Positions 1 to 64,000 of a stretch of DNA of 64,000 bases are shown here, one piece after another (position 1 is the stretch's first letter; each line of letters opens with the position of its first letter). The position numbers and the translations under genes are program-made. Source of the stretch: Macrostomum hystrix (taxonomy: Eukaryota; Animalia; Platyhelminthes); contig CATNEN010000030.1 of NCBI GenBank assembly GCA_950097015.1, forward strand, positions 4,030,001 to 4,094,000. Direction: 5' to 3'. The notes beneath the pieces were generated by a model. That model had not been told where the DNA came from. It made no database searches and was given only the letters and a program-made list of their open reading frames with translations.

Positions 1-255
1 TCATCCATGGACTAGACTAGCAATCCATTCTATTCCTTCACCCATGAGGCTAGACTAGCAATCCATTCTATTCCTTCATCCATGAGGCTAGACTAGCAAT
101 CCATTCTATTCCTTCATTCATGGGCTAGACTAGCAATCCATTCTATTCCTTCATCCATGGACTAGACTAGCAATCCATTCTATTCCTTCATCCATGGACT
201 AGACTAGCAATCCATTCTATTCCTTCATCCATGGCCTAGACTAGCAATCCATTCC
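1..255 (+). repeat. 38-bp minisatellite (catccatgaggctagactagcaatccattctattcctt), truncated by the window edge
   Basis: Direct tandem copies are visible, in the SLC6 intron. Confidence 0.95.
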
Positions 256-283
256 ATCAGCACAGTGATTGTTGCAGGCTCAC

Positions 284-3200
284 TGAAAGTACAGGTCGCT
301 GGAGGATCTGGGCTTGTCAACGGTGCCCAGCAGGCTGGCCAGCTGGCTGGTGTTGCAGCCTGTCGAGTTGAGCCAGGCGGCCCGGCTGTACAGCTCCTCC
401 AATACCCCGGCGGTGGCGTTGTCGACTGGCGCACCGACTGGTTGCTCGGTCATCAGCCAGCTCCGGCCGTCTGGCAGCAGGCAGGAGTGATTGTGCGCGA
501 TGGCGAAGAAGCCGCCTTGGCGCCAGCAGCGGTTCCGCTCGGACATTGTGCGAATCAGCATGCAGTCTGCGGACAGGCGGGTAGGGAGCTCTGTGAATGT
601 CCACACCACCCACAATGGCCTGATTGATGACTTGATGCCTACAATCCAATGTCTGATGCCCTCAACCCCATGTCTAATGCCTAAAATCCAATGTCTAATG
701 TCTACAGTCAAATTTCAAATATCTACAATGCAATTTCTAATGTCTACAGTCAAATGTCTAATGTCTACAATGCAATTTCTAATGTCTACAGTCCAATGTC
801 TAAAGCCAAATCGTTTTAAAATTTCCATGACGAGCTGAGATTTTCAAATCAATAGAAGGCCGATACTTTTCAATAATTGGTTTGTCCTAGTAAATATTTA
901 ACCCAACTAACCCTACGAAATCTTGATATTTCTTTCAAGATTGTTTAAAGGCCTTATCTTTATGACTGAAAAATCGATAGCTCTGGCCTTCATCACTGGT
1001 ATTAGCTGGCGATAAGCCGATCTATTTTAGTCTAAGGAGGTTGGATTTTAGTACCTTATCTGCAGAGACTGAAGGACACTAATAGTGATTTTTACTGACT
1101 AATGCGATATAGTGAGATCTTGTGACTCTTTCATTATAGTTATTAATTATATTATTATAGTATTATAGTATTATTTTAGTCTCTTACGAGTAGTCTAAAG
1201 CCAGTCATTCGCATATCATCTCAAAACTATTATTGAGCCATTTTAATGCATAAAAACAGTCCATTCTGATTTACATCAACTCACTCAGCAACCAATTGAA
1301 TCTATCAATGTCTTGATTGGCAATTTAAATAAAAGTGAACTACTTTTGAGTTACTCAACAAGAACTTCCCCTGAGCTCATCACCTCCTGGGTTCCAGTCG
1401 GCGGAGCAGGTTGTCCAGGGCAGTATGCCGTCAAAAGCGGTGACGCTCTTCCAAAAGTACATCAGAGTCCAGGCCAGCAGCATGTTGTAATAGATGCTGC
1501 CAAAGAAGGTCACTAGAATCATGGACCACCCGATGCCTGCGGATAATGAATTGAAATTTAATTCTGTCACGTGACTCAGTCATCAGCCTATGAAACACTG
1601 GCTACATTCTGTCACGTGACTCAGTCATCAGCCTATGAAACACTGGCTACATTCTGTCACGTGACTCAGTCATCAGCCTATGAAACACTGGCTACATTCT
1701 GTCACGTGACTCAGTCATCAGCCTATGAAACACTGGCTACATTCTGTCACGTGACTCAGTCATCTGCCTATGAAACACTGGCTACATTCTGTCACATGAC
1801 TCAGTCATCAGCCTATGAAATAATGGCTACATTCTGTCACATGACTCAGTCATCAGCCTATGAAACACTGGCTACATTCTGTCACATGACTCAGTCATCA
1901 GCCTATGAAACACTGGCTACATTCTGTCACATGACTCAGTCATCAGCCTATGAAATAATGGCTACATTCTGTCACATGACTCAGTCATCAGCCTATGAAA
2001 TAATGGCTACATTCTGTCACATGACTCAGTCATCAGCCTATGAAACACTGGCTACATTCTGTCACGTGACTCAGTCATCAGCCTATGAAATAATGGCTAC
2101 ATTCTGTCACATGACTCAGTCATCAGCCTATGAAATAATGGCTACATTCTGTCACGTGACTCATTCATCAGACTGTGTCAGGCTATGAAACGCTGGCTAC
2201 ATTTTGTCACGCATTCAGACTTGAAATCTAGCATAGCCTAAATCCTGCAGCAGAAGTACAAAAGGCGAAGCGAAGTCAGAGGAAATATTTTTCCTTGCTT
2301 TCCCCAATAAAACCCCCATTTTGGGGTTCGGTTTTGAAAATCGAACGCTGTTGCCTTACGCCAAGTTGCCTCTGGGATCGGACAGAGAGGGAGAAAGGGA
2401 AGAGGCACAGCTGACTGACTGAAGGCTAAAAGTACATTCATTCTAGTCTATGGGGAATAAATCAAGTTCTTCTGACCTACTTTACTGACCTACTTCCGTT
2501 CATCCTGGATTTTTTTCAGGGTTCACCGACAGTGCAGTGTTAGGAATATTATAACAGTCATTGTTCAAGCAATTGATCTAGTGTCATCGGCTAATTTATT
2601 ACTGCTGCTCGTAAGTGCAGATTTTACAGCAAAGATTGGTTAGTTAGGAATGCCAAATAATTGGCCAGAGAAAACTAAAATAGACACATTTAAGAGTACA
2701 CAGATTAATTGTATAAGAGTATTTAGTTTAATAGAAAGTTATCAGATCCATGAATTAAGCTAGATCATAGAAAAATAATTTAGTAGCAGCACGTAATGCA
2801 ACAATTTGTTTTGTTTGTCTACCAGTAAATACGACTAGCAAATTAGTGTGCGCAAAACAAACAAAGCAATTATAAATGTATTTTACCTTGTCATTTCGCT
2901 CAGGTAAAGTCACGAAAATCATTGGTTACCAAAAATACTTACTATTCCACTATATTATATAGAAGGATTAGGAAAGCATTGCTTATGTTGCCAATTTATA
3001 TGGGATATATAGACTATTTTACTAATCAATAATTGCGAATGCAATTAATAAAATACTTATTGCATTGCTAAAAGAAATTGCTAGTCTTGCAAATGGATGA
3101 ATGAATAGAATGGATTGCTAGTCCAGCTTTATGGATGAATGAATAGAATGGATTGCTAGTCCAGCTTCATGGATGAAGAAATAGAATGGATTGCTAGCCT

Positions 3201-4124
3201 AGCCTCATGGATGAATGAATAGAATGGATTGCTAGTCCAGCTTTATGGATGAATGAATAGAATGGATTGCTAGTCCAGCTTCATGGATGAAGAAATAGAA
3301 TGGATTGCTAGCCTAGCCTCATGGATGAATGAATAGAATGGATTGCTAGCCTAGCCTCATGGATGAATGAATAGAATGGATTGCTAGCCTAGCCTCATGG
3401 ATGAAGGAATATAATGGATTGCTAGCCTAGCCTCATGGATGAAGGAATAGAATGGATTGCTAGTCTAGCTCATGGATGAAGGAATAGAATGGATTGCTAG
3501 TCCAGCCTCATGGATGAAGGAATAGAATGGATTGCTAGTCTAGCCTCATGGATGAAGGAATAGAATGGATTGCTAGTCCAGCCTCATGGATGAAGGAATA
3601 GAATGGATTGCTAGCCTAGCCTCATGGATGAAGGAAATAAATATAAAACCTAGGCTTTTGTAAATACGTGATGCACTGGAATGGTTATGTTGGGAGAACT
3701 GTTTACCTACCAGTGAACAGCGGGCTGGCTTTCCACACCGTGATTGGTCCGGTGGCCGAGTACTGGCCAAAGCAAGTCTCCAGGTACATAAGCGGAATGC
3801 CAACAAACAGCAGCATGCTGGCGAATGGGATCAGGAAGGCCCCGCCGCCGTTCTGTGGGGATTTTAATTTGGTTATTAAAACTTTTATGCATCATTAAAC
3901 TTAGCAGGAAATTGCTTATGTTAGCAACAACGCTAGAGACCGACCTTGTAGCAGAGGTATGGAAATCGCCACACATTTCCTAGTCCAACTGCATAAGATA
4001 GGCAGGAGAACAGAAACTCAGCCTTGCCACCCCAGGACTGTCTGGCTAGCTCCTCTATTGGCTGCTGCTTTGGAGCGGCGAAAGTTTCCGGTTCAAATCG
4101 AGTTGTGCGCAAATTCGTGTCCGA
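284..4124 (-). CDS. SLC6 (sodium:neurotransmitter symporter) family transporter, 5' part. Exons 4124-3945, 3852-3711, 1536-1384, 590-284; continues beyond position 1
   Basis: TM1 signature [30 protein letters not shown], then [10 protein letters not shown]...[12 protein letters not shown], then GIGWSMILV...[13 protein letters not shown]...LPWTTC..WN. The GT/AG boundaries are phase-consistent (0,1,1,2). No in-frame ATG was found before the first exon. Confidence 0.93.
634..805. repeat. Degenerate 21-bp minisatellite (atgtctacagtcaaatttcta-like)
   Basis: About 8 imperfect tandem copies. Confidence 0.8.
1562..2212. repeat. 45-bp minisatellite, 14 copies (gtgactcagtcatcagcctatgaaacactggctacattctgtcac)
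   Basis: Tandem copies; they produce the spurious 15-aa-periodic ORF 1571-2188. Confidence 0.97.
3095..3638 (-). repeat. 38-bp minisatellite, about 14 copies; reverse complement of the array at 1-255
   Basis: The unit gaatagaatggattgctagtccagcctcatggatgaag is the reverse complement of the 1-255 unit. Confidence 0.95.
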
Positions 4125-6739
4125 CTGTTGCAACGAGAGAAAACGGAAGAAATGGGACACACAGAGTAGCGATTTGACATCACTTTCTGTATGTAAACAT
4201 ATTTTTTAAATAAAGCTAATCATTGGAATATTAAATTAAAAGTTCACATTTTTTGTTGCAACTTATTCATTAAAAAATATTGCAGATATTGTTAACAGAT
4301 ACATTTTTTATAGTAAGTTACTCTTATTTTAGATTATTTTAATGTAATCTCTGAGGTCAACAAAATTTGTACCAAATAGTGTCTATAGATGTTGGTGCAT
4401 TAAGTGGAGCATCAGGCTTTTAGTTGTTCCACTTGTATACAAAAATTCTACTTTTTTATTTATTTTTCTATATTAATAATTTTTATTAATTAAAAGCATA
4501 TAGAAATATATAGAATATATAGAAATACTTATAGAAATATATAGAAATATTTATATAAATAAAATTTTTTCGTTTATTACATAACCGACAGCTGGATTGT
4601 CGACAACAAGTGAGCAAACTAATAAAATCTTGAAATAGTAAACTTAAAGAATTACTTTACCTCCAAGAACGCTACATCTTGCTCCCCATCTGTTTTATTG
4701 ATTTCAGCAGACATTTCCAGAAGCTTTTAGTACGATCTTGTTTTGCTTCAATAGAAAAATATTAAAATAAGTTTTCACACTGTTATTGCGTTTTCACGAC
4801 GCAGAAATAAAAAATTATAGAGAATCGTAAAAAAAATACGACGAGGCTTACTACCGAGAAACGTATTAATAATAAGATAATACTATATTTTAATGCTTGT
4901 AATTTTAACCCTGTACGTCCTTATGACCTAAAGTTGACATAAAAGATCACGTGAAATCAAGTTTTAAAAAGTGCGCGACTGCAATAAACGCTTTTATTGT
5001 AGATATTTATGCAGCGCAACAAATATAGTAATAGATAACTACTATAAAACAGAATATTTATGTATATATATTAGCTAAAAGCAAGGATGCGACGTTTTTA
5101 GCGTCTTTTTGTTATAATATTTAAAAGCCTAACGCTGTATTTAAAGTTATCGTACGTTGCACTTCTGCTTCATATTTACGGCTTTACGCTTTTTAATTTA
5201 TGTTTTAAGTAACCTTGGGATGTACCCGGCGGCACTACTTGCTGTGCATCGAGCTGTCTATTTTTGGGATTTATAGTCACGTTATCTTTTCGTTTTTGTC
5301 AATAAAAAACTTTTTTGTTCTTGCGGCACAAATGTAGTAATGTAAATCTAGGTTGGTTTTATTATATTGTTATTTATTGCTATGTTCCTTATGTGGTGCA
5401 TTTTCGGTAAAAAAGCGATTCTTTAATGTCTCTAGCTCTATCGAAACGCTGAAACGAAACGCTATTTTAATGCTGTTTTGTAACTATAATTAAACCCAAT
5501 AGAGCGTTACGCGTGACTGTTCCAAAATTTAGCCATATGAAGTACTTACACAAGAAATATTTTATCAATTTTATCAATCGTTCCCTAAAATAAAACTAAC
5601 TTTGCACTTACATTTTGTATGAAGTCGTACTTTGTACATTGATCAGAAGCGATAGAAAGCAAAAATATGATTTTTATTTGTTGGAATCAAACGCGAAATA
5701 ACACAAATGTACGAGCCGTAGTTTGAATGATACATTTAAAACCAAGGATCGTCACAAATTATTTCATCGACTTAAAATCCAATACAATTTATACCTAGGA
5801 GCCTCCTCTTTGGACGCACAAAAATCGCACGAGAGTCGTTGAATCGATCCTTAGTGCGATTCTAAAAAGCCGCGAGGTAAAAGAATGCTACTAAGAGCAA
5901 AAAAACTATATTTACGTAGACAATGATATATCATTATAATATTCTCTTAGCTAATAATTACGTTTTTAGCTTTAGTGAAACAGCGAAGAACAATAGGAGA
6001 ATAATAAAGACACGATGAGTAAATCCACAGAAATAATAACGCTGTCACAAAAACAGCAGTGCTGATTTCTTAACGTAACTATTTTTTTCTTCACGGAAAT
6101 GTTCACGGAACAGGGAGAAAAAAACTGCTATATTTGACGTTTCTAATGCGAATAAGTTAGGCAAAGCGGTAGACATTGAAAATCCTGTTTTTTATTTAAT
6201 ATGAAAGAAACACAAATATATTTAAGTTTCACGATATAAAGCAAGAAACACGAGATTAAAGGAGGTTTTTATCGTTGCATCGACATCTATTCGATTATGA
6301 CGCTTCGCCAGTACACAATTCGGAGTGAAACACGCATGCGCAATCACAAAAAACAAAAGCCAAAAACAACGGAAACAGTCCGCAAAAAAAGAGAAAGTAA
6401 GTCTCAACAAAACTGCTCTCGGGATTGAACCCATTGTGTGCCAGCCGTGAAGTAAAGGACTAAAACAGAAATAAAACTCACTACGCAAATTACACAGACA
6501 AGGACTGAGACCAATGCGCTTGAAAAGATTTGATTCGTAACGAGAGAATCACAAGTCATGAAGGATTTCATATAAGCATAATGAATAACAGCAGTGCACT
6601 CCCTACTACTCGCTTGAAGAGAGTCCGGCTTCCGTACTCTAATAAACAGAAATGACATTGATTTGAAACTAATTCATTATGTGAAAAAATAAAAGTAAAA
6701 AGTGTGATAGTACTTCATTAAGAGATTTTTACGGAAGCT

Positions 6740-6960
6740 ACTGCGCGGCGCTTCCAAAGGCTGAGTACAGCTGTTCAGTCCATGGACTGGGGGAATGCCA
6801 CAGCCCCAGTTTTCTACCCGCCAGCTAATGCTGGCAACCATTCTACAGCTGGGTGGACTGAGGCAATGGGGAATGAAGTGTCTTGCTTAAGAACACCAAA
6901 TATTTCAATTGGCTGGGATTCGAACTTCAGACCTCAGAGTTAGAATAATAACCAACTAAA
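6740..6960 (-). mobile_element. tRNA-derived SINE, degenerate copy
   Basis: Shares ctgttcagtccatggac, cagctgggtggactgaggcaat and a gggattcgaac B-box with the copies at 11272 and 60378. Confidence 0.7.
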
Positions 6961-7088
6961 TATTGAACAGAAAGCTAACTTTTGAACCGATAAATCGAGC
7001 GATTCAACTGCAATCCAAGAGACGGGTGACCCGCTAAACAGTTGGGCAAAGACGAATTCGCCAGTTTGGTTGCCTTGGAGTCAGGTGT

Positions 7089-10000
7089 TCAAAGCGCGCG
7101 AGCCTGCAGCAGGCGGTCCAGTTTTTCTTCGATGCGCGCCAGCCGAGTCTCGGACTCCTTGGCCTTGGCCTGAACGGAGTTCAAGCCGTTGAGCATGAAG
7201 CCCTGGTTGCGGTACATCTCAGTGAGGCTCACAGAGCTGTCTGCCAGCCGTTTCTGGTCATTGCGCAGCTCCCGAATGCGGTGAATGGAGTGCAGCAGGC
7301 GGCGCTGATGCTTCAGCGTCTTGGCCGCGTTGCCGGCCCTCTTGTACTTGTAGGACAACCAGCCCTCCTTTAGTATGTTGGCGGCCGCGTGTTTCACCTG
7401 CTTGTCCAGCTCGATGTCAATCACAAAATTGTGCACGTACTTTTCAGCCCGGGACAGCTCCAGCTTCCTGGCCAGCACCGCCACCACCAGGGCAGTCACT
7501 CCCGTGCCAAACAGTCCTGTGGGTGGGTGGGGCGTTGGCTGCGGATTTCACTGGCGAACCGCTGCTGCTGTTTCTGTCTAACAGCTTCTGCTTTTCCTGT
7601 CTAATAGCTTCTGCTGTTCCTGTCTAATAGCTTCTGCTGTGCCTGTCTAACAGCTTCTGCTTTTCCTGTCTAACAGCTTCTGCTGTTCCTGTCTAATTGC
7701 TTCTGCTGTGCCTGTCTAACAGCTTCTGCTTTTCCTGTCTAACAGCTTCTGACCTTTCTGTCTAACAGCTTCTGCTGTTCCTGTCTAATAGCTTTTGATC
7801 TTTCTGTCTAACAGCTTCTGCTGTTCCTGTCTAATAGCTTCTGACCTTTCTGTCTAACAGCTTCTGCTGTTCCTGTCTAATAGCTTCTGACCTTTCTGTC
7901 TAACAGCTTCTGCTGTGCCTGTCTAACAGCTTCTGCTTTTCCTGTCTAATAGCTTCTGCTGTTCCTGTCTAACAGCTTCTGACCTTTCTGTCTAACAGCT
8001 TCTGACCTTTCTGTCTAACAGCTTCTGACCTTTCTGTCTAACAGCTTCTGACCTTTCTGTCTAACAGCTTCTGCTGTTCCTGTCTAACAGCTTCTGATTA
8101 AACGTTGTCCTTAAACTGGCATGGGAAACAGAATACTGTAAATAATTTTAGCAAATCTTCTATCTTTTTTCGCATACTCTGCTAGTGAATGTGAGCTGGT
8201 GATCAATATTGATGGGGAAGTACTCACAATCCAGTTGCCAGTCGCCAGCCCTAATTTATTGCTAATCTGGCTCTTCGCGTTACAAATCGACTGCGCAGAA
8301 AGTGTGCGGATTACCACTCGGCAGGCGGATTAGAATTATGAAAAGAAGTCTAGACCGATGAGGCTTGAGCCGCAGCTGGGACATAATTTCAAATTGCTCC
8401 CCAATTCATCTGAGCTATTCGCTTGGGATCAAAATGCCCTTAGGGGATTTTAATGTTAGTATAGGGGTAGAAATATTTAGGAGAAATAAACGCAACGCGA
8501 CCTGCCGTGGGAGGGGGGAAATTAATGAGTAAACCAAGCCCCGGCACCCCTAAGAGACTCTAGGTTTAATCCCCATCACCTTCGGCCAGAAATTTCTGCG
8601 GACCTAACTGAATTGCTGGGCAGTGTAGGGGATCATTGGGGGGGATAGTTATTTACAATCCCTAGGTATCTAATTTCCCAATATCATTTGAAGGGCTTGG
8701 ACTAATGTTAGAAACTATCTATAGCTTGGCGTTGAAACTACTTGGCCAGGATATTTAGTACATTTTCTAGGAATGATAACTGAGCCTTGGATGGTGTAAC
8801 TGGTCTGACGAAACACTGCACCACATCTATAGATGGTCCAATGCCAGTGAAGGGTGCTTGGTACGTGTATATCACACTATTTGCATGTCAGTCAGAGGCT
8901 AAGGCCAGTAATTTACGATCCTGTATATCATTTTCAATAATTTAAATCAATCAGAGTTTTCAAAAATCTACATAGTTTTTCACTTAGGTACGACGCTAGC
9001 TTAAAGAAGTATTGAGCAACATCAGCAGCAGCAGCAGCAGCAGAAACATGATCCCACGCTTAACTATGAGAAGTTTCACAAACAAGCAATACCAGACCCT
9101 GGGTCAGGAAACCGAAAGTAATCAAAGAAGCACAAATCGAAATATTCACTGGACTGCTTTCGAAATGAAGATTTTTTCGCTTAAAATCAATAAAATTCTT
9201 TGATACGTTTTTTAATGCTGCGTCATGAACCATGAACCAGAACTAAAGCAGTGTACCGATAAAATACTAGAATAATACTACTAGAATCCTCTACCAAAAG
9301 GAAGTAATCAGTCCTTCAGTTATCTACCACACCTTGTCTTTCAGTCATCTACCACACCTGGTCCTTCAGTCATCTACCACACCTGGTCTCTCAGTCATCT
9401 ACCACACCTGGTCTTTCAGTCATCTACCACACCTGGTCCTTCAGTCATCTACCACACCTGGTCCTTCAGTCATCTACCACACCTGGTCTCTCAGTCATCT
9501 ACCACACCTGGTCTCTCAGTCATCTACCACACCTGGTCTCTCAGTCATCTACCACACCTGGTCTCTCAGTCATCTACCACACCTGGTCTCTCAGTCATCT
9601 ACCACACCTGGTCTCTCAGTCATCTACCACACCTGGTCTCTCAGTCATCTACCACACCTGGTCTCTCAGTCATCTACCACACCTGGTCTCTCAGTCATCT
9701 ACCACACCTGGTCTCTCAGTCATCTACCACACCTGGTCTCTCAGTCATCTACCACACCTGGTCTCTCAGTCATCTACCACACCTGGTCTCTCAGTCATCT
9801 ACCACACCTGGTCTCTCAGTCATCTACCACACCTGGTCCCTCACTGATCTCTCACCAGTGAGTACGGCGATGCCGCGGCCGCAATAGGATGCCGGCACAA
9901 TGTCACCGTAGCCGACGGTCAGAAAGGTGATAGCGGTCATCCACATGCTGTTGAGAAAGTTCCTGTGCTCAGGTCCGTGGTACATCTCGCAAGCGCGCAC

Positions 10001-10819
10001 AGCCCAAGACGCCCAGATGAAGAGGAACAGTGCCATGACAGTCAGGACGTACTCCGGGTACAGATTCATCAGAGACTTGAATATGAAGCGAAAGTTAAAG
10101 TGTATCCGGTTTAGCGCGCCCAGGCTCTGCGAGGAAGCGTCCTGGTACAGGCGGCTGTGCAGCATCATGACCCGGCAGACCAGGTAGAAACGCAGGAACA
10201 TCGGCAGGCTAAAAATCACGTCGATTGGAATGGCCTGCATGAGACGGACGCTGTTCGTATTGTCATAGGCCAGCATCTGGACCATGTGCTGGCCGGGAAT
10301 CGGGTGTACAGCACAAATCAGCAGCTCCAAAGCCAGGTGAAATCCTCGCGACAAGGTGATAGCCAGTCGCCAGTCGTCCATGGAGTTGTCAATCATGAAC
10401 ACCTTGATGTCGAGGTAGTGATACCAGGATATGAAGCCGAGCAGAATAGCGGTGCTGATGCTGATGAGGCTCTTCATGATGATGGAGCCGGCGCGGGCCT
10501 TTGAGAAGATACTGGCGATACAGAGCTCTGTCTCGATGATCATCATCACAATGCCCAGCATGGCGAAAAACAGGCTGAGGTCAGCAATCAACTTGCGGCG
10601 CACAAAGAGCTCCTTCCGCCTGGCCAGCCTTGCCCCAACGTTCTCATATTTGAAGGTCTTCGCCGGACCGCCGGACGAAGACGAGCCGTAGTTCGTGCCG
10701 CATCCGCCCCCGCCGCTGCCACCGCCGCCATTGCCGCCGCCGCCGTTGGCTCGACCGACGCCAACAAGCGGGATGGCCGGGTCCTCGATGATTGTACTGC
10801 CGCTGGCCCTACCGCTCAT
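7089..10819 (-). CDS. KCNN: Small-conductance Ca2+-activated K+ channel (SK), about 463 aa. Exons 10819-9856 and 7516-7089
   Basis: ENVGARLARRKELF, HPIPG, pore ITFLTVGYGDIVP, S6 GLFGTGVTALVVAVLARKLELSRAEKYVHNF and the CaM-binding domain (VKHAAANILKEGW). The phase-1 GT/AG intron is consistent. Confidence 0.96.
7573..8097. repeat. 23-bp minisatellite (ctaacagcttctgctgttcctgt), in the SK intron
   Basis: About 22 tandem copies. Confidence 0.95.
9313..9845. repeat. 25-bp minisatellite (tcagtcatctaccacacctggtctc), in the SK intron
   Basis: About 21 tandem copies, starting about 10 bp from the donor site. Confidence 0.97.
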
Positions 10820-11271
10820 GGCTCACAATGTCCCGCTGAAGACAACCGGCAGATTGAACAGGGACGCCGCCAACGGACGCGTTCTGCAGTTGGAAACGAG
10901 TGGCCAATCTCCGTAATAATTATTTCATATCAATCAGTGAATCAGCTGACTAATGCCCTGCTTTACTGCATCAGATAATGGACAGGGGACCTTGGAGCCT
11001 CGCTAGCATTTCTGTTATCTAGGATATTTTACAATCCCTCGAACTTACCAAGGTCCCCTTTCTGAATGCGTCTAAAGCCAGAGAGGAGACAGAGAGAGGA
11101 GGGAATTAATAGAAGTCCTGAAGCGCTGACAAAAAAGTCACAAAAATAACGAAACATGCTCTGAAGACCGAGCAACTGTTCCTATGGCAACCAAACGGAT
11201 GTCATCTTGCTAGGTCAGCGGATTTGTCATGTCTGTTTGCATCGCGCTTGTGTACATTTGTAACGAACAAT

Positions 11272-11580
11272 GGGGGTTGTAGCTTAGTGAGTGTCTGACT
11301 CAAGACTTAAGGGTCAGGGGTTCGATTCTTAACTCCTCTGGAACATTTTGTGTGTTTTAGCAAGACAATTTATACTGCATTGCTTCAGTTCACCCAGCTG
11401 TTAAATGGGTACCAGCATGAGCTGGGGGGGGGGTAAACTAGTTGGGTATGGTATCCCTCCAGTCTATGGAGAGCCGAACGCAGCCTTCAGATGCGCCTCG
11501 CAATAGCTGCGGCTGTGCTGTCGGCTGCACATCTGGTCCAACTGGGGCAAGTGTAATCAATTATTATTACTATCATTATG
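11272..11580 (+). mobile_element. tRNA-derived SINE, near full length (about 300 bp)
   Basis: A-box-like tagcttagtg, B-box ggttcgattc, central ttgcttcagttcacccagctgttaaatgggtacc and a 3' end gctgtcggctgcacatctgg that recurs exactly, inverted, at about 60391. It ends in an ATT-rich tail. Confidence 0.8.
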
Positions 11581-14167
11581 TTTTTAATTTTTTAACATCT
11601 CAGCTGTTTTGACTGAAGTCATGATATTAGATAAATTTCAGAGTGTCGCCCATAAGGTCTGTTTCGATTACTGCTCTATCTCCCTCCTGTCCCGCCAGCC
11701 TTCGCTACTCCGGCTTCCCCTCCCTCGATTTCCTTCTGATTGCCATTCAACGGTGCGTGCCGAATGCCAAGATTCTCCCCCACCTCCTCAGTGTCCTCCT
11801 GTCCCCCCCTCTCTCAATTTCTAGCAGGCTCCTGGGAATTGCAGTCCAAATGCAGCTGAAATGGGTGCACACACTAACCGGGACAGGCAAAAAAATATAA
11901 ATTATAAATGCATTATATAACATGATAGCCTATCCGCACGGCTCCCTCCTCCCCCCAGATACAACACAATCTTCATCCGCATGGCTCGGGGTTGCCGGCG
12001 GTTTGTGCTGAAAAGCTGGTGTACTTAAGCCTAGGCGGGGGTGGACTAGGCGAGTTGGGGGGGGGAGGAGGCGGTAGGCAAGGTGTGGCAGCGGAGTCAA
12101 ACACACGCGGGCAAACCAGCACAGGCCAAACTGTGGCACTGGTACACTGACTGCTCACTGATGCAAATCAGAAAAGCGGCAAGTGAAAGCGAGTAAATGA
12201 TATTAAGCCACAGACTTTGGTGAACAATAGAATGGAAATCAGGCGGCAATTCTGTTAGCCATATCACGGGTGAATTAACAGGCGCAGTGAACTTGGTAAA
12301 TATAATTTAGTTTTGCACTTGACTCCAATGCGGAAGCCCAGCGCGGGGATATGGATCCCCTTTCATTCGCTTCTGTTTTCCTTGTCAATTTATCAATCTG
12401 AGCCCCAAGCTCCGACCCAAGCTCGCCTCATCGTCTCTTCTCAGTCTCCTCTGTTTGCGTCGAGTGAATGCGGCGCTCCTTCCAGCCGCTGTGACAGCCG
12501 ACCCGGCTGGATTTCTGAGATCCGGCGGGGCCTCCGGCCAGTCGTCAGGAAGCCGCAGAAGCGGCAGTCGGCGGCAGCCCCAGGGCGGGTTGGGCCGTGG
12601 GGAAGAGAATGGGAAGTTCAGAGCCATCCAGAGACTGCTCCCAACTGTCTATTCCAACTGCCTTCCAAGTCAAGCTTCCTCCATCATCTTCTCTGCCTCT
12701 CGCCCACTCTCTCTGCCTGTCTCGGCTTCATTTCTAGCTTCAGATATTTTTCCTCACTTCTTCTCCTAGAAGTAACAGGCTCTTTCTCAAGTCTAGAGGC
12801 GTTCACCCCACTGCTGGGTCCATGACGGAAAAATGAGAGACAGAGAAGACGAAAAGAAGCCACACACAACTCAACTCAGACAACAATGGAAAACCACTGA
12901 AGCCACATTGAGACATTCTGGTGAGGCATGCCTAAGCGCGCTATTCCTAAGCTAGCTTGGCAACCAAACCTGAAATGTTTTTCCCGCTCTGAGGAAAATG
13001 CACTTTTTTAATTCTGAATTTTGCTTAAACTCTTAATTAAATCGAGCAAACCCCCTAGGCCATAGACATTAATGACCAAGAAACCGTTCGAGAATCGCGA
13101 ATTGTTAGGAACACAGTAATCCAGCAGTCGTCGTTTTGTCTATGGCCGTAACCCAAAGAAAATATATCGGGGTCTTAAGTCTGCTTTTTAGTTGTCTATG
13201 GTAATGTTTTCTACTTTTCAAACCTTTTGGAAGTCGTGTAAATTGTCTAAACTTTCTGTTACGCCCATAACCTACGATTATTTGAGCCCAGTGAGCACAG
13301 TGGGCCCAGTCAAAACGAGTTATCGATTTTTTTTCTTGTCCCGGTATGCCGGGCAATGGCTAGACAACCTTTTTACAACCGCTGATAAATCATTTCATGT
13401 GGGCACAATTCTGTAGCTGGACAATGCCTGCCCTGGGTGACCAGGCAGATGCTATAACTATGACTTGATCATTGCCTACCAATTTGGACCGGACTTAACC
13501 CCATCAAGGTTTCAGCAGCGAATATTGCCATCTGATTAGTTATCAATTGACCTAAAACGGACCTAAATTTCGAGCCTGCAGTTTCAATTGTTTATATTGA
13601 CTATTTTCGTAGCTATTTTTAGAACTGCCAAGTCAAACAGAGGTGATCAGCTTTTCAGCTGATCAGCTGAGTACAATGAAGCTAATATGGGATTTGACAG
13701 TTTGACGGAACAGTACATGGCAGATGCAAATGCTCTTGATTGATCTCAGCTGAAGTTATATTAAATTTCGCCTTCGAAACATGGCCCGGCAATGGGTGGA
13801 TTATAAATGAGTTTAGGAAGCAAGCGACAGCTAGGTCGAATAAAGTTTTCGCCCTTCATAATGCCCAGAGCCACTAATTGAGTTACTGGTATACGAATAC
13901 CTGTTACGGCCCAGCTGACCCCACAGCCCGCAGTCTGAATGCATGAAGTGTCAGAATCAATCAGCTTCATCTAATAAGAGAATGTCTGTGGGAACTGTGT
14001 TGCTCGTGACCGGCGCTCGATCACCGCCTAATTGAAGAAAGTGCTAAGCGAATGGATTTTGCTAGAGCAGAATTTTGGCGCATTGTATCACTATGCATTC
14101 GAATGCATACATTGAATTCAATTTTTAAAAGCCAACAAAACCACCAAGACAGACTAGAAATCAATAG

Positions 14168-17100
14168 ACTACCAATCGATAGCCTACCAAGACATACCAC
14201 CATTCGATAGCCTACCAAGACATACCACCATTCGATAGCCTACCAAGACATACCACCAATCGATAGCCTACCAAGTCATACCACCAATCGATAGCCTACC
14301 AAGTCATACTTCCAATCGATAGCCTACCAAGACATACCACCATTCGATAGCCTACCAAGACATACCACCAATCGATAGCCTACCAAGACATACCACCAAT
14401 CGATAGCCTACCAAGTCATACTTCCAATCGATAGCCTACCAAGACATACCACCATTCGATAGCCTACCAAGACATACCACCATTCGATAGCCTACCAAGA
14501 CATACCACCATTCGATAGCCTACCAAGACATACCACCAATCGATAGCCTAGCTACCAAGACATACCACCAATCGATAGCCTACCAAGACATACCACCAAT
14601 CGATAGCCTACCAAGTCATACTTCCAATCGATAGCCTACCAAGACATACCACCATTCGATAGCCTACCAAGACATACCACCATTCGATAGCCTACCAAGA
14701 CATACCACCATTCGATAGCCTACCAAGACATACCACCAATCGATAGCCTAGCTACCAAGACATACCACCAATCGATAGCCTACCAAGACATACCACCAAT
14801 CGATAGCCTACCAAGTCATACTTCCAATCGATAGCCTACCAAGACATACCACCATTCGATAGCCTACCAAGACATACCACCATTCGATAGCCTACCAAGA
14901 CGTACCACCATTCGATAGCCTACCAAGACATACCACCAATCGATAGCCTAGCTACCAAGACATACCACCAATCGATAGCCTACCAAGACATACCACCAAT
15001 CGATAGCCTACCAAGACATGCTACCAATCGATAGCCTACCAAGACATACCACCAATCGATAGCCTACCAAGACATACCACCATTCGATAGCCTACCAAGA
15101 CATACCACCAATCGATAGCCTACCAAGTCATACTTCCAATCGATAGCCTACCAAGACATGCTACCGATTGATAGCCTACCAAGACATACCACCAATCGAT
15201 AGCCTACCAAGACATACCACCAATCGATAGCCTACCAAGACATACCACCAATCAATAGCCTACCAAGACATACCACCAATCGATAGCCTACCAAGACATA
15301 CCACCAATCGATAGCCTACCAAGTCATACTTCCAATCGATAGCCTACCAAGACATACCACCATTCGATAGCCTACCAAGACATACCACCAATCGATAGCC
15401 TACCAAGACATACCACCATTCGATAGCCTACCAAGACATACCACCAATCGATAGCCTAGCTACCAAGACATACCACCAATCGATAGCCTACCAAGACATA
15501 CCACCAATCGATAGCCTACCAAGACATACCACCAATCGATAGCCTACCAAGACATACCACCAATCGATAGCCTACCAAGACATACCACCAATCGATAGCC
15601 TACCAAGACATACCACCAATCGATAGCCTACCAAGACATACCACCAATCGATAGCCTACCAAGACATACCACCAATCAATAGCCTACCAAGACATACCAC
15701 CAATCGATAGCCTACCAAGACATACCACCAACCGATAGCCTACCAAGACATACCACCAATCGATAGCCTACCAAGACATACCACCAATCGATAGCCTACC
15801 AAGACATACCACCATTCGATAGCCTACCAAGACATACCACCAATCGATAGCCTACCAAGTCATACTTCCAATCGATAGCCTACCAAGACATGCTACCGAT
15901 TGATAGCCTACCAAGACATACCACCAATCGATAGCCTACCAAGACATACCACCAATCGATAGCCTACCAAGACATACCACCAATCGATAGCCTACCAAGA
16001 CATACCACCAATCGATAGCCTACCAAGACATACCACCAATCGATAGCCTACCAAGTCATACTTCCAATCGATAGCCTACCAAGACATACCACCATTCGAT
16101 AGCCTACCAAGACATACCACCATTCGATAGCCTACCAAGACATACCACCATTCGATAGCCTACCAAGACATACCACCAATCGATAGCCTAGCTACCAAGA
16201 CATACCACCAATCGATAGCCTACCAAGACATACCACCAATCGATAGCCTACCAAGACATACCACCAATCGATAGCCTACCAAGACATACCACCAATCGAT
16301 AGCCTACCAAGACATACCACCAATCGATAGCCTACCAAGACATACCACCAACCGATAGCCTACCAAGACATACCACCAATCGATAGCCTACCAAGACATA
16401 CCACCAATCAATAGCCTACCAAGACATACCACCAATCGATAGCCTACCAAGACATACCACCAACCGATAGCCTACCAAGACATACCACCAATCGATAGCC
16501 TACCAAGACATACCACCAATCGATAGCCTACCAAGACATACCACCAATCGATAGCCTACCAAGACATACTTCCAATCGATAGCCTACCAAGACATACCAC
16601 CAATCGATAGCCTACCAAGACATACTTCCAATCGATAGCCTACCAAGACATACTTCCAATCGATAGCCTACCAAGACATACCACCAATCGATAGCCTACC
16701 AAGACATACCACCAATCGATAGCCTACCAAGACATACCACCAATCGATAGCCTACCAAGACATACCACCAATCGATAGCCTACCAAGACATACCACCATT
16801 CGATAGCCTACCAAGACATACCACCAATCGATAGCCTACCAAGACATGCTACCAATTGATAGCCTACCAAGACATGCTACCGATTGATAGCCTACCAAGA
16901 CATACCACCAATCGATAGCCTACCAAGACATACCACCAATCGATAGCCTACCAAGACATGCTACCAATCGATAGCCTACCAAGACATACCACCAATCGAT
17001 AGCCTACCAAGACATACCACCAATCGATAGCCTACCAAGACATGCTACCAATCGATAGCCTACCAAGACATACCACCAATCGATAGCCTACCAAGACATA

Positions 17101-18100
17101 CCACCATTCGATAGCCTACCAAGACATACCACCAATCGATAGCCTACCAAGTCATACTTCCAATCGATAGCCTACTAAGACATGCTACCGATTAATAGCC
17201 TACCAAGACATACCACCAATCGATAGCCTACCAAGACATACCACCAATCGATAGCCTACCAAGACATACCACCAATCGATAGCCTACCAAGACATACCAC
17301 CAATCGATAGCCTACCAAGACATACCACCATTCGATAGCCTACCAAGACATACCACCAATCGATAGCCTAGCTACCAAGACATACCACCAATCGATAGCC
17401 TACCAAGACATACCACCAATCGATAGCCTACCAAGACATACCACCAATCGATAGCCTACCAAGACATACCACCAATCGATAGCCTACCAAGACATACCAC
17501 CAATCGATAGCCTACCAAGACATACCACCAACCGATAGCCTACCAAGACATACCACCAATCGATAGCCTACCAAGACATACCACCAATCGATAGCCTACC
17601 AAGACATACCACCAATCGATAGCCTACCAAGACATACCACCAATCGATAGCCTAGCTACCAAGACATACCACCAATCGATAGCCTACCAAGACATACCAC
17701 CAATCGATAGCCTACCAAGACATACCACCAACCGATAGCCTACCAAGACATACCACCAATCGATAGCCTACCAAGACATACCACCAATCGATAGCCTACC
17801 AAGACATACCACCAATCGATAGCCTACCAAGACATACTTCCAATCGATAGCCTACCAAGACATACCACCAATCGATAGCCTACCAAGACATACTTCCAAT
17901 CGATAGCCTACCAAGACATACTTCCAATCGATAGCCTACCAAGACATACCACCAATCGATAGCCTACCAAGACATACCACCAATCGATAGCCTACCAAGA
18001 CATACCACCAATCGATAGCCTACCAAGACATACCACCAATCGATAGCCTACCAAGACATACCACCAATCGATAGCCTACCAAGACATGCTACTGATCGAA
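14168..18100. repeat. 28-bp satellite (atcgatagcctaccaagacataccacca), about 140 copies, 3.9 kb
   Basis: Long tandem array with recurring variants (a +tagc insertion; agtcatacttcca). Confidence 0.98.
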
Positions 18101-21100
18101 AGACTGTGAATCCAAAGACAACAAATCTATAGACTACCATTCAATAGTCTACCAAACGATATAGCCTAACAGTCAAAAGTCTATAACAAAAAGACAACAG
18201 AATATACCAGCAGAGTAAGATAGATGGCTGTGAAGACAATCAGCGAACCTGTACAATCCAAGTAGGCAACAAGAAGATTCTGAACTCACCTACAGGTTAG
18301 CTGGAAAACAAGCAAACACGCAAATTAAAAAAATTTAATTTTTTAAATTTAAGTCTCTAGATTGTTTCTAGATTGGACGGTAACAAAAGCTACTCAAAAA
18401 GCGAATCACGGTTTTAGAGGCCCAATGGTGAGCACAGTGAGCTCCACAAAAGCAGCTGCTGTTTTTCTTGGCTTGAAACCTGAAGCATGAAACCTTGATG
18501 GCGCTGTGAGTCGGCAACCGCTAATCTTCCACCTCCTCCCTATCTATCTCCACCCGGTCTCTACCCGCCCGGCCTCGTGTTTCCTGTCCCCACCTCCCTA
18601 AACCTCGCCGCATCCGCTGGGAGCGCGTCGGCGATTGGTCGACAGGAATCAAATGGAAGCGGAACAGAGGAAGCCAGTCATCCCTGCGACCGCCATGTGC
18701 AGTGAGCTCCCCTGACAGGCTCCACCAGACCTGTCGCCTGAGTACAGCCTCTGAGCCATTTGATGGGGATGCGAGGCATCAGGGACAGCACCTGAGAGAA
18801 AGAGAGAGAAGGCAAACCAAGCATCTATGTTGGGATTTGAAGGATACGAGAAATTCTGTGGATATTGGCACATCTGCTGTGAGCTTGTGTGCTCAAGGGC
18901 TCCGAATAACAAGGATGTGCAATCCACTTGCTTTGTCTGCTTTCGAAAGTAGAAAATGCGTTTTCAATGCTTCTTACAATTCAACCGCATCCTGTTGCTT
19001 CAAATTTACAACACGAAAATTTCTTTCGGAATATTAGCGACCATAGGCAGACTAAATTGATAGTACTGCTAAGCTTTTGGCCATCGAGGTAAATCCGAAT
19101 GAACAGGTAAAGACTCCAAGACAGAGAGGACAGCCTCTCATGCTACGGCCACATGCCTGCACTGCAGCTCACACTGTTCCATTGTTTGATAATCTGGCGC
19201 GCACAGCATTGGCTGGATTGGATCGATAACATCTGGCTCCTCCTGTTCCCTGCTCATAGTTTTTACATCCCTACTCTCTCTCCCACCCATCTCTGCCCTA
19301 CTCCCAACTGCAGCGCGCAGACTTTGAGAATGCCGTGTGGCATCAGCTGCCGAGGGCCTTTAACTCTCCCGGCCCGGCCAGCTCTGGGACCGCTTGGTGG
19401 CGAAGCAGCGGGAGGAGGAGGCGGTGGAGGAGGCAGCCGCGTAGCCCGAGCTATTTTTAGACTTTGAGCTGTTATTCTATTAGCGACTCAGGGCTGACAG
19501 GCTCGACCCTTGTCTCTAAGTGACTCCCTCCCTGTCACCTACTCAGCCCCATTTCTAGTGAAGGCTGTCTCTTTTCTCTTTCTCTCTCAGGAGAGGATTC
19601 CATCCTATCCATCCCATTGCTGACGCTCCTCCCAAGGGGACCATCTTCCATCTGCCCCAGAGCCGGCGTGGGCCGATCTGTTTTAGTCTTTCTTTGGTCG
19701 GACAAAAGAGTGTCTAGCAGCCACTCTCGTGTGCTAAAAGCATACTCTTAAAATTCGCTGGGTCCCCATCCTATTCCGTTTGCCTAAGTCGACCCGGAGA
19801 TCCGATTCGATTTAATTCAGGAAGAGCTTTATTCTTTTTGACGCAAAAATATGTCTGCATCCTGCAGCTTGTTGGGTACGCATTTTCCATGTTGCTATGC
19901 TCATCTTTGGTGTTATGCAGACGTGTTCTCAAAGGAATAGTATAATTATATAGTGTAAGACTCCATATAGAGCAGAGCTGGTGTCTTGATTTTAAACTTA
20001 TTCCTATTTTTACTTTCGTGCATATCGCTTGCAAGATCCTGTTACTATTCTAGCAGCAGATATTGTTACAGATATAGCTGCAATTCTTACTATGATTCTT
20101 TGCGGCACCCCTCTCAATGACTCTAGTTCCTGAAGTTGCCTTTAGTAGCAAACGGCTCCAAAGAACCATATGGATAATCATAATCATAATCATAAACCGA
20201 TTTCAAACAATGGATAAGCTAGGTCTAAATTTAGATATCTTTTTCACAGAAAGCAGTACTTCTTGCCAATAACCGGAGTGGATGGGGGGCAAAAAGCAAT
20301 TCGGACGCTGAAGAGTCCAACCTGAGCACACCATGAGTCGAACACAAGTGGTCTCTGGGCGCTGATGGAGTCGCGTGAAATAGACATCGTTGTTATTGAG
20401 TGAGTGAGGCGATACACTGCAGACACTTAACAAACGGCCCTGCACTGGGCTACACGAGTAAGTTATTTTCTGTTTATTCTCCCACTTACGATGCTCAGCC
20501 TCAGCATCGTTGAACACTTATCATCACAACAGTCATCATCACGAAGCTTGTGACCCACTCGAGCATAGATCTCCAGAGCTCTGGACAGAGCGCTGGCATC
20601 TCTATTCGAATTCGAAGTCAAGCAACTTAATTGCCTCTAACAAGCTGCTCTGGATCTGCCACTGAAAATTCTGGTGAAATCGATGACATCGACATGACTG
20701 TTCCACTCATCGCTAATGAATTTCCGTCAGATGTCACACTCCCACCTTAGGCTCCATTCTTTAACAGAGGAATGGCCTAAGCCTCACTGACGCCGTCAGC
20801 AGATCGTCCATTGACAACTTCAGCCCGAAGCAGGGGGGGCACACGTTTTCCTCAGGGACTGGTGGGATTTTCCTTCCGTAGGCAAGCGTTTCGTGAAATC
20901 CGCCACAACGGAGTCAAGACTGTACCGGCCGATTAGTCCATTCTGGAACTAGCGACTGTTTTTAACCGCTGACTTTAAAGCCCTACTTTCCTATCTTTCG
21001 CTTTCAATATCTGATAAATTGTGGAGTTCTTCTTCCGTTCAGTTCTTTTGGTGTCTATGGCAGAAAGACCTCGGACCCGATTCTCAGCCTTCTAAGGAGC

Positions 21101-22254
21101 GCATGCTATAGGCCTTGCTCTGCCGTAGTAAAAATTCTTCTATTCTTCTATTTCGACACAATTATCAACGAACATTTCCACGTGAACACAATGGCGTACT
21201 ATGTATCTGGTTCTGACACACTGATGTCACTAGTATTCCTTTTTAACACACTGATACACATCGGGGATATTTTAAGCAAAGTTACACTGGCTTATATTGT
21301 TTAGATAAAACTGTGTTTTTACAGTCAGTGTGTAAGCACAATAGAAAGATAATAGAATTAGTTTTGATTGAGCGCAGAAACAGTTTATTATAACCAGTGC
21401 AAAGGTTTATTATCACTTTTGAATGAAACAGGTGCACAATAATGCGATACGACACAATCCTGGATAGTGTTAATTAGGTCCTGCACTTACACTGAAAATA
21501 TAATGTTTATTTAGCAACAAAGAAAGCTACAAGCTACAATAGAATCTGTGGACACAGCTTAAAAGCACAAATATAAATCACAGAGAGTAGAGCATATTAC
21601 AGTTGCAATTTACCTATATTATTTCATGAGCATATTTAAATACAGCTTTGTTATTTGTTTTATCAATCACACTCACCGAAATCCTCAAAAGTACGAAACA
21701 CTCTACTAATGCGCATGTACAAGTAGTAGAGATTGTAGTTAAGAAATATAGAAATATAGTTTATTATCGAATAAACTGAAAGCGATGGACAAAGCGCAAT
21801 GAAAGTTTCAATAAGAAAAATTTAGTTTTTAAAAAATTAGACTGAATTTGATATTTTTCTGAATAAAATAAAGAATAATAAGCTCTATACCCTACTTATA
21901 GTAGAATAGTATTAGACGAGAGAATTATTTTGTCTTGTTTTCTGGGTAACCGGCGTGAGTAACCATGCCCAATCCATACTAAGGACAATACTCGTAATCT
22001 AAGAATTAGTCTTATAGTAAAAAAGTTTTCGTTTTCAAGAGAAGAGATAATACGCGCTAGTTTTCGTTAAGCGAACAATCGAAAAGTCAAGAGCGCGTAT
22101 TGGCAGTAGGAACTTGAGTAAGCAAAGACGAGAAGCGAGTTTGGCTGTTACAATTCAGGGGAAATAGAACGATTTTATCATAACATTAATATGCATACTT
22201 ACACGCAAGTGAATAGTCTTAAGCGATCTGAACTGCTAGTCGTAAAACGATTAG

Positions 22255-25200
22255 TTAGGACATTTGCAGCAGGTCGGAAATGGCCGCATCCTTATTACCA
22301 GCGTGCGCCTCCAGCACAGATTTGATGACTTCAGTGTCAGTGTCCGGAAACATCTCCTGCAGGCTGCCAATATCTGCGTCTGTGATTTCCACCGGCTGCT
22401 GCCGCCTTGCCTGCTGCTGCTGCACTTGCGGCATCTGCTGCGGATAGTAGCCACCCATCGGCACGTACTGCACCTGCGCGGAGTAGTTATAAACAGTCAA
22501 TAAACTTTTGTAAACACACAATAAACAGCTGTAAATTCATAATAAGGGGGCAGTAAGCAATAAAAATCTGGTGTAAAAACTCAGTGAAACAGCTGCAAAC
22601 ATTTATTAAACAGCTGTTGAACGCCCAGTAAACACTAAATAAACGTATGTAAAAAGTCAATAAATAACTCAAAACACTAAATAAACAGCTCTAAAATCTT
22701 AATAAACAGCTCTAAACACTGAGAAAAGTCTCAGAACACTAAATAGACAGCTCTAGAATCTTAATAAACAGCTCTAGACAGCGAATAGACGGCTCTAAAC
22801 ACTATATAAACAGCTCTAAAACCTTAGTAAACAGTTCTAAACCCTTACACTCAGGTTAAACAGCTTTCAAAATTCAATAATTCGGCTCTATCTACTAAAA
22901 GCTTTAAACACGCACAATAAATAGCTTTAAACGCTCAATAAATACTCAATAAACACAAACATTATTTTACAAGCTGTAACCCGGTTGAAAAACTGAGCGG
23001 GCCTCAGCGGGCTTTTGAGCGGGCCATTAGCGGGCCGAAGCGAATCGGCCCGTATTACAGGCCTTTTACAACAAATTGGCCCGCCGAAACCCGGCCCGCT
23101 CAGAAGCCTGATTAGCCCGCTAATGGCCCGCTCGAAACCGACCCGCAGATCGTCCCGCTGATTAGCCCGCTGGTTGGCCCACTCACTGGCCCGTTCTAAA
23201 CCGGCCCGCTGCACGGCCCACTGGTTGGCCCGCTCACTGGCCCGTTCTAAACCGGCCCGCTGCACGGCCCACTGGTTGGCCCGCTGGTTGGCCCGTTCTA
23301 AACCGGCCCGCTGGTTGGCCCACTCACTGGCCCGTTCTAAACCGGCCCGCTGCTCGGCCCACTAGTTGGCCCGCTGGTTAGCCCGCTGGTTGGCCCGTTC
23401 TAAACCGGCCCGCTGCTCGGCCCACTAGTTGGCCCACTGGTTGGCCCACTCACTGGCCCGTTCTAAACCGGCCCGCTGCTCGGCCTACTAGTTGGCCCGC
23501 TGGTTAGCCCGCTGGTTGGCCCGTTCTAAGCCGGCCCGCTGCACGGCCCACTGGTTGGCCCGCTGGGTGGCCCGTTCTAAACCGGCCCGCTGGTTGGCCC
23601 ACTCACTGGCCCGTTCGAAACCGGCCCGCTGCTCGGCCCACTAGTTGGCCCGCTGGTTAGCCCGCTGGTTGGCCCGTTCTAAACCGGCCCGCTGCTCGGC
23701 CCACTAGTTGGCCCACTGGTTGGCCCACTCACTGGCCCGTTCTAAACCGGCCCGCTGCTCGGCCTACTAGTTGGCCCGCTGGTTAGCCCGCTGGTTGGCC
23801 CGTTCTAAGCCGGCCCGCTGCACGGCCCACTGGTTGGCCCGCTGGGTGGCCCGTTCTAAACCGGCCCGCTGACTTGTCGTGAACTTGATAATCTTATCAA
23901 ATGGTGTATAAACTTGTACATGAAACTTTTGCAGTGTCTTGGCGCTCGGGCAATTATTCGATTTGTAGAGCACTAATGCTGTCCAATAAACTGTGCAGAC
24001 ACAAATGTCATGATGACATTTACTATGAGTGTGTCAAATTTATTATTTTTATCGCCTTATACGCCCACAGCAATTTGTATATCGCGCTACGTTGTGACTT
24101 ATGTAGTACTTCAGATATCACTCAGTTTAGTGTGAAACCTAAACCTTTGCTGGCTCTTGGGCTAAGATAGCAAACTGATGGGTCACTCGTTGTAGAATGT
24201 GTAGGTAGAATGATGGTACTTGTTAATTATCAATTTTAGTATCGCGTATCGTAGTATCGCGAACACCCGTCGCGTGACTCTACTTGATTGCCTTTTATCT
24301 GACTTGCAGAGTCTTGGCTTCTCCCCTCAGGCTGCTGCCAGGGCTGACTCCCGCTTTTTTCGGCAGCGTGTGTTCGCTGCAGTTTTCTAACCTCCGCAGC
24401 GTCCGTTATTATTATTATTATTAATTTTAGTATGGATTCTTTCCTAGTCACAAAGGTATTCAATTTCTTCATTTTCAGTCACTTGAACGACTAAAAGAGC
24501 TCGACAAGAAGTCAGCTGCCATCGCACGGCGCTTCAGTCGACTCAAAGAATCAGTGACACTCAGATTTAGACAGACGGTTGCGGCGACAGCCCGTCCGAC
24601 ACGAGCAGAAGCTTCAGCGAGCCACTTACCAACTGCAACTCGGACCACTCATGACGTACCAACCACTATAGAGCTGCCTAGCTCTATAGTGGCGCAACCA
24701 AGCAACAGTGTACCATTGGCAACCGGGGGATGTAGCAGTGGCGTCCAGACTCCCATGGTCGTCGAGCCTACCGGCTCGCAGTATTCAGAACCAGGCGAAG
24801 AAGCTCCAGATGACGACTATTGGAGTGGCGCTCCAATGGCGTTGGACGCCATCGAGCAGTGCGACGATTGTGAGGACTTTACTGAAGATGACCGCCCACC
24901 AGAGGATGAGGATGTACCATGTGTTGGCAATGGAGCCACCCATAACCCAGAAGCTATGGATATGCAGCCGCGTAGGAGAAATGGAGCCGCACTTTTCCTA
25001 GACTCTCCGTTGACCTACGATTCGTGTGCGGCCTATGTGCATTTGTTCAGCGAGCGCCAGTCTCTGCCAAGGAAAGGCATAGCTGACCTGCTTCGCCTCT
25101 TCCATGCAGCTGTGCCAGTCGGTAGCAACCTGCCTGGTGGTGTATATTTACTACGGAAAACAGTCCAGGCATTCGCGAACGACTTTACATCGCCACCCCG

Positions 25201-28200
25201 ATTGTTCTGTTCCTCATGTAGTGCTGAGGTCACATCAGCGCAGGCTCAGAACCGTGAAAATTGCACTTATTGTAATAAGGAACTGTCGCCGGCCGGCGTA
25301 TCCAAGTTTTATACCACCGACTTTAAATTGCAAATCAGACAGTTAATTGAACAGTGCCGGCTTCTACAGAGCGTAACTTTCCCTGTCGATTTGTCATCTG
25401 AAGATCGTAATTTTGTCTCAGTATCCAGTTGCGACGAGTATCGGCATTTCAAGCGTTCAATTCGGCTACACTTAAAGCAAGATCTGTCGTATACTGTGAA
25501 AATCGACGGCTTTCCAGTATTTGCAGACGCGCTGATAGAAATGTGCCCAGTGTACTAGAGTATCAACGAAGTACACGAAGCAATGAAATCGCGTTTCATC
25601 GTCGTATGTGGTTTCTGGGCTGCAAAGTCGAAGGTGAAGACATCCACCTTTCTTCCCGGCCTTGTTAGAGAGCTGAATGAGCTCCGGTCTATCGGGATCA
25701 CCTACAGCACAGGTGGTGGCCCTGAAGGCGACGCGCCTGGTCTTCTTCGACTGCACCCGTACCTTTTCGTCTTGGATGCCCCACAGAGAGCTGAGGTTGT
25801 CGGTCTAAAGCGTCACAATGCAGAGTTCGGCTGCGACAACTGCTATGTGAAGACGCAGAGATCATTGGGTGCCAATCGGTACCCAGTCAGTGGCAAATAA
25901 GAGGCGGTTGCGCTGGCAAACGCAGTCGGTTGCATTACACCGCACGCGCGTAGCTTGCGAGACACGCGCCTACTGGCGCACAACATCCCGGTCGGCAAGG
26001 ACAACTATCTGGGCGTTATGTGCGTGTGTTGGACCAGTTAAACGGCTTTGACTACATGCATGGGTGTCCACCGTGTCTGCTTCATCAGTGCTATCTTGGA
26101 CTCGTTCACTGGATTTTGAAACAGCTGTTTCATCCAAAGAAACCAGACATGTACCACGCGCATAACCCCAATCTAGTTTCGCGACGTGCAGATGTGGACC
26201 TTGCCTCTTCGCGAATTCACGTACCCTTGTCTCATCAACGTGCTCCCCGAAGTTTCCATGAACTCGGCATGTTTCGGGGCCATGAACTTGAGGCATGGTT
26301 AATCGTCTACGGCCCCATGTTGATGGAAGGCATCCTGCCCGACCGCTACTACTGGCACCTTCAGCTACTGTCCACGGCCATGTTCTGGCTTACATTGGAT
26401 GGAGCGCCTCTAATGGAAGTGATGAAAGCCAGCCGGCTTCTGCACTACTTTTACAGCCAGCTGCCTCAGATGTACTCCAACATGGCCCTTACGTACAATG
26501 CACACCAAGTTTGTGAGCACTTTGTATCGTACGTAACTTTATACGGGCCAATGTGGAGGATGTCTGCAGGCTTGTTTGAGTCGTCGCATGCGAATCTTCG
26601 CACCAAAATCCACGGCTCCAGGAATGTTGACACCGAAGTTGCCGGCCTCCTACAGCGCCAATTGGCGCGAAGGCAAATGATGGCCGAATTGCAACTCCCC
26701 AACATCTTCAGCGAGGGACCACCAAATGGTGAGGTTCAACTGCCGGATGGTGTGCGACTGCGCAATCCTATTCGTCGCCAATTGGCGGGCGGTGACACAC
26801 GGTATGGCAAAGCAGTACTGACCAGCGGGCTACGCATTGAAATATTCATGCCTCGCCTGATCCACCAGCGCGCCGCCTCGTGCTTTGTTGCTGTCCTCAT
26901 CCCTGACTGTCGTCAGCCGTTTGAATTCGCACGAATTGAGGAAATTTAACTCCGGGACAATTGCGCATGGGTTCGCCTACGCCGCCTTCTGACTGTGGAG
27001 CCGCACGAGGACAATCATCCGTTGTACCGCTTGACTGGCGAACCGGACCACTGCGGATGCTCAGTCGCACACGTTCGGCGCCTGCATACCAATCCATTTT
27101 GCGCAGTTGACAAATACTACTTCGAAATCCCTGCTAACGACGTACTCGCTACGTGTTGTGTGAACCACCGCTACGTAGCATTCCTTCCCCATATTCAGTT
27201 TTCTTACGCAGCGTGACAATTGTATGTACCAATTGTACGTAGGGTGTCCCAAAAAAGGAAAAATCGTTGCGCAGGCTTTCTGGTAAAACAATATAATTTC
27301 TAATATCTCACATCACTATAATAAGTAAACATTCGAAAGTTCTAAAGCTTTTTAAATTGAGTAGAAATGTCACATGTTCATTCAAAAGTTATGCCTACAG
27401 TTACAACAAGGGGTGAGGGTTAGAGGACACCCTCGCTCAAACGGGATGGAATATGCCATAATTTCTCTTTTCCAGCATGCCTTCTTCAACTGTGTTTTGC
27501 TTATACTGCTTATATATTGCTTATATTGCTTGTATTGCTATGTGGTATCATAGGAAATTATATTTATATTTAGTAACAAACGTCGGTCACATGACGTGTA
27601 TATCCATATGTTGCCTTCCTTTACGCCTTCATTTCTACCTGATAATATAGTAGCTTACAACCGGTACGCAGCTGTCCTTTGTTTCAATAATCGTGCACCT
27701 CCTTCGCATTAATTTCAGTCCACCCATCAGAATTACGAGATCAGAATGCCGGGCCAGCTACCATGCCCCACATGCAAGTCACGTGACTATTTCGTCTTCT
27801 CCGACTATTGTTTTTTTGTCGCTCCTCTCACTGCGATGACTGTGAGAATGCCATTCACGCAGCCCATGCCGAGCAGCAACGGCTAGTTAAATCGCGCGCA
27901 TCCAACAACTGGGACGACCAATGGAATGACTATTCCGCTCAGCAGGCCGAAGGCACCCTCGGCGCGACGGGTCATGTCGAGCCAACCGGCTCGGCAGACT
28001 GTCGCGCTACAGGGCCACGTCGGCGGCCGACGTCTACGGTGGCCGACGTCGATGACAGACGTTGGCCAGCGGAGCAATTGGCCAGCACAGTCTCCGTGGC
28101 GGCCTGTGCCGAGACGACCGGCTCTGGCATTTGCGATAAGTGCAAAGAACTATACGTACAAGGAAAAAACTGGCCATACTGCTGGCGTACAGATCTGCAG

Positions 28201-31200
28201 CCGTGGATGACTTCTGCTTCTGACAGACTACGGCAGTATGAGTCACAGCACGCCATACTATTTTCGGACAGCATGGGCAATGCCATCTTGACACTAGATT
28301 GCATCTTCATGTATCTGTGGTACCGGGATTGCGAAACAACGTGCTGGACTAATGCAGTCCGCACGTTGTACTCGCACCTCAGAGACAGCGGGATCGTAGA
28401 CGCGCCGGCTGGCGCGAAGACCGAGTTGTCGATTGACGTCCAAGCCATCTTCGACAGAGCAGTGAGCAACGTTAATGAGCACGCCGCATCCGCCGGTGTC
28501 ACGCCACCGGTGCAAAATCGGGTCAAGGTACTTAAAAAGTCCCGGCGACGTGGTCGAGCTGCCCATGAGTACCGTCTGGTGTACTTAGGGCATAAATCCA
28601 ATGTCCTATACACGACCCTGGCCGTCGCCATTGTAGGGACGTGGGCGGCCTATGCACGGTTTAAGTAGTCAATGTAGGCCACGTTAGTAATTCTGGAACG
28701 TGTAGTTAGCCGCAGCTTCAATCACTAGTAGTTTCTGCCGACTGCACCACAATTAAGAGTGTATGTCAGAATATAGTGTATATTGCATATGATTAGATTC
28801 CTCTTGAACCGTGCAAAGGCCGCCACGTTTTAGAAAGGGCAATTTCTCACGTTTCTGTACCATGCCAATGGGGACGTGATATGCAATAATTTCTCTTTTC
28901 CACCATGCCTTCTTCAACTGTGTTTTGCTTATATTGCTTATATTGCTTATGTATTGCTTATTGGTGCTTATATTGCTTATTTTGCTGATATTGCTTATAC
29001 TCCTTACATTGCTTATATTCCTTATATTGCTTATATTGCTTATATTGCTTATGTATTGCTTATTGGTGCTTATATTGCTTATTTTGCTGATATTGCTTAT
29101 ACTCCTTACATTGCTTATATTCCTTATATTGCTTATATTGCTTATATTCCTTATATTCCTTATATTGCTTATATTGCTTATTCGTGCTTGTATTGCTTAT
29201 ATTGTTTATATATTGCTTATACTGCTTAAATACATACATACATATATATATAGCACTTGTGCAGTATACAGGCCAATCAGGTCAATCCTTCATTCGCTAA
29301 TCAAGTTTGTCAAGCGTCTCTACTTACTAGTAACGTAATAGTAATATATATAAATTTATATAAATTGTTAACAATTTCCCAGTGCACAGCCCAGCAGCAT
29401 GGTATTCTCCAAGATCAGATGTATGTCCGACAAACTTGCATGTGGATAACAGACGACATCTACTTGCTTTTCAGACATGTCGAACGACCTAAGCCCTAGA
29501 GGAGTTAACTTCTCCGCCATCATGGATGACCTCCTTCGAGACGTGGCGCGAACTATGTCGCCGACTCTTGTCGACCTGGTCGGTTACCGGTTCTCAGCTG
29601 ATTGGGCAGAGTCACAGGATCCTATTTCTGACGCGAACGACGCCAATGACGATCAGCCCGCGGCCCGAGCCTGCCAGCTTCGCTATAACACCGAGACGCA
29701 GCTGGGTTCGCCGTCTCTGTTTGACGACATTGAGCCGGCTGGCTCGACTGCGAACGACGCCAATGACGATCAGCTTCGCTACAACGCCGAGACGCAGCTG
29801 GGTTCGCCGTCTCTGTTTGACGACATTGAGCCGGCTGGCTCGACTGCGAACGACGCCAATGACGATCAGCCCGCGGCGCGAGACTACGAGCCGGCTGAGA
29901 ACTTAAACAAACTGCGCGCGGAGTATAACCGCCTGCCTGACCCGCCGAATCAAAAGAATTACGCTTGCGTACGCGTTGTTCGAAAACGGGCGGATCGGCA
30001 GGAGCTGGACCCGCACTGCTGCCCCGAGTGTGAGGCATGGTTTTCGAATTTGTCGCCTCGTACAAAGCAGAGACGGCTGCAAGAGCACGGGCAGCACCGC
30101 AGTAACCAGCCTCACCAGACGCGCGACCCTAACTTTTTTAAAATTGAAATGCCTGACACTCAGCCAGAAGCGCCCTTTGAGGCCATGAGGTTTGGCAAGA
30201 GGCGAATGCGTCCACTGACGGGTGCTAGCGCCGGGCCGTCTAACACACGGGATAAGAAGCTGTAGGCAGCATAGGCTGTACCTCACTGTGAAATAATTGA
30301 CAATATTGTACTGTATATTTCTAGAAATACTTCTAGTCGAGCCAGCCGGCTCAATGTCATGAGTAGTGTAGCGAGTAGTACTATAGTAGCGTTTCTCTTT
30401 GAGTATGGGCAGCTCCCAGCAGTAGCTTGCCAGCTTCCATGCCATCTCCGTCTCATAGCTAAAATATATTTGCGTCGACTTGTCAGCGTCGATTGCACAT
30501 AGAAGGTACACAGGCGTTGCATTTTTCGTTATGGAATTCAATATCCTTCCTTACTTTCATTAGCATGACACTGACGCATGCTTGCGTCATATGACGCATG
30601 TCATATGAAACCGCATTTAGAAAGAAACCTTTCCCGCTCTCATTGCAGAATAATGGGAGACGGAAAGAAGACTGAAAGAATGAATAAGAAGAGGGACCAC
30701 GAGAAGCGGGCCGAAAAAGAGAAGCGGAAAGATAAAGATGCCGATACAACTGCAGCTGCTGACGTCCAGGAAAATCCTGCTGAGCTGAATGGCGACGACA
30801 GAGATGAGCCCACGACGCTCCCTAAAGGAAAGGCCACTTCAACGGCGCTAATCGGCTCCGATATGAGCACGGCCGTGTCCGCGGAGCCGACCGGCTCTAC
30901 TACGAAACGGAAAGCCGAAGCCAATGCCGAATCTCTATCTGACTCATCGAGCGAGCCAGATCTAGAGTCGAGAAAGGAGATGCGGCATCGCAATAGGGCA
31001 TTGACAAATGACACTGAGTCTACTGTATGAAGTGCATTTTATGTGCCTACTATGATTTGCTATTCGAGCCACCATGAAAAAATACTAGTATTCTATTTTA
31101 AGCTTAACATCTCTGTTTTTACCTGATCCAATGAAGTATATTCTAGGTTTTTATAAATAAACAAATCTTACGGCTCATCAGTCTGACTTGGAAATCTAAT

Positions 31201-32640
31201 GCTTATTTTGCTTCTTGATTCCATTTCTTTACTTATTTTATTTTGTTCGTTGAGCGGGCGAACCAGCGGGCCGGGTTAGAACGGGCCAATGAGCGGGCCA
31301 ACCAGCGGGCCAACCAACGGGCCGGTTTAGAACGGGCCAACCAGCGGGCCGGTTTAGAACGGGCCAACTAGTGGGCCGAGCAGCGGGCCGGTTTAGAACG
31401 GGCCAATGAGCGGGCCGATGAGCGGGCCAACCAACGGGTCAACCAGCGGGCCGGTTTAGAACGGGTCAATGAGCGGGCCGATGAGCGGGCCAACCAGCGG
31501 GCCAGCCGGCAGGCCGGTTTAGAACGGGCCAATGAGTGGGCCAGTGAGCGGGCCAACCAACGGGTCAGCCAGCGGGCCAGCGGGCCAGCCAGCGGGCCAA
31601 CCAACGGGTCAGCCAGCGGGCCGGTTTAGAACGGACCAGTGAGCGGGCCAACCAGCGGGCCCAGAAGCGGGCCGTAGAACAGGCCGATTTGAGAGACTCG
31701 TCGATTTGGAAAAATGAGCGGGCTTTTCTGACACGAAGTGGCCGATGAGCGGGCCAATTTCAATGGGCTAATCCAGTATTTTTTTCAACCGGGTAAACAC
31801 TAGACAAACAGTTGAAAACAATGCCAATGAGCTCGCATTCCTATCTCACCTGCGGCGGAGGTGGCAGATTCTCCAAGGTCAGCACCAGGCTAATCATGCC
31901 CTCCTTCTCGTCGCCCTGCCGGCCACTCAGTGGGTACCAGTCGTCCACAGTGAGGCCTTGGAATACGCGCGGCGGCAATTGAATTAGGCTCCAGGCGAAC
32001 CTATCATCCTCGGCGAAGGTCATCTCGTTGTAGATTTCAATGTTGATTGCGTCCACACCGTCAAGTAAATAGACGGAGAACGACTTGCTCCAGCGCGGAT
32101 TCTTTGAGCCGTTGACGGCTGTTGGCGTCTCGAAAATGTGATGGCCCACCGTGACGCGACAGTAGGGATCCATGCGGGTAATTCCGTAGTTCTTGGCCAG
32201 CTTTGCCTGTCACGCCAAGGAGGAGCGAAGGGTGTAGACAGAACCTACTTTGTGCAACTAAATAGATGACGAGGCATTCTAATACATGTAAAGTATTAGA
32301 GTTACTCCCGCCGTTTACCAGCTAAAATCTTATGAATCTCAAAACTTTTAAAGCTTTACGGAAACATCTTAAAAACTGCACTTCTCACCTGATTGACAGT
32401 GATCATTAGTCGGCCAATAGCGTTAGGCGGCACCTGGTAGAAAGCCTGCGGCGGGACAAATTGAGCCGCCTGCGGATAGACCACACGCTGCTGTCCAGCA
32501 GGAGGCGTGATTCTAAGAAAATCTGGCGACAGCTCGCCAAGAAACACCTGACGCCGGCGCGACTCACGAATTGAGTCAGCATCAGCACTGTTGGCAGGGG
32601 CAGCGGAGGCGGTGGAGGCTGACGATTGAACTTCCGTCAT
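22255..32640 (-). CDS. TOLLIP: Toll-interacting protein (TBD-C2-CUE), about 275 aa. Exons 32640-32389, 32206-31850, 22473-22255
   Basis: [47 protein letters not shown]...NPRW (C2 domain) and a C-terminal CUE domain [34 protein letters not shown]. All introns are phase 0 GT/AG. Confidence 0.96.
23003..23872 (+). repeat. Left subterminal repeat block of the transposon (ggcccgttctaaaccggcccgctg; GGCCCG core)
   Basis: Dozens of GGCCCG/GGCCCA motifs, mirrored in inverted orientation at the right end. Confidence 0.92.
24432..27216 (+). pseudogene. CMC/EnSpm DDE transposase, disrupted by 3 in-frame stops and 1 frameshift
   Basis: FCSSC..CTYC zinc finger, KIDGFPVF (D1), VLDAPQRA (D2), GCDNC (C2C), PPCLLHQCYLG, YNAHQVCEH and FESSHANL (E). 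Stops at 25556-58 (TAG), 25898-900 (TAA) and 26947-49 (TAA) are each followed by in-frame homologous sequence. There is a +2 TG slip at about 26024-26029. The start is uncertain. Confidence 0.88.
27241..27433. mobile_element. Possible degenerate Tc1/mariner-like MITE nested in the transposon
   Basis: 9-bp inverted ends AGGGTGTCC/GGACACCCT around an AT-rich core; no clear TSD. Confidence 0.35.
27746..28668 (+). pseudogene. Transposon cargo ORF2: Cys-rich putative zinc-binding protein, about 307 aa if a 1-nt T7 homopolymer frameshift (27811-27817) is corrected
   Basis: MPGQLPCPTCKS...YCFF joins CRSSHCDDC when one T is added; a further CDKC follows. The 286-codon downstream frame is open. The frameshift could be an assembly error. 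Confidence 0.6.
28925..29227. repeat. 9-bp microsatellite-like array (tattgctta) inside the transposon
   Basis: Tandem copies; a short version also occurs at about 27500-27540. Confidence 0.9.
29477..30265 (+). CDS. Transposon cargo ORF3, 262 aa, with a CtIP/Sae2 (RBBP8-type) C-terminal domain at aa 161-229
   Basis: NYACVRVVRKRADRQELDPHCCPECEAWF...LQEHGQHRSNQPHQTRDPNFFKIEMPDTQ matches the VVRK..R..L..H.C..C...(R)HR...NFW...P.TQ pattern of CtIP. The ATG-to-stop frame is intact and a splice acceptor lies 2 nt upstream. Confidence 0.85.
   Translation: MSNDLSPRGVNFSAIMDDLLRDVARTMSPTLVDLVGYRFSADWAESQDPISDANDANDDQPAARACQLRYNTETQLGSPSLFDDIEPAGSTANDANDDQLRYNAETQLGSPSLFDDIEPAGSTANDANDDQPAARDYEPAENLNKLRAEYNRLPDPPNQKNYACVRVVRKRADRQELDPHCCPECEAWFSNLSPRTKQRRLQEHGQHRSNQPHQTRDPNFFKIEMPDTQPEAPFEAMRFGKRRMRPLTGASAGPSNTRDKKL
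30653..31030 (+). CDS. Transposon cargo ORF4, 125 aa, Lys/Arg/Glu/Asp-rich, probably disordered and nuclear
   Basis: Open GC-rich frame after a cattgcag acceptor (30648), with basic clusters KKRDHEKRAEKEKRK and TKRK. No recognisable domain. Confidence 0.5.
   Translation: MGDGKKTERMNKKRDHEKRAEKEKRKDKDADTTAAADVQENPAELNGDDRDEPTTLPKGKATSTALIGSDMSTAVSAEPTGSTTKRKAEANAESLSDSSSEPDLESRKEMRHRNRALTNDTESTV
31253..31760 (-). repeat. Right subterminal repeat block of the transposon (agcgggccggtttagaacgggcc)
   Basis: Reverse complement of the left block unit. Confidence 0.92.
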
Positions 32641-35492
32641 GTTGATTGCTTTCAGCTTGATGTGAATTCAGGGCTGTAATATGTCAGCTAGGATCTGTGA
32701 CTCTAGCATGCTCACCATAGAGCTGTACTCTTTGAAGCAGTGCTTTAGTGCCATGTACACTTGTAGTTTATGTTAGTCTTTGATTAGAAGCATCAATGAC
32801 TAGGTGAATAACAGCTTGTCCTTCTAAAGACCTAGCGGGGAATACAATAACCTTTTTGAAGGCTTTTATCCTACTTTAGGCCAAGTCACGTTCTTCCTTT
32901 TACACATTGTAGATTGGCTTTGGCTAGATGATGAAATGTTCCATCTCGACTGCACAACTAACTAGGCAATGGAGATGCTTTTGAACAACACAAATCTCAA
33001 CATTGCAATAACTTTTGTAATGAAAAATTATCTTGTTGCTTATTTTCAAAATTCATCCAAGATTCTAAGAGCATATTAAAATAATATAATAAATAATGCC
33101 TCAATTTTGCAAGTCTGCATGCATCTCAACAAAAACAATTTCTATAAACAAAGCTAAGCCGGTTGATATAAATGTTCATAGAATCACTAAGTGCAAATTA
33201 CTGTCTACAAATGTATACACAAAACATTTATTAAATTAGATTTTTATGAGATTTCTAAGACAAGTGGGATGTTTGATGTCTTGCCTAGTCAAGTCTAAGC
33301 CAGTAAAAAAATGAAGGTGCAAACATGTAGAGTCCTTGACATTTTTGTTAATAAAAATAGGAGACAAGAGAGGTAGGAGTTGATGGTATACAAACTTAAT
33401 TTATTTTAATGGAGTAATGGAGCAAAAAAGTAATCTAAACATTATAATATTTAGTAATAGTAGGCAAATAGCATAGATATGTCTTTTATGTCCATATACA
33501 AGGCCTAGTAAAAGTGTCAAGTGTCGTTTTTTAATTAAATAGACCTAGGGCCATCATAATAAACATGGCAATTAAGTATCTAAAAATACTTAAACAATAC
33601 ATCAACAAAATTTTGACAAAAATAGCATTGTAAGTCATAGTTGAAGGTGCCAATTAAATGGCAAGTTAGCTCAGCTATATCTCTACAGTGACAATTCAAA
33701 TAGAAACTTTATAGTTTTTATATTGGATATATAGATACTTAGCTAGGTTAAATTTGTTCTATGTTTAGAAAAAAACTTAAAAACTATTTCAAAATCAAGT
33801 CAGTGTCACTTGGACAGTAGTAACTAGTTTGTTAGTACTTATAAAATGAACTTCAGGCAATACAGCCAGTTTTTAGAAAGGTCTAATAATTATTATATTT
33901 GAAGCAGTTAATATTATATATTTACTCCTATATATATAGTAGGGATTTTTATCTATCTTTTTTGAAAGTCAAATTTGTACCTATGCTCTTTCTTTAAATG
34001 CACAAAATACTGTTTATATATAAAATATTATAAATATTCTGTTGAATTCATACACTTCAACAAACCTTTTTTGTGTATATAAATGATTGTAATTTCTGTG
34101 AGACAGATCAACATGCCAGTGTGGTGAAAAGCAAATAAACTATAATTGAGTAAGAAGTTAAAAGTGTTCAAGTGTTGAGTTGGTTATTTGAGGCTGTAAC
34201 CCTCTGATCCACAGAAAATGCCCAGCAAAGACGGGAGAGTAAGCAACCAGTGCTTTAGAATGATAAACCACTTGTGCTGTTACCTATCATATCACTTGTA
34301 GTGATGTTACCAAGAGAAAGAGTGTTAAGCCCTGTTACAGATATATATATAAATAAATAAATAAAAATATATATATATATATAATATAAAAGGAAATACT
34401 TCAGGTAAAGAACCCATTACCTAGATTCTTTATCTATATAATTAATAAGTAGGACCAAGGAGACAGGAGCTAAGGTTAGGCCTAAAGAGTGCTATTAACT
34501 AGGAATATATCAAATTTGTATCTTATAGAAATCACAAAACAAGAGTTTCAAGTATATGGGTTGGTTTGAAGAGTGTAGAATAGGAGCCTAGCAGGGTCCA
34601 GATATGTTGTAAATGGCCAACCCTAAATGCTAAGGAGAGTGAAACACTGTGGACTATATTAGACTCCTAAAAGTATACTCCTTAAAGAGCGATTTCATGG
34701 TTTTAGAGAATCTAGATAGAGTAGGGCCTTGGTCTACCATGTAGAGTATAAGTAATGAATCTGAATACTTGTGTGCACACTCACAAAAATATATAAAATT
34801 TGAGAATATAAGTTGACAAAAAGATAGGCCCTAACATTAGTAAATAACATAGCTACACTACACACAAAGATGTTCCTTTTCATTTCATTTTCAATAACAA
34901 TCACAAAAAGTAGCAAGATCAAAATTTGGTTAAGAGTTGATAGCGGAATGCTCCTGCTAGCATGAAGATTGGCTTCAACCAATTGGCAAATTGGCCAAAA
35001 CTGGCAATACAATAGGTCTAGCTATGTACAAAGTTCAATTACTTTCTATACTTTCTATAGAACTTGAAGCCTGCATTCTTGATTTGATTTGCTTGGTCAC
35101 GACTCGCCTGCAGTTAGGCCTAAGGGATTAGTGATTCCAGAGAGCCGAGCTGAACAATAAACAATGCAGCAAGAGCAGCAACAGCTTCAGTCACAAAATT
35201 ACGACAGAAGCAGCAGCAACAAAGAAAATCTATAGTTCATCTGCACAAAATATATTAGTAAATGATTTAACACTAACAGTAGTTGCAGTCTAACGGTTGC
35301 ATTCGGTTCGGGCATTAAAGCGACAACGACCAGAGCAGGAATGCGGAATGGGACGAAGAGGTTCGTGAATTAAAACTGAGGAAACTGGAAACTGCGGATG
35401 GAGCTTCGAGAATCTGAACTGCGCAGTGCGCTGCCTAAAACTCGAATTGGAGACCCCAAATCTGCGGCGCGAATTCAATGTGCCAATAGTTT

Positions 35493-35614
35493 TAATTAAA
35501 CTAAAGTCCTCCTTGTTCACACGAAAACAGACGATGAAATCATCAGTCGATGATACTGAGAAGTTGGCTGCTAGTCTGTTTTCGTGTGAACAAGAATGAC
35601 TTTAGTTTTAATTA
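35493..35614. other. Fold-back/hairpin (about 40-bp arms, about 41-nt spacer); possible MITE
   Basis: taattaaactaaagtcctccttgttcacacgaaaacagac pairs with gtctgttttcgtgtgaacaagaatgactttagttttaatta, with 2 mismatches and 1 gap. Confidence 0.75.
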
Positions 35615-36029
35615 GGACTCTTTTAAATGAATTTTTAAACTTCTATTAAAAAATTGCGAAATTATAGCTTACTTTTTGATTTATTAATATCTTATTAATT
35701 GCCATTGCAAAAAGGTAGCCAATTCAAGAATTATCTCCGCGCAATTGTTTTTTCATACTTTTGTAACTAGTATATAATAAATTGCATTGACAATAATACG
35801 TAAAAATATTGACTACTTTATCAACCGAGCCTATCGAATCGTTAGCTGAAAGACGCAGGGAAATTTGCTGAAATGAAAGAATGAACTGAACGAAGTTTCA
35901 AATAAGCTACAATGTTTTTAGAAAAGATTTAAAAAATGTGCTAATATAAGTAAAATTCGCTCATTCTTAGGACGCTCGCTCCGATAAATCACTCACCTAA
36001 AGAACAACTCCTCCCTAGCTAGCTCTTAG

Positions 36030-36861
36030 GGTTTACTCCCGATTCGCCGAATCCCGATTCGCCGAAATTCCCGATTCGCCGAATTCCCTATTTGCCGAAA
36101 ATATTGCTAAGAACATTTTTTGCTGAGCTACCGTACCTCATTACAACAACAACAAATAACAATAAATTACAGCTACCCCGGCAGGTGCCGAAGGTGGGTA
36201 ACTGTCAAAATGCGCGCGCAAGCGCAGCGTTTCGCAGAATTGTCACTCCACGGGGGTCGGAGATGCCAGCGTCCGACAGAAGCAGGTCGACGTAGCGCAC
36301 TGTCCTCGCCTGGCCACGCCGCCGCGGTCCCTGCAGGGAAAGCAACAGTACATCCTGCAGGGGCTCTGGGCAGCGCTGCTCTTACTTTATCTTACGTACC
36401 TCTCATTACACTTTTACTTTCGGCTCTACAAGGATGTCCAGCAAGTTTTGCTTTTTCCGAAGTACCTGTGATGTTCTTCTTTGCTCACTTAATCTACGTT
36501 CCAGAAAGTTAATAAAGTTAAGAAGCAAGTTTACAAGTTAATGAATGAAGAAAGAGCATTTCATTTAAGTTAGTTTTTTAAATTAATTTCAATACAATAG
36601 AAATAATATAGAGTTCCAATATTTGACCAACACTCAAAGAGGGCAATGGTCATGTTGTTTAATTTTTATTTATGATTAAGTAAGATGTATTGAATCAGGA
36701 TTCGAGTCAGGAATTTTGGCGAATCGGGATTCGGCGAATCGGGATTCGGCGAATCAGGAATTCGGCGAATCAGGAATTCGGCGAATCGGGAATTTCGGCG
36801 AATCGGGAATTCGGCGAATCGGGAATCGGCGAATCGGGATTCGGCGAATCGGGAGTAAACC
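36030..36861. mobile_element. 832-bp non-autonomous MULE/Foldback-like element
   Basis: 36-bp perfect TIR GGTTTACTCCCGATTCGCCGAATCCCGATTCGCCGA; 9-bp TSD AGCTCTTAG (36021-36029 and 36862-36870); the TIRs are modular, built of about 16-bp tandem units. Confidence 0.9.
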
Positions 36862-38403
36862 AGCTCTTAGATGTCACTCCTTATTCTATAGTTCGGCACG
36901 GACCTTAATGAGCTCTCTTAAATTCACTTAGGAGTCGCATGCACTCCTGAAAGAGCCTCCTAGCTATTTAAGTCTACTATTGATTCTAAAGCACAGAAAC
37001 GCTGTCTAGGAGCTAGGAGTTAGGACACTCTTAAGGATTTAGGAGTCAAGAGTATTCTATAGCACGGGGACCTGCAGAGAATGAACTTCATCGTTTTCAA
37101 AATTAAAGTTAACCACCCACCCCAAGCTATCCAATAGAATACCATCAGTCATTCCCCCAACCAACTCCCAATCAATGGTGGCATTGGTTTGTCGTAGTCT
37201 CAGTCCTTCACTCTGCAGCTGCAGTGGACGCCAGAAGATCCTCGATCGTTACCGTAAACAACTATGTAAAATTTACGCGAAAGCTCTCCTGAAATGTAAT
37301 ATTGATTTTAGTTAAATTGTATACTAATATACCGGAATTAGGTATTCGTCCTCTACCAGACGACCTGATCATTATAATTTTATATCAGCATAACTGATCA
37401 ACAGCATCTCATAAACTAATTTTATTCAAACAACATTTTATAATTTTTCTTTGTTCTTACATAACTGCCGATCTAAACTGTTAACACTCATTACGTGCAC
37501 TGCAATTCTTGCGAAATGAAAAGTGTTGGAAAACGCGGGAAAAGAGAAAATAATATTAATGAATTAATCACCAATTAAGATTCAACAACTGTTCAAGAAT
37601 CTTCTAACACAGCGCTAATTGTATTTACAGAATTATATTCTGATTGCAAAGTCCTGGCAGATTTTTAGCAAACAGGGTCTGTCTGGCCCTCAGCTGTCGG
37701 AAGAAGTGGTTGAGCCTGCATGCACTCCAACGAACTTGGAGAATGAGCTGAAGAGATGAGAGATTCTCTCCGGATTCCAGAAAGCTTGGAGTATTGGACC
37801 GGAGAAGCGGTCGCTAGCTAGTGAGAGCCTTGAGAACGCGGGCGGTGGGGCGGGAGCTCTCAAGCCTGCGCAATATTTATGACACTTGGCTGCTTTCGTT
37901 CCAGGCTTACGTCATACGAGTATATGCAGTATATATAAAATAAATACGTTTATAAATATAGTATAGCATTCCTACATCCGTGCTTTCCAGCGACTGGAAC
38001 GAACCATATGATTTCACTTTGAACAATTCGGGGTAGGGAATTTTTGTCTATGGCATACAACAGCCAATAGAATGGAACGAGGTAACCGGATTCTGAAATG
38101 CGAAAGCGAGCAAAAGAAAGATAACTGAGCCAAATTAGCACTCATTCTTTTCTTTCCACCAGCTCCTGGCTCAGCTCCTTCTATCGGCAGCTTTGTTGGG
38201 CCAGAGACAGGATATACGAATTGCAGCGAGATACACAAAGTTGAAATTGGCTTCTTCTTTTCAGCATAGTTTGTTTATGGCCAAAACTATTTGGTTGGCT
38301 ACTTGCTAGCCATTTTTTCCCGACAGTATACTTTCTGAGCAGTTACGAGTCAGAAGCAAACTTACATTTTACTTTTCCACTGAGTCCAGTGTTGAAGCCA
38401 TTA

Positions 38404-40458
38404 ATGGGCAGCACGATATCTCATTTCTACTTCCTCCGCTCCGTCCTGCACTGCATTGGTCACGTCCGCCGGGTGCTGTCGCTTCGCCCCACCCTGCCTG
38501 AGGAGGTCGTGTCCGAGCTAGTCTACCAGACCCACCTGGATCGTGACAGAATTCACGACATGTTCCGAGTTTTCATCTCCCTAGCTGGCTCAGACGGCCG
38601 GGTGAATCCGAAAATTCTTTCCGACCTTCTGCCCGGCTGGTCAACAAATCCGCTCAAACACTACCTGCGACAGGCCATCTTCAACGACTCGAAGTCGGTC
38701 ACCTTTCCCGAGCTGGTGAAGCGGGTGGCCCTGTTCTGCCCGGAGAGCAAGTTTAGCCCGGTGATGAATGAAGTCAGTGAGGACGGTGAGGCTATACAAG
38801 TGGAGAACTCCGCCAGCAAGAAGGAGAAGTACGGACGCTAATCTTTAAGTACTCATGGAAGCTAATAAAAAAGTTGATAAATTTTTGGCTATGCACATGC
38901 CTCACACATGTGTATAGCCATGGGTATGCCCCATTTGAGCCAGATTTGCAGCTGAAAGGGTGGTGTTTAACGTTCAAGACATTAAAACTTCGCGGAAAAA
39001 AAAGAAATTGCTTGGCTTAACGCTTTGCTTTCAGCGAAGTGAGTTTTCGGGAAATTAAAAACACTTCACCAAAAAGCACAGCCGCAGCTATTGCGCTGCG
39101 CATTTGTAGCCTGCGTGCAGCTTTTCATTTCATAGTCTTTCATAGACTTCATCTGAATTTCGTAGGCTCGGGGTTCCCACAATGCTGCTACCGATTATTC
39201 AGATAGTTGAACAGAAGCAATTTAGACTTAAACAGAAATGTGTCTTGTTAAAGGACACAAGTTATTCTAGTGGAGTGGGGATTCGAATCCCAACTTTTAA
39301 GTCGTGAGTCTGACACTGCAAACTTGTACTAAGAAAGTTACAACCCCAAGGCTTCCATCTTCTGGTTGATAGTTCTAGTTCCATCTTCTGGTCGATGGTT
39401 CTAGTTCCATCTTCTGGTCGATGGTTCTAGTTCCATCTTCTGGTCGATGGTTCTAGTTCCATCTTCTGGTCGATGGTTCTAGTTCCATCGTCTGGTCGAT
39501 GGTTCTAGTTCCATCGTCTGGTCGATGGTTCTAGTTCCATCTTCTGGTCGATGGTTCTAGTTCCATCGTCTGGTCGATGGTTCTAGTTCCATCGTCTGGT
39601 CGATGGTTCTAGTTCCATCTTCTGGTCGATGGTTCTAGTTCCATCTTCTGGTCGATGGTTCTAGTTCCATCTTCTGGTCGATGGTTCTAGTTCCATCGTC
39701 TGGTCGATGGTTCTAGTTCCATCGTCTGGTCGATGGTTCTAGTTCCATCTTCTGGTTCATGGTTCTTATAGTTCCATCTTCTGGTCGATGGTTCTAGTAT
39801 CATCTTCTGGCCGATGGTTCTGGTACCGTTTTCTTTTTGATGGTTCTAGTCCCATTTTTTGGTTTATTGTTCTGGTACCATTTTCTGGATGAAGGTTCTT
39901 TTACCATCTTCTGGTTGATGGTTCAGGTACCATTTTCTGGTTGATGGTTCAGGTACCATTTTCTGGTTGATGGTTCAGGTACCATTTTCTGGTTGATGGT
40001 TCTAGTTCCAGCTTCCGGTGGCATCTGCTGTATATGCTGTATCTGTTTAGCATACAATTAGTACGAGCTATTCTAGGCAATACAAAATTGATCACGTTTG
40101 CCTCAATTGCAGATATCAGCGGAAGCGTCTTCTGATGTTGTTTAATTTAATTAAGCAAGAAAATACTCAGCACATCTCGAGCAAAGAGCTGAGCAAATTG
40201 ATTCGCTGCCTGCTCAAGACCACGATTCCGGGAGACACGCCCATGATCATTCCGTGGAAGGTGATTGAAGAGATTGCCAGCGTGGTGATTATTAGTGTGC
40301 ACGAAAGAAACGAAGCGCATTGCTGGGCAGTCTGCAGGGCCAAGAATCGAGCCTCGAGATCTGGCCACTCCGACGAGGAAGCTGTCCGGGGCTCGCACCG
40401 GCTCGTCATAACCAAGGAAATGTTTCTCAGCGAGCTCAGCAGACAGTTTATCGCCTGA
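38404..40458 (+). CDS. Divergent calcineurin B homologous protein (CHP)-like EF-hand-fold protein, about 256 aa. Exons 38404-38828 and 40113-40458
   Basis: MGSTIS myristoylation motif. ELVYQTHLDRDRIHDMFRVFISL, TNPL...IFN..VTFPELVKRVALFCP and KRLLMLFNL...ISSKEL parallel CHP1 as recalled. The phase-2 GT/AG intron is consistent. Confidence 0.75.
39165..39335 (-). mobile_element. tRNA-derived SINE, degenerate copy
   Basis: gtgtcttgttaaaggacac and ggggattcgaatccc...aagtcgtgagt, shared with the copy at 60378. Confidence 0.6.
39352..40020. repeat. 26-bp minisatellite (gatggttctagttccatcttctggtc), in the CHP-like intron
   Basis: Tandem copies that degenerate towards the 3' end. Confidence 0.95.
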
Positions 40459-40724
40459 TAGCTTACATTAATTAGACGTTTTTACTGAATCAGTTAGAGC
40501 TGCCTGATTTCGAAGTTTAGCTGAACGATTGATCAGTATTTATTATTTCAGATTAATGAAAAATTGCCGAAATAATTAAATAACAAAAGCTGATGAGAGT
40601 GACTGAAAACGGCCATTTAATTAGGGCCCCACAAGTCGGATAGCCAGGCAAATCTGAAAAAGCCTAAGAAGCCTATTGACTGGCCTCGCGCACAGCAGTG
40701 TTAAGCGTCTTATTTTTCCTCAGC

Positions 40725-41320
40725 TGATGGTTCTAGTTCCATCTTCTGGTCGATGGTTCTAGTTCCATCTTCTGGTCGATGGTTCTAGTCCCATCTTCTG
40801 GTCGATGGTTCTAGTCCCATCTTCTGGTCGATGGTTCTAGTCCCATCTTCTGGTCGATGGTTCTAGTTCCATCTTCTGGTCGATGGTTCTAGTCCCATCT
40901 TCTGGTCGATGGTTCTAGTTCCATCTTCTGGTCGATGGTTCTAGTTCCATCTTCTGGTCGATGGTTCTAGTTCCATCTTCTGGTCGATGGTTCTAGTTCC
41001 ATCTTCTGGTCGATGGGTCTAGTTCCATCTTCTGGTCGATGGTTCTAGTCCCATCTTCTGGTCGATGTTTCTAGTTCCATCTTCTGGTCGATGGGTCTAG
41101 TTCCATCTTCTGGTCGATGGGTCTAGTTCCATCTTCTGGTCGATGGTTCTAGTCCCATCTTCTGGTCGATGGTTCTAGTTCCATCTTCTGGTCGATGGTT
41201 CTAGTTCCATCTTCTGGTCGATGGTTCTATAGTTTCATCTTCTGGTCGATGGTTCTAGTTCCATCTTCTGGTCGATGGTTCTAGTTCCATCTTCTGGTCG
41301 ATGGTTCTAGTTCCATCGAC
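40725..41320. repeat. Second array of the same 26-bp unit, same orientation
   Basis: Identical unit to 39352-40020. Confidence 0.95.
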
Positions 41321-41923
41321 CGTTTTCTATAAACTTTTGCAATAAACATTTTTTACTAGTTTTGCTACCCATATGATACGAGTATAACTCTTGATGGTTG
41401 TACATGTACTAAATATCTAAGAAATAAATTCAAAGTGATCATTCTGTTCAATGTACGAGTATACAGCTAGTCTTATTCTTCAATATTGCCATCATTGACC
41501 CAGCCGCAATGATTTGAGCACTTACCGCGCTTTGGGGGGGCGGGCTTACCCAAAAAACACAAAGACTTTGTAATTCCTGATACTGAAAATTCAGAGCAGA
41601 TCATAAACACCCCTGTACACTAAACATACAGGCGAAAACTTATATTGCACAAGGAAAGCTTCACTAAAAGAAAGAAAAAGGCAAATTTATGCAAAACTGT
41701 AGTTTGTGAATCTGCAAATTAGAGTTCTACGAGTAGTTGTCCCTGGCAGACTACTTAGAAAGCTCACATTTTTTTCGAATCCGACTCCGATTATTGTAGT
41801 CGCTGTTGACTTAAATGCAGTGACGATATTTAAGACTTTCAATTCAGTTCCTTAACTTCCGCTGATTCCTCAGCATGTCCTAATTTGTTTTTTTCACGTC
41901 CGAGAAATTTTTATTATCAGTCA

Positions 41924-42176
41924 CCCGAGTGCCTTCCCAGACAACCGAGTGCCTTCCCAGACAACCGAGTGCCTTCCCTGACAACCGAGTGCCTTCCCAG
42001 ACAACCGAGTGCCTTCCCAGACAACCGAGTGCCTTCCCTGACAACCGAGTGCCTTCCCTGACAACCGAGTGCCTTCCCAGACAACCGAGTGCCTTCCCTG
42101 ACAACCGAGTGCCTTCCCTGACAACCGAGTGCCTTCCCTGACAACCGAGTGCCTTCCCAGACAACCGAGTGCCTTT
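41924..42176. repeat. 20-bp minisatellite (acaaccgagtgccttccc[a/t]g)
   Basis: About 12 tandem copies. Confidence 0.95.
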
Positions 42177-43286
42177 CCTTATACCCGAGTTCCATTCTAG
42201 ACTTTTTAGTAATATCTCTTAAGTGCTCAATTAAGTCAAGTCCTTGAGTAGCATTTGAGTAGTCTACGACTTGAAAGTTATAAAGGAATCGAGAATAGGC
42301 GCGAATGGGTGGTACATGTATACGCTCGTATCTTGCAGATTTTCATATTATATTGGCAGATTTTCACAATATCGCTCATATAATGAACTGTACGGTAAAT
42401 AGATGGTAGAGGCGGGCGGGTATGCAGCTGTACAGGGTTGACTTCAGCACTCGGCATGTACATTGTAGAATGGCTTGTCTCACAAGTACTGGCAATATAA
42501 TCTGCACAAGCACAATTCTACAGGGTACATGCGCGAACCAATGATGGATCAATCTGTGTTTGAAAGACTGATGTGTGCTGATGATGGGGTGCCAAACTGG
42601 ATGGGCAATCTTTGTACTAGCTAGCACTTACCATGTCAAACAATATCCGAACTCTCCAAAATAATGAAGTTTCCTTCAAAACAGCCCCGTCTCTCTCTGT
42701 CTGTCTGTGTGCAGTATAAAACAGTAAATTGACGGATCGAGTCAATTGCATGGCTTATATACACAGGAATGTTACTGAAGCGAAGGCACATTCTGCGCAG
42801 CTCAAGGCTACCAACAAAGAACGAAGAGCAATTTGCGCTACACTCAAAACTGGACGAACATTTTTATAGATAGTTGGCGATGAAAAAAACTGCTCTGAGC
42901 TATAATAGGAGGCTTGGCCGCGCAAATGTTAACTTTTCCACGCCTGGCTGCGTGCCCAGGCGAGCAAATTAGGAAATTAATTTTAATGGCTAAATTTAAA
43001 ATCCGCGCGCGCAAATTTGAAACTGAAAAAAAATCTATCCACTTAGCACAGTTAAATGCAGTTTATGTATTTAAAACTCACCCACTAAAGAATAATAATA
43101 GGAAAATTAGTGCAAGGTTAGAAGCTCTATCATTTAAGTTCCCTTTCTTTCTTCAGTTTACTTTTAATACTGGCGCAATTCAAATCCAAATTTTGAATCT
43201 TGTCCGACATTTTCCACGATTTTGTTTCTGACAGCAAAAATATGAGACTTTTCATCTCAATAAACTAACCATTATAACCATGTAAC

Positions 43287-43382
43287 CTGCAAATCTCATG
43301 AGCACTACCTGTAAATCTCACGAGCACTACCTGCAAATCTCATGAGCACTACCTGCAAATCTCATGAGCACTGCAAATCTAA
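43287..43382. repeat. 22-bp short tandem repeat (ctgcaaatctcatgagcactac), about 4 copies
   Basis: Tandem copies are visible. Confidence 0.8.
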
Positions 43383-45255
43383 CGAGAACAGCATGGGCCT
43401 GACATGCTACACGAGATACAAAACATTAGTGCTCGATCTGAGCAGTGGGTTCAGTTTTAAAAGTATTGTGCGATCCGTCGCCATTGTTTCTCCATGACCA
43501 GCTAAATTGGACGGACCCAAAGTATCCATATATTTCGCCGCTACCAAAAGGCTTTCTTTTTTAATCAGTATGGCAATTATTTACAGCCAATGTGACCCCT
43601 TAAGTTCTTAGCTGAACAAAATGCAGCTGAAAACTTGTGCAGCTGTATTTAATCATTTCACTGTACAAAATAACTCGAAAATCGGGAGTTCGATAAAAAA
43701 TCCATACCACAGACCTTTCAATTATATAACCCTTTGAAATCATTCGCTTTATAGAATATTCTTGATCGACGGAAGAATTTAAAATTATTTATTTCGGCGC
43801 GGAACAATTAAAATGCTATTTAATCAAGCTCCTAACTTATAAAGGCAGTTTTAATCCGTTATGTGTAAGCATGACTTCGGAAAAGAATAAACCCAGTGTG
43901 AGAATATCACGAGAAAGACAATAAGAAAAAACATGAGAAAATACGAAATCTAAGAGCCGAATTTCTTTTTGTCTAGGTTTTTTCCAAGACGCGACATTTG
44001 TCAGAAAAGATAAAGGTATCGATTATACCATTCGAAAAATCTATATTCTTTTTCTAAAATATGGTTTAAAATTGCAAATAGCTCTTTCCGAAAGATCAAT
44101 GAGCACAAAGGGCATAATTCAAATCATAATTAAAAAACATTTGCTAGCCTGCTTTTCATACATAGTTATTGTCGAATGCACAAAGCATTTTTTAAATCAA
44201 CCAGAACGAGAGTTTTCCGGATTTTTTTACATTACTTTATCATTGTAAACAAATGAACAAAAGGGAGACAATGTGTAAAGAGTACAAGAGTACAAGTTTA
44301 ATGCCATTCCAATTTAACTTGCTTATTATTTTTCTTAAAACATCGGGGCCTTTGGTTTTAAATCTTATAATTTTTTCCAAAGCATAAGTTTTTGTTTTTA
44401 AGTTAAAAAATTCCTATCATTATATCATTTGAAAAGAGCTAAATACCCAATCGCACGATTTGTTAGCCAACTTCAAGTAAGTATGGCACTTGCCTATAGC
44501 TAAACCTCATTTTATTTTCTAGTGGCACTTTAGTGTCATGGAAAATTTACGTTTTCCTACTTATGCCACAATATTAAAATGAAAAGTACAATAATGAACG
44601 CTATACACGTATTAAATGTCGGGTTTTGGGCAATGAAAAGCTTCTTGATTAGCGATTTGATCTGCACATAAAAATTAATATAAAAAATTGTTGCTTAATG
44701 AATATGCGAGACAGTTTATTTATATCAAAACTGAAAAAATAAACTGCTTATTAGTGTAATTGTTATGCAGCTTTTTCCTTTAACGCCCTGGTTAAAATTA
44801 CACAATATTTTCATATAATTCTGTATGGTATTATAAGTGTATCTAAGAAAATTATCGCAATCGACGCACTTTTCTATAAATGATATTAAAGTGTTCATTT
44901 ATTTTTAAGTTATAATTATTTGTAAGTATGCTCGTTCAAATCCCAGCTTATTAAAAAAATATGTAAGCCACTTAGGTGTTAAAGTCAATACCGTTAGAAA
45001 TTACGTAATTAGAAATTACTTCCCATTTGTGATGTCATGAAACAAAAGGATTTTGCTAAACTATTTTATGACCGAAACCTGCTTTTTCGCTTTGAGGATC
45101 AATACGAATGAATCAGCACTTCGACGTGCCCATAATAATTTCGTGACTCAATCATGTGCTTGTGCTCTTTAGTATTTACTTTTATATTAAAGTATCGAAA
45201 TTCAGTTTTGCAAACATGAACAAACTTCAAATGAAAGGAGCATTGCATGTTGTAG

Positions 45256-47666
45256 ATGGCTAGCAGAGGATCTGCTCTTAGGCCGGGGACAGCGTCGCGC
45301 CTCAAGACGGCGATGCGGCCGGAGGCCAAGGGCGGCTCGGCAGTTGCCGCTGGTGCGAACGTTAGGGTGAGAATTCGCAATTATTGCAAGATACGATAAA
45401 GACAGTGTGACTTGCACCAAACTTGCTTGGGCAACGAGTAAGTAAATAATTTCTAACTTTTTTAAGTTCGAGGACCGGCCGATCACCCAGCAAGGCCTGG
45501 GTGGCCTGAAGACAGGCGGAAAGGGACTCAGGCGCCAGCACGAGGACAAAAGCTACTATATTGGCCTGCTGCGCTCCAAAATTAATGAGTTAGCCTCAGA
45601 AATTAGCCAGCTGAAGCAGGGCCTGGAGACGATGGAAGAGGAGAGCAGCAGCTTTGTGCAGTACGAGAAAATGGCCGAAACCCTGGCGGGCGACATCAAG
45701 GCGCTGCAGGGCGAGCTGGCCGACTATAACACGCTGGTGGACAAGCTCAACACCGATCAGGATGTTGCGAACATCCAGATGGACTGCGAGGAACTGCGCG
45801 GACAGAATGAGCGCGAAGAGCGCGAGCTGGAGCGAGTTTTCGGCGAGCGCAAGGAGGCCGAGGCCGCGGTGCGGGCTGTTGAGCATGAGCTGGAGCAGGA
45901 GAGGCGAATGGCGGACAGCCTGGTGCAGCAGATGCAACCAGCCCAACAGAGGCGCTACCAGCAGCTCAAAGAGGAGAACGGCCAGCTGGCCCGTCAGCTG
46001 GAGACCGGCCAAGCCGAATTGGAGGATCTTCGACGGCGTCGCGGACACCTGGAGGATGAGCTGGCGCCGAATCCTGTGAAGCAGGAGGCAGTGCGACTGT
46101 GCGAGCAGCTGCGCGAGGCCGAGGAGCGGCGGGACGCCTTGCTGGAAGAGGCGCGGGCGGCTGGCAACCCGCAGCAGGAGCGGGAGCGGCTGCTGGCACA
46201 GGTGAGAGAGAGGGGAGAGGCTGCTGGCACAGGTGAGGGAGAGGTGAGCGGCTGCTGGCACAGTTGAGGGAGAGGTGAGCGGCTGCTGGCACAGGTGAGG
46301 GAGAGGTGAGCGGCTGCTGGCACAGGTGAGAGAGAGGGGAGCGGCTGCTGGCACAGGTGAGAGAGAGGGGAACGGCTGCTGGCACAGGTGAGGCAGAGGG
46401 GAGCGGCTTCAGGCACAGGTGAGGGAGAGGGGAGCGGCTTCAGGCACAGGTGAGAGAGAGGGGAACAGTTGCTGGCACAGGTGAAGGAGAGGGTAGCGGC
46501 AGCAGGATCAGGTGAGGGAGAGGGGAACGGCTGCTGGCACAGTTGAGGGAGAGGGGAGCGGCTGCAGGAACAGGTGAGGGAGAGGGGAACGGCCTGCTGG
46601 CACCGGTGAGGGAGAGTGGCACTGGTGATTCAAACAGCTTTCGTATAGCTAAATTTGAAATCATTCTTCTTCGGTTTCTAAAAAATCTATATTTTAAGAA
46701 AAAAGAACAATATGAGTACCTTTTCTAATAGTAGCACTTTCAGTAGTACAGTGCTAAGAGGGCAACTTAAAATAGAATTAACGATAAGTGCAATGAGTAT
46801 TGCAAACCGGCAGGTGAAAGAGGACAACCAAGAGATTGGCACAATGGAGCGTCAGACAAGAGAGGCCGTTGAGCGCTTGCAGCTGGTGCAGAGCGAGATT
46901 CGCGCCACGGACCAGGACATCGAGGATGTGTCTGGCCAGCGCTCGCAGCAATACCGCGAGTTGCGCAAGCGCGAGGAACAAATGGACGAATTCCTCGGCG
47001 GCTACGATTCGACATTCGCCGGCGAGAAGGCCAAACTAAGCGACCTGGAGAGACAGGTTGTTGAGCTGCTGGACTTTATCACTCGCAGCATGGGTACGTT
47101 GAACCGTTGGCTCAAATAGATTGATGCAATAAATTATTGAACAATGTAAGCGTTCTAATATCGCCGAACCATTTCAAACCCAGGTCGGGTCAGCTCCCTG
47201 CCTTCAGCCACAGACTTTCGGTCGCTGCAGGACCAGCTGAAGTTTAAGGCCACGGAGAAGGACAAGGCGGACGTTACGGCAAACACTCTGAGCAGCGGCC
47301 ACGTGAAAGTGCAACAGGATCTGCTCAAGATTGACCAGCTCGAGCGGAAGACAACGGAGGAAATCGAATCGCTGAAGGAAAGAATCAGAACAATGCAGGA
47401 CGAGCTGGGCAGATACGGAAATATTGGCGGCCTGATGGCGGAGAGCGAGGCCAAGAGAGAGTCGGTGAGACAAGCGCTATCGGTGGATGGATGGATAGAT
47501 AGATAGATAAGTAGATAGATGATAGATAGATAAATAGATAGATAGATAGATAGATAGATAGAGAGATAGATAAGTAGATAGATGATAGATAGATAAATAG
47601 ATAGATAGATAGATAGATAGATGATAGATAGATAGATGGATAAGTAGATAGATGATAGATAGATAA

Positions 47667-47700
<34 letters not shown>

Positions 47701-47724
47701 GATAGATAGATGATAGATAGATAA

Positions 47725-47758
<34 letters not shown>

Positions 47759-47916
47759 GATAGATAGATGATAGATAGATAAATAGACAGATAGATAGAT
47801 AGATAGATAGATAAATAGACAGATAGATAGATAGACAGATAGATAGATAGACAGATAGATAGATAGATAGATAGATGATAGATAGATAGATGATAGATAG
47901 ATAAATAGACAGATAG

Positions 47917-47974
<58 letters not shown>

Positions 47975-48064
47975 GATAGATAGATAGATAGATAGATAGA
48001 CAGATAGATAGATAGATAGATGATAGATAGATAGATAGATAGATAGACAGATAGATAGATAGAT

Positions 48065-48138
<74 letters not shown>

Positions 48139-48159
48139 CAGATAGATAGATAGATAGAT

Positions 48160-48207
<48 letters not shown>

Positions 48208-51200
48208 GATAGATAGATAGATGATAGATAGATAGATGGATAGATAGATAGATTTTGCAATATAAAGAAAACTAATCTATCGTTTTTCTTATTTCAACAA
48301 GCCGGTTTCCTTTTGGATGAAAATTTACAATTTATTTAAGTTTTACAAGTCGATAAAAAGATAATGCAAACTTTTGTTGAATTATTTTCAGCGCAATAAA
48401 GCTTTAAAGCAGGTTAATAAAACAAAGCATTTACGTTAATAATATGTTGACAGTTGTAGAGAAATGCGTTTTTATTTGCAGAGTAGAGGGCAGATATCGT
48501 TTAACAAAAATGCTACCTGTTGGCATCAGCTTCACGGTTGACGATAAAACTTGTACCGAATTCATGCTGAGTATAACGTTAAATTTCAATGAAAATATGA
48601 TTACCACGGTTAAGGTTCAGCGATAGTGTCAAATATTGTTAGTTTACACATTCACCACACTGGGCATTGAGTAGCTAAACAGTAGCCCATTGTGCAGCTT
48701 CCGTCGCTGAAGGCTGGGCAGAGCGGCAAACACCAGCAGGTAGAGAGACAGGCAGGCCAGCACCAATGCGGCGGCTCCGGCTGACAGGCAGGCCAGGACT
48801 AGCCGAGCTGTGTCTGCTGGCAGCCTGGCCGCGCCGACTAGAGCCATAAGGCCGAGTCCGGCGATGGAGATGAGCAACGCCACGGCCATGATGAGCAGTA
48901 CAGTGAGTAGTCTGGTTAGGCCAGTAAAGGACCGCAGTCGGACGAGCTCGTGCGTCAAGCTTAGAGTTGTCATGCCCGGTTCTACTTTCAACGATTCGAT
49001 TTTTGTCTTGGCTTGAGACTCTGCTTTTCTTTGGCTATTCGGTTCAGCCTGGCCTCCGTCAGTGACCTCATTTAAGACTGGTCGGCTGTGCTTTGTTGTG
49101 TTCATTGCGCAATGAGCGTGGGGTGGTTTGCCATTGCCTGCTCTCACCTCACCCATTCTACCCTCATTCTAAGCTAGCCTACCTGCGCTTTCGAGTTTTT
49201 ATTATCGATTTTTCGTCATCGATTGTGTTGCGTAATGGCTTGACTGCGCCACGTCTCTCTCTCGCCGAGCCTGCACTGCCTTCCTACGAAGCCATTCTCT
49301 CTCTTCCCCCTCCCCACTTTTGGTTCATATTGGGTGCCAGGGCACTTCACATTTTAAGTCCAATCTAGCCGTTTTTGTATCAAGATTTCAAGCATAAAGA
49401 TGCTTTGCTTTGCTTAAACAATTTAAAAAATTTGGTTCATTTTTGCATAGCTTTCGTAAAGGCTTCTCCTGTTACCCGTGTTTCATTATTTTAGTTTAGA
49501 TGCTTCCAATGCATATCAATGTTCTCATGCTTACTCATACTTTTTATACTTCTCATGTGTCCTCACTACTGATTCTTCTCATGTGTCCTCAATACTGATT
49601 CTTCTCATGTGTCCTCAATACTGATTCTTCTCATGTGTCCTCACTACTGATTCTTCTCATGTGTCCTCAATACTGATTCTTCTCATGTGTCCTCAATACT
49701 GATTCTTCTCATGTGTCCTCAATACTGATTCTTCTCATGTGTCCTCAATACTGATTCTTCTCATGTGTCCTCAATACTGATTCTTCTCATGTGTCCTCAA
49801 TACTGATTCTTCTCATGTGTCCTCAATACTGATTCTTCTCATGTGTCCTCACTACTGATTCTTCTCATGTGTCCTCAATACTGATTCTTCTCATGTGTCC
49901 TCAATACTGATTCTTCTCATGTGTCCTCAATACTGATTCTTCTCATGTGTCCTCAATCCTCATTCTTCTCACGTGTCCTCATTTCTCATGGTTCTCATGT
50001 GTCCTCAATCCTCATGGTTCTCATGTGTCCTCAATACTGATTCTTCTCATGTGTCCTCAATACTGATTCTTCTCATGTGTCCTCAATACTGATTCTTCTC
50101 ATGTGTCCTCAATACTGATTCTTCTCATGTGTCCTCAATACTGATTCTTCTCATGTGTCCTCAATCCTCATTCTTCTCACGTGTCCTCATTTCTCATGGT
50201 TCTCATGTGTCCTCAATCCTCATGGTTCTCATGTGTCCTCAATACTGATTCTTCTCATGTGTCCTCAATACTGATTCTTCTCATGTGTCCTCAATACTGA
50301 TTCTTCTCATGTGTCCTCAATACTGATTCTTCTCATGTGTCCTCAATACTGATTCTTCTCATGTGTCCTCAATACTGATTCTTCTCATGTGTCCTCACTA
50401 CTGATTCTTCTCATGTGTCCTCAATACTGATTCTTCTCATGTGTCCTCAATACTGATTCTTCTCATGTGTCCTCAATACTGATTCTTCTCATGTGTCCTC
50501 AATCCTCATTCTTCTCACGTGTCCTCATTTCTCATGGTTCTCATGTGTCCTCAATCCTCATGGTTCTCATGTGTCCTCAATACTGATTCTTCTCATGTGT
50601 CCTCACTACTGATTCTTCTCATGTGTCCTCACTACTGATTCTTCTCATGTGTCCTCAATCTTCATTCTTCTCATGTGTCCTCAATACTGATTCTTCTCAT
50701 GTGTCCTCAATCCTCATGGTTCTCATGTGTCCTCAATCCTCATGGTTCTCATGTGTCCTCAATCCTCATTCTTCTCACGTGTCCTCATTTCTCATGGTTC
50801 TCATGTGTCCTCAATCCTCATGGTTCTCATGTGTCCTCAATCCTCATGGTTCTCATGTGTCCTCAATCCTCATGGTTCTCATGTGTCCTCAATCCTCATG
50901 GTTCTCATGTGTCCTCAATCCTCATGGTTCTCATGTATCCTCAATACTGATTCTTCTCATGTGTCCTCAATCCTCATTCTTCTCACGTGTCCTCAATCCT
51001 CATGGTTCTCATGTGTCCTCAATCCTCATGGTTCTCATGTATCCTCAATCCTCATTCTTCTCATGTGTCCTCAATACTCATGGTTCTCATGTATCCTCAA
51101 TCCTCATTCTTCTCATGTGTCCTCAATACTCATGGTTCTCATGTGTCCTCAATCCTCATGGTTCTCATGTGTCCTCAATACTCATGGTTCTCATGTATCC

Positions 51201-53948
51201 TCAATCCTCATTCTTCTCATGTGTCCTCAATCCTCATGGTTCTCATGTGTCCTCAATACTCATGGTTCTCATGTATCCTCAATCCTCATTCTTCTCATGT
51301 GTCCTCAATCCTCATGGTTCTCATGTGTCCTCAATCCTCATGGTTCTCATGTGTCCTCAATCCTCATGGTTCTCATGTGTCCTCAATTCTCATTCTTCTC
51401 ATGTGTCCTCAATCCTCATGGTTCTCATGTGTCCTCAATCCTCATGGTTCTCATGTGTCCTCAATCCTCATGGTTCTCATGTGTCCTCAATCCTCATGGT
51501 TCTCATGTGTCCTCAATCCTCATGGTTCTCATGTGTCCTCAATCCTCATGGTTCTCATGTGTCCTCAATCCTCATGGTTCTCATGTGTCCTCAATCCTCA
51601 TGGTTCTCATGTGTCCTCAATCCTCATGGTTCTCAATCGTCGCCATGCCGTATTTTTGCCAGCTCGTGCAAGTCATATTTCTAAAACTTCTCATGTTTAA
51701 TGATCAGGTTGCTCTGGTAAGCATGAACATTACAAATGGGACATGCAAGTTGGCAAGCGGTTACATTGTTTAACTGAGCTTAATCTTGCTCATAAGGTCA
51801 ACCAATACTGAAATGAGCTCAGTGGGCCAAGTCTAGAAGGCAGAGGCGGTGAGCATGCATGGGCAGCGCTGGCTACTCTGATATTTAAAGGTGCTAATTT
51901 AGCACGCGCGGCAAAAACGATTTTTTTTTCTTTTTTACATTTTTCACAGTATGGAAATACGAGTATGGATTTCACAGTATGGAAATACGAGTATGGATTT
52001 CACAGTATGGAAATACGAGTATGGATTTCACAGTATGGAAATACGAGTATGGATTTCACAGTATGGAAATACGAGTATGGATTTCACAGTATGGAAATAC
52101 GAGTATGGATTTCACAGTATGGAAATACGAGTATGGATTTCACAGTATGGAAATACGAGTATGGATTTCACAGTATGGAAATACGAGTATGGATTTCACA
52201 GTATGGAAATACGAGTATGGATTTCACAGTATGGAAATACGAGTATGGATTTCACAGTATGGAAATACGAGTATGGATTTCACAGTATGGAAATACGAGT
52301 ATGGATTTCACAGTATGGAAATACGAGTATGGATTTCACAGTATGGAAATACGAGTATGGATTTCACAGTATGGAAATACGAGTATGGATTTCACAGTAT
52401 GGAAATACGAGTATGGATTTCACAGTATGGAAATACGAGTATGGATTTCACAGTATGGAAATACGAGTATGGATTTCACAGTATGGAAATACGAGTATGG
52501 ATTTCACAGTATGGAAATACGAGTATGGATTTCACAGTATGGAAATACGAGTATGGATTTCACAGTATGAAAATGCGAGTATGGATTTCACAGTATGGAA
52601 ATACGAGTATGGATTTCACAGTATGGAAATACGAGTATGGATTTCACAGTATGGAATTACGAGTATGGATTTCACAGTATGGAAATACGAGTATGGATTT
52701 CACAGTATGGAAATACGAGTATGGATTTCACAGTATGAAAATGCGAGTATGGATTTCACAGTATGGAAATACGAGTATGGATTTCACAGTATGGAAATAC
52801 GAGTATGGATTTCACAGTATGGAAATACGAGTATGGATTTCACAGTATGGAAATACGAGTATGGATTTCACAGTATGGAAATACGAGTATGGATTTCACA
52901 GTATGGAAATACGAGTATGGATTTCACAGTATGAAAATACGAGTATGGATTTCACAGTATGGAAATACGAGTATGGATTTCACAGTATGAAAATACGAGT
53001 ATGGATTTCACAGTATGGAAATACGAGTATGGATTTCACAGTATGGAAATACGAGTATGGATTTCACAGTATGGAAATACGAGTATGGATTTCAAAGTAT
53101 GGAAATACGAGTATGGATTTCACAGTATGGCAATACGAGTATGGATTTCACAGTATGGAAATACGAGTATGGATTTTACAGTATGGAAATACGAGTATGG
53201 ATTTCACAGTATGGAAATACGAGTATGGATTTTACAGTATGGAAATACGAGTATGGATTTTACAGTATGGAAATGCGAGTATGGATTTCACAGTATGGAA
53301 ATACGAGTATGGATTTCACAGTATGGAAACTCGACGATGCTGAAGTCTGACAGCTTTGAAAGTTCATCGTAAAAGGGCGGAAAATGTTGATCCGTTATGG
53401 TATAATTTCACGAAAATCGGTCAATCAGTTTGGGAGCCTATCGTGAAGTAGGCAGTCTGCAGTGTTTGAAATGCCCCCATGGCCTGTAACGCGTCCGATT
53501 CTCGCAATGATGATCCTGAGCTCGATTCCGCGGCGAGGTCCTCATTAAACTGTCGAATTGGAATCGCTATCAACGAGTATGGCGAGCTCTATTCTCACAG
53601 TCCGACAAGCCACCCCCCCCCCCGCCAACCCGCCACACACAGCTGGGCAAGGAGCGCGCCGTGCTGGGCCGCCGGCGGGAGCAGATGAAGCGGCTGAGTC
53701 GTCAGCTGTCGGCAAGCTACGAGGCCAAGAAGAAGGAGCTGGCCGAGAATGAGAACCATTCTCAGCTGAGCAACCTGGAGCGCAAGTGGCAGCATCATGA
53801 GCAGAACAATTTCGTCATGCGCGAGTTCATAGCATCCAAATCGGCCGAGTCGGACACGAGTCTGGTGTCGAGCAAAGTTCTGTCACTGTCTCAGAATCTC
53901 AATGGTCGGCTAATGCAGATCGCTGCGAAGGCTCAGACCCTGGCCTAA
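45256..53948 (+). CDS. IFT74: Intraflagellar transport protein 74, about 570 aa. Exons 45256-45366, 45467-46201, 46814-47093, 47184-47464, 53643-53948
   Basis: [15 protein letters not shown]...[44 protein letters not shown] and [30 protein letters not shown]. Exon phases 0,0,1,0 are consistent. Confidence 0.96.
46184..46625 (+). repeat. 31-bp minisatellite made from the IFT74 exon 2/intron 2 junction (gagcggctgctggcacag|gtgagagagaggg), 14 units
   Basis: The first unit is the real exon end; GT donors recur at 31-bp spacing. Confidence 0.95.
47485..48252. repeat. (GATA)n microsatellite, about 770 bp
   Basis: Interrupted GATA/GACA tract starting 20 bp after the IFT74 exon 4 donor. Confidence 0.98.
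48644..49105 (-). CDS. Small two-TM membrane protein (153 aa), nested antisense in IFT74 intron 4
   Basis: Intronless GC-rich ORF with a polar N-terminus and two long hydrophobic segments ([28 protein letters not shown]; [28 protein letters not shown]). No family recognised. Confidence 0.6.
   Translation of the reverse strand: MNTTKHSRPVLNEVTDGGQAEPNSQRKAESQAKTKIESLKVEPGMTTLSLTHELVRLRSFTGLTRLLTVLLIMAVALLISIAGLGLMALVGAARLPADTARLVLACLSAGAAALVLACLSLYLLVFAALPSLQRRKLHNGLLFSYSMPSVVNV
49548..51634. repeat. 26-bp satellite (atgtgtcctcaatactgattcttctc grading to atgtgtcctcaatcctcatggttctc), about 80 copies
   Basis: Tandem array in IFT74 intron 4. Confidence 0.97.
51941..53329. repeat. 28-bp satellite (tttcacagtatggaaatacgagtatgga), about 50 copies
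   Basis: Highly homogeneous tandem array in IFT74 intron 4. Confidence 0.98.
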
Positions 53949-54007
53949 ACTAATTAAATATTTTTTCTTTTCTCTTTGTAATCTCATTACAGATTTCTGA
54001 ACAAAAA

Positions 54008-54640
54008 ATGGGTGGGTCATGGAATTAGAAGTAAAAAAATAGGTTATGGGATCAGAAGTTAAAAAATGGATCATGGGATCAGAAGTTAAAAAGTGGGTCA
54101 TGGGATCAGAAGTTAAAAAATGGGTCATGGGATCAGAAGTTAAAAAATGGGTCATGGGATCAGAAGTTAAATAAATGGATCATGGGATCAGAAGTTTGAG
54201 AAGTGGGTCATTGACTCAAGGGATCAGAAGTTTGAGAAGTGGGTCATTGACTCATGGGATCAGAAGTTTGAGAAGTGGGTCATTGACTCATGGGATCAGA
54301 AGTTTGAGAAGTGGGTCATTGACTCATGGGATCAGAAGTTTGAGAAGTGGGTCATTGACTCATGGGATCAGAAGTTTGAGAAGTGGGTCATTGACTCATG
54401 GGATCAGAAGTTTGAGAAGTGGGTCATTGACTCATGGGATCAGAAGTTTGAGAAGTGGGTCATTGACTCATGGGATCAGAAGTTTGAGAAGTGGGTCATT
54501 GACTCAAGGGATCAGAAGTTTGAGAAGTGGGTCATTGACTCATGGGATCAGAAGTTTGAGAAGTGGGTCATTGACTCATGGGATCAGAAGTTTAAGAAGT
54601 GAGTCATTGACTCATGGGATCAGAAGTTTAAGAAGTGAGT
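54008..54640. repeat. Compound 27-bp then 36-bp minisatellite (shared core catgggatcagaagtt)
   Basis: About 6 units of 27 bp, then about 13 units of 36 bp. Confidence 0.93.
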
Positions 54641-55533
54641 CAATTATGAACTTAAACTTTCGTCTTAATTAATGCCAATCTTTGATTTTTAAAGGATGTT
54701 TGGCAAGTTACTCGTAGTAAACCTGACTTGAAACTAACTAGCAATAAAAATATTGAGGTGAAATCACCCAATTATCCTTCTATTGCAATATAAATACACT
54801 TAACAAAAAGTAGGGCTGAATTTTTAAGCACATTTGTGATGGCAACTCTTGTGAAATGCTTTGCAGGGTCTTTGTTTTATCGCGCTTCCTTGCCTGTTAA
54901 TGAAGTAGATTTGCTTTCACTGGCGTCATGCTCTTCCTGATAGTTGACTCAGGGATCGGAAATTAATGCATATTCCGAATGCATTGACGGCTTAGTGGGC
55001 AAGCAAAAAATCAAAAAGAGGCGGGACATTGTTCCTTAATCCCGTGAACCAAGAATTTTTTGACTAATTAAGGGATTCATCTTCTAGGTGAAAAGAGCAG
55101 GAAAAATTGTTAAAAGCCGTTGGGAATTTCGGGCACAATGAGCTCAGCAGGCAAAGATTCAGACGGGATGAAGGCCAGAAATAGGATATTCAAAAAATCG
55201 CTTTAGTCGAGGCGACAGATTAGACAAGCCTTTTAATCTGAGTGTTGCGCGCGACAGTGATCAGTGAAGCAGAACAGCAGCTCAAATTATTTAGCTGGGC
55301 GCGCTACAATTTTTCAGCTGGGATTTTATTTCCGTTTTTGCGGCATGCCAAACCTGCGTAGCTTTTACTGTTTCAGATTTAACCGACAAAATATGTCTTA
55401 CTATATTTTTTGTGCGACTATAGAAGTTTCCACTGAGTGAATGGATAACTATTATACTCATTATCGACAGACAAAAAGGACTCATTGGACTTTCACTGGT
55501 TAAAAACACGTTACAATTTTTACGATCACATTG

Positions 55534-58512
55534 TCAGTTGTCACCTGTTAAGAATCAGGTGTGCTAGTGTCAGACAGTTGTCACCTGTTCAGAATCAGGT
55601 GTGCTAGTGTCAGACAGTTGTCACCTGTTCAGAATCAGAAGGTGTGCTAGTGTCAGACACAGTTGTCACCTGTTCAGAATCAGAAGGTGTGCTAGTGTCA
55701 GACACAGTTGTCACCTGTTCAGAATCAGAAGGTGTGCTAGTGTCAGACACAGTTGTCACCTGTTCAGAATCAGAAGGTGTGCTAGTGTCAGACAGTTGTC
55801 ACCTGTTCAGAATCAGGTGTGCTAGTGTCAGACAGTTGTCACCTGTTCAGAATCAGAAGGTGTGCTAGTGTCAGACACAGTTGTCACCTGTTCAGAATCA
55901 GAAGGTGTGCTAGTGTCAGACACAGTTGTCACCTGTTCAGAATCAGAAGGTGTGCTAGTGTCAGACACAGTTGTCACCTGTTCAGAATCAGAAGGTGTGC
56001 TAGTGTCAGACAGTTGTCACCTGTTCAGAATCAGGTGTGCTAGTGTCAGACAGTTGTCACCTGTTCAGAATCAGAAGGTGTGCTAGTGTCAGACACAGTT
56101 GTCACCTGTTCAGAATCAGAAGGTGTGCTAGTGTCAGACAGTTGTCACCTGTTCAGAATCAGGTGTGCTAGTGTCAGACAGTTGTCACCTGTTCAGAATC
56201 AGAAGGTGTGCTAGTGTCAGACACAGTTGTCACCTGTTCAGAATCAGAAGGTGTGCTAGTGTCAGACACAGTTGTCACCTGTTCAGAATCAGAAGGTGTG
56301 CTAGTGTCAGACAGTTGTCACCTGTTCAGAATCAGAAGGCGTGCTAGTGTCAGACACAGTTGTCACCTGTTCAGAATCAGAAGGCGTGCTAGTGTCAGAC
56401 ACAGTTGTCACCTGTTCAGAATCAGAAGGTGTGCTAGTGTCAGACAGTTGTCACCTGTTCAGAATCAGAAGGCGTGCTAGTGTCAGACACAGTTGTCACC
56501 TGTTCAGAATCAGAAGGTGTGCTAGTGTCAGACACAGTTGTCACCTGTTCAGAATCAGAAGGTGTGCTAGTGTCAGACACAGTTGTCACCTGTTCAGAAT
56601 CAGAAGGTGTGCTAGTGTCAGACACAGTTGTCACCTGTTCAGAATCAGAAGGTGTGCTAGTGTCAGACAGTTGTCACCTGTTCAGAATCAGAAGGCGTGC
56701 TAGTGTCAGACACAGTTGTCACCTGTTCAGAATCAGAAGGTGTGCTAGTGTCAGACAGTTGTCACCTGTTCAGAATCAGAAGGCGTGCTAGTGTCAGACA
56801 CAGTTGTCACCTGTTCAGAATCAGAAGGTGTGCTAGTTTCAGACACAGTTGTCACCTGTTCAGAATCAGAAGGTGTGCTAGTGTCAGACACAGTTGTCAC
56901 CTGTTCAGAATCAGAAGGTGTGCTAGTGTCAGACACAGTTGTCACCTGTTCAGAATCAGAAGGTGTGCTAGTGTCAGACACAGTTGTCACCTGTTCAGAA
57001 TCAGAAGGTGTGCTAGTGTCAGACACAGTTGTCACCTGTTCAGAATCAGAAGGTGTGCTAGTGTCAGACAGTTGTCACCTGTTCAGAATCAGAAGGCGTG
57101 CTAGTGTCAGACACAGTTGTCACCTGTTCAGAATCAGAAGGCGTGCTAGTGTCAGACAGTTGTCACCTGTTCAGAATCAGAAGGTGTGCTAGTGTCAGAC
57201 ACAGTTGTCACCTGTTCAGAATCAGAAGGTGTGCTAGTGTCAGACAGTTGTCACCTGTTCAGAATCAGAAGGCGTGCTAGTGTCAGACACAGTTGTCACC
57301 TGTTCAGAATCAGAAGGTGTGCTAGTGTCAGACACAGTTGTCACCTGTTCAGAATCAGAAGGTGTGCTAGTGTCAGACACAGTTGTCACCTGTTCAGAAT
57401 CAGAAGGTGTGCTAGTGTCAGACACAGTTGTCACCTGTTCAGAATCAGAAGGTGTGCTAGTGTCAGACAGTTGTCACCTGTTCAGAATCAGAAGGCGTGC
57501 TAGTGTCAGACACAGTTGTCACCTGTTCAGAATCAGAAGGTGTGCTAGTGTCAGACAGTTGTCACCTGTTCAGAATCAGAAGGCGTGCTAGTGTCAGACA
57601 CAGTTGTCACCTGTTCAGAATCAGAAGGTGTGCTAGTTTCAGACACAGTTGTCACCTGTTCAGAATCAGAAGGTGTGCTAGTGTCAGACACAGTTGTCAC
57701 CTGTTCAGAATCAGAAGGTGTGCTAGTGTCAGACACAGTTGTCACCTGTTCAGAATCAGAAGGCGTGCTAGTGTCAGACACAGTTGTCACCTGTTCAGAA
57801 TCAGAAGGTGTGCTAGTGTCAGACACAGTTGTCACCTGTTCAGAATCAGAAGGTGTGCTAGTGTCAGACACAGTTGTCACCTGTTCAGAATCAGAAGGTG
57901 TGCTAGTGTCAGACACAGTTGTCACCTGTTCAGAATCAGAAGGTGTGCTAGTGTCAGACAGTTGTCACCTGTTCAGAATCAGAAGGCGTGCTAGTGTCAG
58001 ACACAGTTGTCACCTGTTCAGAATCAGAAGGTGTGCTAGTGTCAGACAGTTGTCACCTGTTCAGAATCAGAAGGCGTGCTAGTGTCAGACACAGTTGTCA
58101 CCTGTTCAGAATCAGAAGGTGTGCTAGTGTCAGACACAGTTGTCACCTGTTCAGAATCAGAAGGTGTGCTAGTGTCAGACACAGTTGTCACCTGTTCAGA
58201 ATCAGAAGGTGTGCTAGTGTCAGACACAGTTGTCACCTGTTCAGAATCAGAAGGTGTGCTAGTGTCAGACACAGTTGTCACCTGTTCAGAATCAGAAGGC
58301 GTGCTAGTGTCAGACACAGTTGTCACCTGTTCAGAATCAGAAGGTGTGCTAGTGTCAGACAGTTGTCACCTGTTCAGAATCAGAAGGCGTGCTAGTGTCA
58401 GACACAGTTGTCACCTGTTCAGAATCAGAAGGCGTGCTAGTGTCAGACAGTTGTCACCTGTTCAGAATCAGAAGGTGTGCTAGTGTCAGACACAGTTGTC
58501 ACCTGTTCAGAA
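55534..58512. repeat. About 45-bp satellite (ggtgtgctagtgtcagacacagttgtcacctgttcagaatcagaa) with shorter variants, about 3 kb
   Basis: Tandem array; the variants recur in higher-order blocks (e.g. a 218-bp shift from 55601 to 55819). Confidence 0.97.
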
Positions 58513-58617
58513 TAAAAACTACTGTGTTGTGCTGGTCAAAGATGTAATGCTGGTGCAATATTTTAATATTTGGGTTGATCAGTTAATGCTTATAAATAGC
58601 AATATGCTTATTACTTA

Positions 58618-58719
58618 AGCAAGACTAAAAGCAAGACTAAAAGCAAGACTAAAAGCAAGACTAAAAGCAAGACTAAAAGCAAGACTAAAAGCAAGACTAA
58701 AAGCAAGACTAAAAGACTA
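58618..58719. repeat. 12-bp tandem repeat (gcaagactaaaa)
   Basis: About 8 copies. Confidence 0.9.
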
Positions 58720-58803
58720 GACAGAATTTTCGGTTTATTTATTGTTATTTCAGTGTTATCTTTTGCAGCAGAAGCTTTGCAAGCTCTGTTGAATTTTCCT
58801 ACT

Positions 58804-61800
58804 TTAGGTGGCAGAAGTCTGGTTCTGCTGCTGTCTGGACGTGCCTACAAAAGCTGACCCGTTGTTGGCCGGCATCGAGTTGTTCAGGTCGTCCACCCTT
58901 GAAGGGCCGTGCTTAATTATGGCGTACACCTGCATAGGAGGTTAATCAAATCTAGACGGAGGTTTTATCAGCAGAAAAATGTGCACCAGCCATGTAAAAA
59001 TATTCACATCGACTTCCATTACGAACAAGATAATATTTAGCTGACCTAAACGAAAGAGATTAAAAGAAAATTTGTTAAGAAGAAAGTTCAAATTTTATGC
59101 TCTAATTGAAGAAAATAACAAAAGCAGCATTACCCAAGGCTTTTAATTTCGTCCCTATTTAAGGTCAACCTGAACGATTAACTTCATGCGCTTACATAAA
59201 TCCTCTCTCGGACCTACCAACGCAAATCTTATTGAACTACTCAGCTGTCCCTGTACTCATTCCTCACTCTACTCAGCTGTCCCTGAACTCATTCCTCACT
59301 CAACTCAGCTGTCCCTGTACTCATTCCTCACTCTTTTCAGCTGTCCCTGAACTCATTCCTCACTCAACTCAGCTGTCCCTGTACTCATTCCTCACTCAAC
59401 TCAGCAGTCCCTGTACTCATTCCTCACTCAACTCAGCTGTCCCTGTACTCATTCCTCACTCTACTCAGCTGTCCCTGTACTCATTCCTCACTCTACTCAG
59501 CTGTCCCTGTACTCATTCCTCACTCTACTCAGCTGTCCTGTACTCATTCCTCACTCTACTCAGCTGTCCCTGAACTCATTCCTCACTCTACTCAGCTGTC
59601 CCTGTACTCATTCCTCACTCTACTCAGCTGTCCCTGTACTCATTCCTCACTCTACTCAGCTGTCCCTGTACTCATTCCTCACTCTACTCAGCTGTCCCTG
59701 TACTCATTCCTCACTCTACTCAGCTGTCCCTGTACTCATTCCTCACTCTACTCAGCAGTCCCTGTACTCATTCCTCACTCTACTCAGCAGTCCCTGTACT
59801 CATTCCTCACTCCTGTCAGCACTCCCAGCACTAATTTTCCATTCCGCTAAGTTACCTTGCTACCGAACACGATGATAACAACAGTCGTGCAGCAAAGAAC
59901 AATGCAGCCATTGATCAGTAAGAAGCGCAGGTTGATTTCGCTAGATGGCAAAACGAAGTTCATGACCACACCGATGGCGCCCATGACCAGGGTGTTGTAC
60001 ACGCAGATGCCAATCTTCTTCGAGTCGTTTAGGCTCTCTACGTGAACTAGGCGGGTTTCCCAGGCGAAGAACAGACCAAAGATGAGGAGCAGACCTATTC
60101 GACAAAAATGCAACGCAGAAAATGGAATATTTTTGTTAATCTATTTTTCATCTATTCCAATTGATGCATCCCACCTTTGATTCCGAGAAATATGCAAGTC
60201 CAGATGACAAGACTGTCGCAGCTGCACTCCTGTACCTCGTTGGATTCTATAGTACCCAGACTAACCGATTCCTGTTTCGAAATAGCAAGTTTTGAAAGTA
60301 CTTTTAAAGTTTAAACTAAGAAATTAAACGACCGACGCTCTAAACAGAAAGTACAATTGATCCAAAACTATTTGGTACTAGATAATGATGCCAGATGTGC
60401 AGCCGACAGCCCAGCCGCAGCTCGCGATCGCACGGCGCATCTGAAGGCTGCGTACGGCTGTTCAGTCCATGGACCTGGGGGACGCCACACCCACTACTCT
60501 CGATTAAAAAAACTGATTCTTGTACCCATTTGACTGCTGGGTGAACTGAAGCAATACAGAGTTAAGTGTCTTGCCAAAAGACACATTTTTTGGGTGGAGT
60601 CGGGAATCGAACCCTTGACCTTCAAGTCGTGAGTACGACGCTCTAACCACTAAGCTTCAACCTATTTAGTCGGCACCGAAAACAAAAAAATACCCAGAGT
60701 TACTCACCACAACGGCAAATGTGTTGATATTGACATACAGTGGATCGTAGATAGCCCAGATAATAAACACCACAATGTCCAAAGCAACTACGGCCAAAAC
60801 CACGCCCGCCAGATGAATGTCCTTGATCAACTGAAATTGAATAATTTGACATGGATTTGACTTAAAAAACGTACTTAAAAAACGGAAACAAAAAATCAAT
60901 TTAGCTGATTTTTTATAAATCAGTTAAGTAGCCTAGTTAGAAAACAAATTCTTGTTCCTAATATCTTAATAACTAAGTATAGTTTAGTAAATATTAAAAC
61001 ATTTTTTCATATTTCATTATTTCCTTGTTATTTTTTACTATTATCTAAGTATATATTCTTCTTGTTTATGCAAATGTATTTATATATTTTTATTTATTTA
61101 TAACAAACTAAAAAAGAGCTAGCAAAAATAAATAAAAAATTGATGCTCAAAATAATAAAACCTAGTTATAACAAAGTATAATTAACAAAGTAAAATAAAT
61201 TATTAGAAAAATATAATAATTCGAAATTGATATATGGTTCAATTACAAAGTTTAAATGTTCTGAAAATTGATCGAATTATTTTTTTCAGAGAAATCTTCT
61301 TTAGAATGCACTTAACGTTTTTTAAACTGGAGGATATTGTTGTGTATGCGGCTTGCATGCCGCCTAGAGTGCAAGCGCACGTGGTGCGTTGTGATTGGCT
61401 GGGGGGTTTACTGTCTGCCCCAGACCGGTCTAGGCCGGGGTGGGGGGTTGATTGTTGACGTGGCAGTTTTGGCAGTCAAAATATATAATAGTGCGCGCAG
61501 GCCTTTCGAGCCTTACGTTCCTTTTCAACTTCTCAATTATTACTGCTCCGTTTTCCATTTGGGCACGCTGCCACGGCACAACAGATATCAAGCAGACAAA
61601 GAAAAGAAATGGTGAATTCAGTTCAGGACACCAGAAAAAGATGAAAGCACGCACCACTCGGCGCAGGCTCTTGGTGGTGAAGATGACGTGCACCCGCCAG
61701 GTCTTCGCCAGCATCGCTCCGAAGGCCACGGAGTAGCCAAAGCAGAGGCAAACGGTCTGCAGCCAGCAGTAGGCGGGCGAGTCGCTCCAGTAGCCGGAGA

Positions 61801-62037
61801 CAGCGCTGAACACAATGGACATGTAGCACACGCCGCAGCCGGCTGCCAGCAGGTTGTTGATGTTCGGCGAGGACAGCTTGATGAAGCGCAGGTACCGAAA
61901 GGCAACATTAAAGCCAACCGAGACAACGGTGAGGGCTACACCGCAGGCGCAGAGAAACAGCATGACGATGACGTTTCTAAGCGACACCTTCAGCCGCTTT
62001 GACACCTGCTTTGGCCGGTCTCTGGGTGCCTGGCCGC
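58804..62037 (-). CDS. GABA-B receptor-like class C GPCR, 7TM and C-terminal exons: 62037-61655, 60830-60708, 60271-60175, 60094-59856, 58929-58804. Upstream exons lie beyond the window
   Basis: GGQAPRDR, RFIKLSSPNINNLLAAGC, FGYSVAFGAMLAKTWRVHVIF, IKDIHL...WAIYDPL, ECSC...IKGLLLIFGLFFAWETR, LNDSKKIGICVYN. All phases are consistent. Confidence 0.93.
59237..59812. repeat. 32-bp minisatellite (tactcagctgtccctgtactcattcctcactc), in a GPCR intron
   Basis: About 18 tandem copies. Confidence 0.95.
60378..60662 (-). mobile_element. tRNA-derived SINE, near full length
   Basis: Reverse complement of the 11272 copy: B-box gggttcgattcc, ttgcttcagttcacccagcagtcaaatgggtac and the same 3' 20-mer. Confidence 0.8.
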
Positions 62038-62094
62038 CTTCGCAATGGGCATTCAGAAATTAAAGCCTTTAATTCCTAAATACATAAATTCAGA

Positions 62095-64000
62095 AAGAGA
62101 AAGCTAGCCTATATGACTTCAGGTAGAGAAAGCTAGACTATATGACTTCGGGTAGAGTAAGCTAGCCTATATGACTTCAGGTAGAGTAAGCTAGACTATA
62201 TGACTTCAGGTAGAGAAAGCTAGCCTATATGACTTCAGGTAGAGAAAGCTAGACTATATGACTTCAGGTAGAGAAAGCTAGACTATATGACTTCAGGTAG
62301 AGAAAGCTAGCCAATATGACTTCAGGTAGAGAAAGCTAGCCTACAAGACTTCAGGTAGAGAAAGCTAGCCAATATGACTTCAGGTAGAGAAAGCTAGCCA
62401 ATATGACTTCAGGTAGAGAAAGCTAGCCTACAAGACTTCAGGTAGAGAAAGCTAGCCTACATGACTTCGGGTAGAGAAAGCTAGCCTATATGACTTCAGG
62501 TAGAGAAAGCTAGCCTACATGACTTCAGGTAGAGAAAGCTAGACTATATGACTTCAGGTAGAGAAAGCTAGCCAATATGACTTCAGGTAGAGAAAGCTAG
62601 CCAATATGACTTCAGGTAGAGAAAGCTAGACTATATGACTTCAGGTAGAGAAAGCTAGCCAATATGACTTCAGGTAGAGAAAGCTAGCCTACATTACTTC
62701 AGGTAGAGAAAGCTAGCCAATATGACTTCAGGTAGAGTAAGCTAGACTATATGACTTCAGGTAGAGAAAGCTAGCCTATATGACTTCAGGTAGAGAAAGC
62801 TAGACTATATGACTTCAGGTAGAGAAAGCTAGCCAATATGACTTCAGGTAGAGAAAGCTAGCCAATATGACTTCAGGTAGAGAAAGCTAGCCAATATGAC
62901 TTCAGGTAGAGAAAGCTAGCCAATATGACTTCAGGTAGAGAAAGCTAGCCTATATGACTTCAGGTAGAGAAAGCTTGACTATATGACTTCAGGTAGAGAA
63001 AGCTAGCCTATATGACTTCAGGTAGAGAAAGCTAGCCTATATGACTTCAGGTAGAGAAAGCTAGCCTACATGACTTCAGGTAGAGAAAGCTAGACTATAT
63101 GACTTCGGGTAGAGAAAGCTAGCCAATATGACTTCAGGTAGAGAAAGCTAGACTATATGACTTCAGGTAGAGAAAGCTAGCCAATATGACTTCAGGTAGA
63201 GAAAGCTAGCCTACATTACTTCAAGTAGAGAAAGCTAGCCAATATGACTTCAGGTAGAGAAAGCTAGCCAATATGACTTCAGGTAGAGAAAGCTAGCCAA
63301 TATGACTTCAGGTAGAGAAAGCTAGACTATTTGACTTCAGGTAGAGAAAGCTAGCCTATATGACTTCAGGTAGAGAAAGCTAGACTATATGACTTCGGGT
63401 AGAGTAAGCTAGCCTATATGACTTTGGGTAGAGAAAGCTAGACTATATGACTTCGGGTAGAGAAAGCTAGCCTACATGACTTCAGGTAGAGAAAGCTAGC
63501 CTACATGACTTCAGGTAGAGAAAGCTAGACTATATGACTTCAGGTAGAGAAAGCTAGACTATATGACTTCAGGTAGAGAAAGCTAGCCAATATGACTTCA
63601 GGTAGAGAAAGCTAGCCTACAAGACTTCAGGTAGAGAAAGCTAGCCAATATGACTTCAGGTAGAGAAAGCTAGCCAATATGACTTCAGGTAGAGAAAGCT
63701 AGCCTACAAGACTTCAGGTAGAGAAAGCTAGCCTACATGACTTCGGGTAGAGAAAGCTAGACTATATGACTTCAGGTAGAGAAAGCTAGCCTACATGACT
63801 TCGGGTAGAGAAAGCTAGACTATATGACTTCAGGAAGAGAAAACTAGACTATATGACTTCAGGTAGAGAAAGCTAGCCTACATGACTTCAGGTAGAGAAA
63901 GCTAGACTATATGACTTCAGGTAGAGAAAGCTAGCCAATATGACTTCAGGTAGAGAAAGCTAGACTATATGACTTCAGGTAGAGAAAGCTAGCCAATATG
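62095..64000. repeat. 29-bp satellite (atatgacttcaggtagagaaagctagcct), more than 65 copies, truncated by the window edge
   Basis: Tandem array in a GPCR intron. Confidence 0.98.

Follow-up and report, generated by a model that had tools for sequence, protein, structure and literature searches.

An intact reading frame with a CtIP/Sae2-type C-terminal domain inside a decayed, putatively CMC-like DNA transposon

The factor that commits DNA breaks to resection, and that opens ends which are blocked or form hairpins, is CtIP/Sae2. Transposons rely on host break repair, and for cut-and-paste elements the choice of repair at the empty donor site decides the gain of copies. The question raised by this locus is how an intact reading frame resembling the tail of CtIP came to stand in a transposon whose transposase is broken, and what its product could do there. 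A sequence-only reading of the window (the whole stretch of 64 kb analysed) had described a CtIP-like domain within an element bounded by terminal inverted repeats (TIRs), and this observation was confirmed. The features of the locus are given in Table 1.

The element spans 8.8 kb (22980-31793); it ends in TIRs of 13 bp, is flanked by a duplicated TAA and has GC-rich subterminal repeats in inverted orientation. The terminal sequence CCCGGTTGAAAAA was matched exactly twice in the 64-kb window, in inverted orientation at 22980 and 31793 (0.06 matches expected), and both copies adjoin TAA, which confirms the boundaries of the element. The inverted pairs I1-I25 of the subterminal arrays are 75-88% complementary. 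The element is located in an intron of, and antisense to, a gene that we take to be Tollip-like; by direct reading of the sequence, a coding-looking flank was also recognized on the minus strand at 22400-22470.

Table 1. Features of the transposon and of its surroundings in the window, with positions counted from the first nucleotide of the window.
Feature	Position	Strand	Basis or remark
Left target-site duplication, TAA	22977..22979	.	Reads GTAA followed by CCCGG; same as the TAA at the right end
Left terminal inverted repeat, CCCGGTTGAAAAA	22980..22992	+	One of 2 window matches; end alignment
Left subterminal array, GC-rich 12/51-bp repeats (GCGGGCC-type), opposite in orientation to the right array	23000..23885	.	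D2, I1-I25
Transposase remnant, three ORF pieces (24554-25558, 25583-25900, 26020-26949)	24554..26949	+	Atlas neighbours, motifs by eye
In-frame stop within conserved transposase block (IDGFPVFADALIEMCPVY, stop, SINEVHEA)	25556..25558	+	Translation
94-nt direct repeats flanking the 286-aa ORF	27438-27531 and 28866-28959		Family D10
Second element ORF, 286 aa, Cys-rich, without known family	27808..28668	+	Pfam, ORF listing
9-bp microsatellite (TTGCTTATA)n, 5' of the CtIP-like ORF	28876..29338	.	Direct-repeat family D3
Putative CtIP/Sae2-tail gene	29477..30265	+	ORF listing, Pfam, phmmer, atlas neighbours
96-nt tandem duplication, 98% identical, within the acidic N-terminal half	29675..29866	+	Direct-repeat family D9
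Perfect inverted pair of 24 nt (GACATTGAGCCGGCTGGCTCGACT), left arm, shortly before the CtIP-homologous segment	29822..29845	+	
Homology to the host CtIP tail, residues 148-247	29918..30217	+	tblastn/BLASTP 55% identity to P0001/P0027, alignment, tree, Foldseek
Perfect inverted pair of 24 nt (GACATTGAGCCGGCTGGCTCGACT), right arm, 70 nt past the ORF stop codon	30335..30358	-	
Third small ORF, 150 aa, Lys/Glu/Asp-rich, without family	30578..31030	+	ORF listing, Pfam
Right subterminal repeat array	31229..31757	.	Families D4, D6 and inverted pairs
Right terminal inverted repeat	31781..31793	-	
Right target-site duplication, TAA	31794..31796	.	
Host exon, C2 domain of Tollip-like gene, beside the insertion	31841..32173	-	Pfam C2 2.7e-9

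The transposase, which the sequence-only reading had already called dead, is broken by an in-frame stop, after which its reading frame shifts between 25900 and 26020, and the copy of the element in the window is therefore dead and decayed. The blocks DGF..PVY, CxxC and DYMH were picked out by eye, and the atlas feature/structure neighbours of the third piece (0.91-0.96) include Transposase_21, DUF4218 and Plavaka clusters. The transposase pieces matched no Pfam domain at E≤10, and a word-indexed protein search with a transposase piece gave 0 matches. Since Pfam gave no transposase match, membership in the CMC group (CACTA/Mirage/Chapaev, En/Spm) is read from the language-model and structure-neighbour leads and from the motifs recognized by eye, and these leads point to a CMC-like element. 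The earlier assignment to the CACTA/CMC type held in part: the 3-bp TAA duplication, the short 13-bp TIRs, the long subterminal arrays, the several ORFs on the same strand and the transposase neighbours with Transposase_21, DUF4218 or Plavaka are shared with CMC elements, but the termini are CCCGG (CCCGGTTGAAAAA) instead of CACTA, and the element further departs from this group in the lack of a Pfam transposase match and in an accessory gene that is unrelated to TnpA. PIF/Harbinger, considered for the TAA duplication, was rejected, as no DDE_Tnp_4-type match was obtained and the transposase neighbours are CMC-type.

The CtIP-like ORF is intact, encodes 262 aa from ATG to TAG and was recovered at the position reported before (29477-30265, plus strand). 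Comparison of sequences identifies its residues 148-247 as a SAE2/CtIP C-terminal domain. The ORF matched Pfam PF08573 (SAE2/CtIP C-terminus) with 22.0 bits (E 3.6e-4), above the gathering cut-off of 19.8 bits; this margin is narrow, of about 2 bits, so that the other tests of domain identity carry weight. An exhaustive phmmer search with residues 142-262 over 1.84 billion representatives yielded 26 matches at E≤1e-3, the best with E 2.4e-26. Nine of the ten matches scanned passed Pfam SAE2, two of these nine also having CtIP_N, and both domains are present in P0006 and P0007. BLASTP against the CtIP_N-bearing P0006 aligned residues 159-229 over 71 aa without gaps (24/71 identical, E 4e-13), close to the gapless alignment of about 20/69 proposed earlier, and the motifs VVRK, CxxC (CPEC), HR, NF and P-TQ were all found.

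The homologous segment contains YN.LP.PP, VVRK, CPEC, (R/Q)HR, PNFF, DTQ and GKRR.RPL. In an alignment of 20 sequences the ORF keeps all nine invariant columns, among them V167 V168 R169 K170 and C182-P-E-C185, and six of the eight near-invariant ones. At the RHR motif the window copy has Q206-H-R; the codon at 30093 (A>G) encodes R in all four sequencing runs, so that RHR is the state of the family and Q206 a private change of this copy. The five best Foldseek matches of the predicted ORF structure were all RBBP8 tails, at TM values that are low owing to a flexible domain and a model with pLDDT 70 and pTM 0.30. Phmmer and profile searches of the PDB found no solved CtIP tail, for which reason the comparison was made with predicted models. 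Word-indexed protein searches with the whole ORF and with its tail gave 0 matches, the public contigs bearing the ORF being likely too short for inclusion; the look-up of the exact ORF sequence returned no record, and no second copy or fragment was found in the 64-kb window.

The closest relative is Macrostomum lignano Mlig004387 (P0001/P0027; PAA54340.1, PAA88737.1), with 55% amino acid identity. It is a three-exon gene, flanked by genes for acetyl-CoA synthetase and EMP24 at each of two syntenic loci, and P0027 has an N-terminal coiled coil. In the tree, the window sequence and P0001 form a clade with a support of 98/97, sister to P0002 (87/91), in accordance with the idea, already present in the sequence-only reading, that a host repair module was captured. 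As the relative is an ordinary host gene with a coiled coil missing from the ORF, the latter is an old capture of a host tail and not a host exon; the capture appears ancient, since amino acid identity is only 55% and no DNA similarity was found between the ORF and the M. lignano gene. An element-borne nature of P0001 itself was rejected, as no TIR, transposase ORF or DNA similarity to the element surrounds it.

The ORF shares with host CtIP/RBBP8/Sae2/Ctp1 the motifs VVRK, CxxC, (R)HR, PNF(W/F) and P.T(Q/P), the basic GKRR.RPL tail and the same end point. With the M. lignano protein it also shares CCP.CEAWF, F in place of W and the lack of TP at the column of human T847, and differs from it in having TQ where that protein has TP. 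Unlike host CtIP, it is a single-exon, transposon-borne and multi-copy gene without coiled-coil/tetramerisation domain or long linker, these being replaced by an acidic, repeat-rich N-terminal half. The CDK site (column of human T847 and Sae2 S267) is absent from the ORF, which reads TRDPNFF where other CtIPs read STPENFW. M. lignano host CtIP (QAPNFF) lacks it as well, while P0002 keeps TP; the absence is thus a trait of the lineage, and a loss of the site as a rewiring by the element was rejected. The T847 phospho-site is required for MRN stimulation, and human CtIP residues 790-897 alone did not support single-strand annealing in cells (PMC7261161); both findings speak against the explanation preferred below.

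Acidic repeats make up the N-terminal half. No Pfam match to CtIP_N was obtained in the ORF, and residues 1-60, searched for a remnant of the CtIP N-terminal helix, gave no BLASTP match to the N-terminal coiled coil of P0027. Other copies present in-frame deletions at the tandem duplication, with joints that remove 141, 204 and 213 nt, and one +3 insertion. All length variants of the ORF are multiples of three, which is weak evidence for a maintained frame, because all of them fall within repeats built of units that are themselves divisible by three in length. The ORF and the non-coding sequence on its sides are equally covered by contigs from RNA libraries, which are colinear with the DNA, and a discrete mRNA is therefore not discernible in them.

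The ORF is contiguous with element flanks in contigs of four runs under three organism labels, at 95-99% identity; one 2.4-kb contig of organism B extends from the ORF through 31171, and transposase words occur in the same organisms as the ORF contigs. The ORF is multi-copy, with variants in each run, and its presence with flanks in four runs contradicts a restriction to the window copy. Among the variants listed that differ between runs, eight are synonymous and four non-synonymous (dN/dS about 0.15, binomial p 0.005), these variants not being phylogenetically independent; the changes private to the window copy are, among the differences listed, one synonymous and four non-synonymous, and the latter comprise the replacement of a near-invariant Arg (R to Q). 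The counts refer to 12-17 listed differences, 59 further ones lying outside them, and the density of listed differences is equal in ORF and flanks. From these sequence comparisons, the CtIP-tail domain looks selectively kept.

The explanation preferred here, held tentatively and at a little short of an even chance, is a decayed, multi-copy, CMC-like element with an ancient accessory gene that was taken from a host CtIP tail, has been kept by selection and acts through its product on MRE11-RAD50. On this view the element is a decayed copy of a family of cut-and-paste DNA transposons of a Macrostomum-type flatworm, and the accessory product combines a new acidic, repeat-rich N-terminal half with a Sae2-like C-terminal domain from host CtIP, the gene having been maintained by selection in the lineages that transpose. 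The data show the homology, the derivation from a host-type gene, the location within the element, the occurrence in more than one copy and under more than one organism label, and the decay of the window copy. The protein has the CtIP region in contact with RAD50/MRE11 (CxxC, RHR and the PNF.-..P.TQ region) without the oligomerisation coiled coil, and we infer that it may bind the host MRE11-RAD50 complex at breaks made by the transposase. A minimal activator independent of the cell cycle is favoured, under whose influence blocked or hairpinned ends would be clipped and repair from the sister template, with restoration of the donor copy, would be promoted; almost as likely is a competitor by which the ends would be shielded. 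The more specific proposal, that the transposon encodes a cofactor or antagonist of MRE11-RAD50, a monomeric CtIP tail without the CDK site at the T847 position, steering the processing of its own breaks, is possible but rather doubtful. If true, breaks would be steered to homologous recombination with the donor copy restored, or excised ends would be protected, in a direct and testable case of a transposon that manipulates the choice of double-strand break repair by means of a stolen host module.

A fragment of host CtIP could also be carried as a passenger, transduplicated as in Pack-type CACTA/MULE elements and without benefit, its frame being open through recent amplification; we regard this as unlikely, although it is the rival that survives best. 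DNA transposons frequently carry captured gene fragments, the window copy has a short ORF, the similarity of 95-99% between copies means that there has been little time for breakage, the listed differences are as dense in the flanks as in the ORF, and the oligomerisation domain, required by CtIP in cells, is missing from the captured piece. Neutral drift, however, would not lead one to expect that all family-invariant residues and the frame were kept at 55% identity and without DNA similarity. There is also a synonymous excess in the variants shared between runs, with the private changes of the window copy being mostly non-synonymous, and the ORF begins with an ATG of its own, has a new N-terminal half and stops where the host gene stops.

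A role comparable to that of TnpA, in which the RHR/CxxC region of the CtIP tail binds the subterminal repeats or the internal 17-nt palindromic motif GAGCCGG(C/T)TGGCTCGAC and has no relation to MRN, is considered improbable. Elements of the CACTA type require, as in En/Spm, a second protein for binding to the subterminal repeats; CtIP tails bind DNA (PMC6344080, PMC11317151), and both the very large repeat arrays of the element and the 5-7 occurrences of the 17-nt motif (0.07 expected) would suit it. However, DNA binding by CtIP is structure-directed and is not known to be sequence-specific, the RAD50-contacting PNFF..P.TQ is conserved as well as the DNA-binding residues, and the 286-aa and 150-aa ORFs could serve as TnpA instead.

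Very improbable, and already contradicted, is that the ORF is an exon of a host gene, either of the only host CtIP or of the surrounding gene, lying between the repeats by chance. A sequence resembling an AG acceptor (ttgcttttcAG) stops 2 nt ahead of the ATG and one contig of organism B starts to diverge exactly at 29473, as expected of an exon; splicing into this AG was rejected, since one RNA-library contig is colinear across 29474. The sequence-only reading had regarded a sole host CtIP exon as a case against it, but the ORF is antisense to the Tollip-like gene and multi-copy, every run containing variants of it, and a complete, separate CtIP is present in M. lignano at two syntenic loci. 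A random open frame with a chance resemblance, which the margin of only 2 bits in Pfam and the two empty word-indexed searches might suggest, is already refuted by the phmmer matches and their passage of SAE2, the gapless BLASTP alignment, the invariant residues, the atlas neighbours and the RBBP8 matches of Foldseek.

Captured host genes are known from other transposons, such as the RPA-like genes of Helitrons, the XPG-like nuclease of Academ, the ULP protease of MULE/KI-MULE and the fragments of Pack-MULE/Pack-CACTA. As in these, a piece of a host gene lies between TIRs beside a transposase and spreads together with the family; unlike in these, the cargo is a homologue of a cofactor of the MRE11-RAD50 nuclease, from the machinery for blocked or hairpin ends. 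Elements that carry a component of a repair pathway of their own are, to our knowledge, few. Neither a transposon with a CtIP/Sae2 domain nor this element family was found described in the literature. Factors of viruses and phages target MRN/SbcCD. The iDDR of TRF2 and the MIN motifs of Rif2/Taz1 are short RAD50-binding regulators of MRN that control end processing at the CtIP-binding surface (PMC11260466). By analogy, the product of the element is proposed as another small protein that would address this surface of RAD50; those motifs are unrelated to CtIP in sequence, whereas the product of the ORF is a homologue of the activator itself.

If functional, the protein would be a natural minimal CtIP, formed by the tail only, with neither oligomerisation domain nor T847-type CDK switch. 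It could clarify what a Sae2-like domain does alone and offer a handle on the control of repair pathways in Macrostomum, a model of regeneration and of the germline in which transgenesis is available. Even as a mere passenger it would be an unusually old and well-kept transduplicate.

A scan for bacterial promoters and terminators was uninformative, as the DNA is eukaryotic. In the 150-aa ORF, the majority of the indels listed between copies are in frame. A deletion of 402 nt in a contig of organism B starts at 30343, within the right arm of the 24-nt inverted pair.

The intact open reading frame (ORF) of 262 aa claimed by the sequence-only reading is present at exactly 29477-30265 (+), and it was confirmed to carry the SAE2/CtIP C-terminal domain. 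Its match to the Pfam SAE2 profile (PF08573, E 3.6e-4) had a narrow margin, 22.0 bits versus a gathering score of 19.8, and the domain was therefore tested by independent means. When ORF aa 142-262 were searched exhaustively with phmmer, 26 of 1.84 billion representative proteins matched at E<=1e-3, almost all of them at their extreme C-terminus. Pfam SAE2 was passed by nine of the ten matches scanned and, among the SAE2-positive ones, P0006 and P0007 additionally have CtIP_N and are thus canonical CtIPs. ORF aa 159-229 aligned by BLASTP with P0006 over 71 residues without gaps (24/71 identical, E 4e-13), close to the gapless CtIP alignment, about 20/69 identical, of the sequence-only reading. 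All nine invariant columns of a 20-sequence alignment (VVR, R, L, CxxC, HR, F) and six of the eight near-invariant ones were retained by the ORF tail. The nearest language-model neighbours of the ORF were clusters with a SAE2 domain, and the five top Foldseek matches in Swiss-Prot of the AlphaFold model of the tail (pLDDT 70, pTM 0.30) were RBBP8 C-termini. No solved structure for the SAE2/CtIP C-terminal domain was found in the PDB, searched by phmmer and by profile.

The terminal inverted repeat (TIR) CCCGGTTGAAAAA occurs twice in 64 kb, inverted, versus 0.06 occurrences expected, and both copies adjoin TAA, which indicates a 3-bp target duplication. Within both element ends there are subterminal arrays of GC-rich 12/51-bp repeats, several hundred bases long and in opposite (inverted) orientation, left versus right; all longer ORFs are on the plus strand. 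The transposase pieces were unrecognised by Pfam, but the element was classified as CMC-like with moderate confidence, because the atlas neighbours of the third piece (0.91-0.96) include clusters with Transposase_21, DUF4218 and Plavaka, and DGF..PVY, CxxC and DYMH blocks were read by eye in the translation. The neighbours and motif blocks are leads towards the former assignment to CACTA-type/CMC elements; the termini are not CACTA. The transposase beside the intact ORF is indeed dead, with an in-frame stop at 25556-25558 within a conserved block and a frame change between 25900 and 26020. Direct repeats of 94 nt, 84% identical, flank the 286-aa ORF (27438-27531 and 28866-28959), each followed by a (TTGCTTATA)n microsatellite, an arrangement suggesting that this module, too, was inserted or duplicated in one piece.

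The element, 8.8 kb long, is located inside an intron of a minus-strand gene, antisense to the CtIP-like ORF; the adjacent exon encodes a C2 domain (Pfam 2.7e-9), and the gene presumably resembles Tollip, judging from its exon sequence. Extreme strand skew (GC skew -0.52 to +0.37, AT skew matching) was observed at 14001-18000, 46001-48000 and 50001-52000 of the window, where long satellite or low-complexity arrays are the probable cause.

Coordinates of the element, its ORFs and motifs, and the interrupted host gene (window positions)
Feature	Position	Strand	Remarks
Gln/Pro-rich exon of interrupted host gene	22400-22470	-	past left element end
Left TIR CCCGGTTGAAAAA	22980-22992		inverted pair with right TIR
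Transposase, three pieces	24554-26949	+	
Cys-rich ORF, 286 aa	27808-28668	+	
CtIP-like ORF	29477-30265	+	262 aa, ATG to TAG
Charged ORF, 150 aa	30578-31030	+	
Right TIR CCCGGTTGAAAAA	31781-31793		inverted pair with left TIR
Interrupted host gene, N-terminal and C2 exons	31841-32640	-	..GELSPDFLRITP.. in N-terminal exon
17-nt motif	24761-24777, 27976-27992, 28402-28418, 29732-29748, 29828-29844, 30336-30352, 30884-30900	both orientations	

The best phmmer match, P0001 (E 2.4e-26, 55% identity over 100 aa), is the Macrostomum lignano protein PAA54340.1 (BOX15_Mlig004387g2), and P0027 is Mlig004387g1, from the same cluster. Their loci lie on separate contigs of GCA_002269645.1, each flanked by acetyl-CoA synthetase and EMP24 genes; the gene has three exons, with introns filled by minisatellites. 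P0027 shows the canonical CtIP layout of coiled coil, long low-complexity linker and Sae2-like tail, and neither TIR, transposase ORF nor DNA similarity to the element was found at the locus; Mlig004387 is thus the ordinary host CtIP of M. lignano. A separate full-length host CtIP, with coiled coil, is therefore present in that species at two syntenic loci. The coiled-coil first exon is included in P0027 and missing from the P0001 gene model. Minisatellite arrays with a period of 15-32 nt make up nearly the whole of the introns and flanks of the gene in the stretches around it (L001 10163-12500 and 13860-18440; L002).

In the maximum-likelihood tree, the element tail and P0001 formed one clade (support 98/97), whose sister (87/91) was P0002, a metagenome-derived protein of 315 aa with coiled coil and SAE2 domain. 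CCP.CEAWF, F for a near-invariant W, IEMP and a GKRR.RPL tail are common to the element and the M. lignano host and absent from the other animals aligned. The clade and these derived traits uphold the earlier claim of a captured host repair module, and show that the tail was taken from a macrostomid-type CtIP. Homology to the host protein is limited to ORF aa 148-247, ending near the same stop, and residues 1-147 form a new, acidic part rich in repeats. The capture is old, since 45% of tail residues have changed and the nucleotide sequences no longer show any similarity. TP at the human T847 column was lost in both the element tail and the M. lignano host, unlike in the other animals aligned, so the missing CDK site came from the host lineage and did not arise in the element. 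TQ is kept in the element at a position where TP is found in both the M. lignano host and P0002.

A perfect 24-nt inverted pair (29822-29845/30335-30358) encloses exactly the captured CtIP segment. The pair contains the 17-nt motif GAGCCGG(C/T)TGGCTCGAC, with palindromic core GAGCC-N4-GGCTC, which has five strong and two weak occurrences in the element versus 0.07 expected per window, and codes for EP(A/T)GS(T/A) within ORFs. Together, the pair and the recurrent core hint at a route by which modules are gained or lost by the element; the motif could be a recombination/capture site or a protein-binding site.

Runs of three organism labels, including libraries guessed to be RNA, shared words with the ORF (share 0.25-0.63) and the transposase (0.47-0.55). 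Contigs of four runs were aligned over 29340-31200, and in all four the ORF was joined to the element's own flanks at 95-99% identity, with one 2.4-kb organism-B contig reaching from the ORF to 31171; the ORF is not confined to the window copy. No second copy was found within the window. An opposite-strand joint, 30521/30641, in RNA-type and DNA-type runs of organism C points to a small inverted-segment variant 3' of the ORF in another copy.

Length variants of the ORF among runs were all in frame (-141 nt, where 142 nt are skipped and 1 nt intervenes; -204 nt; -213 nt; +3 nt), a weak sign of selection because they are located in repeats with unit lengths that are multiples of three. The 17 best-supported ORF substitutions listed comprised 9 synonymous and 8 non-synonymous changes (expected synonymous fraction 0.27). 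Five of them were private to the window copy, every run reading another base, and four of these five were non-synonymous: V35I, Q206 (family R), T215 (family K) and F239 (family L). Among the substitutions listed, 12 varied among runs (8 synonymous, 4 non-synonymous), with dN/dS ~0.15 and binomial p 0.005 for variants that are not independent. Constraint across copies was thus indicated by the run-variable changes but not by the private ones; this split supports selection in transposing lineages, as would be seen for a gene that is constrained there and decays after insertion. Among the differences listed, beyond which there are 59 more, density was equal in ORF and flanks.

Contigs of a library guessed to be RNA covered the ORF at a depth of 12-35; since the same library also covers non-coding flanks and its contigs run through the AG acceptor-like site (29473-29474) without a break in colinearity, they do not establish a discrete mRNA. 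A contig of X3, an organism-B run that is guessed to be DNA, aligns from 29473 onward, is preceded there by 69 unrelated letters and breaks off exactly at this site ahead of the ATG; rearrangement or processing of a copy could explain it.

The retained region corresponds to the RAD50-contacting part of CtIP/Sae2/Ctp1; human aa 849-888 are enough to bind RAD50, even when not phosphorylated beforehand, and in vitro MRN is stimulated by a 15-aa peptide from the Ctp1 C-terminus (PMC11260466). The protein is best read as a putative MRN/RAD50-directed accessory factor at transposase-made ends. We lean slightly towards a minimal activator, which would favour the clipping of blocked ends and repair from the sister that restores the donor copy. 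Evidence against a simple activator is that human CtIP 790-897 alone did not support single-strand annealing in cells, that the oligomerisation domain matters and that MRN stimulation needs T847 phosphorylation (PMC7261161); a competitor shielding transposase-made ends is nearly as likely. That the ORF is a functionless passenger is a serious alternative, though less likely than the main reading; DNA binding in the manner of TnpA is a minor one.

No report of CtIP or Sae2 as transposon cargo was found in the literature searched with transposon terms. Captured host repair or replication genes occur in other transposons (Helitron RPA, Academ XPG, MULE ULP), so this kind of capture is already known; CtIP cargo and the target pathway are, as far as we can tell, new. 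The nearest feature neighbours of the ORF are several clusters of short SAE2-only proteins (183-229 aa), labelled mostly Arthropoda; stand-alone CtIP-tail genes, possibly transposon-borne, may exist in arthropods too.
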